A program made the translations under genes and the position numbers. Positions 1 to 45,402 of a DNA stretch of 45,402 nucleotides are shown here, one piece after another. The stretch lies in assembly GCA_013202525.1 (NCBI GenBank), contig JABMQS010000118.1, forward strand, positions 1 to 45,402. Direction: 5' to 3'. Position 1 is the stretch's first letter. Every line of letters starts with the position of its first letter. Origin of the DNA: Candidatus Omnitrophota bacterium. GTDB taxonomy: Bacteria > Omnitrophota > Gorgyraeia > JABMRG01. Under the pieces are notes generated by a model. That model saw nothing but the letters and a program-made list of their open reading frames with translations. It was not told the DNA's origin and ran no database searches.

Positions 1-264
1 TGCCACATAATCTGGAGTCTGTCGGGGTTCACCCCGTAAAGACTCCTTTCAGTGCCACATAATCTGGAGTCTGTCGGGGTTCACCCCGTAAAGACTCCTT
101 TCAGTACCACATTTTGCCACGCCCCCAAACTCCGTATAATCTGGAGTCTGTCGGGGTTCACCCCGTAAAGACTCCTTTCAGTGTTCTATATTGTGGAGTC
201 TGTCGGGGTTTACCCCGTAAAGACTCCTTTCAGTGTTCTATATTGTGGAGTCTGTCGGGGTTCA
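1..264. repeat. Tandem array of 41-bp palindromic units (REP/BIME-like), probably continuing beyond the window edge
   Basis: Unit TGGAGTCTGTCGGGGTTCACCCCGTAAAGACTCCTTTCAGT starts at 13, 65, 142 and 194 (one C>T), with a truncated copy at 246-264. Linkers are 11, 36, 11 and 11 nt. Each unit folds GGAGTCT/AGACTCC plus CGGGG-TTCA-CCCCG. Confidence 0.95.
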
Positions 265-1014
265 TAGCTCCTGTATTGTCCTCTCTACTATGCCCAGTTT
301 TCTCTTTACCCTCTCCAGGTCGCCGACGGTATCGACACCGATCGTATCATACTTTGTGTCTACCATCTTTATCTTATATCCGTTCTCAAGCGCCCTCAGC
401 TGCTCCAGCTTCTCGCGCTTCTCAAGGGACGAAACAGGGATCTTGGTAAAGCTGAATAGAAAATCCTTTGTATAGGCGTACAGGCCGATATGCTTATAAT
501 AGGTAGCGGCCATGGCATATGCATCTCTTGTAAAAGGAATGGGAGAGCGCGAAAAGTATAGCGCGAAACTATTCTTATCCACCACGACCTTTACGACATT
601 GGGGTCTTTGACCGCTTCAGGGTCTGTGATCTTCTTCATAAGGCTTGCCATGACAATCTCTTCATCCTCTGATAAAGCGCTTACCAGGGTATCTATCATA
701 GATGGTCGAAGCAAAGGTTCATCCGCCTGAATATTTACGACAATATCGACATCCAGGGGATTTACGATCTCCTTTAAGCGGTCGGTGCCGGAAGGATGCG
801 CCTTGGCAGTAAATACCACCTTGCCGCCAAATGCCTCAACAGCCTTTATTATACGGTCGTCATCCGCCGCTATGATCAGATCGTCCAGGAGGCGTGCCCT
901 CTTTGCGCGCTCCCAGACATGCTGTATCATGGGTTTTCCGCCTATATCTGCAAGTACCTTGCCCATAAACCTGCTTGCCTCATATCTCGCCGGTATAACT
1001 CCTACGCTGGTCAT
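262..1014 (-). CDS. kdsB: 3-deoxy-manno-octulosonate cytidylyltransferase (CMP-Kdo synthetase)
   Basis: 250 aa with IPARYEASRFMGK, SGTDR, NIQADEP, ALYFSRSPIP, HIGLYAY and EKLEQLRALE motifs; LPS gene context. Confidence 0.95.
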   Translation of the reverse strand: MTSVGVIPARYEASRFMGKVLADIGGKPMIQHVWERAKRARLLDDLIIAADDDRIIKAVEAFGGKVVFTAKAHPSGTDRLKEIVNPLDVDIVVNIQADEPLLRPSMIDTLVSALSEDEEIVMASLMKKITDPEAVKDPNVVKVVVDKNSFALYFSRSPIPFTRDAYAMAATYYKHIGLYAYTKDFLFSFTKIPVSSLEKREKLEQLRALENGYKIKMVDTKYDTIGVDTVGDLERVKRKLGIVERTIQEL

Positions 1015-1047
1015 ATTCTTATAATAACTCCTTCCCGGGTATAATCG

Positions 1048-2091
1048 TTATGCAAAGATCGAATCGGATGGATAAGAACTCTTCTTCGGCTTTGTGCCGT
1101 ATCGCTGGACCTGACCAAGATGCGCCTTAAGCTCCTTCTGTGTGCATGAGGCAATACCGAGTTTGCCGACGACCACGCCTGCGGCGACATTGGATATATG
1201 GGCCGCCTCTATGAGGCCTGCGCCGGACGCCTTGGCCAAAGCAAAAACACCTATAACAGTGTCGCCGGCTCCTGAAACATCGTAGACCTGCTGGGCAACA
1301 GTCGGTATATGCATAAAGCCGCCCTTCTTCTGGAATAAGGCCATGCCGTCTTCACCGAGGGTTATCAACACTGCCTCGGAACTCCACTTCTGAAGCAGTC
1401 TCTTGCCGACCTTCTTTAATGAGGCCACATCCCTTATCTTGATACCGGCTGCCTCTTCTGCCTCATTACGGTTGGGCGTAATAGCTGTAATGCCTCTGTA
1501 GAGATCAACATGCTCTTCCTTGGGGTCTATCATTATAATCTTCTTATGCGCCTTAGAAAATTTTACCAACTCCTTTATAAGGCGGGGCACCATCAGCCCC
1601 TTTCCATAATCTTCTAAGATCACCGCATCTACCTCCGGGATTTTTTTCTTTGCAAAGGATATGATCTTATTCAGCACCCCTTTACCTACAGGGCCGCTCG
1701 ACTCTTTGTCAACACGCACCACCTGCTGGTGGTGGGCTATGATACGCATCTTGTCCGTAGTGGGACGGCTGCTATCTATAACTATACCTTCATTGTCAAT
1801 ACCGTTCTTTGCCAGCTCTGCCGCCAGGATCCTGCCTGCCTCGTCATCACCGACCGTGCCGGCCATATAGACCTCTGCGCCGAGGACGCGTATACTGTTG
1901 GCAACGTTCGAAGCGCCTCCAGGCATAAAGGACTCTGACCTGGACCATACCACCGGAACTGGGGCCTCGGGTGATATGCGCGAAACCGTGCCCCATATGA
2001 ACTTATCGAGCATAATATCGCCAAGCACCAGTATCCTGGAGTCCTTAAAGCGTGATATTATCTTGTGGAATCGGCTAAGGCTCTTCTTCAT
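1048..2091 (-). CDS. rfaE: D-glycero-beta-D-manno-heptose-7-phosphate kinase (stand-alone RfaE/HldE domain I)
   Basis: GDIMLDKFIWGTVSRISPEAPVPV, PGGASNVA, DYGKG and DVSGAGDTV PfkB motifs. Start moved to the ATG at 2091 (MKKSL), which is preceded by AGAGAGG. No adenylyltransferase domain is fused. Confidence 0.92.
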   Translation of the reverse strand: MKKSLSRFHKIISRFKDSRILVLGDIMLDKFIWGTVSRISPEAPVPVVWSRSESFMPGGASNVANSIRVLGAEVYMAGTVGDDEAGRILAAELAKNGIDNEGIVIDSSRPTTDKMRIIAHHQQVVRVDKESSGPVGKGVLNKIISFAKKKIPEVDAVILEDYGKGLMVPRLIKELVKFSKAHKKIIMIDPKEEHVDLYRGITAITPNRNEAEEAAGIKIRDVASLKKVGKRLLQKWSSEAVLITLGEDGMALFQKKGGFMHIPTVAQQVYDVSGAGDTVIGVFALAKASGAGLIEAAHISNVAAGVVVGKLGIASCTQKELKAHLGQVQRYGTKPKKSSYPSDSIFA

Positions 2092-2141
2092 TGTGGCCTC
2101 TCTTTGTTGCGCGGATCCTTGTGACACTCCCAAGAATAAAT

Positions 2142-2171
2142 ATTATAGCAAGTATATATGTAATATGTCAA
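2142..2171 (-). promoter_or_regulatory. Sigma70-type promoter for rfaE-kdsB
   Basis: Minus strand reads TTGACA-18 nt-TATAAT with TG just upstream of the -10 box, about 50 nt before the rfaE start. Confidence 0.75.
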
Positions 2172-2218
2172 TAGAATAGATACGTGCTCTCTTGCCCGCG
2201 CCACTTATGATAGCTTGC

Positions 2219-2426
2219 TTATGCCATTGTTTCGTAGCGCTATGAGGCAATTTGAATGGTGCTGTGTCAATCTTCGCAGGAGCACAAAATTTCCCCAGCG
2301 AGGAAATTTTGCTCCGTTTCATTCTTCGCTCTCACCGAGTGTTTGCACGGGTGAACCATGCCCGCTCAGAATGAAAAGGTCCTGCTCCGATTGCCACACG
2401 CCATTCATCGTTCCGCAATGGCATAA
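2219..2426. other. Highly structured ~208-nt intergenic element (candidate ncRNA or palindromic MITE)
   Basis: Nested pairings: 2219-2229/2416-2426 (perfect 11 bp), 2253-2261/2399-2407, 2263-2272/2389-2398, 2276-2281/2380-2385, plus inner hairpins 2286-2310 and 2317-2376. Confidence 0.7.
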
Positions 2427-2489
2427 CCACATGGATCTATTTTAGTTATAACGCATGCCACAACTCCGCCCGAAACGTCGCAGTAAATA

Positions 2490-3530
2490 TTACAATATAC
2501 CCAAGGAGCGAATGGCGGTAAGGGCGTCATCTATGCTTATGGCCTTGAGGCAGTCGAATTCACGCCTGCATTCATGCGCAAGGCAGATTCCGGCGCATCC
2601 TACGTCTTTATGCAGTACTATATCCTTGGGTCCAAGCGGACCCCATCTCAGGGGGCTTAAACCCGGCTGCCTCCTGCCGAATATTGACACAACAGGCGTT
2701 CCCACAGCAACCGCAACATGGACAGGCCCGCTGTCATTGGATATGAGAAGAACCGATCTCTTGAGCAGGGCTGCCAGCTGTGATATATCCAGTTTACCCG
2801 ACAAAAATAGCGCCTCTTTCAACATAAACTTCCTTACGATATCAGCACAGAAGGTTCCCCTTTTATCGCTGCCACCGACCACCACAACCTTTGCACCATA
2901 GTTCTCTATCAGTTTATCTGCCAATTTTGCAAAGCGTTCTGAGGGCCATATCTTCGAAGGACAGCTTGCGCCTGGATGTATGGCCACTACCCTATCGTCC
3001 GGATTGATCCCCGAGCCTACCAGAAGATCATCCACGTGCTTTCGGGCCTCATCGCTTACGGGCACATAGAGCGATTTGTCCTTGGCCTCGATATCCAGGG
3101 ATTTTAGCATATCGAGGTTATAATCGAGTTCGTGCTTTATGCCTTCATGTTTGGTACTTCTTATACGGTCTGTAAGCAAAAATGGCAGTCTTCCGTCATA
3201 GCCTATCCTGCGGGGAATGCCGGCAAGATAAGAGATTATGTGCGCCCTGTTTGTAGGGTGGAATATGACTGCTGTGTCAAAGCCCTTCTTCCTTAGCTCC
3301 GTGGCAAAACGAATGGTCGCGGCTATGGAACGGTGTTTGCCATACTTATCATATACGATGACCTCGTCAAGATAAGGGTTGCCCTTGACCGCGAGCTCGG
3401 CATAGGGCCTGACCATCATCGCGATATAAGCATCCGGATAGGCATCGCGTATAGCCTTTATCGCCGGGGTAGTAAGCACCACATCCCCCAGCCTATCCGT
3501 CCTTATTAATAGTACTCTTTTGGATTCCAT
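2490..3530 (-). CDS. GT9 family LPS heptosyltransferase
   Basis: 346 aa with RTDRLGDVVLTTP, IHPGAS..KIWP, SNDSGPVHVAVAVGTP and a C-terminal Cys cluster. Confidence 0.9.
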   Translation of the reverse strand: MESKRVLLIRTDRLGDVVLTTPAIKAIRDAYPDAYIAMMVRPYAELAVKGNPYLDEVIVYDKYGKHRSIAATIRFATELRKKGFDTAVIFHPTNRAHIISYLAGIPRRIGYDGRLPFLLTDRIRSTKHEGIKHELDYNLDMLKSLDIEAKDKSLYVPVSDEARKHVDDLLVGSGINPDDRVVAIHPGASCPSKIWPSERFAKLADKLIENYGAKVVVVGGSDKRGTFCADIVRKFMLKEALFLSGKLDISQLAALLKRSVLLISNDSGPVHVAVAVGTPVVSIFGRRQPGLSPLRWGPLGPKDIVLHKDVGCAGICLAHECRREFDCLKAISIDDALTAIRSLGIL

Positions 3531-3532
3531 GG

Positions 3533-4513
3533 TTAACGGGTTCCCAGTATATTATCGATCGCCCACATCACATCATCAGGAGGAATCTGTTGTATGCATT
3601 CAATACCGAATCTGCATAATGCCTTCTCGCACGGAGAACAGCTCCTCTCTATCCTGGCTACCTTGCTTTTGTGGGAGAGGGGGCCGTACTTCTTGTAGTC
3701 AGTCGGACCGAATATCGCCACTGTAGGCACACCTACCGCGCTTCCGATATGAAGCGGGGCAGAATCATTGGTCACGAGCAGACTGCATTGCGACAGAAGG
3801 TATGCAAGCTCCCGCAGGTTCGTGCGGCCGGTCAGATCGTAGACATCCTTTAAGCCGGCCTCTGCGATCTTTTTGTTTATGGCCTTATCATTCCCTTCGC
3901 CTACCAAGACGATCTTAAGGCCTCTCTCCTTATTTAACCTCTCGCATATATCTATGAATCCTGCTACGGGCCAGCGCTTTATATGGCTCTTGGCGCCTGC
4001 GGCTATTGCTACCATTTTGTCGGCAGTCGATATGTCCAGTTCATCCAGCATAGAGCGGACCCTCGACTTATCATTCGCTGTAACGAGAATCGAAAATGGC
4101 GCGTCTCTAACATCTATACCAATAACAGAAAGCCTGCTGAGATGCTTGTCTATTTTGTGCGGGCGCAGGGTCTTGGTCCTTAAAAACAAAGGGCTGTTAT
4201 ACCTGGCTCCGGTTAAAAGGGGAAACAGACTGTTGCGCAGATCGACAACAAGGTCAAAACCCTTCTTTCGCATCTCAAGACCGAGCTTCAGCTTTTCAGA
4301 AAGGGAGGTATGTTTGTTATATGTGATTATATCAGAGACCTCCGGGTCTATCTCAAACAGCTCCTTTGTGTTTTTGCCTGTCATGACCGTGATATCAGCT
4401 TCGGGAAACTCCCTCTTCAGCACCCTAAGGACAGGCAGTGTCAAGACAACATCGCCTATGTTGCTCAATGTTATCATAAGGATCTTCTTTACCGCGTGCT
4501 TGTATATCTTCAT
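3533..4513 (-). CDS. GT9 family LPS heptosyltransferase
   Basis: 326 aa with LSNIGDVVLTLP, KRWP, TNDSAPLHIGSAVGVPTVAIFGPT and CSPC. Confidence 0.9.
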   Translation of the reverse strand: MKIYKHAVKKILMITLSNIGDVVLTLPVLRVLKREFPEADITVMTGKNTKELFEIDPEVSDIITYNKHTSLSEKLKLGLEMRKKGFDLVVDLRNSLFPLLTGARYNSPLFLRTKTLRPHKIDKHLSRLSVIGIDVRDAPFSILVTANDKSRVRSMLDELDISTADKMVAIAAGAKSHIKRWPVAGFIDICERLNKERGLKIVLVGEGNDKAINKKIAEAGLKDVYDLTGRTNLRELAYLLSQCSLLVTNDSAPLHIGSAVGVPTVAIFGPTDYKKYGPLSHKSKVARIERSCSPCEKALCRFGIECIQQIPPDDVMWAIDNILGTR

Positions 4514-5544
4514 TTTGACTTGATCAGCCTTTCAGCAGCGGCGAGGACATCGTCGACAGATATGGCCTTCATGCAGCGGTAGTCCTCACAGTTCATGTCA
4601 TAGCAGGGTATATCACACTCATCCCACTCATGCAGAACGATATACTCGGAGGTGCCATATGGGCCTGTAATCGCCGGTAAGGTCGGACCAAACAAAGTGA
4701 CAACAGGCGTCTTTTGGCTGACGGCTATATGCATGGGGCCTGAATCATTGGCTATTACAAGAGCGGCCTTTCGCATTATAGCTGCCAGCTCCTTCAGGTT
4801 GGTCTTTGCGCATATGCTTATCGCCGAATTGTTGCTTTCACCGACGATATCCCAGCCCAGCTGTTCATCCTTCCGGGCCCCGGTAATAAGTATCTTTTTA
4901 CCGTATCTGGACTTAAGGCCTTCGCAAAGACGGGCAAAGTTTTCCTTTAGCCATCTCTTTGGAGGCCAATTTCCGCCCGGATTTATAATAAAGAACTCCT
5001 CATCCCCGGCAATGCCGTTTGCCTCAAGTATCTCATCGGCACTGGCAATAGATTCATCCGGCACAAAGAACTCATAATCCTTATTCTCTGTATCGATACC
5101 CGCAGGCCTTACGATATTCAGGAAATACTCCACCCTGTGCGGCTGTGCCTTAGGCATATCCACGGGATCTGAAAGCAGCCACGAGCGTTTCTTTGTATAA
5201 TATCCTATGCGCCTGGGTATGCCTGCAAGGGCACACATCAGCATCCTGCTCATCGAGCGGTGAAATGATATCACCGTATCAAAACCCTTACTTCTAAGCG
5301 CTAAGATAAGTGAGATCTTTCCAATTATTCCGCGGTGGGCTCCGTCCTCTTCAAAAGGTATTATCTCGTTTATATGCGGGTTTCCCTCGAGCATCTCTGC
5401 GCAGCGCCCTACCACGAGGGCGGCTATGAAGCTGTCGGGATTATGCTGCCTTATCGCCCTTATGGCAGGCGTGGTAAAGAGCACATCGCCCACCCAGTTA
5501 ACCTCGATTATAAGTATCCTCTTCATAGGCTCAGTCATCGTCAC
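4510..5544 (-). CDS. waaF: GT9 family heptosyltransferase II-like
   Basis: 344 aa with NWVGDVLFTTP, INPGGNWPPKRW and NDSGPMHIA. The exact start is uncertain (5544, 5538 or 5526). The waaF assignment among several GT9 paralogues is tentative. Confidence 0.8.
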   Translation of the reverse strand: MTMTEPMKRILIIEVNWVGDVLFTTPAIRAIRQHNPDSFIAALVVGRCAEMLEGNPHINEIIPFEEDGAHRGIIGKISLILALRSKGFDTVISFHRSMSRMLMCALAGIPRRIGYYTKKRSWLLSDPVDMPKAQPHRVEYFLNIVRPAGIDTENKDYEFFVPDESIASADEILEANGIAGDEEFFIINPGGNWPPKRWLKENFARLCEGLKSRYGKKILITGARKDEQLGWDIVGESNNSAISICAKTNLKELAAIMRKAALVIANDSGPMHIAVSQKTPVVTLFGPTLPAITGPYGTSEYIVLHEWDECDIPCYDMNCEDYRCMKAISVDDVLAAAERLIKSK

Positions 5545-6328
5545 GGTGTTCCTTTATCCAGGTATAGAAGCCGCTCGTCTCTATCCAGAAGACAAAGAGA
5601 TTATCCGATGTCCTTGATATGCGCAGACGTTTAAGCGCGTATATATCGTTGTCAGGGTAGCTCTTTCCGGGATTGGTGGCACAGGCGCCTTTGTAGCCGG
5701 CGTCTATCACCATCTGCCTTATCTTTTCGTTAAAGCCTCCGGAACAGTAGGCAAAGAACTCACCCGCCCCCGGCAGCCTCGAGCTGAGTATACGCCGTGA
5801 CTTAAAGATCTCATCCTTAAGACGCCTGTCATCTTTTATGTCAGGCAGGTAGACCTCAGAAAGGGTATGGCTTCCTATATCAATACCGGATTCTGACATC
5901 TCCTTTAGCTGTCCCCAGGTAAGATACCCCTGCCTGCCTATCTTATCAACAGGCATAAATATGGATGCGGGTATATTGTATCTCTTTAATACGGGGTATG
6001 CGTCTGTATAATTGTTCCTATATCCGTCATCAAATGTGACGCAGGCGGTCTTTCGGGGTATGCGTCCTTTGGATATCATATCTACGAGCTGGCCCAAAGA
6101 GACAATATTATAGTTTCGTTTCCTTAAAAATCTCATCTGCCTTTCAAAACTTTCAGGCGATACGCTGAGTTTTGACTCCTGGGAATGCTTATCTATCTTA
6201 TGATACATAAGCACAGGCACTACATATATAGACTTTAAAAAGAGTGAGAGTGCGACTATTGTTACCAGAATGACTATTGATAAGACTATAAAGAATTTTA
6301 CCCCTGCGCCATTAGACCTTTGTCTCAT
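5531..6328 (-). CDS. Membrane-anchored polysaccharide deacetylase (CE4/NodB fold)
   Basis: N-terminal hydrophobic helix, VPVLMYHKI, TFDDGY, GSHT and LKRLRI motifs. Confidence 0.88.
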   Translation of the reverse strand: MRQRSNGAGVKFFIVLSIVILVTIVALSLFLKSIYVVPVLMYHKIDKHSQESKLSVSPESFERQMRFLRKRNYNIVSLGQLVDMISKGRIPRKTACVTFDDGYRNNYTDAYPVLKRYNIPASIFMPVDKIGRQGYLTWGQLKEMSESGIDIGSHTLSEVYLPDIKDDRRLKDEIFKSRRILSSRLPGAGEFFAYCSGGFNEKIRQMVIDAGYKGACATNPGKSYPDNDIYALKRLRISRTSDNLFVFWIETSGFYTWIKEHRDDD

Positions 6329-7427
6329 TTACGCCCTCCGCGTACAGCTTCAGTACTTTATCTACCATAATCCCTAAGGCAAACTTCTCCCTGGCGATCT
6401 CCTTTGAGAGGCGCACCATCTCTTCTGCCATGGCTTTGTTATTCAGCACCTTCAATATCGCATCGGCAAGGGCATACTCATCCTTAGACGGGACTAGAAG
6501 CCCGTTCTTCTTATGTTTTATCAGTGTATATATGCCTCCCACATCAGACGCGACCACAGGTATGCCCGTGGCCATGGCCTCAAGTATAGAAAGTCCGAGG
6601 CCCTCCTGTATCGAGGGCATGCAGAAGAGATCCATCACGGAAAGCGGCATTGATACATCCTTGCACGCCTCATGAAAGATCACACTATCCTCTATCCCCA
6701 GGGTACGTGCAAGTTCCTTCAGCCCCTCTCTATAATGGGCCGGGCCGTCTCCGACTATCAACAACTGTATATCAGAAAATCTCGGAAGCAGCTTGGCAAG
6801 GGCGCCCAGCAGGTATCTGTGGCCTTTTACATCTGAAAGGCGCGATATTATACCTATTGTGGTGACATCCCTTAGGCCATACTCTCTTCTTATCAGGGAC
6901 TTCTCATGCTCAGAGTAGACCTTATCGAACTTATCTATATCTATGCCATTATAGATGATCCTTACCCTCTCCTTGGGAAACTTCAGATCATTGACCAGGT
7001 GCTCTCTTACCGCATCGCTTATTGCTATAACACGCTGGCCCCAACAAGGAAAGAGCCTTCTGAAGAGCCTGCGCTTAAAAAACCCATGGCAGGTACTGAC
7101 AAAGAAAGACCCTGTCTTCCTGCAAAGAAGAGCTGCTATGACCTGGGTTACCCTGGTCTGGGCATGTACGATCTGGATGCCTCTCTCCCTTATCAGCCTT
7201 GAAAGCTGAAGATAGACCTTCAGTGTATGCAGGCCTATATCAGCGCTTGTATCTATTGGAAGATAGACATGCTCTATCCCTGCCTTCTCAAGCCCCCTTA
7301 GCAGTTCACCGCCGCTTGAGGCGACAATAACATCCTCGCCTCTTTTCTTGAGGGCCTTCGCGAGCGTGGTCGTGTATATACCGATCCCACCCAGATTCAA
7401 ACGTGTCGTTAGTAATAGTATCTTCAT
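6312..7427 (-). CDS. GT4 family glycosyltransferase
   Basis: 371 aa with GGIG, HG, YNGID, RLSDVKGH and EGLGLSILEAMATGIPVVASDVGG. Confidence 0.92.
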   Translation of the reverse strand: MKILLLTTRLNLGGIGIYTTTLAKALKKRGEDVIVASSGGELLRGLEKAGIEHVYLPIDTSADIGLHTLKVYLQLSRLIRERGIQIVHAQTRVTQVIAALLCRKTGSFFVSTCHGFFKRRLFRRLFPCWGQRVIAISDAVREHLVNDLKFPKERVRIIYNGIDIDKFDKVYSEHEKSLIRREYGLRDVTTIGIISRLSDVKGHRYLLGALAKLLPRFSDIQLLIVGDGPAHYREGLKELARTLGIEDSVIFHEACKDVSMPLSVMDLFCMPSIQEGLGLSILEAMATGIPVVASDVGGIYTLIKHKKNGLLVPSKDEYALADAILKVLNNKAMAEEMVRLSKEIAREKFALGIMVDKVLKLYAEGVNETKV

Positions 7428-7442
7428 ATTAGTTTTGTTTTG

Positions 7443-7559
7443 GAGACGCTTACCAGTTTGTTCGGGAACCTGTCCTGAACTTGTTCGGGAAAGTGTCTTA
7501 GGGTACAGGTTCGTGCTTGGGTTGGTAAACGTCTCGTGCTTGGTTTGGTAAACGTCTCG
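7443..7559. repeat. Composite repeat: 23-bp tandem duplication, an inverted partial copy, and a small hairpin
   Basis: TCGTGCTTGG(G/T)TTGGTAAACGTC occurs at 7511-7533 and 7534-7556. GAGACGCTTACCA at 7443 is an inverted near-copy. TTGTTCGGGAA occurs at 7458 and 7481. Confidence 0.8.
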
Positions 7560-9645
7560 ACAAAAGTTGCTCGACTGCTGTGGCGACCTCCTCGGGGGAG
7601 ATCTCTTCCATGCACTCTATGTGCGCGCATTTCGCCTTATAGCAGGGCGAGCACTTCATCTCCTTGTGTATAAGCTTATACGCTACGCTGTCTGTCTCGA
7701 TATGCCTTTTAGGATCTGTTGGCCCGAATAACGCGACAAAAGGCACCTTTAAAAAAGCAGCCAGATGCATAGGCGCAGAGTCAGAGGTGACAAAGGCCCC
7801 GCACATCTTTATCAGCGCAGAAAGCTCCATAATGCTCGTCTTTCCTACGCAGTCTATGGGCTTGCTCCGGGTAAGCATGAGCAGTCTCCTGGCCTCTTGC
7901 ATATCATCCTTTGTGCCTGTGATAACCACCCTTATCTTCTTCTGGGCAAGCAGGTCGCATAGTTTAGCAAACTTCTCAGCAGGCCATTTCTTGGTCTGCC
8001 ATCGCTTGCTTGCTGTGCAATTCAACCCCACCAGCACCTGATCTTTGCCAAGCCAGGCCTCAGAAAGCATAGATCTTACATGCTCCATCTCCTCATCCAG
8101 GATCTTGAGCTCAAGGCCTTTGGGCATCATGCTTATACCGAGGAGTTTCAAGAGCCTGAACTGATGAGCTACCGGAGCCATGCCTATGCGCGCACCGCCT
8201 ATGGTTTCATTCATAAGTATGTCGAACTTGCCGCTTTTATACCCTATCCTGCGCGGCACAAGAGACAGAAATGAAAGCAGGTGGCTCTTTTTATTATTCT
8301 GCAGATCGAGCACCATGTCGATCGATGAACGCCTAAGCTCGGAAGCCAGGGCCAGTATCTCCCTGATGGCCTCAACGCCTCTCCTGTTCTGATATATAAA
8401 AAACTCACCCACATAGGGATAGCGGCTTAATATCTGCCTGCCCTGCTTACTGGTAACCAGCGCAATATCGGCTCTGGGAAATTTTGCCTTTATGGCCATA
8501 AGGGCCGGTAGGGAGAGTATTATATCACCCAAGGCGCTCCACTTCAGTATGACTATCTTAAATGAATTCAGGGCCTCCTGGTAGACCTTTATGGTCTTGG
8601 CATACATCTGAGAAAGGCTGAAGTTCTTCTCAACGCTCATCCTGCCTGCCTTTGATAATCTCTGCCTCAAGGCCTCATCCTTCAGGACCTTTATGATAGC
8701 GTCTGAAAGCTCGTTCCAGTCGCGCGGCGCGACCAGTATACCGTTTTCGCCATCCCTTATAATATCGACTATACCGCCTATCTTGCTTGCAATAACCGGT
8801 ACGCCGCATGCCTGCGCCTCAATAATCGCCCTTCCAAACGCCTCCTCGCCTACAGAAGGCATAACGACCAGGTCAAGCTTTGCCATCTGGCGCGGCATAT
8901 CATGCCTACTGCCTAAGAAATGGATATACTTGGATAATGAAAGCCTCCTCACCAGGACCTCAAGCTCCTGCCTGTATTTCGGTTTTGAGGCCGGGGCATC
9001 GCCTATTATCACAAGTTTGACCTTTGGCATCAACCTGACCACCTTTGTCATGGCACGGATAAGGGTAATGTGGCCCTTTATAGGCGTGATGCGCCCGATT
9101 ATGCCTATGGCATACTCTTTCTTCGCAGAGTCCGCACCAGGCGCCCTATACGTAAATCTTTCGAGATCAACGCCCCTGGGTATCAAACGTATCTTTTCGC
9201 GCGCAACCCCAAAATCCTTTATCATATGGCGCGCTATAAGATTGCTTGCCACTATTACATACCTGCCCCAGCCCATGACCCTGCTTAAGATATGGGTGGA
9301 ATAATAGCCATGGCATGTTGTTATAAAAGGAACCTTTGTCTGATATGCCGCAAAAAACGATGAGATAGCAGGCACCCTGCTCCTTGCGTGCACTATCTGG
9401 ATATTCTCCTTTTCTATTATCACCCTTATCTTCTTTATCGTGCTGAATACCGTTATGGGAGACTTTTCATGCACAGGCAGACAATAATGAATAGCTCCTG
9501 AGGCCGTCAGGTCCTTGACGAGCTTTCCACCGTTTGAGATCACCACTGCCTTATGGCCCTGCTTAATAAGCTCTCTGGCCAGGTCAACAGTCCCGGTCTC
9601 AACACCGCCGCTCTTTAATTCTGGTAGTATCTGGAGAATGTTCAT
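7498..9645 (-). CDS. Fused GT4 glycosyltransferase / GT9 heptosyltransferase
   Basis: 715 aa. The N-half is GT4 (SGGVETG, EAFGRAIIEAQACG). The C-half from about aa 362 is GT9 (KWSALGDIILSLP, KKWP, SDSAPMHLAA, FGPT, CSPC). Confidence 0.9.
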   Translation of the reverse strand: MNILQILPELKSGGVETGTVDLARELIKQGHKAVVISNGGKLVKDLTASGAIHYCLPVHEKSPITVFSTIKKIRVIIEKENIQIVHARSRVPAISSFFAAYQTKVPFITTCHGYYSTHILSRVMGWGRYVIVASNLIARHMIKDFGVAREKIRLIPRGVDLERFTYRAPGADSAKKEYAIGIIGRITPIKGHITLIRAMTKVVRLMPKVKLVIIGDAPASKPKYRQELEVLVRRLSLSKYIHFLGSRHDMPRQMAKLDLVVMPSVGEEAFGRAIIEAQACGVPVIASKIGGIVDIIRDGENGILVAPRDWNELSDAIIKVLKDEALRQRLSKAGRMSVEKNFSLSQMYAKTIKVYQEALNSFKIVILKWSALGDIILSLPALMAIKAKFPRADIALVTSKQGRQILSRYPYVGEFFIYQNRRGVEAIREILALASELRRSSIDMVLDLQNNKKSHLLSFLSLVPRRIGYKSGKFDILMNETIGGARIGMAPVAHQFRLLKLLGISMMPKGLELKILDEEMEHVRSMLSEAWLGKDQVLVGLNCTASKRWQTKKWPAEKFAKLCDLLAQKKIRVVITGTKDDMQEARRLLMLTRSKPIDCVGKTSIMELSALIKMCGAFVTSDSAPMHLAAFLKVPFVALFGPTDPKRHIETDSVAYKLIHKEMKCSPCYKAKCAHIECMEEISPEEVATAVEQLLSRRLPNQARDVYQPKHEPVP

Positions 9646-9668
9646 TGTTTAGCTTTTCAATTCCACTC

Positions 9669-9736
9669 GGATAGGCGGGGTTTTCTAACCCCGCTTTTCA
9701 TTATTTTTTGGCGGGGCAGGAATGTCCCGCCTATCC
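9669..9736. repeat. Inverted REP-like doublet (GGATAG-hairpin family)
   Basis: GGATAGGCGGGGT-TTTCTA-ACCCCGC ... GGCGGGGC-AGGAAT-GTCCCGCCTATCC; intergenic. Confidence 0.85.
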
Positions 9737-9753
9737 TGCTTACAGCCCTCAGC

Positions 9754-11652
9754 TTAGAAAAGCCCAGCAAGGGCATCCTCTATCCTGCCTGAATCATCCA
9801 ATATATTCTGTTTGGGGCTGTTCTTAAATACATCTGAAATAGCAGAGCAGGTCTCTCCTGTGTTGACCACCTTTACATAATCACCCTCTGCCATGTTTTT
9901 CAGGAAGGCCTCGTGCCTCTTGTCCTGCAGCGCTCTTTGCCTGAATACGATTGTGTAGGCATCCGAAGACGCTGCCTCTGATATCATGGATATGCTCTCC
10001 TGTGAAACCAGGACAATATCGGATAGACCTATTATCCCTTCTACCGCGCCCTCTATATTATCCTCATTGGCAATTATCAAAAGCTTGCAATCAGGATTCC
10101 TGCCCAATCTCATCCTTAACAGTTCTTCTACATCCCCGGGTGTGCGCCTTGATGTAGTAAGGAGTATATCAGCATCATATTCTGAGGCGGCCTTGATAAG
10201 CTCATCCAGCAATGTACCTACAAGATCCTTATCCATCTTGAAGTCCTTTGCAGGGCCGCCTATCAACACGCCTATCACCCTCTTCTTCAAAGTGCCTGTT
10301 ATCTTATTAAGCTCCTGGCTGTTGCCTTGTAGGCTTTCGTGGTTAATAAGGTTTAGGGCGCCGTCTGTAACAACGACATTCTTAAGCTTAACGGGATTAT
10401 CATGCCTTGGCACAATGGCCAGATCAAATCTCTTTATATTGATAAGCGAGGGCTTCATGATCACAACCGACTTTGCGTTGTTCTCCCTGGAGACCAGCAG
10501 GTTCACGCCTGCAGTGGATGAGCCGCAGGATATGACTATATCGGCATAAGTCTTCATCAGCTCCCTGTATGATTCAGGCTCAAGGCTAAAACGCAGCAGC
10601 CCTTTATAAAACTTCCTCCTGAATCTTACATCCAAAATCCTTATCTTCAGATCATCAAGGCCGTTGCCTTTCTTATGCCATATATCACGCAGTTTATACG
10701 CAACCGCCTCTGACTGTCTTAAGTGGCCTGTCCTGGTATCATTCAGGATAAGCACTTCCCTGCTCGGCGTGGATTTCCAGCGCCTGTGCTGCCACAGCCA
10801 CTGGTCAGGATAGGCCTTTATCATCTCCTCTAAGCAGGAGATATACTGCCTGAAGCCCTCCTTGATGATCTCTTCCCTGTCTCCGGACTCAGGAAGCTTT
10901 ATAGGATCAAAGACCTTAAATCGGATATAGGGGCCCTTCTCTCTTGCGGCAAAACCTGGCAGTATGACAGCCCCTGTCTTTAAGGCCATATCCATTACAC
11001 CGGGATTCCAGGAGGCCTTCCTTCCAAACAGATCCACAAGTACACCGTTTTTTCCCGCATCCTGGTCTACGAGCATACCAACTATTCTGTTGGACTTCAA
11101 GGCCCTGAATGCCTCTTTTACTGCCGGGCCTTTTGATATTATCCTGCAGCCGCCCGATTCTCTGTGCTTATCCAGGAGTTCATTGAGCAGATAGGGCTTC
11201 TGCTCCCTTGCGATACCTGTATAAGGAAACCCCTTAAAGGGAAGCGCAATATGCGACATCTCCCAGGTGCCAAAATGGCCTGTTAAGAATATAAATCCTT
11301 TTCCCTTCTTAAGCGCCTCTTCCGCATGATGAAAATCCTCAAATTTTATGCAGCGCGTAATATGTCTCTTATCCAATTTAGGCAGGATCAGTATCTCTAT
11401 AATACCCTGACCGATATTGGCATAGGTCTTTTTTAGTATTGCCTTAAGCTCCTTCAGGCTATGGGTATCCCTGAAGGCTGCCTTAAGATTCGCGTAGGCT
11501 ATCCTTCGGCGCTTTGAGTTAAGGGACATAGACAACAAACCAAGCCGCCTTCCAATAAAGAGCGCCATACCTACCGGCATGAGCCTGAATATAAACCCGA
11601 GCCCTTTAGCCAGGTAATACAGCAGATAATCTCCCAAAGAGACCTTCTTCAT
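9754..11652 (-). CDS. lpxL: Lipid A late acyltransferase (LpxL/HtrB family) fused to an ELM1/GtrOC1-like GT-B domain
   Basis: The N-terminal ~295 aa have GHFGTWE (HxxxxE), LVDQD and PDQWLWQHRRWK. The C-terminal part has GHLRQSEA, VISCG, VPRHD, LIGG, TTSRRTP and ESISMISEAASS, typical of ELM1-family proteins. Confidence 0.85.
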   Translation of the reverse strand: MKKVSLGDYLLYYLAKGLGFIFRLMPVGMALFIGRRLGLLSMSLNSKRRRIAYANLKAAFRDTHSLKELKAILKKTYANIGQGIIEILILPKLDKRHITRCIKFEDFHHAEEALKKGKGFIFLTGHFGTWEMSHIALPFKGFPYTGIAREQKPYLLNELLDKHRESGGCRIISKGPAVKEAFRALKSNRIVGMLVDQDAGKNGVLVDLFGRKASWNPGVMDMALKTGAVILPGFAAREKGPYIRFKVFDPIKLPESGDREEIIKEGFRQYISCLEEMIKAYPDQWLWQHRRWKSTPSREVLILNDTRTGHLRQSEAVAYKLRDIWHKKGNGLDDLKIRILDVRFRRKFYKGLLRFSLEPESYRELMKTYADIVISCGSSTAGVNLLVSRENNAKSVVIMKPSLINIKRFDLAIVPRHDNPVKLKNVVVTDGALNLINHESLQGNSQELNKITGTLKKRVIGVLIGGPAKDFKMDKDLVGTLLDELIKAASEYDADILLTTSRRTPGDVEELLRMRLGRNPDCKLLIIANEDNIEGAVEGIIGLSDIVLVSQESISMISEAASSDAYTIVFRQRALQDKRHEAFLKNMAEGDYVKVVNTGETCSAISDVFKNSPKQNILDDSGRIEDALAGLF

Positions 11653-12637
11653 CCTTCACCTTTAGTTTGATCCTTAGTACCAGGAATTCTAATTTACATG
11701 AATCGGGCACCAGTCTTTTAAGCTTGACCCAGTCCTTCTGTGTCGTAACAACAGTATCTATCTTCTTGTGATTACATACGGATATGATATCATCAAAATC
11801 ATATTCTTTATAATCATGGTGATCCATATAGAGAAGGCTTGATTCTATCTTCACGCCTAAGCATTCAAGGGTTTTAAGGAATGAGGCATTGTCCCCAAGA
11901 CCTGCGACAGCACAGACATTCTTGCCCCTTATTGATTCAAGAGTAATCTCTTTACTCTTATTGCTATAGAATGAGACCGGTTGATGCATAGACTCTAATA
12001 TCTCTATACCTGGCTTGGCCTTCAGGATGACCTTCTTTATCCGAGCCAGCGCATCTCCTGATACAAGATCTGTCTTTGTTATTATAATCAGATCAGCCCG
12101 GAACAGATGCGAAACAGGCTCTCTTAATATACCTGCTGGTATCAGAAGACCTGAACCAAATGGATCAGCGCCATTCACAACCACTATGTCAAGGGCTCTC
12201 TTTATTCTTAAATGCTGAAAGCCATCATCCAGCACAAAGATATCCGGTACTGCTTCCTGCTCTTTTATCCTGGCGTTCTTTACCCTGTCCTTCCCAGCTA
12301 AGACAGATACCCCGGGCATATTCTCAGCAAGGGCCTTGTCTTCATCGCCGCCATATCCGCGCGTCAAAAGACAGACCTTCTTACCCTGCGCCTTAAAATA
12401 CGAGCATATGGCCTCCACCAGCGGCGTCTTACCTGTGCCGCCCCATGTAAGGTTACCGATACTTATTACCGGCACCTTTAGCTGGGCACCCTTAAATATA
12501 CCAAACCCATAGAAAGCCAGGCGCAGATTAATGGCCAGAAGGTAGAATAGAGAGAGAAAGACCAACCCTGCCTTTAGCATTAAACCGAAAGGCCCGGAGG
12601 GCCTTTCGGTAATTATATTATAGAGATATGCTCTCAT
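11606..12637 (-). CDS. lpxK: Tetraacyldisaccharide 4'-kinase
   Basis: SIGNLTWGGTGKTP P-loop, TRGYG, LDDGFQH, PAGILRE and TTQKDWVK. Start moved to the ATG at 12637 because the longer ORF reads through a REP element. Confidence 0.93.
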   Translation of the reverse strand: MRAYLYNIITERPSGPFGLMLKAGLVFLSLFYLLAINLRLAFYGFGIFKGAQLKVPVISIGNLTWGGTGKTPLVEAICSYFKAQGKKVCLLTRGYGGDEDKALAENMPGVSVLAGKDRVKNARIKEQEAVPDIFVLDDGFQHLRIKRALDIVVVNGADPFGSGLLIPAGILREPVSHLFRADLIIITKTDLVSGDALARIKKVILKAKPGIEILESMHQPVSFYSNKSKEITLESIRGKNVCAVAGLGDNASFLKTLECLGVKIESSLLYMDHHDYKEYDFDDIISVCNHKKIDTVVTTQKDWVKLKRLVPDSCKLEFLVLRIKLKVKDEEGLFGRLSAVLPG

Positions 12638-12666
12638 AATGTGCGTTGTAATCCCTGGGTATACTC

Positions 12667-12695
12667 GCCGGGACAGGAATGTCCCGGCTATCCAG
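12667..12695. repeat. Single REP-like unit
   Basis: GCCGGGAC-AGGAAT-GTCCCGGC-TATCCAG; intergenic. Confidence 0.85.
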
Positions 12696-12738
12696 ATGCC
12701 CAAATGTCACGGCTATTCAAAGGGGTGGTTCTTTGCCT

Positions 12739-14250
12739 TTACTCATCGCCTATATAATAACAGAGATTTACAAAGACCCATATTTTGCCTGTCTTAGGAC
12801 CGGCAAATTCCTCCATGGCATAACCGATGATCTTGCATCTCTTGGTAGCCTTCATTGCGACACCCGGGATAGAAGAAGATGTTAAGGGGTCTCCAATAGA
12901 GATTGCTCCATTTTCTACATTCACTTTCGTCGGGACCTGCCCTACCAGTGCAATTGGCTCCCTATCTGGCCTTGCCTTATCTTCTACCGGAGTACCATAT
13001 CCACCAATCACTAAACCCGCTGTATCGAAGCTTGATACTACACCAGTAAGTTTCTTATCATATGGGCCTTTTGTCTTTACAAGTTTCTTATCCGGTCCAA
13101 ACGAAACCAGGTCCCCTGGCTCAAGTTTATCTTCTTCGGCAACATTCATCATCTCAGCAAGATCAGTAGTACTGCCGTAGTAACTACCTCCAGCGTATAA
13201 TGAGCCAACTGCCAAATCTTGATATGCACTGCTATCGCCTCTGGATAAATAACACCAGGTAGTCCCCGTACCATACTTTGGCCACATACCAAGCCTCCAC
13301 CCTCCTGTAACTTGTGAATTATCACTACTGCCTATCCAGCCGGTTGCACCACTAATATCCAGGCCAAAGGCTGGATTTGTATTATTTATACCGACATTGC
13401 CGTCAGGATCAAGTGCGATGGTCGTTGAACCGCTTCTGATACGGAACGTATCTTCCGCACTTGACCCGTAACCTACCCAGGCCATTTCAGAAGCTGCGCT
13501 ATTATAAAAACCTATATACGTATTCATCTCTATCTCGGTTGTCGCATTCATATCATAAAGCGCAATAATGGGAGAAGGACCATATATGTTAAACTCGTGT
13601 GGTGCAGTACCTACGCCAGCGCCGCTGTTTCCGCCTATCGAAACGTTGCCGGTGTCCCCTTCTATCATCATCACATATTTTCCCCATACGCCACCCGCGA
13701 TATCCCCAAAATAGAAATTCCTGTTACCGTGCATACCAAAGAGCAACCCGCCTGCCGGAAAGGTAATGGCAGAGTGAGGTGTGCCGCCAGGAGCGGTATC
13801 ACTGAAGCGTATTGCCTCTCTCCAGCCACCGGCAGTCACAGGGCTATTTACGGCATCTATATCTAATGTTGCACCGGGAGTCGTTGTGCCAATACCAACA
13901 TAGCTCAAGGGGCTGCCTTCTGCGTTTATCACAAGGGGTCGATAATTGACCCCAGTCTGATATGCCCTTATAAAACCCGCGTCTATATTGACATCATATC
14001 CGATCTGCACATGACCATCCGGATTTGTAGTGTGGGTATCGTTTATAACGTGCAGGCCGCCGGCTTCACTATTGAAGGTGGCCAAGCCAATAACATTGAG
14101 TTCTGAAGCATTGAGCTCATCATAATCACCGTATGGAGCCGGATAGTAGGTGGAAAGTGTTACCTCTTCCGCGGCATACGCGTTCGCGGGAAAGATACCC
14201 AACGCGGCCACCCCTGTTAAAATGGTTAACACTAAAAGCCCTTTGCACAT
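12739..14250 (-). CDS. Secreted tail-fibre-like protein A (STYYPAPYG N-terminus; DxAE-type intramolecular-chaperone-like C-terminus)
   Basis: AGGAGG RBS and a signal peptide ending AYA. EEVTLSTYYPAPYGDY follows, then repeated (G)xV(G/S)IG junction motifs. The C-terminus reads DLAE..LEPGDLV..GVVS..IALVGQVPTKV..IGDPLTSS..GVAMKA..IIGYAME. Confidence 0.75.
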   Translation of the reverse strand: MCKGLLVLTILTGVAALGIFPANAYAAEEVTLSTYYPAPYGDYDELNASELNVIGLATFNSEAGGLHVINDTHTTNPDGHVQIGYDVNIDAGFIRAYQTGVNYRPLVINAEGSPLSYVGIGTTTPGATLDIDAVNSPVTAGGWREAIRFSDTAPGGTPHSAITFPAGGLLFGMHGNRNFYFGDIAGGVWGKYVMMIEGDTGNVSIGGNSGAGVGTAPHEFNIYGPSPIIALYDMNATTEIEMNTYIGFYNSAASEMAWVGYGSSAEDTFRIRSGSTTIALDPDGNVGINNTNPAFGLDISGATGWIGSSDNSQVTGGWRLGMWPKYGTGTTWCYLSRGDSSAYQDLAVGSLYAGGSYYGSTTDLAEMMNVAEEDKLEPGDLVSFGPDKKLVKTKGPYDKKLTGVVSSFDTAGLVIGGYGTPVEDKARPDREPIALVGQVPTKVNVENGAISIGDPLTSSSIPGVAMKATKRCKIIGYAMEEFAGPKTGKIWVFVNLCYYIGDE

Positions 14251-14316
14251 CTTACACCTCCTTTTTTTGTGGAATATTCTATTACGCCTTTTTTGCCTTA
14301 TGGCTTAATCCCGTAA

Positions 14317-15846
14317 TCAAATATTCGATTCCTGTGCAGCCGGTCGGCTAGGCGGCATATCTTGTTTCTTCACCTGATATTCCACGCCGAACTTGTCAAA
14401 ACCATCTCTTGCTGTCTTGTCTTTTCTCGTGCCTACTGCCAGCACATTATAACTACCATCTCTCTCAGCCTTGATATAAATTTTTGCCATAGCTTTATCG
14501 GTCTCGGCATATGCCCTACCAAAATGCCTCACAGGTGAAACCCAGAGTTGCACATTTTCATTGAGATGTTTAAAATAGCCTGGCAATATAATATCTGCCT
14601 GACCATCCTTTACATCAACCTGCCACCTATAGATATTGTCCCCTCTCGTCGGGCTCTCAACAAAACAGTGCTTCAAACGCCAGCCTTCTTTCTCTTTAGC
14701 TGGATCGGGATGAGCAATATCAAAACTCCCGGAGCCTTTGGTAAGCGCTCCGTAGCCTGATGACCCATTACCTATGTGAGTACCTAAGGTTCCGCCGTAC
14801 CAATTAATATATGTAGCGTATCCTCCGACTCGAGAATCAAGATGCAGATTGCCATTTGATACACCATATGTAGCGTCATCGGCTCCTAGCATACCTTGTG
14901 ATTGGCCCCCTACTAACAGATTAGCACTATAAGTTGAATTGGGCCCAAAAATCATCATTCTATCATTTGCCACATGCAACGCCTGTTGCGGACTTGTTAT
15001 ACCAATACCTACACGGCCGTTATCTTGTATAGTCATTAAGGTACCAGCACTTCCTACATTATACGCTGCTCCTACTGATTCTTGAGCACGGCCGAAGTGG
15101 AGTTTCCATCCTGTATTATCACCAAAACGAATTACGCCAGCATCAGGTGAACCTGTAGAGCCATCCAAAGATATACCAGCAACAGGACCTCCAACATCCA
15201 GTTGATATGCTGGATACGCCCCCCCGATACTAACGTTGCCAGTATCTGCTTCTATAATCATTACATATTTTTGCATCGTGCCACCCATCATATCCCCAAA
15301 ATAGAAATTCCTGTTACCGTGCATACCGAAGAGCAATCCTCCTGCCGGAAAGGTAATGGCAGAGTGAGGATTCGTGCCGGCAGGAGCGGTATCACTAAAA
15401 CGTATTGCCTCTCTCCAGCCACCGGCAGTCACAGGGCTGTCTAGGGCATTTATGTCTAATGTTGCACCAGGAACTGTCGTCCCAATGCCAACACGGCTCA
15501 AGGAGGTGCCTTGCGCGTTTATCACAAGGGGTCGATCACCGACACCAGTCTGATATGTCCTTATAAAACCTGCGTCTATATTGACATCATATCCGATCTG
15601 CACATGCCCGTCCGGGGTCGGGTCTGCAGCGGTATCGTTTATAACGTGCAGGCCGCCGGGCTCATTATTGTAGGTGGCCAAGCCAATAACATTAAGTTCT
15701 AAAGCATTGAGCTCATCATAATCACCATATGGCGCCGGATAGTAGGTGGAGAGTGTTACCTCTTCCGCGGCATACGAATTCGCGGAAAAGATACCCAGCG
15801 CAACTACCCCTGTTAAAATGGTTAACACTAAAAACCTTTTGTACAT
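14317..15846 (-). CDS. Secreted tail-fibre-like protein B (paralogue of A with a different tip and C-terminal domain)
   Basis: Start moved to the ATG at 15846 (MYKRFL) by alignment with paralogue A. Same signal peptide and STYYPAPYG region, with GNVSIG and GRVGIG motifs. The C-terminus reads GSGSFDIAHPDP..LKHCFVESP..LPGYFKHLN..GTRKD. Confidence 0.75.
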   Translation of the reverse strand: MYKRFLVLTILTGVVALGIFSANSYAAEEVTLSTYYPAPYGDYDELNALELNVIGLATYNNEPGGLHVINDTAADPTPDGHVQIGYDVNIDAGFIRTYQTGVGDRPLVINAQGTSLSRVGIGTTVPGATLDINALDSPVTAGGWREAIRFSDTAPAGTNPHSAITFPAGGLLFGMHGNRNFYFGDMMGGTMQKYVMIIEADTGNVSIGGAYPAYQLDVGGPVAGISLDGSTGSPDAGVIRFGDNTGWKLHFGRAQESVGAAYNVGSAGTLMTIQDNGRVGIGITSPQQALHVANDRMMIFGPNSTYSANLLVGGQSQGMLGADDATYGVSNGNLHLDSRVGGYATYINWYGGTLGTHIGNGSSGYGALTKGSGSFDIAHPDPAKEKEGWRLKHCFVESPTRGDNIYRWQVDVKDGQADIILPGYFKHLNENVQLWVSPVRHFGRAYAETDKAMAKIYIKAERDGSYNVLAVGTRKDKTARDGFDKFGVEYQVKKQDMPPSRPAAQESNI

Positions 15847-15862
15847 TTTGCGCTTCCTTTTT

Positions 15863-17137
15863 TTATGCTGCGTGTAAATTCTCAATGCCCGCTAAGGTCA
15901 GATCTGATGCGCCCTTATTTGCAGCAACCAATTCCTTTGCGTTCTCACCTAATCTATTGCACAATTCTGTGTCTTCCAAGAGGCGGGTGAGGGCCTCTTT
16001 GAAAGAACCATTATCCTTAACCATTATCGCGGCATCTTTGCTCAAGAAAACAGATGCTATATCACGGAAATTAAAGGTGTGCGGCCCGAATACTATCGGC
16101 CTTGCGAATACGGCCGGCTCTATCATATTCTGTCCGCCCCTTTTTACGAGACTGCCGCCTACAAAGACTATATCAGCGACACTGTAGAACTTCTTAAGTC
16201 CTCCTATAGTGTCGAGAAGGAATATCTCGCCGTGCGTTGATTGAATTATTTTAGAAACACATATTGGCACAAGACCGTGGTTCTGTACTATCTTCTCAAC
16301 TTCGGCGGTGCGTTCAATATGCCGTGGAGCTACTAAGAGCTTTAGGTTTTTATGTCTATCTTTCAGATTTGCGTAACAAGAAATGATGATCTCCTCTTCG
16401 CCGGGATGTGTACTGCCACAGACAAGAAGCTTATCGCTCATCCCTAAGCCTAAAAGGTTTCTTAAATCATGCCTTTCTTCATCAGATGCTGTAACAGGCA
16501 CAGCATTGTCGAACTTCATATTGCCTGAAACCTTTACTTTAGATGGGTCTGCCCCTAATGAGATGATCTTTTCTCTGTCTGACTCAGTCTGCATAAAAAA
16601 GGCCGTTATCTTCCTCAATACAGGCCTTAGCATAACCCTCACAAGGCTATAGCGCCTAAAAGAACCCTCTGAAATCCTGCCATTTACCAATACCATCGGA
16701 ACCTCGCTCCTGCGCGCCTGCCTTATCAGATTAGGCCATATCTCCGTCTCTGTAATAATGAGCATAGACGGCCTGATATGCGATATCACCCTTTTGACTA
16801 TTAAACTTATGTCAAAGGGCAGAAAAAGGACTATCTCATCGCCCTTTGCCTTGGCCTTTGCAACAGCATTTCCTGTCTCAGTTACAGTGGTTATGACTAT
16901 GCGTTTATCGGGAAAACGGTGGCGCAGACGCTCAATAAGGGGTGATACTGCCATGACCTCACCCACGCTTACCGCATGGACCCAGATATTTTCACGCCCC
17001 TTTAATGCCGTGAGCAGCTCCTCAGGATACATCCCAAGGCGCAGGTTCAAGCCCTGCCTCTTTTTTCCTTTAAAAAGAAAGACAGGTATATAAAGAAGAG
17101 CAAATATGATAAAGATCAGATCGTATATTATTCCCAT
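15863..17137 (-). CDS. waaA: Kdo transferase
   Basis: WVHAVSVGE, LPFD, ETEIWPN, NGRIS, GNMKFD, GSTHPGEE, APRHIER and GGQNMIEPA. Confidence 0.95.
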   Translation of the reverse strand: MGIIYDLIFIIFALLYIPVFLFKGKKRQGLNLRLGMYPEELLTALKGRENIWVHAVSVGEVMAVSPLIERLRHRFPDKRIVITTVTETGNAVAKAKAKGDEIVLFLPFDISLIVKRVISHIRPSMLIITETEIWPNLIRQARRSEVPMVLVNGRISEGSFRRYSLVRVMLRPVLRKITAFFMQTESDREKIISLGADPSKVKVSGNMKFDNAVPVTASDEERHDLRNLLGLGMSDKLLVCGSTHPGEEEIIISCYANLKDRHKNLKLLVAPRHIERTAEVEKIVQNHGLVPICVSKIIQSTHGEIFLLDTIGGLKKFYSVADIVFVGGSLVKRGGQNMIEPAVFARPIVFGPHTFNFRDIASVFLSKDAAIMVKDNGSFKEALTRLLEDTELCNRLGENAKELVAANKGASDLTLAGIENLHAA

Positions 17138-17158
17138 ATAGATTTATCTTCTCTAAAA

Positions 17159-18043
17159 TCAAGCTCGAGGATGCGCCTTCTGGTAAACATCCTTAAGCCT
17201 GTCTGTTGTAACGTGCGTGTAGATCTGCGTTGTAGAAAGGTTTGCATGACCCAGGAGTTCCTGCACCACGCGAAGATCCGCTCCCCTGTTTAAGAGATGT
17301 GTTGCAAAGGAGTGGCGCAGCGTGTGGGGCGATATCTTCTCCTGCAGGCTGGTCTTGTGTATATAACGGTCCACTATACGCCTGACAGAGCGGTCTGTTA
17401 AGCGGCCTTTCCTGTTATTCAAAAATAAGACCTTCTTCTTGTCCTGACGCATCTTGGTTGTGGCATCCACATAATTCCTTATGGCCTTAATGGCCTTCTC
17501 GCCTATAGGCGCAAGGCGCTCCTTCTTTCCCTTGCCATATACCTTTATAACCCCTCCGATGAAATCGCAGGCATCTGTATCCATACCAACCAGCTCAGAG
17601 ACCCTCATGCCCGTGCTATACAATGTCTCAAGTATCGCCTTGTCTCTTAAACCCACAGCATCATCGCCGGGCGCCTCAACCAGTTTCGCAACCTCCTTCT
17701 CCTGCATGAAGACCGGAAGCTTCTTCTCCTTCTTTGGCGTAGACATGCCGGCCAGAGGATTGTGCTTAAAGAGGCCTTCCTTTGTAAGAAATCTAAAGAA
17801 ACTCCGCAAGGCTGAAAGGCATCTTGCAATAGAAGCACGGGAGAGCTTTCTCTCTCTGAGGTGCGCAAGAAACTGCCTTATCAGCAGGTAGTCTATCTTT
17901 TCAACCTCTCTATCGCCTAAGAACGCTTGAAACTCCTTGAGGTCTCTTTTGTAATTTGTAACCGTATGAGGCGAGGCCTCTCTCTCTATCTCAAGGTACC
18001 TTATGAACTTATCGATATATCTTTGGATCTGCTTGTCTGCCAA
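17159..18043 (-). CDS. xerC: Tyrosine recombinase XerC
   Basis: Catalytic residues in [25 protein letters not shown] and [12 protein letters not shown]. Position downstream of dprA-topA is the usual xerC context. TTG start. Confidence 0.88.
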
Positions 18044-18072
18044 TCTCTAATCCTTCTTAGAACATTTCCGCA

Positions 18073-18100
18073 GGCGGGACAGGAATGTCCCGCCTATCCA
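18073..18100. repeat. Single REP-like unit
   Basis: GGCGGGAC-AGGAAT-GTCCCGCC-TATCCA between topA and xerC. Confidence 0.85.
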
Positions 18101-18111
18101 AATGCCAAACT

Positions 18112-20283
18112 TTAGTCCTTTTTAGGCGGCTCTGCTGGAGGAGCCTGCTCCGGAAGCTTCCTCGAGGTAAACCTGCAGTCAGGGTAGTTGGAACAGCCAT
18201 AGAAAGGCCCGCGCGTTGAATATCTTTCAAGGAGCTTGCCATTGCAGCCGGGCTGAGGACAGGCCACCTTTGTTGAAAAGGGCTTTGCGTTCTTACAGGT
18301 GGGGTAGTCTGAACAGCTCAGGAACCTGCCGCGGCGCGAATACTTGACCACCATGGGCTTGTTGCATTTGTCGCATATCTCATCAGTGCCTTCGGCCTCT
18401 ATAAGCTCTATCTTGCCATCCTCTGTCCTCTTGGCAGGCTTTGAGTTCTTGCATTTTGGAAAGCCGGAACAGCCCAAAAACGTTCCTCTCCTCGACCAGC
18501 GGAATAGCATCGACTTTCCGCACAGGTCACACTTATAATCTGTGGGGGTCTTTTGCTGTTTCATGTCCTCCATCTTGACGTGTGCCTGAGAAAGGTCCTT
18601 GGCAAAGGGTTCATAGAAATCCTTTAAGACATCCGGCCACTCCATAACGCCTTCCTCGACCTTATCCAGCTCATCCTCCATGCCTGCCGTAAAGCTCACA
18701 TTCAGGATATCCGGAAAATGCTTTACTAGGAGCCTGGTCACCACTATGCCGACCTCTGTCGGATAGTAGTAGCCGTTTCTCCTCTCAACATAATGGCGCT
18801 GGACGATAGTATATATTATCGGGGCGTATGTGCTCGGACGCCCTATGCCCTTCTCCTCCAGCTCCTTTACCAGGGAGGCATCTGAGAATCTGGCCGGCGG
18901 TTTTGTAAAATGCTGTGAAGGCAAAAGCTTCATCAGCTCAAGGAGTTCTCCTACCGTAAGAGCGGGGATATTGATCTTGTCGTCTGATTCAGCATTATCA
19001 TTTAAGCGAAGGAAACCGTCAAAGGCCAACTCGCTCCCGGAAACCCTGAATAGGTACTTCTTATCCTTTTTGGCCTTATCCTCGGCAATAATATCGACGG
19101 TCTTGATCTTAAAGGCTGCCTGGGCCATAAAGCTCTGCAGGAACCTTCTCCAAATAAGTTCATAGAGTTTAAACTGATCCGGGGCCAAGTATTTCTTTAT
19201 CTTATCCGGGGAATTGTACACAGAAGTGGGCCTTATAGCTTCATGCGCTTCCTGAGTCTTCTGCTTTGAGGCCTTTGGCTTTGGCGGGTTTTTGCAGATA
19301 TACTCCTTGCCAAAACTCTTTGTAATATATCCTATTGCCTGGGCCTGGGCCTCCTTGGCAACTCTTGTCGAGTCGGTCCTCATATATGTTATAAGGCCAG
19401 TACTGCCTTCCTCGCCCAGGTCAAGGCCTTCATAGAGCTGCTGGGCGACCCTCATGGTGCGACTCGCGGAAAAACGCAGCTTATTAAACGCCTCCTGCTG
19501 CATTGTGCTGGTGATATACGGGGCCGATGGCCTCCTCAGCTTCTTCTGCTCCTTCAGTCCGGAGACGACAAAGTCCCTTTTCTCCAAAATAGAAACCAGC
19601 TCATCCGCCGCTTCCTTTGAATCTATCCTGGGCTTTTTGCCTTCTATCTGCGCAAGCTTTGCAATAAATCGAGAGGGGCTCTTTAGTTTTGCGAGCTCTG
19701 CCTCTATCTCCCAGTACTCCTTGGCCTTGAAGGCGTTTATCTCATCCTCTCTCTCGACTATCAAACGCAATGCCACAGACTGCACCCTTCCGGCGCTTAA
19801 ACCCCTGCCAACCTTCTCCCACAGCAATGGTGAGAGGCTATAGCCCACTACCCTGTCAAGTATCCTCCTGGCCTGCTGGGCATTGACCTTGTTTATGTCT
19901 ATATCGCGCGGGCTCTTAAAGGCCGCCTCTATGGCAGACTTTGTGATCTCGTGAAACTCCACCCTCATACCCTTCTTGCCGGGCGCGACCAATTCACGCA
20001 TAAGGTGCCAGCTGATAGCCTCGCCTTCCCTGTCCGGGTCGGTTGCCAGATATATCACGGCCTTGCCCTTTGCCTTCTTCTTTAAGTCACTCAGTATCTT
20101 CTTGCGGGATGGTATGACCACATATTTCGGCTTGAAGTTATTCTCTATGTCCACACCCATACCGCTGGACGGCAGGTCTATAAGGTGGCCCATGGAGGAT
20201 GTGACATCATAACCTTTGCCCAAAAACTTGAGCAATGTCCTGCACTTTGCAGGGGACTCCACTATTACGAGTGATTTTTTCAT
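18112..20283 (-). CDS. topA: DNA topoisomerase I
   Basis: IVESPAK, ATDPDREGEAI, SAGRVQS, ITYMRTDS and GIGRPSTY, with three C-terminal Cys4 zinc ribbons. Confidence 0.97.
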   Translation of the reverse strand: MKKSLVIVESPAKCRTLLKFLGKGYDVTSSMGHLIDLPSSGMGVDIENNFKPKYVVIPSRKKILSDLKKKAKGKAVIYLATDPDREGEAISWHLMRELVAPGKKGMRVEFHEITKSAIEAAFKSPRDIDINKVNAQQARRILDRVVGYSLSPLLWEKVGRGLSAGRVQSVALRLIVEREDEINAFKAKEYWEIEAELAKLKSPSRFIAKLAQIEGKKPRIDSKEAADELVSILEKRDFVVSGLKEQKKLRRPSAPYITSTMQQEAFNKLRFSASRTMRVAQQLYEGLDLGEEGSTGLITYMRTDSTRVAKEAQAQAIGYITKSFGKEYICKNPPKPKASKQKTQEAHEAIRPTSVYNSPDKIKKYLAPDQFKLYELIWRRFLQSFMAQAAFKIKTVDIIAEDKAKKDKKYLFRVSGSELAFDGFLRLNDNAESDDKINIPALTVGELLELMKLLPSQHFTKPPARFSDASLVKELEEKGIGRPSTYAPIIYTIVQRHYVERRNGYYYPTEVGIVVTRLLVKHFPDILNVSFTAGMEDELDKVEEGVMEWPDVLKDFYEPFAKDLSQAHVKMEDMKQQKTPTDYKCDLCGKSMLFRWSRRGTFLGCSGFPKCKNSKPAKRTEDGKIELIEAEGTDEICDKCNKPMVVKYSRRGRFLSCSDYPTCKNAKPFSTKVACPQPGCNGKLLERYSTRGPFYGCSNYPDCRFTSRKLPEQAPPAEPPKKD

Positions 20284-20334
20284 ATCCGTTTATACGTATC
20301 CTTATTTTTGCGCATCCTGCCAACTCCTTCTCTT

Positions 20335-21414
20335 TTACGCTCTTATGTAGAGCTTGCCTGGGAGTTGTTTCACAAGGCCTTTCATCTCCAGGTCAAGAAG
20401 CAGCCTCTTCGTCTGCTTGGCCTCTATTGATGCTGTTTCTATTAGTGTATCTATATCGAACGGTTCCTCTGAAAGAAGTCCGTAGATACTCTTTTCAGAG
20501 GGATCGGTTAGATTTATTGCCTGAGTGGCCTTGCCGTCAGAAGAAGGCCTGATCTCTTCTAAGATATCAGCCGCGCTCTCTGCGAGCTTTGCGCCTTCCC
20601 GTATCAGGTTGTTTGTGCCGCAGGATGTGATCGAGCCCGCAGCACCGGGAACCGAAAAGACACTGCGGCCCTGTTCGAGTGCAAAGTCCGCTGTTATAAG
20701 AGAACCGCTCCTTCTGGCTGCCTCTACTACAACCACGCCCTTTGTAAGGCCGCTTATCACCCTGTTGCGCCTTGGGAAATTCTCTTTATGCGGGGGCATC
20801 TCCATGGGAAACTCCGAAACCAGCGCACCATTCTTAATGATCTCATCCGAGAGCTTTTTGTTTTCCGGCGGATAGACAGAGGCCAGGCCGTTTCCCAGGA
20901 CCGCTATGGTCCTGCCTCCGCCTGCTATAGCACCCTTGTGAGAAGCAGTATCTATTCCCCTCGCCATACCGGAGACCACTGTTACACCGTAAGGTGCGAG
21001 CTGCCCTGCAAGCTTCTCCGCGGTCATTAAACCATAAAGGCTTGCTCTTCTTGAACCGACGATCGCTATCGCGATACTATCGGGGCTATAGAGCCTTCCC
21101 TTTATATAAAGAACAATAGGCGGGTCATATATCTCTTTTAGATCCGCCGGGTAGGCATCATCAAATACGGTCAAGACCTCTACGCCATGATCCCTGATAA
21201 GTGCCGTCTCCCTGTCAATATCGCAATTATTCTTAGCGCCTATTATGGACTGCGCAACTACTGCACCAATACCCCTTACCCCTCGGAGGCGGTGTGCGGG
21301 TGCCTTAAGGATAGCAGCTGTAGTCTTAAACTCCTCAAGGAGGGCCTTTAGCCTTATGTAACCTACCTCCTGCAGCATGTTGAGCAGGATAAGGTCTCTG
21401 GTAATATTTGTCAT
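20335..21414 (-). CDS. dprA: DNA-processing protein DprA
   Basis: DPPIVLY, IVGSRRAS, SGMARGID, FPRRNRVISG and SGSLITA, with a C-terminal LEMKGLV winged helix. Confidence 0.95.
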   Translation of the reverse strand: MTNITRDLILLNMLQEVGYIRLKALLEEFKTTAAILKAPAHRLRGVRGIGAVVAQSIIGAKNNCDIDRETALIRDHGVEVLTVFDDAYPADLKEIYDPPIVLYIKGRLYSPDSIAIAIVGSRRASLYGLMTAEKLAGQLAPYGVTVVSGMARGIDTASHKGAIAGGGRTIAVLGNGLASVYPPENKKLSDEIIKNGALVSEFPMEMPPHKENFPRRNRVISGLTKGVVVVEAARRSGSLITADFALEQGRSVFSVPGAAGSITSCGTNNLIREGAKLAESAADILEEIRPSSDGKATQAINLTDPSEKSIYGLLSEEPFDIDTLIETASIEAKQTKRLLLDLEMKGLVKQLPGKLYIRA

Positions 21415-21419
21415 TGTTT

Positions 21420-21495
21420 AGTTGGGAGCTGGGAGTTGGGAGTTGGGAGTTAAAAAAACCAAACTCCGAACTCCAGACTCCAGACTCCGATCTCC
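21420..21495. repeat. Inverted heptamer tandem arrays
   Basis: (AGTTGGG)x4 at 21420-21451 faces about five (A/G)ACTCC(A/G) units at 21462-21495. Confidence 0.85.
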
Positions 21496-21499
21496 TGTC

Positions 21500-22036
21500 T
21501 TACGCGAAAATAAGGTGTCTCTTCTCAGACTCTGACTCCTGCATAATCTTGAGTATCTCATCCGCAGCCTCATCCGGTGTAATATCAGATGTCTCTATAA
21601 CATGGTCAGCACGTTTGTAATACTCTTTACGCCTTCCTAGAAGTTCCTTTATCTCATGGAGCGGATCCTCGACCTGAAGAAGCGGCCTGTGGCCGCAGGC
21701 CCTGGTCCTCTCCAGGATCACATCCGGGGTCGCGGTAAGACAAAATATGGTGCCGTGGTCTTTAAGCCGTCTGATATTCTGTTCGTCTATAACCACGCCG
21801 CCGCCTGCGTCTACAACGACGTTCTTATCCTTTGCGGCAGAGGCCACCATCTGGGATTCTATCTTCCTGAAACGTACCTCTCCATCCTCTTCAAAGATAC
21901 GCGAGATGGGCTTTCCCACCTTCCACTCTATCATATCGTCGATACATAGGCGCTGCCACTTGAGGCGCGAGGCAAGGACCTTGCTCACCGCTGTCTTGCC
22001 GGTTCCCATAAATCCCACAATGACTATGTTTTTCAT
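21500..22036 (-). CDS. aroK: Shikimate kinase
   Basis: GFMGTGKT Walker A, GEVRFRKIE, GGGVV and RPLL. Confidence 0.95.
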   Translation of the reverse strand: MKNIVIVGFMGTGKTAVSKVLASRLKWQRLCIDDMIEWKVGKPISRIFEEDGEVRFRKIESQMVASAAKDKNVVVDAGGGVVIDEQNIRRLKDHGTIFCLTATPDVILERTRACGHRPLLQVEDPLHEIKELLGRRKEYYKRADHVIETSDITPDEAADEILKIMQESESEKRHLIFA

Positions 22037-22055
22037 ATTTAGTCTCCAGACTGGC

Positions 22056-23174
22056 TCAAAGCTTCAAGGCCCTCATATAGCCCTTGTAATTTCTCATGGT
22101 CTCGCCTATAGAATCGCCGCCAAACTTCTCCATCACAGCCTGCGCAAGTATAAACGCCGTACTATTCTCCCCGACTACAGAAGCGGCGACTATCGCGCAG
22201 ATATCCGAGCGCTCTACAGCGGCCTTACTCGGGGCCTTCTTCTTTATATCGATAGAGTCGAGCGGCTTCATGAGTGTTGATATCGGTTTCATGGCACAGG
22301 TTACAAGCAGGGGCTCACCATTGGTCATGCCGCCTTCGACGCCGCCCGCATTATTCCTCTTGCGCGTAATCTTTTTGCCCTGAATGGCTATAGGGTCGTG
22401 AAACTGTGAGCCAAAGAGCCTCGCGCCTTCAAAACCAAGGCCAAACTCGACCCCTTTGACAGCCTGTATTGACATGAGCTCACCCGCAAGGCGTGCGTCG
22501 ATCTTGCGGTCAAAATGCATACAACTGCCCAATCCCGGAGGCACATTCAATGCTATGATCTCAAAACCTCCGCCGACAGTATCACCCTTCTCCTTTGCCT
22601 GCTCGATCCTGCGTATCATAAGCCTCTCGGCATACTTGTCTGCACAGTTTAAGGACGACTTAGAGGCATTGCGGGCAATATCCTTAACAGACAGATGGCC
22701 TGTCTGCGCATCCACGCTGCACAAATATGTGGTGTGACTTATGACATCTATGCCGAACTCTGCCAGGAAGCCCTTGCATATAGCTCCTACGGCAACCCTT
22801 ACCGCTGTCTCTCTGGCGCTTGCCCGCTCCAATATATCCCTTGCGTCTTGGGTATCATACTTCAATATGCCTGCCAGGTCCGCATGTCCGGGGCGCGGAC
22901 ATGTAACCTGAGCGAGCTTGTCTATCTTGAAGTCCTTATTCTTTATCAAAAGCGCTATCGGGCTTCCCAGGCTATGGCCCTTTCTTAAGCCTGAAATGAT
23001 CTCGACCTTATCAGACTCTATCTCCATCCTTTTTCCGCGGCCATAACCGGATTGGCGCCGCTTGAGTTCTCCATCTATCTCTTTTGTGTTGAGCTTCAGG
23101 CCTGCGGGCAGTCCTTCCAGTATTGCAACCAGGGCCTTTCCGTGCGACTCACCAGCCGTCAAATAACGTAACAT
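22056..23174 (-). CDS. aroC: Chorismate synthase
   Basis: MLRYLTAGESHG (start moved to the ATG at 23174, AAGGAGG RBS), PRPGHAD, ERASARET, GGVEGGMTNG and ERSD. Confidence 0.96.
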   Translation of the reverse strand: MLRYLTAGESHGKALVAILEGLPAGLKLNTKEIDGELKRRQSGYGRGKRMEIESDKVEIISGLRKGHSLGSPIALLIKNKDFKIDKLAQVTCPRPGHADLAGILKYDTQDARDILERASARETAVRVAVGAICKGFLAEFGIDVISHTTYLCSVDAQTGHLSVKDIARNASKSSLNCADKYAERLMIRRIEQAKEKGDTVGGGFEIIALNVPPGLGSCMHFDRKIDARLAGELMSIQAVKGVEFGLGFEGARLFGSQFHDPIAIQGKKITRKRNNAGGVEGGMTNGEPLLVTCAMKPISTLMKPLDSIDIKKKAPSKAAVERSDICAIVAASVVGENSTAFILAQAVMEKFGGDSIGETMRNYKGYMRALKL

Positions 23175-23175
23175 C

Positions 23176-23961
23176 TTATCCTCCTTGTATAAAACGTAAG
23201 ATATCATTGCCCCATAAGATGGCCACAACCGCTGCCAGCGAAAGATACGGCCCGTATGGGATTATCTCGGCTTTGTATTTGATCTTCATGATCAACCCTA
23301 CACCGGCGCCGAAGAACGGCGCTATAAAATATATAAGGACAACATACTTAAGGCCCACAAAGGCGCCTATCATGGCCAGAAACTTCACATCCCCGCCGCC
23401 CATGGCCTCCTTCTTAAACATGAACTTCCCTAAGACGCCTGTAAGGTATATCAGTAACCCGCCTGCCAAGAGCCCGAGGCCTGAAGCAAGCAATGACCTC
23501 AACCTGCCTGAGGCACCGTGCAGCTGCGGGAAAAGAAGGCTAAGGAGAAGGCCCAGCACCATGCCGCCATATGTTATCTCATCCGGTATGATCTGGTGTT
23601 CAAAATCTATAAAGGTGGCCACGATCATGCCGCAGGCAAGAACTATATATGAAAAACTGCTTATACCGACTCCGAGCTGGCTTAAAAAAAGGACAAAGAC
23701 GCCTGCTGTCAAAAGCTCAACGATCATATACCTGGGTGATATCCTCTCCTTACAATAACGGCACCTGGCCCCGAGTATGATAAAACTCAGCACAGGTATA
23801 TTATCATACCAGGCAATCGCATGCTTACAGCGAGGGCAGTGCGACGGCGGGTTCACCACCGATCTCGAGCCGGGCATGCGGCATATGCATACATTCAGGA
23901 AACTGCCTACTATTAATCCGAATATGATGGCAAGAATGAGTACTGCTATATTCATCTGCAT
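23176..23961 (-). CDS. pilD: Type IV prepilin peptidase/methylase
   Basis: GSFLNVCICRMP, SHCPRC..CRYC, FIDFEHQIIPD, MGGGDVK and PYGPYL. The start is 23961 or 23955; the longer ORF reads into a REP doublet. Confidence 0.93.
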   Translation of the reverse strand: MQMNIAVLILAIIFGLIVGSFLNVCICRMPGSRSVVNPPSHCPRCKHAIAWYDNIPVLSFIILGARCRYCKERISPRYMIVELLTAGVFVLFLSQLGVGISSFSYIVLACGMIVATFIDFEHQIIPDEITYGGMVLGLLLSLLFPQLHGASGRLRSLLASGLGLLAGGLLIYLTGVLGKFMFKKEAMGGGDVKFLAMIGAFVGLKYVVLIYFIAPFFGAGVGLIMKIKYKAEIIPYGPYLSLAAVVAILWGNDILRFIQGG

Positions 23962-23981
23962 AAATTCTGCTGTTGAGCTCC

Positions 23982-24046
23982 TTGGATAGCCGGGACATTC
24001 TTGTCCCGGCATCAGTAGGCGGGACTAGAAAGTCCCGCCTATCCAA
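23982..24046. repeat. Inverted REP-like doublet
   Basis: TTGGATAGCCGGGAC-ATTCTT-GTCCCGGC ... TAGGCGGGAC-TAGAAA-GTCCCGCCTATCCAA. Confidence 0.9.
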
Positions 24047-24054
24047 CATGAAGT

Positions 24055-24909
24055 TTAACGTTTTATATTATCGAGCAGTGTTCTTTTCATCAGTGAGACC
24101 GGTGCCTTCTTCCTGGTCCACATCTCAAAAGCGATAGCGCCCTGGTACAAAAGCATGCCCACGCCGCCGCATGCGGTGATCCCTTTTTTCTTAGCTGCCT
24201 TGATGAGCCTCGTCTCCAGAGGCGTATATACTATATCGTAGACCTTAAGACCATTATGGAGCAGTTTGACATCGATAGGCAGCTTATCCTTCTTCTTCAT
24301 GCCTAAAGGCGTGCAGTTTACAAGAAGCCGGCAGTCCTTAATGACCTTTGGCATATCCTTAGCCTTGCAAAAAGACGCCTCACAGCCTCTAAAACAGCTC
24401 TTTATATTCCTTGCCAGCGAGCTGGCCCTGCCTGGAATAATGTCGTATATGTGGATCTTCTTTGCGCCTTTATTGGCAAGCCCGAATGCCACAGCCCTTG
24501 CCGCGCCTCCGGCGCCCAGGATAAGGATCTCCTTGTTCCTGGGATCGAACCTAAGTTCTTCTTTCAGGCTTCTTATAAACCCCTGATGGTCTGTATTTGA
24601 ACCTTTAAGCCTGTTGTTTTTAAGGATTACCGTATTGACCGCGCCTATCTTTTTGGCAACAGGCTCTATTGCATCAAGGTATCTTATGCATTCAGATTTA
24701 AAGGGGATGGTTATATTAAAGCCCGAGATGCCGGCATCTTTTAGAGAAGCTATCGCCGCCTTGAGCCTGCCCCTTCTTACCGGAAGCGGCAGATACGCTG
24801 CCTTTATCTTGAGCCTCCTGAATGCCGCATTATGCATATAAGGGGATAGGCTGTGCTCCACAGGGCAGCCTATGATACCGAAAAGCCTGCTTGAGGATTT
24901 CTTTGTCAT
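24055..24909 (-). CDS. aroE: Shikimate dehydrogenase
   Basis: HSLSPYMHN, NITIPFK, GAVNT, NTD, GAGGAARA and MLLYQG. Confidence 0.96.
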   Translation of the reverse strand: MTKKSSSRLFGIIGCPVEHSLSPYMHNAAFRRLKIKAAYLPLPVRRGRLKAAIASLKDAGISGFNITIPFKSECIRYLDAIEPVAKKIGAVNTVILKNNRLKGSNTDHQGFIRSLKEELRFDPRNKEILILGAGGAARAVAFGLANKGAKKIHIYDIIPGRASSLARNIKSCFRGCEASFCKAKDMPKVIKDCRLLVNCTPLGMKKKDKLPIDVKLLHNGLKVYDIVYTPLETRLIKAAKKKGITACGGVGMLLYQGAIAFEMWTRKKAPVSLMKRTLLDNIKR

Positions 24910-24920
24910 AATGTCCTGTC

Positions 24921-25038
24921 TGGATAGCCGGGATATTTCCCTCGCTGTGCTCGGGACCTCTCACCGAGGGATCCCGAACGAATGTGAGGGGCTTGTCCCG
25001 GTTCCTACATGCGGGACTGGAAAGTCCCGCCTATCCAA
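24921..25038. repeat. Inverted REP-like doublet with a ~54-bp second palindromic element inserted in the left loop
   Basis: TGGATAGCCGGGATATT-[24938-24991]-CTTGTCCCGG ... GCGGGAC-TGGAAA-GTCCCGCCTATCCAA. Compare the uninterrupted copy at 23983. Confidence 0.85.
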
Positions 25039-25045
25039 ATGGTGT

Positions 25046-26578
25046 TTAGAGACACTGCTTAGTTCTTGAAGCAGACGATGAACAGATCTTGTTCATGGCA
25101 TTCAGATACGCCTTGACACTTGCCTCAATAACATCGGTACTCGTGCCTCTTCCGGAGACGATCTTACCTTTTACATCTACCTTTAAAGAGGCCTCACCGA
25201 GCGCATCCTTGCCGCTTGTAATAGACCTTATGCCATAAGCGGTCAGCTTGCCCCGGAGACCGGTGATCTTGTCAACGGCCTTATAGCAGGCATCCACCGG
25301 GCCGTCTCCCGTGGCAGATGCCTCGGTCTCTTTCTTCTTCATCTTAAGCCTCACAGTAGCCTTTGGGGTGCTTTCTGTGCTGCTTTCAATAGAAAGATAT
25401 ATGAGCCTGTAGGTCTCAGGGATAGCTATCATCTCATCCTCTACGATGGTACTTAAGTCTTCATCGTATATGGACTTCTTCTTATCGGCCAATCTCTTGA
25501 ATCTCGCAAACGCCCGATCAAGCTCATCATCCTTTAAGATATAACCCAGTTTCTTAAGCCTCGCCTGCAGAGCGTGCCTGCCTGAATGTTTGCCCATAAC
25601 AAGTTTTGTCTCGCCAAAGCCCACATCCTGGGGCCTCATTATCTCGTAGGTAGACCTCTGCTTTAATATGCCGTCCTGGTGTATCCCGGCTTCATGCGCA
25701 AATGCGTTAGAGCCTACTACGGCCTTATTGGGCTGGACAGCTATGCCTGTGAGCCTTGTGACCATGCGCGAGGTCTCATAGAGAAACTGATTTCTTATGC
25801 TGGTCTTTTTGTTAAAGAAATCACTGCGCGTCTTCATGCCCATTATTATCTCTTCCAGTGAGGCATTGCCTGCGCGCTCCCCTATGCCGTTTATGGTGCA
25901 CTCTACCTGACCGGCTCCATTGACTACGGCTGCCAGGGAGTTTGCAACAGCAAGGCCTAAGTCGTTGTGGCAATGCACACTGATCACCGCCTTGTTGATA
26001 TTCGGGACCCTGCGCGTAATATTGTATATGAGCCTGCCAAACTCATCAGGAATAGCATATCCCACCGTATCGGGGATATTGACCGTAGTCGCACCTGCTG
26101 CTATGACATGCTCGAGGACCTTATAAAGAAAGTTGGGCTGTGTCCTTGAGGCGTCCTCAGGGGAAAACTCTACGTCATCAACATACTTTTTGGCATACTT
26201 GACAGCCCACCCGGCCTGCCGCAGTATCTCATCCTCTGCTTTTTTCAGCTTGTACTTCATGTGTATCTTGGATGTTGCCAGAAATACATGTATGCGCGGC
26301 CTGCTGGAAGACTTTACCGCCTTGTAGGCAGCATCTATATCAGCCTTGAGGGAACGCGCCAGGCCGCATATGATAGGGCCCTTTACCTTCTTGCTTATGA
26401 GCTTAACAGCCTCGAGGTCATCCGGTGAAGCTATCGGAAAACCCGCCTCGATAGCATCTACCTTCAACCTGGCAAGCTGCTGCGCGATCTCAAGCTTCTC
26501 GCTCTTCTGCAGGCTCGCTCCGGGAGACTGCTCTCCATCCCTTAGTGTTGTGTCGAATATTGTGATGTGCTTACGCAT
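25046..26578 (-). CDS. leuA: 2-isopropylmalate synthase
   Basis: FDTTLRDGEQSPG, HCHNDLG, GIGERAGN and HEAGIHQDG, with a C-terminal regulatory domain (GDGPVDA). Confidence 0.96.
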   Translation of the reverse strand: MRKHITIFDTTLRDGEQSPGASLQKSEKLEIAQQLARLKVDAIEAGFPIASPDDLEAVKLISKKVKGPIICGLARSLKADIDAAYKAVKSSSRPRIHVFLATSKIHMKYKLKKAEDEILRQAGWAVKYAKKYVDDVEFSPEDASRTQPNFLYKVLEHVIAAGATTVNIPDTVGYAIPDEFGRLIYNITRRVPNINKAVISVHCHNDLGLAVANSLAAVVNGAGQVECTINGIGERAGNASLEEIIMGMKTRSDFFNKKTSIRNQFLYETSRMVTRLTGIAVQPNKAVVGSNAFAHEAGIHQDGILKQRSTYEIMRPQDVGFGETKLVMGKHSGRHALQARLKKLGYILKDDELDRAFARFKRLADKKKSIYDEDLSTIVEDEMIAIPETYRLIYLSIESSTESTPKATVRLKMKKKETEASATGDGPVDACYKAVDKITGLRGKLTAYGIRSITSGKDALGEASLKVDVKGKIVSGRGTSTDVIEASVKAYLNAMNKICSSSASRTKQCL

Positions 26579-27577
26579 CTATTTCTCCGCCTTCATCCAC
26601 GGCATCATATCGCGCAGGTCTTTTCCTACCTTCTCTATCTGGTGATCATCACCTTCCTTGATCAATTTGTCAAAATTCGGCCTGCCCTCTTCATTCTCCT
26701 TGATCCATTCACGGCCGAACTTGCCTGATTTTATATCCTTTAAGATCTTCTCCATGGTCTTGCGCGTCTTCTCTGTGATGATCATGGGCCCCCGCGTAAG
26801 ATCCCCGTAGCAGGCAGTATCAGATACCCTGCGCCTCATACCGCTTATGCCATATTCCTGTATCAGGTCTGTGATAAGCTTAAGCTCATGGAGCACCTCA
26901 AAGTACGCGATCTCAGGCTGATATCCGGCGTTTATCAATGTGTCAAACCCTGCCTTGATAAGTTCTGAAACGCCGCCGCAAAGGACCGTCTGTTCGCCAA
27001 AGAGGTCGGTCTCTGTCTCCTCTTCAAACGTCGTCTCGATAAGCCCTGCGCGTGTTGCGCCTATTGCCTTTGCGTAGGCAAGCGCAAGCTCCTTTGCCTG
27101 CCCTGTTGCATCCTGAAATACCGCTAAAAGGCTGGGAACCCCCTTGCCTTCTTCATACATGCGCCTCACCAAAGCACCCGGGCCTTTCGGGGCAACCATA
27201 AAGACATCCACGCTCTTTGGGGGCTTTATCTGTTTGAACCTGATATTGAAACCGTGCGAAAAACAGAGCGCCTTGCCCTTCTTCAAATTCGGCCTGATGC
27301 TGTCCTTGTAGACCTTGGCCTGCACATGGTCCTGTGTAAGGATCTGGATAATATCCCCTGCCCTTGCAGCCAGATCCGCGGCAATAGGTTCAAAACCATC
27401 GTCTTTGGCCTTCTGATAGTTGAGTGTGCCCTCCATCTCTGAAACGACCACACTGCATCCTGAATCACGAAGGCAGAGCGCCTGGCCGCGCCCCTGGATA
27501 CCATAACCAATAATAGCAATCGTCTTGCCTGTCAATACTGCCAGATCCGCATCCTTATCATAATATATCTTTGCCAC
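26579..27577 (-). CDS. ilvC: Ketol-acid reductoisomerase
   Basis: [19 protein letters not shown] and [10 protein letters not shown]. Probable GTG start at 27577 behind AGGAGGG. Confidence 0.96.
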
Positions 27578-27600
27578 TTGATCCCTCCTCATTCTCGTGT

Positions 27601-27662
27601 TTAGCTTCTTAGCTTGTTAGCTTTTTAGGAGTATGTTTTTCCTAAGAAGCTAATAAGCTAAA
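27601..27662. repeat. Inverted octamer tandem arrays
   Basis: (TTAGCTTN)x3-TTAGGA faces TCCTAA-GAAGCTAA-TAAGCTAA. Confidence 0.8.
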
Positions 27663-27678
27663 ACGTCTCTATCCCGTC

Positions 27679-28149
27679 TCACAGCGCCATTGCAATGCGC
27701 CCTGTGCGCACCATCTCCTTTACCTTAAACCCCTTAAGCGCTTCGAGCATCTTCAGGATATGGCTCGGATCACCGACCGCCTCAACCATCACCGTATCTG
27801 CGGATGCCTTTATCGCATTTGCGCCGAAACGTTTCAATGTCCTTAAGGCCTTGGGCTTGGTCTTTTTGTCCACGCCTATCTTGAATACCAGAAGCTCCCT
27901 GTCGATATGCTCCTTGTTGACAAAGTCCTTTACTGAGATGACATCTATTAACTTGTTCAGCTGTTTCTTGACCTGCTCAAGTATCTTGTCATCCCCTTTG
28001 ACCACAATGGTCATACATGAGATAGTAGGGTCTTCGGTCTCACCTACAGCCAGGGAGTCTATATTAAAACCCCTGGCGCTGAAGAGCCCTGAAACCCTTG
28101 CCAGGACACCAAACTTATTCTCAACCGCAACCGATATTATATGCTTCAT
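27679..28149 (-). CDS. ilvN: Acetolactate synthase small subunit
   Basis: ACT domain (VENKFGVLARVSGLFSARGFNIDSL), KQLNKLIDV and RTG. Confidence 0.95.
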   Translation of the reverse strand: MKHIISVAVENKFGVLARVSGLFSARGFNIDSLAVGETEDPTISCMTIVVKGDDKILEQVKKQLNKLIDVISVKDFVNKEHIDRELLVFKIGVDKKTKPKALRTLKRFGANAIKASADTVMVEAVGDPSHILKMLEALKGFKVKEMVRTGRIAMAL

Positions 28150-28174
28150 ATCCTCACCTTGTTCTCTTGTTTTG

Positions 28175-28240
28175 GTGAATAGTATTTAGTGAATTGTGAA
28201 TCGTATTAAACCATTCACCATTCACTATTCACCATTCACT
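28175..28240. repeat. Inverted heptamer tandem arrays
   Basis: About four GTGAATN units at 28175-28204 face (C(C/T)ATTCA)x4 at 28211-28240. Confidence 0.8.
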
Positions 28241-28274
28241 AAGACTTATCAAATACTTCTAACTTCGAACGGCC

Positions 28275-29951
28275 CTACGCCATACCGTCGATCATCTTGT
28301 TGATCGCTTTACCGGCAGGCACCATAGGAAATACGTTCTCCTCCTCATCAACGACAAAATCGAGGACCACCACATTATCGGTGGCTATCGCCTTATCTAT
28401 TGCGGCCCTCACATCCTCTTTCTTGTCAACCCTTATGCCTACGGCGCCATATGCCTCGGCAAGTTTGACAAAATCAGGGCAGCCGCCCTTGAGGCAGGTA
28501 TGGGAATACCTCTTCTCGTAGAACAGCTCCTGCCACTGCCTTACCATACCAAGGTAGCCATTATTCAATATGGCTATGTTTACAGGCAGCTTGTTGACCA
28601 CCGCGGTGGCGAGCTCCTGAATATTCATCTGTATGCTTCCATCGCCCGCAATATCAAAGACCACCTTATCGGGCAGGCCCAGCTGAGCGCCTATCGCCGA
28701 CGGAAAACCATACCCCATAGTGCCCAGGCCGCCGCTCGACAGGAAGGTGCGCGGTTTTGTATACTTATAAAACTGCGCTGCCCACATCTGATTTTGGCCT
28801 ACCTCGGTCACGATTATTGCGTTGCCCTTTGTCGCCTCATATATCTGCTCAACAACATATTGCGGCTTTATAGAATCCGTATCCCTGTTATACCTGAGCG
28901 GGGAATTCTTCTTCCACTTTGCTATCTGCTCAAGCCATTCCTTGGTATCCGGAGCCTTGACTATATTGTTTAAGGACCTTAAGGCATGCTTGGCATCACC
29001 CACTATAGGTATATCTACATGGACATTCTTGCTAACGCTTGAAGGGTCTATATCTATATGTATGATCTTGGCATGCGGGGCAAACTCATCGAGCTTACCC
29101 GTTACCCTGTCATCGAAACGCGAGCCTACAGCTATGATAAGGTCACTCTCCATTATCGCATGGTTGGCATAGGCAGTCCCGTGCATCCCCAGCATCATAA
29201 GCGAAAGGTGGTGCGTCTCAGGAAAGGCGCCCAGGCCAAGCAGTGTCGTAGTCACAGGGATATTCGTCTTCTCCGCGAACTCTGTGAGCTCATCTGAGGC
29301 ATTGGATATTATAACACCGCCTCCGGCATATATAACAGGCCTCTTGGACTCCTTTATTGCCTTTGCCGCCTTCTTTATCTGTCCAGGGTGGCTGATATAC
29401 GTAGGATTGTAGCTCCTTATATTGGCTTCTTTTGGATACTCATAATCAGCTTCCAGGACCGTGACATCCTTAGGAATATCGATCACAACAGGGCCGGGCC
29501 GGCCGGTCCTTGCTATATGGAATGCATCCTTGATAGTACCTGCGAGTTCATCCACTTCCTTGACCAGATAGTTATGCTTGGATATGGGACGGGTTATTCC
29601 GGTAACATCTGCCTCCTGGAATGCGTCATTACCTATCAGGCTCCTGCTGACCTGCCCTGTAATAGCCACCATAGGTATTGAATCCATATAGGCCGTGGCA
29701 ATCCCTGTAACAAGGTTTGTGGCACCAGGCCCTGAGGTCGCGATACAGACCCCTACCTTTCCGGTAGCGCGCGCATAGCCGTCGGCGGCATGAACCGCGC
29801 CCTGCTCGTGCCTTGGGAGAATAAACTTGATCGGCGAATCATACAGCACATCAAATATAGGCAGTACCGTACCGCCCGGATAACCGAATATGATATCCAC
29901 GCCTTCTTTTATAAGTGACTCGATTACTATCTTTGCTCCTGAGAGTTTCAT
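28275..29951 (-). CDS. ilvB: Acetolactate synthase large subunit
   Basis: [28 protein letters not shown], the [11 protein letters not shown] motif and LGMVRQWQ. Confidence 0.97.
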
Positions 29952-29983
29952 AGCTCCACCTTGTTTTCGTGTTTTCGTCTAAA

Positions 29984-31639
29984 TTACACTGATAATATAG
30001 CGCCTTTGGATGCGGGTCCGACCATCTTTGCGTAACGGCTTAGATAGCCTGTCTTTATCTTAGGCTTTCTCGGCCTCCACCTCTTAAGGCGTCCGGCGAT
30101 CTCCTTCTTGGATACCTCAAGGCTTATCTTTCTTTTAGGTATGTCTATTTTTATGGTATCCCCATCTTTTATAACCGCGATCAGTCCGCCTGCCGCTGCC
30201 TCAGGTGATATATGGCCAATGCATGGGCCGCGCGTACCTCCTGAAAATCTTCCGTCGGTAATAAGCGCTACCTCCTCAGATAGGCCCATACCTGCTATAG
30301 CAGCGGTCGGGGCAAGCATCTCTCTCATCCCGGGTCCGCCCTTTGGTCCTTCATATCTTACCACTATAACCGTTCCGGGTTTTATGCGGCGCGCCATTAT
30401 CTCCTTCATGGCCTCTTCTTCTGAATCGAAGCAGCGTGCTCTTCCCTTAAATGTCATCACAGACTCTGCCACAGCGCTCTGTTTTACAACGCAGCCCTCA
30501 GGCGCTATATTGCCTTTCAATATGGCAATACCGCCTTCAGCATGGTATGCCTTATTCAGGGGGCGTATAATATCATTATCATATATCCCCACACCCCTGA
30601 TATTATCCTTTAAGCGTTTGCCTGTCACAGTAATATTGTTCTTCAGCTTCGGAGACAGCCTCTTAAGGACTGCCGGTATGCCGCCAGCATACTCTAAGTC
30701 CTCCATAAAGTATTCACCGCCGGGCCTTATATCCGATATATGGGGCGTCTTTTTGCATATAGCATCGAGCTCGCTCAGCTTCAGCTCTATACCTGCCTCA
30801 TGGGCTATCGCTGGCAGATGGAGCATGGTATTAGTAGAGCCGCCAAGGGCCATATCGACCATTACCGCATCATAGATAGAGGCTGCATTTATGATCTTCC
30901 TTGCAGTAATCTTCTTCTTGATCAGGCTGACGATCTGCTCTCCGCTCGTTAGAGCAATTCGCTTTTTCTTGGCGGAATTTGCCAGGGCAGTTGCGCATCC
31001 TGGCAAAGACATGCCCATTGCCTCTGTTGCGCAGGCCATGGTATTTGCAGTATAGAGCCCCTGGCAAGCGCCTGCACCAGGGCATGAGCAGATCTCAAGC
31101 CCTTCCATCTCCCTGGCAGATATCTCATTATTGCGCCTTTTTGCCATCGCCTCAAAGGTGTCCCTCACAAAGGAACGCCTCTTCATCCTGTACATACCGG
31201 AAGCCATGGGCCCTGCTGTAACCACGATTGCCGGGATATCGAGCCTTGCGGCTGCCATAAGCATGCCCGGGGTGATCTTGTCACAATTGGTAAGCAAAAG
31301 GAGGCCGTCAAGGGCATGGGCCATGGCCACGGACTCAACGCAATCGGCGATAAGCTCCCTTGAAGCAAGGGAGTATTTCATGCCTGTATGGCCCATGGCA
31401 ATGCCGTCGCATATGCCCGGGATACCAAAGACAAACGGCACCCCTCCTCCGGAACGCACGCCCATCTCTGCCATGCGTTCAAGCTGGCGCATATCGACAT
31501 GACCCGGGATAAGGTCTGTGAAGCTCGAGGCAATGCCCACAAAAGGCTTATTCAGGTCCTGTTTTCTGATGCCCGTAGCGTACAAAAGCGCCCTGTGCGG
31601 CGCCCTTTCCAAACCATTCTTTATAACATCGCTTCTCAT
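29984..31639 (-). CDS. ilvD: Dihydroxy-acid dehydratase
   Basis: [36 protein letters not shown] and TDGRFSG. Confidence 0.97.
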
Positions 31640-31680
31640 AGTCGTCTCCTATAGTTATATAGTATAATATATAGTTTAAT

Positions 31681-31709
31681 TGTATAACACAAAGACTTAA
31701 AGATGTCAA
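31681..31709 (-). promoter_or_regulatory. Sigma70-type promoter for the ilvD-led operon
   Basis: Minus strand reads TTGACA-17 nt-TATACA with an extended -10 TG. Confidence 0.7.
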
Positions 31710-31730
31710 ACAAATTCTAAAGAGGCTAAC

Positions 31731-31784
31731 GACCTTCAAAGACAGTCTTTGAGCACGAAGGTCCCCGCATAAAGACTGTCTTTG
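31731..31784. repeat. Inverted repeat of self-palindromic arms
   Basis: CAAAGACAGTCTTT (31737-31750) and AAAGACTGTCTTTG (31771-31784) form a perfect 14-bp IR. An overlapping GACCTTC/GAAGGTC IR lies at 31731/31757. Confidence 0.75.
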
Positions 31785-31816
31785 GCGCTTCTGAAAAAAT
31801 AGGGTCTGGGCCTGTT

Positions 31817-32860
31817 TCAGGGCGTGTCTTTGACTATTCTTGTGGTGATAAAATAGATAAGTATGGCCAGGAGGAGGCCGACATAACCATCTATAGCATA
31901 GTGCCAGCCCAGTAATATCGAGCCTATAAACATAAAGATGAGGTATATGAGCAGGCCAATATAGAGAAAGCGGTTAAGGCGCCGGGCAAAAAAAGTAAAT
32001 AATGCCACTATAGCAATGTGGAGGCTGGGCATAGCCGCGATACCGTAAAAATTACGCCCGCGCGGGCTATAAGGATTCTGCCTGACAACGGTATAACACT
32101 CAAGAAGTATATCCTGCAATTGTTTAGCAATAGGGATATCCATGCTACTGAAAAAGCCTGGGGTCAAATAGCACGGCCCCATAGCGGGAAACAGATAATA
32201 ACTCATGCCGCCTATGATCCAGCACAGGCAGATCGCGGTAATAAACTGGTTGCGTAATGTTTTTGACTTGTACTGAAGTATAAAAATAAGCGGCACAACT
32301 ATATTCTTTAAAAAGAAGCTTGCGTAAATAACATCCATGGCATGCAAAACAAAATTGTTCTTGAAGAGCTCTACCATCAGAATGGTGGGACTGATACCGA
32401 AATGAAAGGCCTGATCCAGCCGCCACATCTGGTTATCGAAGAGTACGGGGTTTACCAACGGTATTATCTGCTTTAGATTACAGAAGAAGACCAGCATTAC
32501 CATAATGGCAATGGATATGCGCAAAAGGTCAAGCCCGAAGGCAAAGTTTAGATATCGCGCCCTGCAAAGGGCAATGGCATCAAGCGCCGACACCCTTAAC
32601 CTTTGAGACAGACTTAATCTATTGGATTTGTTGGATAAGAACCCCCTGGCGATACGATAAAACATGTATACGGCAACCATCATAAAACCGATAGCAAAGG
32701 TCCCGAAGATCTTAAAATAACAATAATTTCCAAGGGTGCATGGTATAAAACCATGCGCATACATGAAAAACGTGCCGAAAATCGCGTAGACTATGACGAT
32801 CTTTTCGAATATATAAAGTTTAGAATATAATTTAGACAGGAGTTCTTTTACTTTGTACAT
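31817..32860 (-). CDS. PAP2-superfamily membrane phosphotransferase (Aur1/Ipt1-like)
   Basis: Multi-TM protein with YYLFPAMGP, AAMPSLH and GWHYAID catalytic motifs. Start moved to the ATG at 32860, just after the upstream stop. Confidence 0.82.
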   Translation of the reverse strand: MYKVKELLSKLYSKLYIFEKIVIVYAIFGTFFMYAHGFIPCTLGNYCYFKIFGTFAIGFMMVAVYMFYRIARGFLSNKSNRLSLSQRLRVSALDAIALCRARYLNFAFGLDLLRISIAIMVMLVFFCNLKQIIPLVNPVLFDNQMWRLDQAFHFGISPTILMVELFKNNFVLHAMDVIYASFFLKNIVVPLIFILQYKSKTLRNQFITAICLCWIIGGMSYYLFPAMGPCYLTPGFFSSMDIPIAKQLQDILLECYTVVRQNPYSPRGRNFYGIAAMPSLHIAIVALFTFFARRLNRFLYIGLLIYLIFMFIGSILLGWHYAIDGYVGLLLAILIYFITTRIVKDTP

Positions 32861-32864
32861 AATA

Positions 32865-34748
32865 TCATTCGATCCGATAGACGTAAAATCTATCATTTTT
32901 GTATGCAACCGGAAATGACAATCTTCTGCCGCTTGGCTCTACAATATAGTCTACACCATATCTGCCCCTTGCCTCATTAAGGTCCTTCTCGTCCAGCATC
33001 ATGTATATAAAACGGGCAATATATTTACGCGCGTCGGAACCAAAGCCGCAAAACGCCCCTACCCTTTTTATCATCCATTCCCTTCTGTAGCCGAGGGTCC
33101 CCAGCCTCTCGATCCATATATCGCCAAAACCTGGATACCAGTGCATGGCCGCACCATCGACCCAGTCCAGAAAAACAGGGCGCTTGGAAAATACCCTAAA
33201 CCCGTGCATATAGACCGGTACGATAAAAATCGAATCCACGGGGGTATTCTCCTCTGCCCATAATTGCACCCGTTTCCAGTCATCATATATATCCGGACTG
33301 CTGCAGTTTGAGATATTTCCCTCCTTAATCCTCTGCCGCATAATAGTCGCGTACGGAAGCAGGGAAAAGATCATTACGCATATTATAACCTGCCTGGAAA
33401 GCCGCGGGGCTATTCTCTGCTTATCAGCAATGTAGGCAATGGTCAAAAGTATAAGGAAGCAGGATATCTTGCCCGGGGTAAGATAGACCAGGAGATCCTT
33501 CACAGCCAATGTGATCAAAAACAATATAAATATGCGCCGGATAAGCTTAAGCAGCATATCACCATTGGCTGAAACCTTACTTAACGCAGAGAGTGCCTGA
33601 AGACGAAACTCATGCAAAAGCAGTAATATCATAATGCCGCCGGCATAATTTGGTTTATTAAATTCAAGCAGGGCAAATATGATAAGGGCGGATAAGACAA
33701 AATTCCTTAAACTGCCTTTCTCGATGAGCCCCTTTATATAATTTGCGGCAAAGACACAGCCCAGGACAATAAAGAATACATCGCTTCTGAAAAACTGAAG
33801 CAGTATTATCCTGCGCATCTGAAAAAATTCACCGAGCACAAAGGCTATCGTCCACATAGAAAACAAGGCCCAGATAAATGACCGGATAATACCCCCGGAT
33901 TTTGTATCCTTAAAACCTTTTTTAAAAAAGACCGCAAAATATACGAGGAATATAATGAAGTGTGACCACTTAAACCCGGACCAGGTAGATGGAAAATAAT
34001 GGAGCGGATACCAGTTCTTCAGCCACACGATAAAGTTTGAAGAGGCCTCATAGGGATGAGCCATGCTTCCCCGGATAACCCAGATAGCGCCCGGAAGCAC
34101 AAGCAGCAAAAACAGGAGAAAAGAAAATCCAATACTTTTCAATTGGTCCTTCTCTCTGCCGTAGAGCCACAGATACAGGGATGCGAAGAGAAACATCACA
34201 AAGATAAAATTGCCCATAAGCGCATTGATGTAATATATAAAGACCAATATAAGGGCTGTAGTCTTATACCGCTTTTGGAGAAATGTCAGGATCGCAATCA
34301 TAGCAAACGGGGCTACCATGGATGTATGATATAGCGACGTCTTCATGAGGGGATCATGCCCTATCAACCCGTAGGTATTAAGCAGCGGTGAAAACGCAAA
34401 GAGAAACATGGTAAACATTGCTCCTCTGTGCGACCTGAATAGCTGATAGGAGAGCTTATAAGAGGCGATGAGCAGGACATATCTCAATAAAAAATATAAT
34501 ACAAGATGCAATGTCTCCAGCTCAAGAAGCTTAGACAAGAAAGCCATCAGATATGGAAACAGGCTCGGAAACTGACTGAGCGTATCTACATAATAATCGC
34601 CTGGAAACAGCGATGGATCCGCTATCCTATATATAAAAGGCAGGACCTGGATCTGATTTGGCGTTATGCCGTAATTATAACCTAATAAAAGCGCCGAAAG
34701 CGGGACAAATATTGCCGCCAATAAATATTTTATAGCGGGGTTTTTCAT
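32865..34748 (-). CDS. Polytopic membrane protein, GT-C-like
   Basis: 627 aa with many TM segments, an early loop DPSLFPGDYY, and a soluble C-terminal domain (W..VQLWAEENTP.DSIF..P..GFRVFSKRPVFLDW, YGVDYIV). The GT-C assignment rests on architecture only. Confidence 0.6.
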   Translation of the reverse strand: MKNPAIKYLLAAIFVPLSALLLGYNYGITPNQIQVLPFIYRIADPSLFPGDYYVDTLSQFPSLFPYLMAFLSKLLELETLHLVLYFLLRYVLLIASYKLSYQLFRSHRGAMFTMFLFAFSPLLNTYGLIGHDPLMKTSLYHTSMVAPFAMIAILTFLQKRYKTTALILVFIYYINALMGNFIFVMFLFASLYLWLYGREKDQLKSIGFSFLLFLLLVLPGAIWVIRGSMAHPYEASSNFIVWLKNWYPLHYFPSTWSGFKWSHFIIFLVYFAVFFKKGFKDTKSGGIIRSFIWALFSMWTIAFVLGEFFQMRRIILLQFFRSDVFFIVLGCVFAANYIKGLIEKGSLRNFVLSALIIFALLEFNKPNYAGGIMILLLLHEFRLQALSALSKVSANGDMLLKLIRRIFILFLITLAVKDLLVYLTPGKISCFLILLTIAYIADKQRIAPRLSRQVIICVMIFSLLPYATIMRQRIKEGNISNCSSPDIYDDWKRVQLWAEENTPVDSIFIVPVYMHGFRVFSKRPVFLDWVDGAAMHWYPGFGDIWIERLGTLGYRREWMIKRVGAFCGFGSDARKYIARFIYMMLDEKDLNEARGRYGVDYIVEPSGRRLSFPVAYKNDRFYVYRIE

Positions 34749-36769
34749 TGCGGCTCCGCAACCTCTTTCATCTTATCTTCTGTCATCTCTATATATCTTT
34801 GCACCCGCTGATCTTTCGGGTCTACCTGAAGCGCAAACCTGAAATACCTTAACGCGCTCTTAAGCCTTCCCAGTTTCGCGTAAGAAGATCCTATGTTGGT
34901 ATAGAGCTCCGCGGACTTATACTTTGAATATGGAAGAGCCTTCAAAAACTCTGCCAAGGCCTTTTCATATTCCTTCATATGAAAATAGCATGCCCCTTTA
35001 AAAATATAAGCGGGATATTTTCCCCTCCTAAACCTTGAGGCGATATCCAACGCGCTGAGAGCTGTGCTGTACTTACCCATACGCATAAGTACGTCGGCCC
35101 CGGTAACATAATATAATGGATAGGCATTTTTTGCAAGTGTCCTTGTCAGGCTGCCATCATCCGGCAGTGAAAATTCGATATCCTCCAATCTTATTCTGTA
35201 TTTCTTTATAAGCTTCCTGTTTTCAGGGATGTCTTTCAAAAAGACCATGTATATATTGTCAAAAAATACAAGCTTCCAGGCCTTATCCTTATAGAGTTCA
35301 CTAGCAATATCGATGAAGCTGTTCTGAAAACCAAAGAAGAAGACGGCCGTCTTAAATGAAAACTGCTCGCTGGCCTTCTTCCACTGCTGGTAATCATCTA
35401 TATTCAGATATATCTTTTCGTGGGCCTTATAGAGCTCTGTCCTTCCGTCGACAAAGATCCTATATTCAGGATAGAGATTCCATGTCATATATGCGGCGCA
35501 GTTTATGCTGTTAAAGATAGGCCCCGGTAACCTGTTCTTTAATATAAGATCCATGGCCCCAGGCCTGTCCACGACCTTTATCGTGCCGAATAATCCCGAT
35601 TTAACGGCCAGATCCTTATCATATATATAGCAATTATCGACCTCTGCGCAAGTAACCTTTGCGCAGTAAAAGATAACGCCGATGAGCCCTGCAAGCACCA
35701 GGCCCCTTCCGGCGGCCTGAAGTACGCCTTTAGAGAATCTTTTAAGGAATGCGGGATCGGCCCTATTAAGATTGCTCATTATGCAAATCGACATGATCAC
35801 CCCGAAGATCGCCTGATTCCTCTTTGCCATCGTTACTGCCGCTATTGCCAGGGCGCATAATATGATATCGTATATGTCTGCCTTTCTTATCGACAAAAAC
35901 AGGCTTAAGAAAAAAAGGAAGACAAGCAGGGTGACCATCAGATAGGCATCGGTAAAGACAATATTAAAGAAGCCCACAGGGACAAGCTCTGAGATGCAGG
36001 CACTCTCTATGGAAGGCGCTGCCAGATTCGTCAATACCGAGAATGGGTAAAATGCGCCTCTTAGGCCATAGGGGCTTATGAAGAAGGTTGCAATGCTTAA
36101 GAATAATACGATATATAACCTCTTCATTGCACCTGTCGATATGGCCGCCGACTCAGACCACTCAAAGGGGAGCCATATTCCTCTTTTTAGGTGCTGGCAT
36201 ATAAGAAATAGCAGGATGGCTGCAGGCCCTAATAAAAAGTAACCGTGGATATTGACCCATAGAAGCTGAAGCGGCAGAAGGATAAAGACCGATCTTTCTT
36301 CCGGGTACTTTTTTAGGATATAGAGAAAGGCCGCAGTAAAAAAGAGGCTGAAGAGCTCAGGCCTTACGTGAGTACGCGTGGCAAGAGTCAGAACAAGCGC
36401 CAAAAATGTAAGGACACCGATCAGGCCAAATGCTGCCTTGCGTCCGATGCAGGCTATAAACGCAATGATGCCAAATAACAGCAGGCACCTCAAGAGGATC
36501 AGGCCGTTTGCGCCAGCCACCGAATACACGGGATAGACAAAGGCCTGGAACAGCCATGAATGGTCTATCCAGGGTGCAGGACCCAATAGAAAGGAATAGA
36601 GCTGCTCTGTAGGGACTTTGAGATTCTCTAATATCCACTTTCCTGTCTCAAGGTGCAGCCATATATCCAGTGAATGCACCTCGCCCAGAAATACCACAGC
36701 CGCAACGATGGATACCGCCGCAAAGGCAAAGACAGAGATATATAGTTTTATTCGTTTATATAGAATCAT
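34745..36769 (-). CDS. Polytopic membrane protein (GT-C-like) with C-terminal TPRs
   Basis: DIWLHLETGKWI..P..YSF..WIDHSWL first loop, RPELFS, LWVNIHG and FVDGRTELY, followed by about three TPR-like repeats. Start moved to the ATG at 36769. Confidence 0.65.
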   Translation of the reverse strand: MILYKRIKLYISVFAFAAVSIVAAVVFLGEVHSLDIWLHLETGKWILENLKVPTEQLYSFLLGPAPWIDHSWLFQAFVYPVYSVAGANGLILLRCLLLFGIIAFIACIGRKAAFGLIGVLTFLALVLTLATRTHVRPELFSLFFTAAFLYILKKYPEERSVFILLPLQLLWVNIHGYFLLGPAAILLFLICQHLKRGIWLPFEWSESAAISTGAMKRLYIVLFLSIATFFISPYGLRGAFYPFSVLTNLAAPSIESACISELVPVGFFNIVFTDAYLMVTLLVFLFFLSLFLSIRKADIYDIILCALAIAAVTMAKRNQAIFGVIMSICIMSNLNRADPAFLKRFSKGVLQAAGRGLVLAGLIGVIFYCAKVTCAEVDNCYIYDKDLAVKSGLFGTIKVVDRPGAMDLILKNRLPGPIFNSINCAAYMTWNLYPEYRIFVDGRTELYKAHEKIYLNIDDYQQWKKASEQFSFKTAVFFFGFQNSFIDIASELYKDKAWKLVFFDNIYMVFLKDIPENRKLIKKYRIRLEDIEFSLPDDGSLTRTLAKNAYPLYYVTGADVLMRMGKYSTALSALDIASRFRRGKYPAYIFKGACYFHMKEYEKALAEFLKALPYSKYKSAELYTNIGSSYAKLGRLKSALRYFRFALQVDPKDQRVQRYIEMTEDKMKEVAEPQ

Positions 36770-36776
36770 TGATAAG

Positions 36777-36805
36777 ATTGTAGCAGAAGAGAGGTTGAAT
36801 TGCAA
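36777..36805 (-). promoter_or_regulatory. Sigma70-type promoter, probably producing a leaderless mRNA
   Basis: Minus strand reads TTGCAA-17 nt-TACAAT with an extended -10 TG. The ATG lies 7 nt downstream of the -10 box and has no SD sequence. Confidence 0.6.
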
Positions 36806-36876
36806 GAAAATCGCTTCGTGATAACTCTTCGGCGATTTTCAGTGGTTGGGATAACACTTTTTGAAATTCCATACCA

Positions 36877-36919
36877 TAAGAAAAAAGAGGCAGATTAGTT
36901 ATCTGCCTCTTTTTTCTTA
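36877..36919. terminator. Rho-independent (bidirectional-type) terminator after the pilin gene
   Basis: Perfect 19-bp IR TAAGAAAAAAGAGGCAGAT / ATCTGCCTCTTTTTTCTTA, 28 nt after the pilin stop. Confidence 0.9.
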
Positions 36920-36947
36920 GCCAAATTTCAAATTAGTAAACTATATC

Positions 36948-37313
36948 TTATGGCTTAAACGAATATGTGCCAGTCACAGTACCATTCTTATTCTTCTCGT
37001 ATGTCTGTCCAGAATAGCTGCCTTTTCTCCTGGTCGCCTGAATAGTGTAATCATTGCTGTCTGCATTACTTATTACAGTCGTCCAGTGGCAATTTGTAAT
37101 CGATACATCAAGGTTGCCTATGACGTTGGTGTACTCGTCCTCTTCTACATAGTAGATGGCCTCTCCTGTCTCAAGCGCTGCTATATTGGAGTCTGCCTCG
37201 GCTCTCTTTGCCTTTTCTACAACTGTACCGAACTGCGGTAGAGCGATAGTAGCAAGAATACCTAAAATAATGACTACTATCAGCAGCTCTATAAGCGTAA
37301 AACCTTTCCTCAT
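36948..37313 (-). CDS. pilA: Type IVa (major) pilin, 121 aa
   Basis: MRKG/FTLIELLIVVIILGILATIALP class III signal peptide with E5, and an AGGAGG RBS. Having its own promoter and terminator suggests it is the major subunit. Confidence 0.88.
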   Translation of the reverse strand: MRKGFTLIELLIVVIILGILATIALPQFGTVVEKAKRAEADSNIAALETGEAIYYVEEDEYTNVIGNLDVSITNCHWTTVISNADSNDYTIQATRRKGSYSGQTYEKNKNGTVTGTYSFKP

Positions 37314-37350
37314 CTCACCCCTCCTTTTTCTGTTATCAACTCTTTTAATA

Positions 37351-37379
37351 ATTATACCCAAAACCCACATTTATGTCAA
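37351..37379 (-). promoter_or_regulatory. Perfect-consensus sigma70 promoter of the pilin gene
   Basis: Minus strand reads TTGACA-17 nt-TATAAT. Confidence 0.85.
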
Positions 37380-37414
37380 GCCTTAATTTGTCTATATCTT
37401 AAGTTTCTGGGGCA

Positions 37415-38644
37415 CTAACCCGACTTCATCGCAGTGCTAAGGCCGAATATTGGTAAGAACATAGCTACCACCAATGTGCCAACTATGCCGCCTATAAAGA
37501 CTATAAGAAGCGGTTCAAACATGATCATAAGCCTCGATACTGTCGCATCTACCCTCTCCCCGTAGAACTTAGCCGCGTTATCAAGCATACTTGCAAGCTC
37601 ACCCGACTCCTCGCCTACGCCTACCATGTGCGCCAGCATATCAGGGAATATCCCACCCGCAAGAAGAGGCTCTGCCATGCTCTTTCCCCCGCGCACACTC
37701 TCTTTTACCTCCTCAAGCATCCCTCTTACGATCGAATTGCTCGATGTCTCTATGACTATATCCATGGCGTGCAGGATCGGAGTTCCGCTCTTTATAAGCA
37801 TGCTGAGCCCACTTGCAAATCGTACCGCGGAGAGCTCTCTTATCATATCTCCCACCAGGGGAGTTTTGAGGCACAGGATGTCAAACTGCCTCTTACCCTC
37901 TGGTGTCTTTAAATAAAAGCGAAAACCTAGTACAATACCAACGGCACCTACCACAAATAACAGGATATATTTCTTTACGGCAAGGCAGATCCCAAAGACA
38001 AGCTCTGTAAAGCCCGGCAGGGGAGCACCAAAGCTGCTGTACATTTTATGGAACATGGGTATTATCTTTATTACGAATACTCCGACCGCACCGCCCGCAA
38101 CACAAAGTATTATAAGAGGGTAGACCGTAGCGCTCTTTACCTTACTCTGCAAAGCTGCACTTGATTCTAAAAAGCCACTGAGCTGTTCAAGGGCAAATGG
38201 AAGCTGTCCCGTCATCTCTCCGGTATCTACTATATTTACCCACAACTTTGAGAATATCTTGGGATGCTTTGCTATGGCGGCCTTTAAGCTGCTGCCTGAT
38301 GAGACATCCTTCTTAATAGCCTGCAGGGCATCATGGAGCGGTTTGCTCTGAACCTGCATGGTCACTATCTCAAGGCCCCTTAATAATGTTATGCCCGCAC
38401 CGAGAAGGGTGGTAAGCTGCCGCGCAAAGCCTATCAGGTCATCCAGCTTGGTGCCGGAGTGCATCTTGGCTTTTTTGCGTTTTGGCGTACCCTGTGTCTC
38501 GTTTTCTTTTGCCTCTTTGTATGTTACTACTGTAAGGCCGCGCGCCTGAAGTATGCCTATGAGTTCATCCTCATTATTCGCCTCAAGCACACCCTCTTCA
38601 GGCTTACCTTCTCTGGTCCTTACGAGATATTTATAATTTGGCAT
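37415..38644 (-). CDS. pilC: Type IV pilus / T2SS platform protein (PilC/GspF)
   Basis: FARQLTTLLGAG, GEMTGQL, YP, VGEESGEL and EPLLIVFIGGIVG..MFLPIF. Confidence 0.93.
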   Translation of the reverse strand: MPNYKYLVRTREGKPEEGVLEANNEDELIGILQARGLTVVTYKEAKENETQGTPKRKKAKMHSGTKLDDLIGFARQLTTLLGAGITLLRGLEIVTMQVQSKPLHDALQAIKKDVSSGSSLKAAIAKHPKIFSKLWVNIVDTGEMTGQLPFALEQLSGFLESSAALQSKVKSATVYPLIILCVAGGAVGVFVIKIIPMFHKMYSSFGAPLPGFTELVFGICLAVKKYILLFVVGAVGIVLGFRFYLKTPEGKRQFDILCLKTPLVGDMIRELSAVRFASGLSMLIKSGTPILHAMDIVIETSSNSIVRGMLEEVKESVRGGKSMAEPLLAGGIFPDMLAHMVGVGEESGELASMLDNAAKFYGERVDATVSRLMIMFEPLLIVFIGGIVGTLVVAMFLPIFGLSTAMKSG

Positions 38645-38671
38645 AACGCCTTTCCTGACACTAAGACGGCT

Positions 38672-40381
38672 TTAGTCTAAGGCAATACTCATTGCCTCTT
38701 CAACGCTCGTCGCTCCTTCTAAAACCCTCTGCATCGCATCTTCCAGTATGGTAGTCATTCCACCCGCTTTTGCCGCATCCCTTATCTGGGCTGTGGTACC
38801 ATTCTTTGATATCAACTCTCTCAGCTCCGGGGTTACTACAAGGACCTCGTGAATCGCTGTGCGGCCCGCATAGCCGGTCTGCTTGCAGACCTCGCATCCT
38901 TTTGCCTTAAACCCTTCATTCTTTGGCAGATTATACTGCTTAACAAGATTGGCAGATATCTCCTCGGGCTCTTTGCATTTTGGACAGAGCCTTCTGATCA
39001 GCCTCTGCGCCATCAAAACAAGCGCGCTTGCGGCGATAAGATACGACTCTACCCCTATATCTACTAGCCTGGTCACGGCAGATGGTGCATCGTTTGTATG
39101 CAGTGTGCTCAATACCAGATGCCCTGTCAATGCTGCCCTTACACATATCTCGGCAGTCTCCACGTCCCTGACCTCTCCCACCATTATGATATCGGGATCC
39201 TGTCTCAAAAAAGCACGTAAACCCGAGGCAAAGGTCAGGCCTATGTTGGGCTTGACCTGGACCTGGTTCAGGCCCACCAGCTGATACTCAACAGGGTCTT
39301 CTATGGTCACAAGGTTCTTCTCCGGGCTCTTTACAAAATTCAGGGCAGAATAGAGCGTGGTAGACTTACCGCTTCCTGTAGGGCCTGTGATAAATACAAG
39401 CCCGTAAGGCTTTCCTATGGCCTCTTTAAAATTTGTTAAATCCTGCTTAGAGAACCCGAGCTTATCCAGATCGAGTGAGAGCGCGCCCTTATCCAGGATC
39501 CTCAATACCGCCTTCTCACCGTGTATAGTAGGTACAGTCGAGACCCTGAGGTCGATGGGTCGATCCTCTATCTTTACTGAAAAACCGCCGTCCTGAGGAA
39601 GCCTCTTCTCGGCTATATCCATCCTCGAGAGGATCTTTATCCTTGAGATGAGTGCCGGTAAAAGATGCGGAGAAGGCGGGGCTATGGTGTGCAGAATACC
39701 ATCTACCCTGAAACGTACGGTTATCTTATTCTTAAACGGTTCAATATGTATGTCGCTGGCCCTGTCCTTTACCGCCTGGATCAACAAAAGGTCTACCAGC
39801 TTGATGACAGGTGCATCCTCTGCCTTGACGACCGTATCCTCGAGACTTTCGCTTATCTCTGTCAACGACAGGACAGTAGCCTCTTCTTCCTCACCTACCT
39901 CATAACTGTCTTCCACAACTTCATGCAGGAGGTCTTTCTTGCCGTAAAAGGTATCTATCGCCTGCCTGAGGTCGCTCTTTGTCGCTATAACGGGATTTAT
40001 TTCGCAGCCTGTTATCTTTCTCAGGTTGTCTGTGAGCAGGAAATCTAAGGGATTGGCAAACGCTACTGTAAGTGATTTTTGATGCTTGGATATAGGCAGG
40101 GCCATCTGCTCTCTAGAAAACTGCTCGGGCACCAGATCCCTGAGTTCATCGCCGCCGGTAGGAGTCAAGGAACCTGTATCCAGAGAGACATACGGTATAT
40201 CCAGCTGCTTGGCGAGGGCGTTGCCTATATCTTTCTCTGTCACAAAACCCTTATCAACTACTATATCGCCCAAGGGCCTGCCGCTTAACTTCTGAAATCT
40301 CAGGGCCTCGTCAAGGTGGACCTGGGTGATCAGGCCTTCCTTTACCAGGATCTCGCCCAATCTCAGTTTGGATTTGCGCAT
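38672..40381 (-). CDS. pilB: Type IV pilus assembly ATPase (PilB/GspE) with N-terminal MshEN domain
   Basis: RLGEILVKEGLIT..LDEALRFQ, ASDIHIEP, GPTGSGKST, TIEDPVE, LRQDPDIIMVGE, STLHTN and CPKC/CEVC. Confidence 0.95.
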   Translation of the reverse strand: MRKSKLRLGEILVKEGLITQVHLDEALRFQKLSGRPLGDIVVDKGFVTEKDIGNALAKQLDIPYVSLDTGSLTPTGGDELRDLVPEQFSREQMALPISKHQKSLTVAFANPLDFLLTDNLRKITGCEINPVIATKSDLRQAIDTFYGKKDLLHEVVEDSYEVGEEEEATVLSLTEISESLEDTVVKAEDAPVIKLVDLLLIQAVKDRASDIHIEPFKNKITVRFRVDGILHTIAPPSPHLLPALISRIKILSRMDIAEKRLPQDGGFSVKIEDRPIDLRVSTVPTIHGEKAVLRILDKGALSLDLDKLGFSKQDLTNFKEAIGKPYGLVFITGPTGSGKSTTLYSALNFVKSPEKNLVTIEDPVEYQLVGLNQVQVKPNIGLTFASGLRAFLRQDPDIIMVGEVRDVETAEICVRAALTGHLVLSTLHTNDAPSAVTRLVDIGVESYLIAASALVLMAQRLIRRLCPKCKEPEEISANLVKQYNLPKNEGFKAKGCEVCKQTGYAGRTAIHEVLVVTPELRELISKNGTTAQIRDAAKAGGMTTILEDAMQRVLEGATSVEEAMSIALD

Positions 40382-40391
40382 AGACTATCCC

Positions 40392-42014
40392 CTACCGAGA
40401 AAGTTCTCTCTTCTTCCTTAGTCTTACAACGGTCTTATTTATCTCGTCCTCTCTGCTAGGGGGTACCTTCTCTTCCGGCTCCTCTAATTCCGCAGGCGTG
40501 ACGGTCTCTTCTTCTGGAGACGCCTCTGTTGCAAGAGCTTCTGCAGAAGCCTGCTCTGCTGCGAGCGCTTCTGATAAAGCTGACTGTTCTGCTACAGGCG
40601 CTTCTGATGAAATCGGTTCTCCTGCTTTTGCTAAATCAGCAGCTGTAGGATACGTAACTGCCTCTTCTCTGCCAAGCCCCGCTACATCCCTTATGACATG
40701 GGCTGTTACAAATATTATGATCTCCGTGGTCTCGCTGTCAAAATCATCGTCCCTGAAAAGCCTGCCCAGGAATGGGATCCTGCTTAAGCCGGGCACCTTG
40801 CTCACCCCGTCTGTCTTGTCTGACTTAAGGAGACCTCCTATGGCTATACTCTGGCCGTCCTTTAACATGACCGTGGTCTTTACGTTTCTCGTTGCCGGAT
40901 CATAAAAACCTGGGATATTGGAGAGAACAGGACGGGATACCGAGGGCTCAAGCGACATGGTTATATAGTTACTCTTGTTTATGGTCGGGGTGACCTTCAG
41001 GACGATGCCTGTCTCCATCCTCTCTGCTTCAGAAACTAATGTCCCTGTATCAGACTGGGATGTGCTCTTGATACCTATTGCACTATCTGATGATATCTTT
41101 ATCACGGCGGTCTCGTTGTTTAAGACCATAACCCTTGGTTTTGCCAGGTAGCGTGCTTCATTCTCTGTCTCCAGCGCCTTCAAGACCACTGAGAACTCCT
41201 GTAATGAAAGGGTGCCCAATTGACCAGCACTGGTCGCCATTTTTAGTAAGCTCTTCTTAAAAGCGCCTCCTTCTCTTATAAACGGAAAATGGGTTTTCTT
41301 GGACGGACCGGTAAAGCTGACGAATGTACCATCGGTCTGGTTGCCCCATGTAAGGCCCAAATTCTTTAAGGCAGAAGTCTTTATCTCCACTATCTCTGCC
41401 TCTATCAATGCCTGCGGAGTAGCCGTGTCCAACTGCTTGATAGCATCCTCTATCTTCACAAAATCCTCCGGGATGCTTGTAACCACGAGGCTGTTTGTGC
41501 GCTTATCAACGACTATGTTGCCAACCAACGCCCCCTTGCTATCCTTTGTCATGAGGCTCTGCACAACCTTGAGTATATTAGAGCTGCCTCCTTTTTTACC
41601 AGAATCCTTATCTTTGCTGCCGGCTGATACACGGGCAAAGCTCAATGTATAGACCTTGGTAAGCATGTTGATCGCGGATACGCCCGATTCTTTGACTATA
41701 AATACCGAGCTGCCCGGCGCCTGTTCATAGGCAAGGTTGTTTGCCTTCATGATAGAGGCCAGTGCATCCTGAACGTCTACACTATCAAGATACAGGGTTA
41801 TCTTTTTGCCCTCTATCTCTCTTGAGGCAACAAAATTCAAGCCTGCCTGCTGTGAAAATATCTTAAGGATATCTCTTAAGGGTGCTTGTTGAAAATCCAT
41901 GGAGACACGACGGATCTCCTGAGCAGGGGTACTATTGACCACTGTAAACAGAAGCAGTGATATAAATAGCAAGGCCCCCACCATCCACCTCTTATTACTC
42001 CTGCCTGCCTTCAT
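40392..42014 (-). CDS. pilQ: Outer-membrane secretin (PilQ/GspD family)
   Basis: Signal peptide, N0 domain (SMDFQQAPLRDIL), DKRTNSLVV, IEAEIVE, GIVLKVTP and KVPGLSRIPFLGRLF, followed by an acidic C-terminal extension. Confidence 0.92.
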   Translation of the reverse strand: MKAGRSNKRWMVGALLFISLLLFTVVNSTPAQEIRRVSMDFQQAPLRDILKIFSQQAGLNFVASREIEGKKITLYLDSVDVQDALASIMKANNLAYEQAPGSSVFIVKESGVSAINMLTKVYTLSFARVSAGSKDKDSGKKGGSSNILKVVQSLMTKDSKGALVGNIVVDKRTNSLVVTSIPEDFVKIEDAIKQLDTATPQALIEAEIVEIKTSALKNLGLTWGNQTDGTFVSFTGPSKKTHFPFIREGGAFKKSLLKMATSAGQLGTLSLQEFSVVLKALETENEARYLAKPRVMVLNNETAVIKISSDSAIGIKSTSQSDTGTLVSEAERMETGIVLKVTPTINKSNYITMSLEPSVSRPVLSNIPGFYDPATRNVKTTVMLKDGQSIAIGGLLKSDKTDGVSKVPGLSRIPFLGRLFRDDDFDSETTEIIIFVTAHVIRDVAGLGREEAVTYPTAADLAKAGEPISSEAPVAEQSALSEALAAEQASAEALATEASPEEETVTPAELEEPEEKVPPSREDEINKTVVRLRKKRELSR

Positions 42015-42034
42015 TTTTTTACTCCTCTCCTAGC

Positions 42035-42580
42035 TTAATCTGCTATAACTGCCTGTTTTGGTACAAAGACCCTTTCGTCCTGGTGTAGAACCGTTATACC
42101 TTCTTTATCTATCTTTACTATCTTAACGCCATCTACGCTATCCCCTACCTTCAGCACCTTGCCGTTTACTATTGCCTGGTGCATATCCGCGTTCCAGATC
42201 AATCCGCTGATGTTAAGCTTCGGCAAAGGTTTCTTGACCACTTTCTTCTTCTTTACCTTTTCCTCAACCTCTCTCTTCTTTTTAAGTTCTTCCTTAAAAG
42301 CTGCATATAGATTTAGTAGAGGATCCTTGGCGCCGCCTTCATACTTTATCTCTGAATAAGGCACTGCCTGCGTCTTGGCTTTTGCCTTTTTGCTGTCCTT
42401 GGCTGTCTTCTTGGTGCCCTTGGCCGATTTCTTAGGTTTTTTGGCCTGTTGGGCCTGCACTGCCTCAGCTTTTTTCTTAGCAGCCTGTTTCTTCTGCAGC
42501 TGTGTGCATAGTACACCGAATGCGAGTGCTGCTAAGAGCACGACTAATATGATCTTTTCCAGCTTCTTCTTATTATCCAT
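42035..42580 (-). CDS. Pilus alignment protein, PilP/GspB-like
   Basis: N-terminal TM helix, Lys-rich linker, KDPL, and a C-terminal beta domain LNISGLIW..AIVNGKVLKVGDSVDG; located between pilO and pilQ. Confidence 0.7.
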   Translation of the reverse strand: MDNKKKLEKIILVVLLAALAFGVLCTQLQKKQAAKKKAEAVQAQQAKKPKKSAKGTKKTAKDSKKAKAKTQAVPYSEIKYEGGAKDPLLNLYAAFKEELKKKREVEEKVKKKKVVKKPLPKLNISGLIWNADMHQAIVNGKVLKVGDSVDGVKIVKIDKEGITVLHQDERVFVPKQAVIAD

Positions 42581-42596
42581 AATATACTCTCTCTTG

Positions 42597-43145
42597 CTAA
42601 GAACTATAAACGCTGACAGTCATAGCTACCAGAGCCTTGGTATCGCCCTCGGCAAAGACCTTCTCTTTCTTGCCTCTTTGCTTGCTATCTTTCTGATGAT
42701 CTATCACAATAGTTTCTACCATTGTAAGTTTCTTGAGCCTCTCAATGGTATTAACAAACTTTCCCAGCTGATTATAAGTGCAGTATACCTTTAACTGAAT
42801 CGGGGTTCTCATGTATTTATTGCTAAACTTCTGCACAGTTACAGGCTGCATGGAAATAATCTCAACACCTGTCTCACCGGCAGTGCTGGAGATAAGATCT
42901 CTCAGGCCCTGAACCTCTTTACTGGTATAGAGACCCTTCTTATATTTTCTTATCGACTGCTCCTGCTTGGCGATCTGGCCCCTAAGGTCCAGTTTCTCCT
43001 CTTCCACCTTGATCTCAGAATGCAGCTTTGCCGCATTCCTGCTATATGCTCCATATATCTTATACGGCACAAACAGGGCCACGATCCCGATTGCCACAGC
43101 TATTACCAGGATTTTTTTGTCATCATCCAACTCTATCTTCGCCAT
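42597..43145 (-). CDS. pilO: Type IV pilus alignment protein PilO
   Basis: TM helix plus coiled coil, then YMRTPIQLKVYCTYNQLGKFVNTIE; operon position. Confidence 0.82.
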   Translation of the reverse strand: MAKIELDDDKKILVIAVAIGIVALFVPYKIYGAYSRNAAKLHSEIKVEEEKLDLRGQIAKQEQSIRKYKKGLYTSKEVQGLRDLISSTAGETGVEIISMQPVTVQKFSNKYMRTPIQLKVYCTYNQLGKFVNTIERLKKLTMVETIVIDHQKDSKQRGKKEKVFAEGDTKALVAMTVSVYSS

Positions 43146-44722
43146 CTGCTTTTCGCCTTCCCTGGAAGCTTCCCACCCGAGCCCACACTTATCTTAAAGA
43201 TGTTTATGCTGTGCTCACCCGCAATCTTCTTATCCGTAGCCCCCAGTCTTATCGTATTTAAATGCTTCATAAAAATGGCGTCCTTTTCCAGGGCCGTATA
43301 GAATTTATTAACGGACTCTGTCCCTATTACGCCGTCCTCTGAAAAGGCACTGCCTTCTATAGAGATGCTACGCCCTATCTTGGTAGGATAGGTGCGGTTC
43401 TTTTTGGTAAAGCTCTCTCTCATAGTAATCTTGTCGATCCAGACCTCCTGGGGCATATCCTTAGCGATCCTGTCCATCTTCTGCGCCCAGGATATCCTGT
43501 CGCTGAGTAGAAACTTTAGGAAATTAATCTCCGTTGCGTATCTCTTCTTTTTCTTATTCAGCTTGCCCGCATCTAAAGAGATATTTTTGGCCAGCACATT
43601 TTTGCCCCTATCCTTTACTGCCGAAAGCTCGGCCCTTATGCCGCTGGTCTTGACGCCGGTCAGGAGAAACACCGCTATAATTATGACTACAGCCGCTATG
43701 CCTCCAGCGATCAGGCCGCTGGTAACCTTCTTTTTCTGCGTAACTACCGCAACCGGCGAAAGGTTAACAGAATACGGGGACTTTCCCAGGCCTCCCAATG
43801 CCGTACCGATAGCGACTATTGAGGATGCGGGTGTCTCAGCCGAACCTTTAACCACCGTAAATTTTTCCAGTGTCTCGGTTGTAATATGCAGATCATCCGA
43901 CATGGCACTGCTCAAGTCGATCTGCAATGCCTCACCGCAGATTACGATCTTTGAGACCTTGACCTGCGCCTTCTGTCTGCGGTAATAGTCGAAAGATACC
44001 CTTACCTCACTTATTATCTTCTCGGAAAGCGCTTCCTTGTCATCTGTGCTTATCTTAAAATCGCGGCTCAAAAACGGCATACCCTTTTCCACTATATGAA
44101 AAGAGGCCGATTCTCCGTCATTATCGATATAAAGTATGGCCACGTCATCCTTGCTTGTGATCTTCTTCTCAAGAAGCAGCATCCTTACCTGTGCTAATGT
44201 GGCGATATCCACACCGGCGGCAACCGCGCCCGCGGCCTTAAACAGATCCATCTGGTTATTGAGCTGGGCCTTATTGACGGCTACAAAAAATACATCGGCG
44301 GCCTTCTTATCCTTGGCAGACGGTGATACCTTAAAATCACATGCTATCTCATCTATCTTAAACGGAACATACTTCCTCGCTTCAAACTTCAGTGCCTGGG
44401 CCTGCTCTGCCTTTGGAAGCTGCGGCATATTGAAATGGCGTATCATCACGTCCCTTGATGGCAGGACGGTATAGGCCTCAGCATGCTTCATCTTGGCCTT
44501 CTGCAGACCTGACCTTATGGCCAAAGCTACCGGATCTTCCGCAGGCGCCTGTGCCAAGGCCTCTCCTGCGCTCTCAGGTACAGCAGCCTGCTTCTGGGCA
44601 GGTGCGGCTGGTATCTCTTCACGTATGAAATTTAAGAGCCGTGGTGAATTTAACGCCCCCCCGAGTATGGCTATATCTACGTACTTCGATGATATGTATA
44701 CCCCAACCGAATGTTTAGACAT
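43133..44722 (-). CDS. pilM: Fused PilM-PilN alignment protein
   Basis: Actin-like PilM part (EARKYVPF..DF, EVRVSFDYY, ICGE, IGTALGG), then VNLSP, a TM helix, a coiled coil and a PilN-like MPQEVWIDKI..ISIEGSA domain, all in one ORF. Confidence 0.82.
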   Translation of the reverse strand: MSKHSVGVYISSKYVDIAILGGALNSPRLLNFIREEIPAAPAQKQAAVPESAGEALAQAPAEDPVALAIRSGLQKAKMKHAEAYTVLPSRDVMIRHFNMPQLPKAEQAQALKFEARKYVPFKIDEIACDFKVSPSAKDKKAADVFFVAVNKAQLNNQMDLFKAAGAVAAGVDIATLAQVRMLLLEKKITSKDDVAILYIDNDGESASFHIVEKGMPFLSRDFKISTDDKEALSEKIISEVRVSFDYYRRQKAQVKVSKIVICGEALQIDLSSAMSDDLHITTETLEKFTVVKGSAETPASSIVAIGTALGGLGKSPYSVNLSPVAVVTQKKKVTSGLIAGGIAAVVIIIAVFLLTGVKTSGIRAELSAVKDRGKNVLAKNISLDAGKLNKKKKRYATEINFLKFLLSDRISWAQKMDRIAKDMPQEVWIDKITMRESFTKKNRTYPTKIGRSISIEGSAFSEDGVIGTESVNKFYTALEKDAIFMKHLNTIRLGATDKKIAGEHSINIFKISVGSGGKLPGKAKSRWRR

Positions 44723-44755
44723 TTCTTTTACCCCGATATTGATTAGTGATATCCA

Positions 44756-44944
44756 TCACCCACTCCTGCCCAATAGCTTTCTTAAATGATTGACGTCCTT
44801 GATGGTATATTCGCGCCAGCTGTTTACCTTGTTGCGGCCTGCCCGCGGAAATACCTTCTTCTGCTCATACCTTACTAAGGTCTGCTTAGAAATACCCAAA
44901 AATCTGGCCACCTCATTGGCGGAATAGTATTTCTCAGCTTTCAT
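44756..44944 (-). CDS. Stand-alone MerR/BldC/Xis-type winged-HTH protein, 62 aa
   Basis: YSANEVARFLGISKQTLVRYEQK..R...WREYT matches the MerR HTH pattern. GAGGAGTGAGG RBS; first gene after the promoter. Confidence 0.8.
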   Translation of the reverse strand: MKAEKYYSANEVARFLGISKQTLVRYEQKKVFPRAGRNKVNSWREYTIKDVNHLRKLLGRSG

Positions 44945-45009
44945 AACCTCACTCCTCGTAAAAATACCTTTGTTGTCTCTTTTCTCATCGCGTCAGCATC
45001 AATCGTTTC

Positions 45010-45045
45010 TAATACTGCCTGATACCACTTGATACATCGTGATAG
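45010..45045. promoter_or_regulatory. Four 10-bp-phased direct repeats overlapping the predicted transcription start (candidate operator)
   Basis: TAATAC at 45010, TGATAC at 45020, TGATAC at 45030 and TGATAG at 45040. Confidence 0.5.
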
Positions 45046-45046
45046 G

Positions 45047-45075
45047 AGTATAGTGCATTTGAAGATGTTGGTCAA
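45047..45075 (-). promoter_or_regulatory. Sigma70-type promoter of the HTH-pil operon
   Basis: Minus strand reads TTGACC-17 nt-TATACT, about 100 nt upstream of the HTH gene start. Confidence 0.75.
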
Positions 45076-45100
45076 TAGTATAAATATGAGATTTTAGGCA

Positions 45101-45150
45101 TAAAAATGCGAAAAAGCTCTTAAAAGCTCCTTAAAACTCTTCAAAACTAC
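45101..45150. repeat. 10-bp-period direct repeats / phased A-tracts upstream of the pil promoter
   Basis: TAAAAATGCG AAAAAGCTCT TAAAAGCTCC TTAAAACTCT TCAAAACTAC. Confidence 0.65.
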
Positions 45151-45270
45151 TATTTTACAAAAAGGTGATTTTTTTACAGTGGGGGGTGTTTAGTAAAATG
45201 GAGGGGTTTGCCCGTCGGAGAGGGACCTGGTCCCGTTCCTTCCTGCTCTATATCTTGAGGGGCCTGGTCT

Positions 45271-45302
45271 AGAAAAATCCTCGCTGCGCTCGGATATTTT
45301 CT
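45271..45302. repeat. Hairpin sharing a core motif with the nested insert at 24938-24991
   Basis: AGAAAAATCC-TCGCTGCGCTC-GGATATTTTCT. CCTCGCTGCGCTCGG (45279-45293) matches CCTCGCTGTGCTCGG (24940-24954) at 14/15 positions. Confidence 0.55.
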
Positions 45303-45402
45303 TTTAGGGGAAAACCCTGATGGTTATTCCCCTAATATTCCTATTCCTTCCGCAGGGAAGCTTACTGCGCCGATAACGGGGGCCAGTCTCCCCCCTTAAA
45401 AA

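Follow-up and report, generated by a model that had tools for sequence, protein, structure and literature searches.

Between waaA and lpxK, in an LPS core/lipid A operon, the window (the whole stretch of DNA analysed here, 45,402 nucleotides) carries two consecutive genes, A and B, whose products begin alike and end differently. The producer is probably a small-genome bacterium of the Omnitrophota, a group of uncultured, mostly ultra-small bacteria suspected to live on other cells. The locus raises the question of what A and B encode, how the pair arose and how its products might be held at the surface. We consider it likely that they are paralogous, Sec-exported, homotrimeric mosaic fibre adhesins, similar to the mosaic adhesive trimer (MAT) fibres of Bdellovibrio bacteriovorus; A would undergo cleavage, and both would be anchored and bind through their tips. 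The relevant features are as follows.

11606–12703, minus strand: lpxK, downstream flank (PF02606, E 3.5e-73)
12739–14250, minus strand: gene A (P0001), secreted fibre protein of 503 aa (open reading frame and translation)
12742–13401, minus strand: A terminal module, aa 284–503 (BLAST conservation)
12742–13164, minus strand: A intramolecular-chaperone-like domain, aa 363–503 (fold match, weak PF11962)
13153–13164, minus strand: D-L-A-E at the start of the A chaperone-like domain
13402–13629, minus strand: A-specific shaft, aa 208–283 (alignments)
13630–14250, minus strand: duplicated base as present in A, aa 1–207 (alignments)
14107–14172, minus strand: A N-terminal tag, aa 27–48 (tag profile A4, E 5.3e-19)
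14173–14250, minus strand: A putative signal peptide, aa 1–26 (read by eye)
14251–14270, minus strand: adenine run and GGAGG before A (common to both genes)
14317–15846, minus strand: gene B (P0002), secreted fibre protein of 509 aa from ATG (open reading frame and translation)
14320–14751, minus strand: B terminal module, aa 366–509, an unnamed beta-sandwich and presumed binding tip
14752–15219, minus strand: B-specific shaft, aa 210–365, GxVGIG-type repeats (alignment, trimer model)
15220–15846, minus strand: duplicated base as present in B, aa 1–209 (alignments)
15703–15768, minus strand: B N-terminal tag, aa 27–48, with TYYPAPYG (tag profile A4, E 4.9e-18)
15769–15846, minus strand: B signal peptide, aa 1–26, with predicted cleavage after S-Y-A (read by eye)
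15847–15866, minus strand: adenine run and GGA ribosome-binding region before B (overlaps the waaA stop codon)
15863–17137, minus strand: waaA (Kdo transferase), upstream flank (PF04413, E 2e-63)

Gene order and the duplicated base

A and B form an insertion between waaA and lpxK, genes that follow each other directly in 13 of 15 loci of relatives. The adenine run before B begins within the stop codon of waaA, and the gap between the two genes is 16 nt. We checked the assembly against per-run contigs from four freshwater metagenomes of one study, possibly the source samples, and found contigs that bridge lpxK and A (11948–12899), A and B (14152–15319), and B and waaA (15577–15937 and 15927–16957). 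With all junctions bridged, the order of the genes cannot be put down to the single assembly from which the window was taken. As expected, contigs broke within the shared 620-bp repeats, and the Logan contigs of the four runs, which drop rare variants and have a depth of ~5, contained no recombinant or deletion joints between the A and B repeats. One contig of run X2 fits the window up to position 12700 and is unlike it thereafter; it may derive from a relative with another upstream gene.

The neighbours of A and B in the window serve LPS synthesis, recombination and the biosynthesis of amino acids, and no phage, sheath or baseplate genes were found in the 45 kb, in line with a preliminary description of this DNA that had called the pair cell-encoded and phage-free. 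A scan for terminators on the minus strand (11500–18200) detected, from waaA to lpxK, only a weak site inside B (14599–14582), while the number of promoter-like sites in the scanned region was near the shuffled expectation (14 versus 10.5). Judged from the sequence, co-transcription of A and B with the LPS genes is plausible.

Read by eye, the leaders of both translations have a basic (K/R) n-region, a hydrophobic core and a small-x-small c-region ending in S/A-Y-A, consistent with the Sec-type signal peptides assigned to them earlier; to our knowledge, virion fibres lack leaders of this type. The residues that follow are identical in A and B through the TYYPAPYG tag. Each ATG is preceded by an adenine run and then GGA, as had also been noted, and an in-frame TTG upstream of the ATG of B provides an alternative start that would give 522 aa. 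The duplicated base comprises leader, tag, linker and one ~90-aa shaft repeat that ends in GNVSIGG.

A and B resemble each other far beyond chance (BLASTP E 2e-118). Their bases share 84% protein identity over ~207 residues and differ at 84 of 621 aligned codon sites (~86% nucleotide identity), so that the ~620 bp described as near-identical are indeed shared, but the two copies are only similar. The duplication has a dS of 0.32 and a dN/dS of 0.32, with the minimum dN/dS (0.14) in the tag segment. On the 3′ side of GNVSIGG the DNA alignment falls to noise level, at the very motif where similarity had been said to stop; in protein, weak repeat-type similarity extends to ~aa 300 and none is seen after it. 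Searching the 1.64 Mb, 93%-complete assembly with B returned A and B only, and neither protein had a match in NCBIfam.

Shaft and terminal modules

Residues 119–220 of B share 55–68% identity with repeat units that lie inside other fibre proteins, and residues 232–308 align with the Bdellovibrio fibres Bd2133 and Bd3182, although the single-sequence match is weak. A single-sequence search of the PDB with A gave only a chance-level match to CdiA (E 0.23). Profile A2, headed by A, matched Bd2133 (8ond, E 8.1e-18) among PDB sequences, followed by further MAT structures (8oml, 1.2e-9; 8ojn, 4.5e-8; 8ol4, 3.1e-5; 8on4, 1e-4), and 8ond also ranked first in a Foldseek search with the B model (E 1.9e-4). 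Modelled as a homotrimer, aa 27–300 of B formed intertwined chains with an ipSAE of 0.87, versus 0.00 for the best control. Runs agreed in at least 92% of contacts with a partner pLDDT of at least 78, and confident contacts extended from residue 38 to residue 300. Of the proteins solved as pairs of one chain, 20 of 30 passed this mark, as did 1 of 23 solved as single chains. Part of the trimer score may reflect likeness to solved MAT and phage fibre trimers. Monomer models of A and B are poor outside the end domains (mean pLDDT 59–60). Together with the homology of the shaft to Bdellovibrio MAT fibres, the homotrimer model supports the trimeric fibre proposed at the outset.

The terminal module of A consists of a GNVGI motif, a conserved segment of ~80 aa ahead of the putative cleavage site, and the chaperone-like domain. 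Residues 300–503 are 49–54% identical to 12 proteins over 95–100% of the length, and the BLAST matches of most of these relatives run from ~aa 270–284 through the C-terminus of A. In 10 of the 72 matches listed, the A-type end module begins at GNVGI (aa 283–285); with the A/B break inside GNVSIGG, this places module boundaries at GNVxI(G), as had been predicted. The chaperone-like domain is modelled with a pLDDT mostly above 90, and Foldseek matched the end of A to premature phi29 gp12 (3suc; E 1.7e-4, probability 1.00) and to 3gqh (E 1.2e-3). PF11962 scored 17.1 bits on aa 349–416 (E 0.0037), under its cut-off of 25, and is a precomputed annotation in 6 of the 72 listed matches that share the module. 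The fold match, the weak PF11962 hit and the relatives annotated with this family agree with the earlier assignment of the DLAE-initiated domain to the phi29 gp12/peptidase G2 type. D-x-A-E, which may correspond to the catalytic/cleavage residues of gp12, is conserved among the 72 homologous segments listed (D in 70, A in 70 and E in all 72). A sequence profile built from the end of A did not reach phi29 gp12, returning only gp8.5 (E 0.16), and Peptidase_S74 (PF13884) had no match in A, in B or in the whole 93%-complete assembly. A thus resembles the pre-neck appendage of the Bacillus phage phi29 in the fold of aa ~360–500 and in the C-terminal position of this domain on a trimeric beta-helical protein; it differs in that PF11962 is below cut-off and that the domain follows a fibre instead of an enzymatic tailspike.

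The terminal module of B is found at the C-terminus of many otherwise unrelated fibre-like proteins (50–68% identity), which carry collagen, YadA, S74 or laminin-G parts. It is modelled with a pLDDT above 90, and aa 397–475 superimpose on the receptor-binding domain of the Pam1 tailspike (7eea; Z 8.0, rmsd 2.3, 68 residues) and on the R2 pyocin fibre (PA0620, 6cl6; Z 7.2, rmsd 3.0, 74 residues), matches that cover aa 397–481 only and whose Z of 7–8 is middling and can reflect a common arrangement only. Its look-alikes at E ≤ 0.001 in BFVD comprise 135 proteins, the named ones being tail fibres, and look-alike clusters in the atlas are mostly from Uroviricota, which fits the likeness to phage fibre proteins that had been noted for this end. 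The module shares with tailspike, tail-fibre and R-type pyocin tips its place as the terminal domain of a trimeric fibre, whereas its sequence identity to 7eea and 6cl6 is 9–14% and it has an N-terminal segment of its own (aa 370–397), strongly conserved and without a structural match. H and E within aa 391–397 are strictly conserved, and a processing role for the end of B is possible. On the models, the end of B looks like a binding tip and not a chaperone. Of two supposedly chaperone-like ends, that of A retains this assignment and that of B, a beta-sandwich resembling tail-fibre and tailspike tips, loses it; with different folds, the C-terminal halves are not diverged paralogues.

The TYYPAPYG tag family and its loci

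All 23 aligned tag sequences keep Y, P, P, G and Y without exception. The tag profile matched 1–15 genes per genome in 145 of the 301 genomes sampled from the phylum, and 4364 protein-cluster representatives at E ≤ 0.001 (360 at E ≤ 1e-10), with A and B among the best 150 of the 4364. Among the best 148 of these, the strict motif lies at residues 12–60, just past the leader, in 147, and a GxVGIG-like motif is present in 102. The tag therefore recurs as an N-terminal family feature, as had been anticipated for TYYPAP. Proteins in this best 148 of 4364 have a median length of 215 aa, some being shorter than 120 aa, and apart from one antiholin their Pfam matches are trimeric-fibre or adhesin end modules only (S74 in 13, H_lectin in 3, Collar, YadA_head, G2 and Gp53-like_C in 2 each, C1q, UspA1_rep and Antiholin in 1 each). 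A-type ends occur behind the tag elsewhere in P0121, P0133 and P0134, and B-type ends in P0004 and P0017. The tag is also present in metagenome-assembled genomes labelled Elusimicrobiota. A further homology search with the tag region and shorter proteins gave one candidate only. The family is without a published name; a literature search returned no description of it, no paper containing the motif strings, and none joining Omnitrophota with fibre proteins.

Rather than acting as cell-to-cell adhesins, A and B could be secreted without an anchor or form part of a coat or matrix, for example as soluble, polymer-capturing, lectin-like trimers or as phage-receptor decoys. Neither protein shows a membrane anchor, a lipobox or any sorting motif known so far, tag proteins are often very short (the best 148 of 4364 have a median of 215 aa), and the pair lies within an LPS core/lipid A operon. 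That position is not general, however, since elsewhere the arrays that harbour tag genes are pheS-pheT, trp, arg and rho-prfA; that so strictly conserved a tag heads proteins otherwise mosaic speaks for a shared step of attachment or handling, and the closest characterised relatives are surface-displayed according to the MAT paper (PMC10769870). We regard this alternative as unlikely.

A search for partners of the tag, by clustering neighbourhood ORFs at 20 and then 32 tag loci, yielded no recurring accessory family and no anchoring or export partner. Recurring synteny was of housekeeping type (pheS/pheT, thrS-infC-rplT, recA-recX-alaS, arg, trp and rho-prfA). Of 28 loci that are Elusimicrobia-type or unclassified, 13 have an Hxs radical-SAM system next to the tag gene; as a tag-modifying partner in this organism it was rejected, no HxsB scoring above cut-off (56.5 versus 370 bits).

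The preliminary description had suggested display through the secretin/pilus machine encoded in the window, and the fibres could accordingly be cargo or a tip component of a type IV pilus or secretin machine, with the tag as the recognition signal. A Sec-exported folded trimer requires some outer-membrane route, the window encodes pilin, PilC, PilB, secretin, PilO and PilM (36948–44722) as well as PilD (23176–24012), and the MAT paper mentions a possible interplay with type IV pili (PMC10769870). The start of the cluster nevertheless lies at a distance of 21 kb, with topA, dprA, aro, leu and ilv genes in between, and type IV pilus genes are found within 8.5 kb of the tag gene in just 3 of 20 other loci. 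Secretin homologues are present in 297 of 301 genomes of the phylum, the tag in 145; because the secretin is near-universal, there is no co-variation with the tag, and co-occurrence is uninformative either way. The secretin also occurs in families lacking or nearly lacking the tag (15/15 versus 0/15 in f28, 16/17 versus 1/17 in f5), and the window's own genome (93% complete) is without an S74 match. The suggestion of display by this machine was thus not borne out, and we think a role as pilus cargo or tip improbable; a secretin may be necessary for tag fibres, with no specific link.

That A and B are true tail fibres, belonging to or left over from a phage, a tailocin or a contractile injection system, is very improbable: the end module is phage-type in A as well as in B, as are the shaft repeats, and one tag protein is called 'tail fiber domain-containing protein' in a public source, but both A and B have Sec-type leaders, the 45 kb window lacks phage, sheath and baseplate genes, and tag genes lie among housekeeping genes, 1–15 per genome, in 145 of 301 genomes.

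Relation to MAT fibres and a probable route to the pair

We return to the reading of A and B as surface-held mosaic fibres. As described in the MAT paper (Caulton et al. 2024, PMC10769870), the MAT fibres of B. bacteriovorus, among them Bd2133, Bd1334, Bd3182, Bd2439, Bd2734 and Bd2740, are displayed at the surface and have a role in prey handling; 21 of them have a domain, conserved and rich in beta structure, of ~130 aa directly after the signal peptide, and how the fibres are held on the cell is left open there. A and B share with MAT fibres a signal peptide followed by an N-terminal part that is constant, a trimeric beta-helical shaft with intertwined chains and homologous repeats, interchangeable C-terminal tips of which some have a self-cleaving chaperone and some do not, and several cell-encoded paralogues per genome outside any phage context. 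By the same source they differ in size (~500 versus ~1000 aa, i.e. half), in a constant part of ~22 residues in place of the ~130-aa domain (the MAT entries in the PDB are C-terminal parts only) and in the chaperone, which in A is G2-type and in MAT fibres S74. Their hosts are Omnitrophota and Elusimicrobiota rather than Bdellovibrio, and tag fibres are known from sequence alone. Trimeric autotransporter adhesins (YadA, UspA1) are likewise trimeric, modular, repeat-built bacterial fibres, and YadA_head or UspA1 repeats stand behind the tag in 3 of the best 148 of 4364 family members; A and B, however, have no C-terminal YadA-type anchor (Pfam, E ≤ 1), and their conserved handle is N-terminal. 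By these comparisons A and B would be a MAT-like mosaic adhesin pair, of an overall kind already known from MAT fibres, and an adhesin role is suggested by analogy. The system had been put forward as undescribed, which calls for qualification, since the published MAT family has the same architecture (PMC10769870); for the tag family, our literature search returned no description.

Each chain would consist of a cleavable leader, the ~22-residue tag, an intertwined beta-helical GxVGIG shaft and a swappable end module. The pair probably arose when a stretch comprising ribosome-binding site, leader, tag and the first repeat of the shaft was duplicated in tandem (dS ~0.3), the distal part being replaced afterwards at the GNVSIGG repeat junction. 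The G2-type chaperone of A would nucleate folding of the trimer and then be cut off at D-x-A-E, exposing the conserved segment that precedes it. B would keep its tailed-phage-type beta-sandwich as a tip and bind a glycan or protein on the surface of another cell. The tag would hold or guide the N-terminal end of the fibre at the producer's surface through a partner encoded elsewhere, and the two tips could provide two binding specificities for attachment to host or prey.

The main genomic survey of Omnitrophota considered giant proteins as possible adhesins, and the words 'fibre', 'fiber' and 'phage' do not occur in its main text (PMC10066038). A large family of mosaic fibres, trimeric and phage-like, that have their N-terminal handle in common provides concrete candidates for host or prey recognition, small enough for expression and structure solution. 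The family also extends the MAT idea to two phyla, Omnitrophota and Elusimicrobiota, beyond the single predator genus Bdellovibrio. The locus itself provides a clear case, found in nature, of a tip replaced where repeats join, and the tag offers a way into the question of how such fibres are anchored on cells. We propose only tentatively that the tag is a new short linear N-terminal sorting or docking signal of Omnitrophota and Elusimicrobiota, serving one surface-display component whatever the type of tip. If so, it would define a plug-and-play adhesin system, borne on cassettes within housekeeping operons, in small-genome and possibly host-dependent bacteria.

The gene pair A/B and its shared base

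Two adjacent fibre genes, A and B, were found between waaA and lpxK (ORFs and Pfam assignments), arranged as follows.

15863–17137, minus strand: waaA (PF04413)
14317–15846, minus strand: fibre gene B, ORF of 509 aa
12739–14250, minus strand: fibre gene A, ORF of 503 aa
11606–12703, minus strand: lpxK (PF02606)

Both proteins are headed by a Sec-type leader composed of basic residues, a hydrophobic core and S/A-Y-A, and the 22 residues that follow, including the tag TYYPAPYG, differ between A and B at one position. The first 207–209 residues (numbered from the start Met) are 84% identical in the protein alignment, and about 20 nt upstream of the two starts, with a run of A plus GGA, are also common to both genes. 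Codon alignment of this base gave 84 differences in 621 sites, with dS 0.32 and dN/dS 0.32; the minimum dN/dS, 0.14, was found at residues 27–60. The preliminary description had called the shared DNA near-identical, which is an overstatement at ~86% nucleotide identity; the rest of its account of the pair was accurate. Likeness at the DNA level breaks down within the motif GNVSIGG, beyond which the proteins retain weak, repeat-type likeness until about residue 300.

A and B were the sole matches in the assembly (1.64 Mb, 93% complete), both with B as a protein query and with the tag profile described below. All three gene junctions are spanned by separately assembled contigs of four freshwater metagenomes from a single study. 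In the A-specific shaft, contigs of 3 of the 4 metagenome runs (depth ~5–6) carry three linked differences at 13274–13277 (T>G, A>C, T>G). In run X2, one contig fits lpxK up to the gene's start, to window position 12700, and then continues into unrelated sequence; its source may be a co-occurring relative with another gene upstream of lpxK.

The N-terminal tag family

A search with the first 210 residues of B gave matches in 27 of 41 related genomes, and outside its own genome most of these span little beyond the leader and tag. The ORFs behind them all carry a leader and E-x-I-T-L-[ST]-T-Y-Y-P-[AS]-P-[YF]-G-x-Y, beyond which their sequences diverge. A tag profile of 42 positions, built from 23 tags, was run on an even sample of 301 genomes of the phylum and detected 1–15 copies in each of 145 (134/248 high-quality genomes; 97/207 genera). 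Distribution by family is patchy, from 37/41, 7/7 and 8/8 genomes in families f7, f9 and f35 to 1/17 in f5 and 0/15 in f28.

Against 1.84 billion cluster representatives the profile gave 4364 matches at E ≤ 0.001, of which 360 reach E ≤ 1e-10, and we based protein statistics on the best 148 of the 4364, with A and B excluded. The strict motif is present in 147 of these 148, always at residue 12–60, and TYYPAP is thus a recurring N-terminal family feature, as had been proposed. Lengths range from 58 to 567 aa (median 215), and at least one GxVGIG-like motif occurs in 102. Pfam families among the best 148 were Peptidase_S74 (S74; 13 proteins), H_lectin (3), phage Collar, YadA_head, Peptidase_G2 (G2) and Gp53-like_C (2 each), and C1q, UspA1 repeat and antiholin (1 each); antiholin excepted, all are trimeric-fibre or adhesin end modules. 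The remaining proteins matched no family at E ≤ 0.001. Ends of both the A and B types were found behind the tag in other metagenomic proteins.

Named tag proteins that we looked up belong to Candidatus Orphnella occulta (Omnitrophota) and "Candidatus Omnitrophota bacterium". A scan for the strict ten-residue core, with each species represented by one genome, recovered at least 119 stretches, where by our own arithmetic about one would be expected by chance. Titles of the 80 stretches among the matches listed were Omnitrophota (39), Elusimicrobia or Elusimicrobiota (25), "uncultured Planctomycetia" (7), unclassified (7), Patescibacteria (1) and Bacillota (1). All 83 core instances among the matches listed lie near behind a hydrophobic leader or at the very start of a cut locus or ORF. 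Because the core is found behind leaders under other phylum titles, the tag is not confined to Omnitrophota.

At 13 of 28 Elusimicrobia-labelled or unclassified MAG loci (L127:748–7228, L119:6699–7046 and 11 more among L060–L137), a tag protein of ~250 aa adjoins a His-Xaa-Ser radical-SAM system comprising HxsB (477 bits against a cut-off of 370), HxsC/HxsC4, HxsD-like and HxsA4 components, with a Barstar-like gene upstream. No HxsB above cut-off was found in the window's own genome. That genome encodes a third secreted fibre-like protein of 289 aa (contig 35, L195:156–1025, minus strand), which has one GNVGIG repeat and another N-terminal motif in place of TYYPAPYG, and which the family profile matches weakly (23 bits).

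Shaft, trimer model and distal ends

B alone gave a weak match (E 0.004) to the solved Bdellovibrio fibres Bd2133 and Bd3182, members of the mosaic adhesive trimer (MAT) group. A profile from alignment A2, which combines A and B with 26 relatives, matched five different MAT structures, and every match spans the shaft repeats GxVGIG.....L.V.

Matches of the A2 profile to MAT fibre structures
8ond: E 8.1e-18
8oml: E 1.2e-9
8ojn: E 4.5e-8
8ol4: E 3.1e-5
8on4: E 1e-4

Bd2133 was also the top Foldseek match of the B model (E 1.9e-4). Among predicted viral structures 135 proteins matched at E ≤ 0.001, the named ones being tail fibres, minor tail proteins, collagen-repeat proteins and chaperone-bearing proteins. 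Shared residues 119–220 constitute a single copy of a ~90-aa shaft unit, and other proteins contain this unit in repeats.

Three copies of B residues 27–300 were modelled together in three runs with three controls. The homotrimer scored 0.87 (runs 0.86–0.88) against 0.00 for the best control, in agreement with the trimeric fibre that had been predicted; the runs have at least 92% of contacts in common, pLDDT is at least 78, and ~1040 inter-chain contacts extend from residue 38 to 300. In calibration, 20 of 30 proteins solved as same-chain pairs attained this mark, as did 1 of 23 single-chain structures. Since related fibres have been solved as trimers, part of this result may reflect likeness to relatives. 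Monomer models of A and B are poor except at the end domains, which is the expectation for intertwined trimers.

The ends of A and B are unrelated, as first described, and each resembles phage proteins in its own way. In the last 140 residues of A the match to Peptidase_G2 (PF11962) is weak and under cut-off (E 0.0037). The end module, from about residue 284 to the C-terminus, is 49–54% identical in 12 proteins, cyanobacterial ones included, with farther copies in Patescibacteria, Altiarchaeota and Acetothermia records; PF11962 is borne by 6 of 72 relatives among the matches listed. The end-domain model, with pLDDT mostly >90, matches premature phi29 gp12 (3suc; E 1.7e-4, prob 1.00) and the C-terminal gp12 fragment 3gqh, as well as phage head-decoration proteins of the same fold, and these matches bear out the suggested likeness to phi29 gp12 and Peptidase_G2. 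The domain opens with D-L-A-E (aa 363–366), in which D, A and E are conserved in 70, 70 and 72 of 72 homologous segments, and to which the catalytic residues of the phi29 gp12 autochaperone presumably correspond.

The last 145 residues of B form a distinct, strongly conserved module, found with 50–68% identity at the C-terminus of many proteins that carry collagen, YadA-head, laminin-G, shufflon or S74 domains elsewhere. No Pfam or NCBIfam model matched it, and H and E at aa 393 and 397 are invariant. In the model (pLDDT >90) residues 397–475 form a beta-sandwich, which superposes on the receptor-binding domain of the Pam1 tailspike (Z 8.0, rmsd 2.3, 68 residues) and on the R2 pyocin fibre tip (Z 7.2), although such Z values can reflect a common arrangement. 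The closest clusters by language model and structure are mostly Uroviricota without a Pfam family (scores 0.92–0.93; TM ~0.8), and two PHROG families of unknown function match at ~5e-5. The suggested likeness of this end to phage fibre proteins is thus upheld; of the proposal that both ends are chaperone-like, the part concerning A stands and that concerning B does not. As modelled, the end of B resembles a binding tip that is retained, as in non-S74 MATs, and not a chaperone.

Origin, display and relation to Bdellovibrio fibres

Directly after waaA, lpxK and an lpxL-ELM1 fusion gene follow at 13 of the 15 loci from relatives; at the other 2, lpxK falls outside the fetched flank, once through a contig end. 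Because waaA and lpxK adjoin in these 13, the 3.15 kb pair is an insertion into a conserved xerC-waaA-lpxK-lpxL array. Flanking gaps are just 16 and 35 nt, and a scan found no convincing terminator between waaA, B, A and lpxK. Elsewhere, single or tandem tag genes interrupt the gene pairs pheS/pheT, argG/argH, trpB/trpA and rho/prfA, or lie immediately after argH or ahead of recA. Such loci occur in several families of the phylum (L023–L042 and L181–L192, e.g. L028:7107–10313, L039:6613–9608 and L182:13090–15688), with no mobility genes at them, and no recurring non-housekeeping family was found beside tag genes in 32 loci. The A/B break falls within a repeat motif, and the A-type end module starts at GNVGI (aa 283–285) in 10 of 72 homologues among the matches listed, and a few residues upstream in others. 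This pattern fits a duplication after which recombination at repeat motifs replaced the distal part.

Nearby on the minus strand, one ORF (9754–11652) joins a PF03279 lipid A acyltransferase domain to a PF06258 ELM1-like domain, a fusion kept beside lpxK in relatives, and a 715-aa ORF (7498–9645) combines a GT4 glycosyltransferase with a GT9 heptosyltransferase domain; three more GT9 genes lie at 2490–5544.

The proposal that the fibres are displayed through the window's secretin/pilus machinery gained no support, though this machinery may conceivably serve as the outer-membrane route. The type IV pilus gene set lies 21 kb from A/B, secretins are present in 297 of 301 genomes irrespective of the tag, and of 20 loci with tag genes only 3 have pilus genes nearby. 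A 529-aa ORF at 43133–44722 (minus strand) has a PilM domain confined to its first 220 residues.

Among the papers searched, none contained the tag motif strings used as queries and none linked Omnitrophota to fibre proteins; fibres are absent from the main text of the principal Omnitrophota survey (PMC10066038). According to the MAT paper (PMC10769870), Bdellovibrio MATs have a conserved N-terminal domain of ~130 aa whose partner is not known and tips of S74 or non-S74 type, and other strains may use further domains. A and B differ in having a short tag instead, a smaller size, a G2-type chaperone on A and the host phyla. Their architecture is that of the MAT family; strict membership would further depend on the N-terminal domain.

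For A and B the analysis shows an export signal, the tag and a shaft of MAT type, together with a trimer model and two ends that are unrelated and of phage type. The chains would pass the inner membrane via Sec and trimerise in the periplasm, where the G2-like domain of A may nucleate folding and then cut itself at D-x-A-E. Confident trimer contacts start at residue 38, which hints that the first 11 mature residues might be a free tail, residues without confident contacts in the model being merely uncertain. The N-terminal tag would fix or guide the fibre at the cell surface via a partner encoded elsewhere, and the tips would bind structures on other cells.
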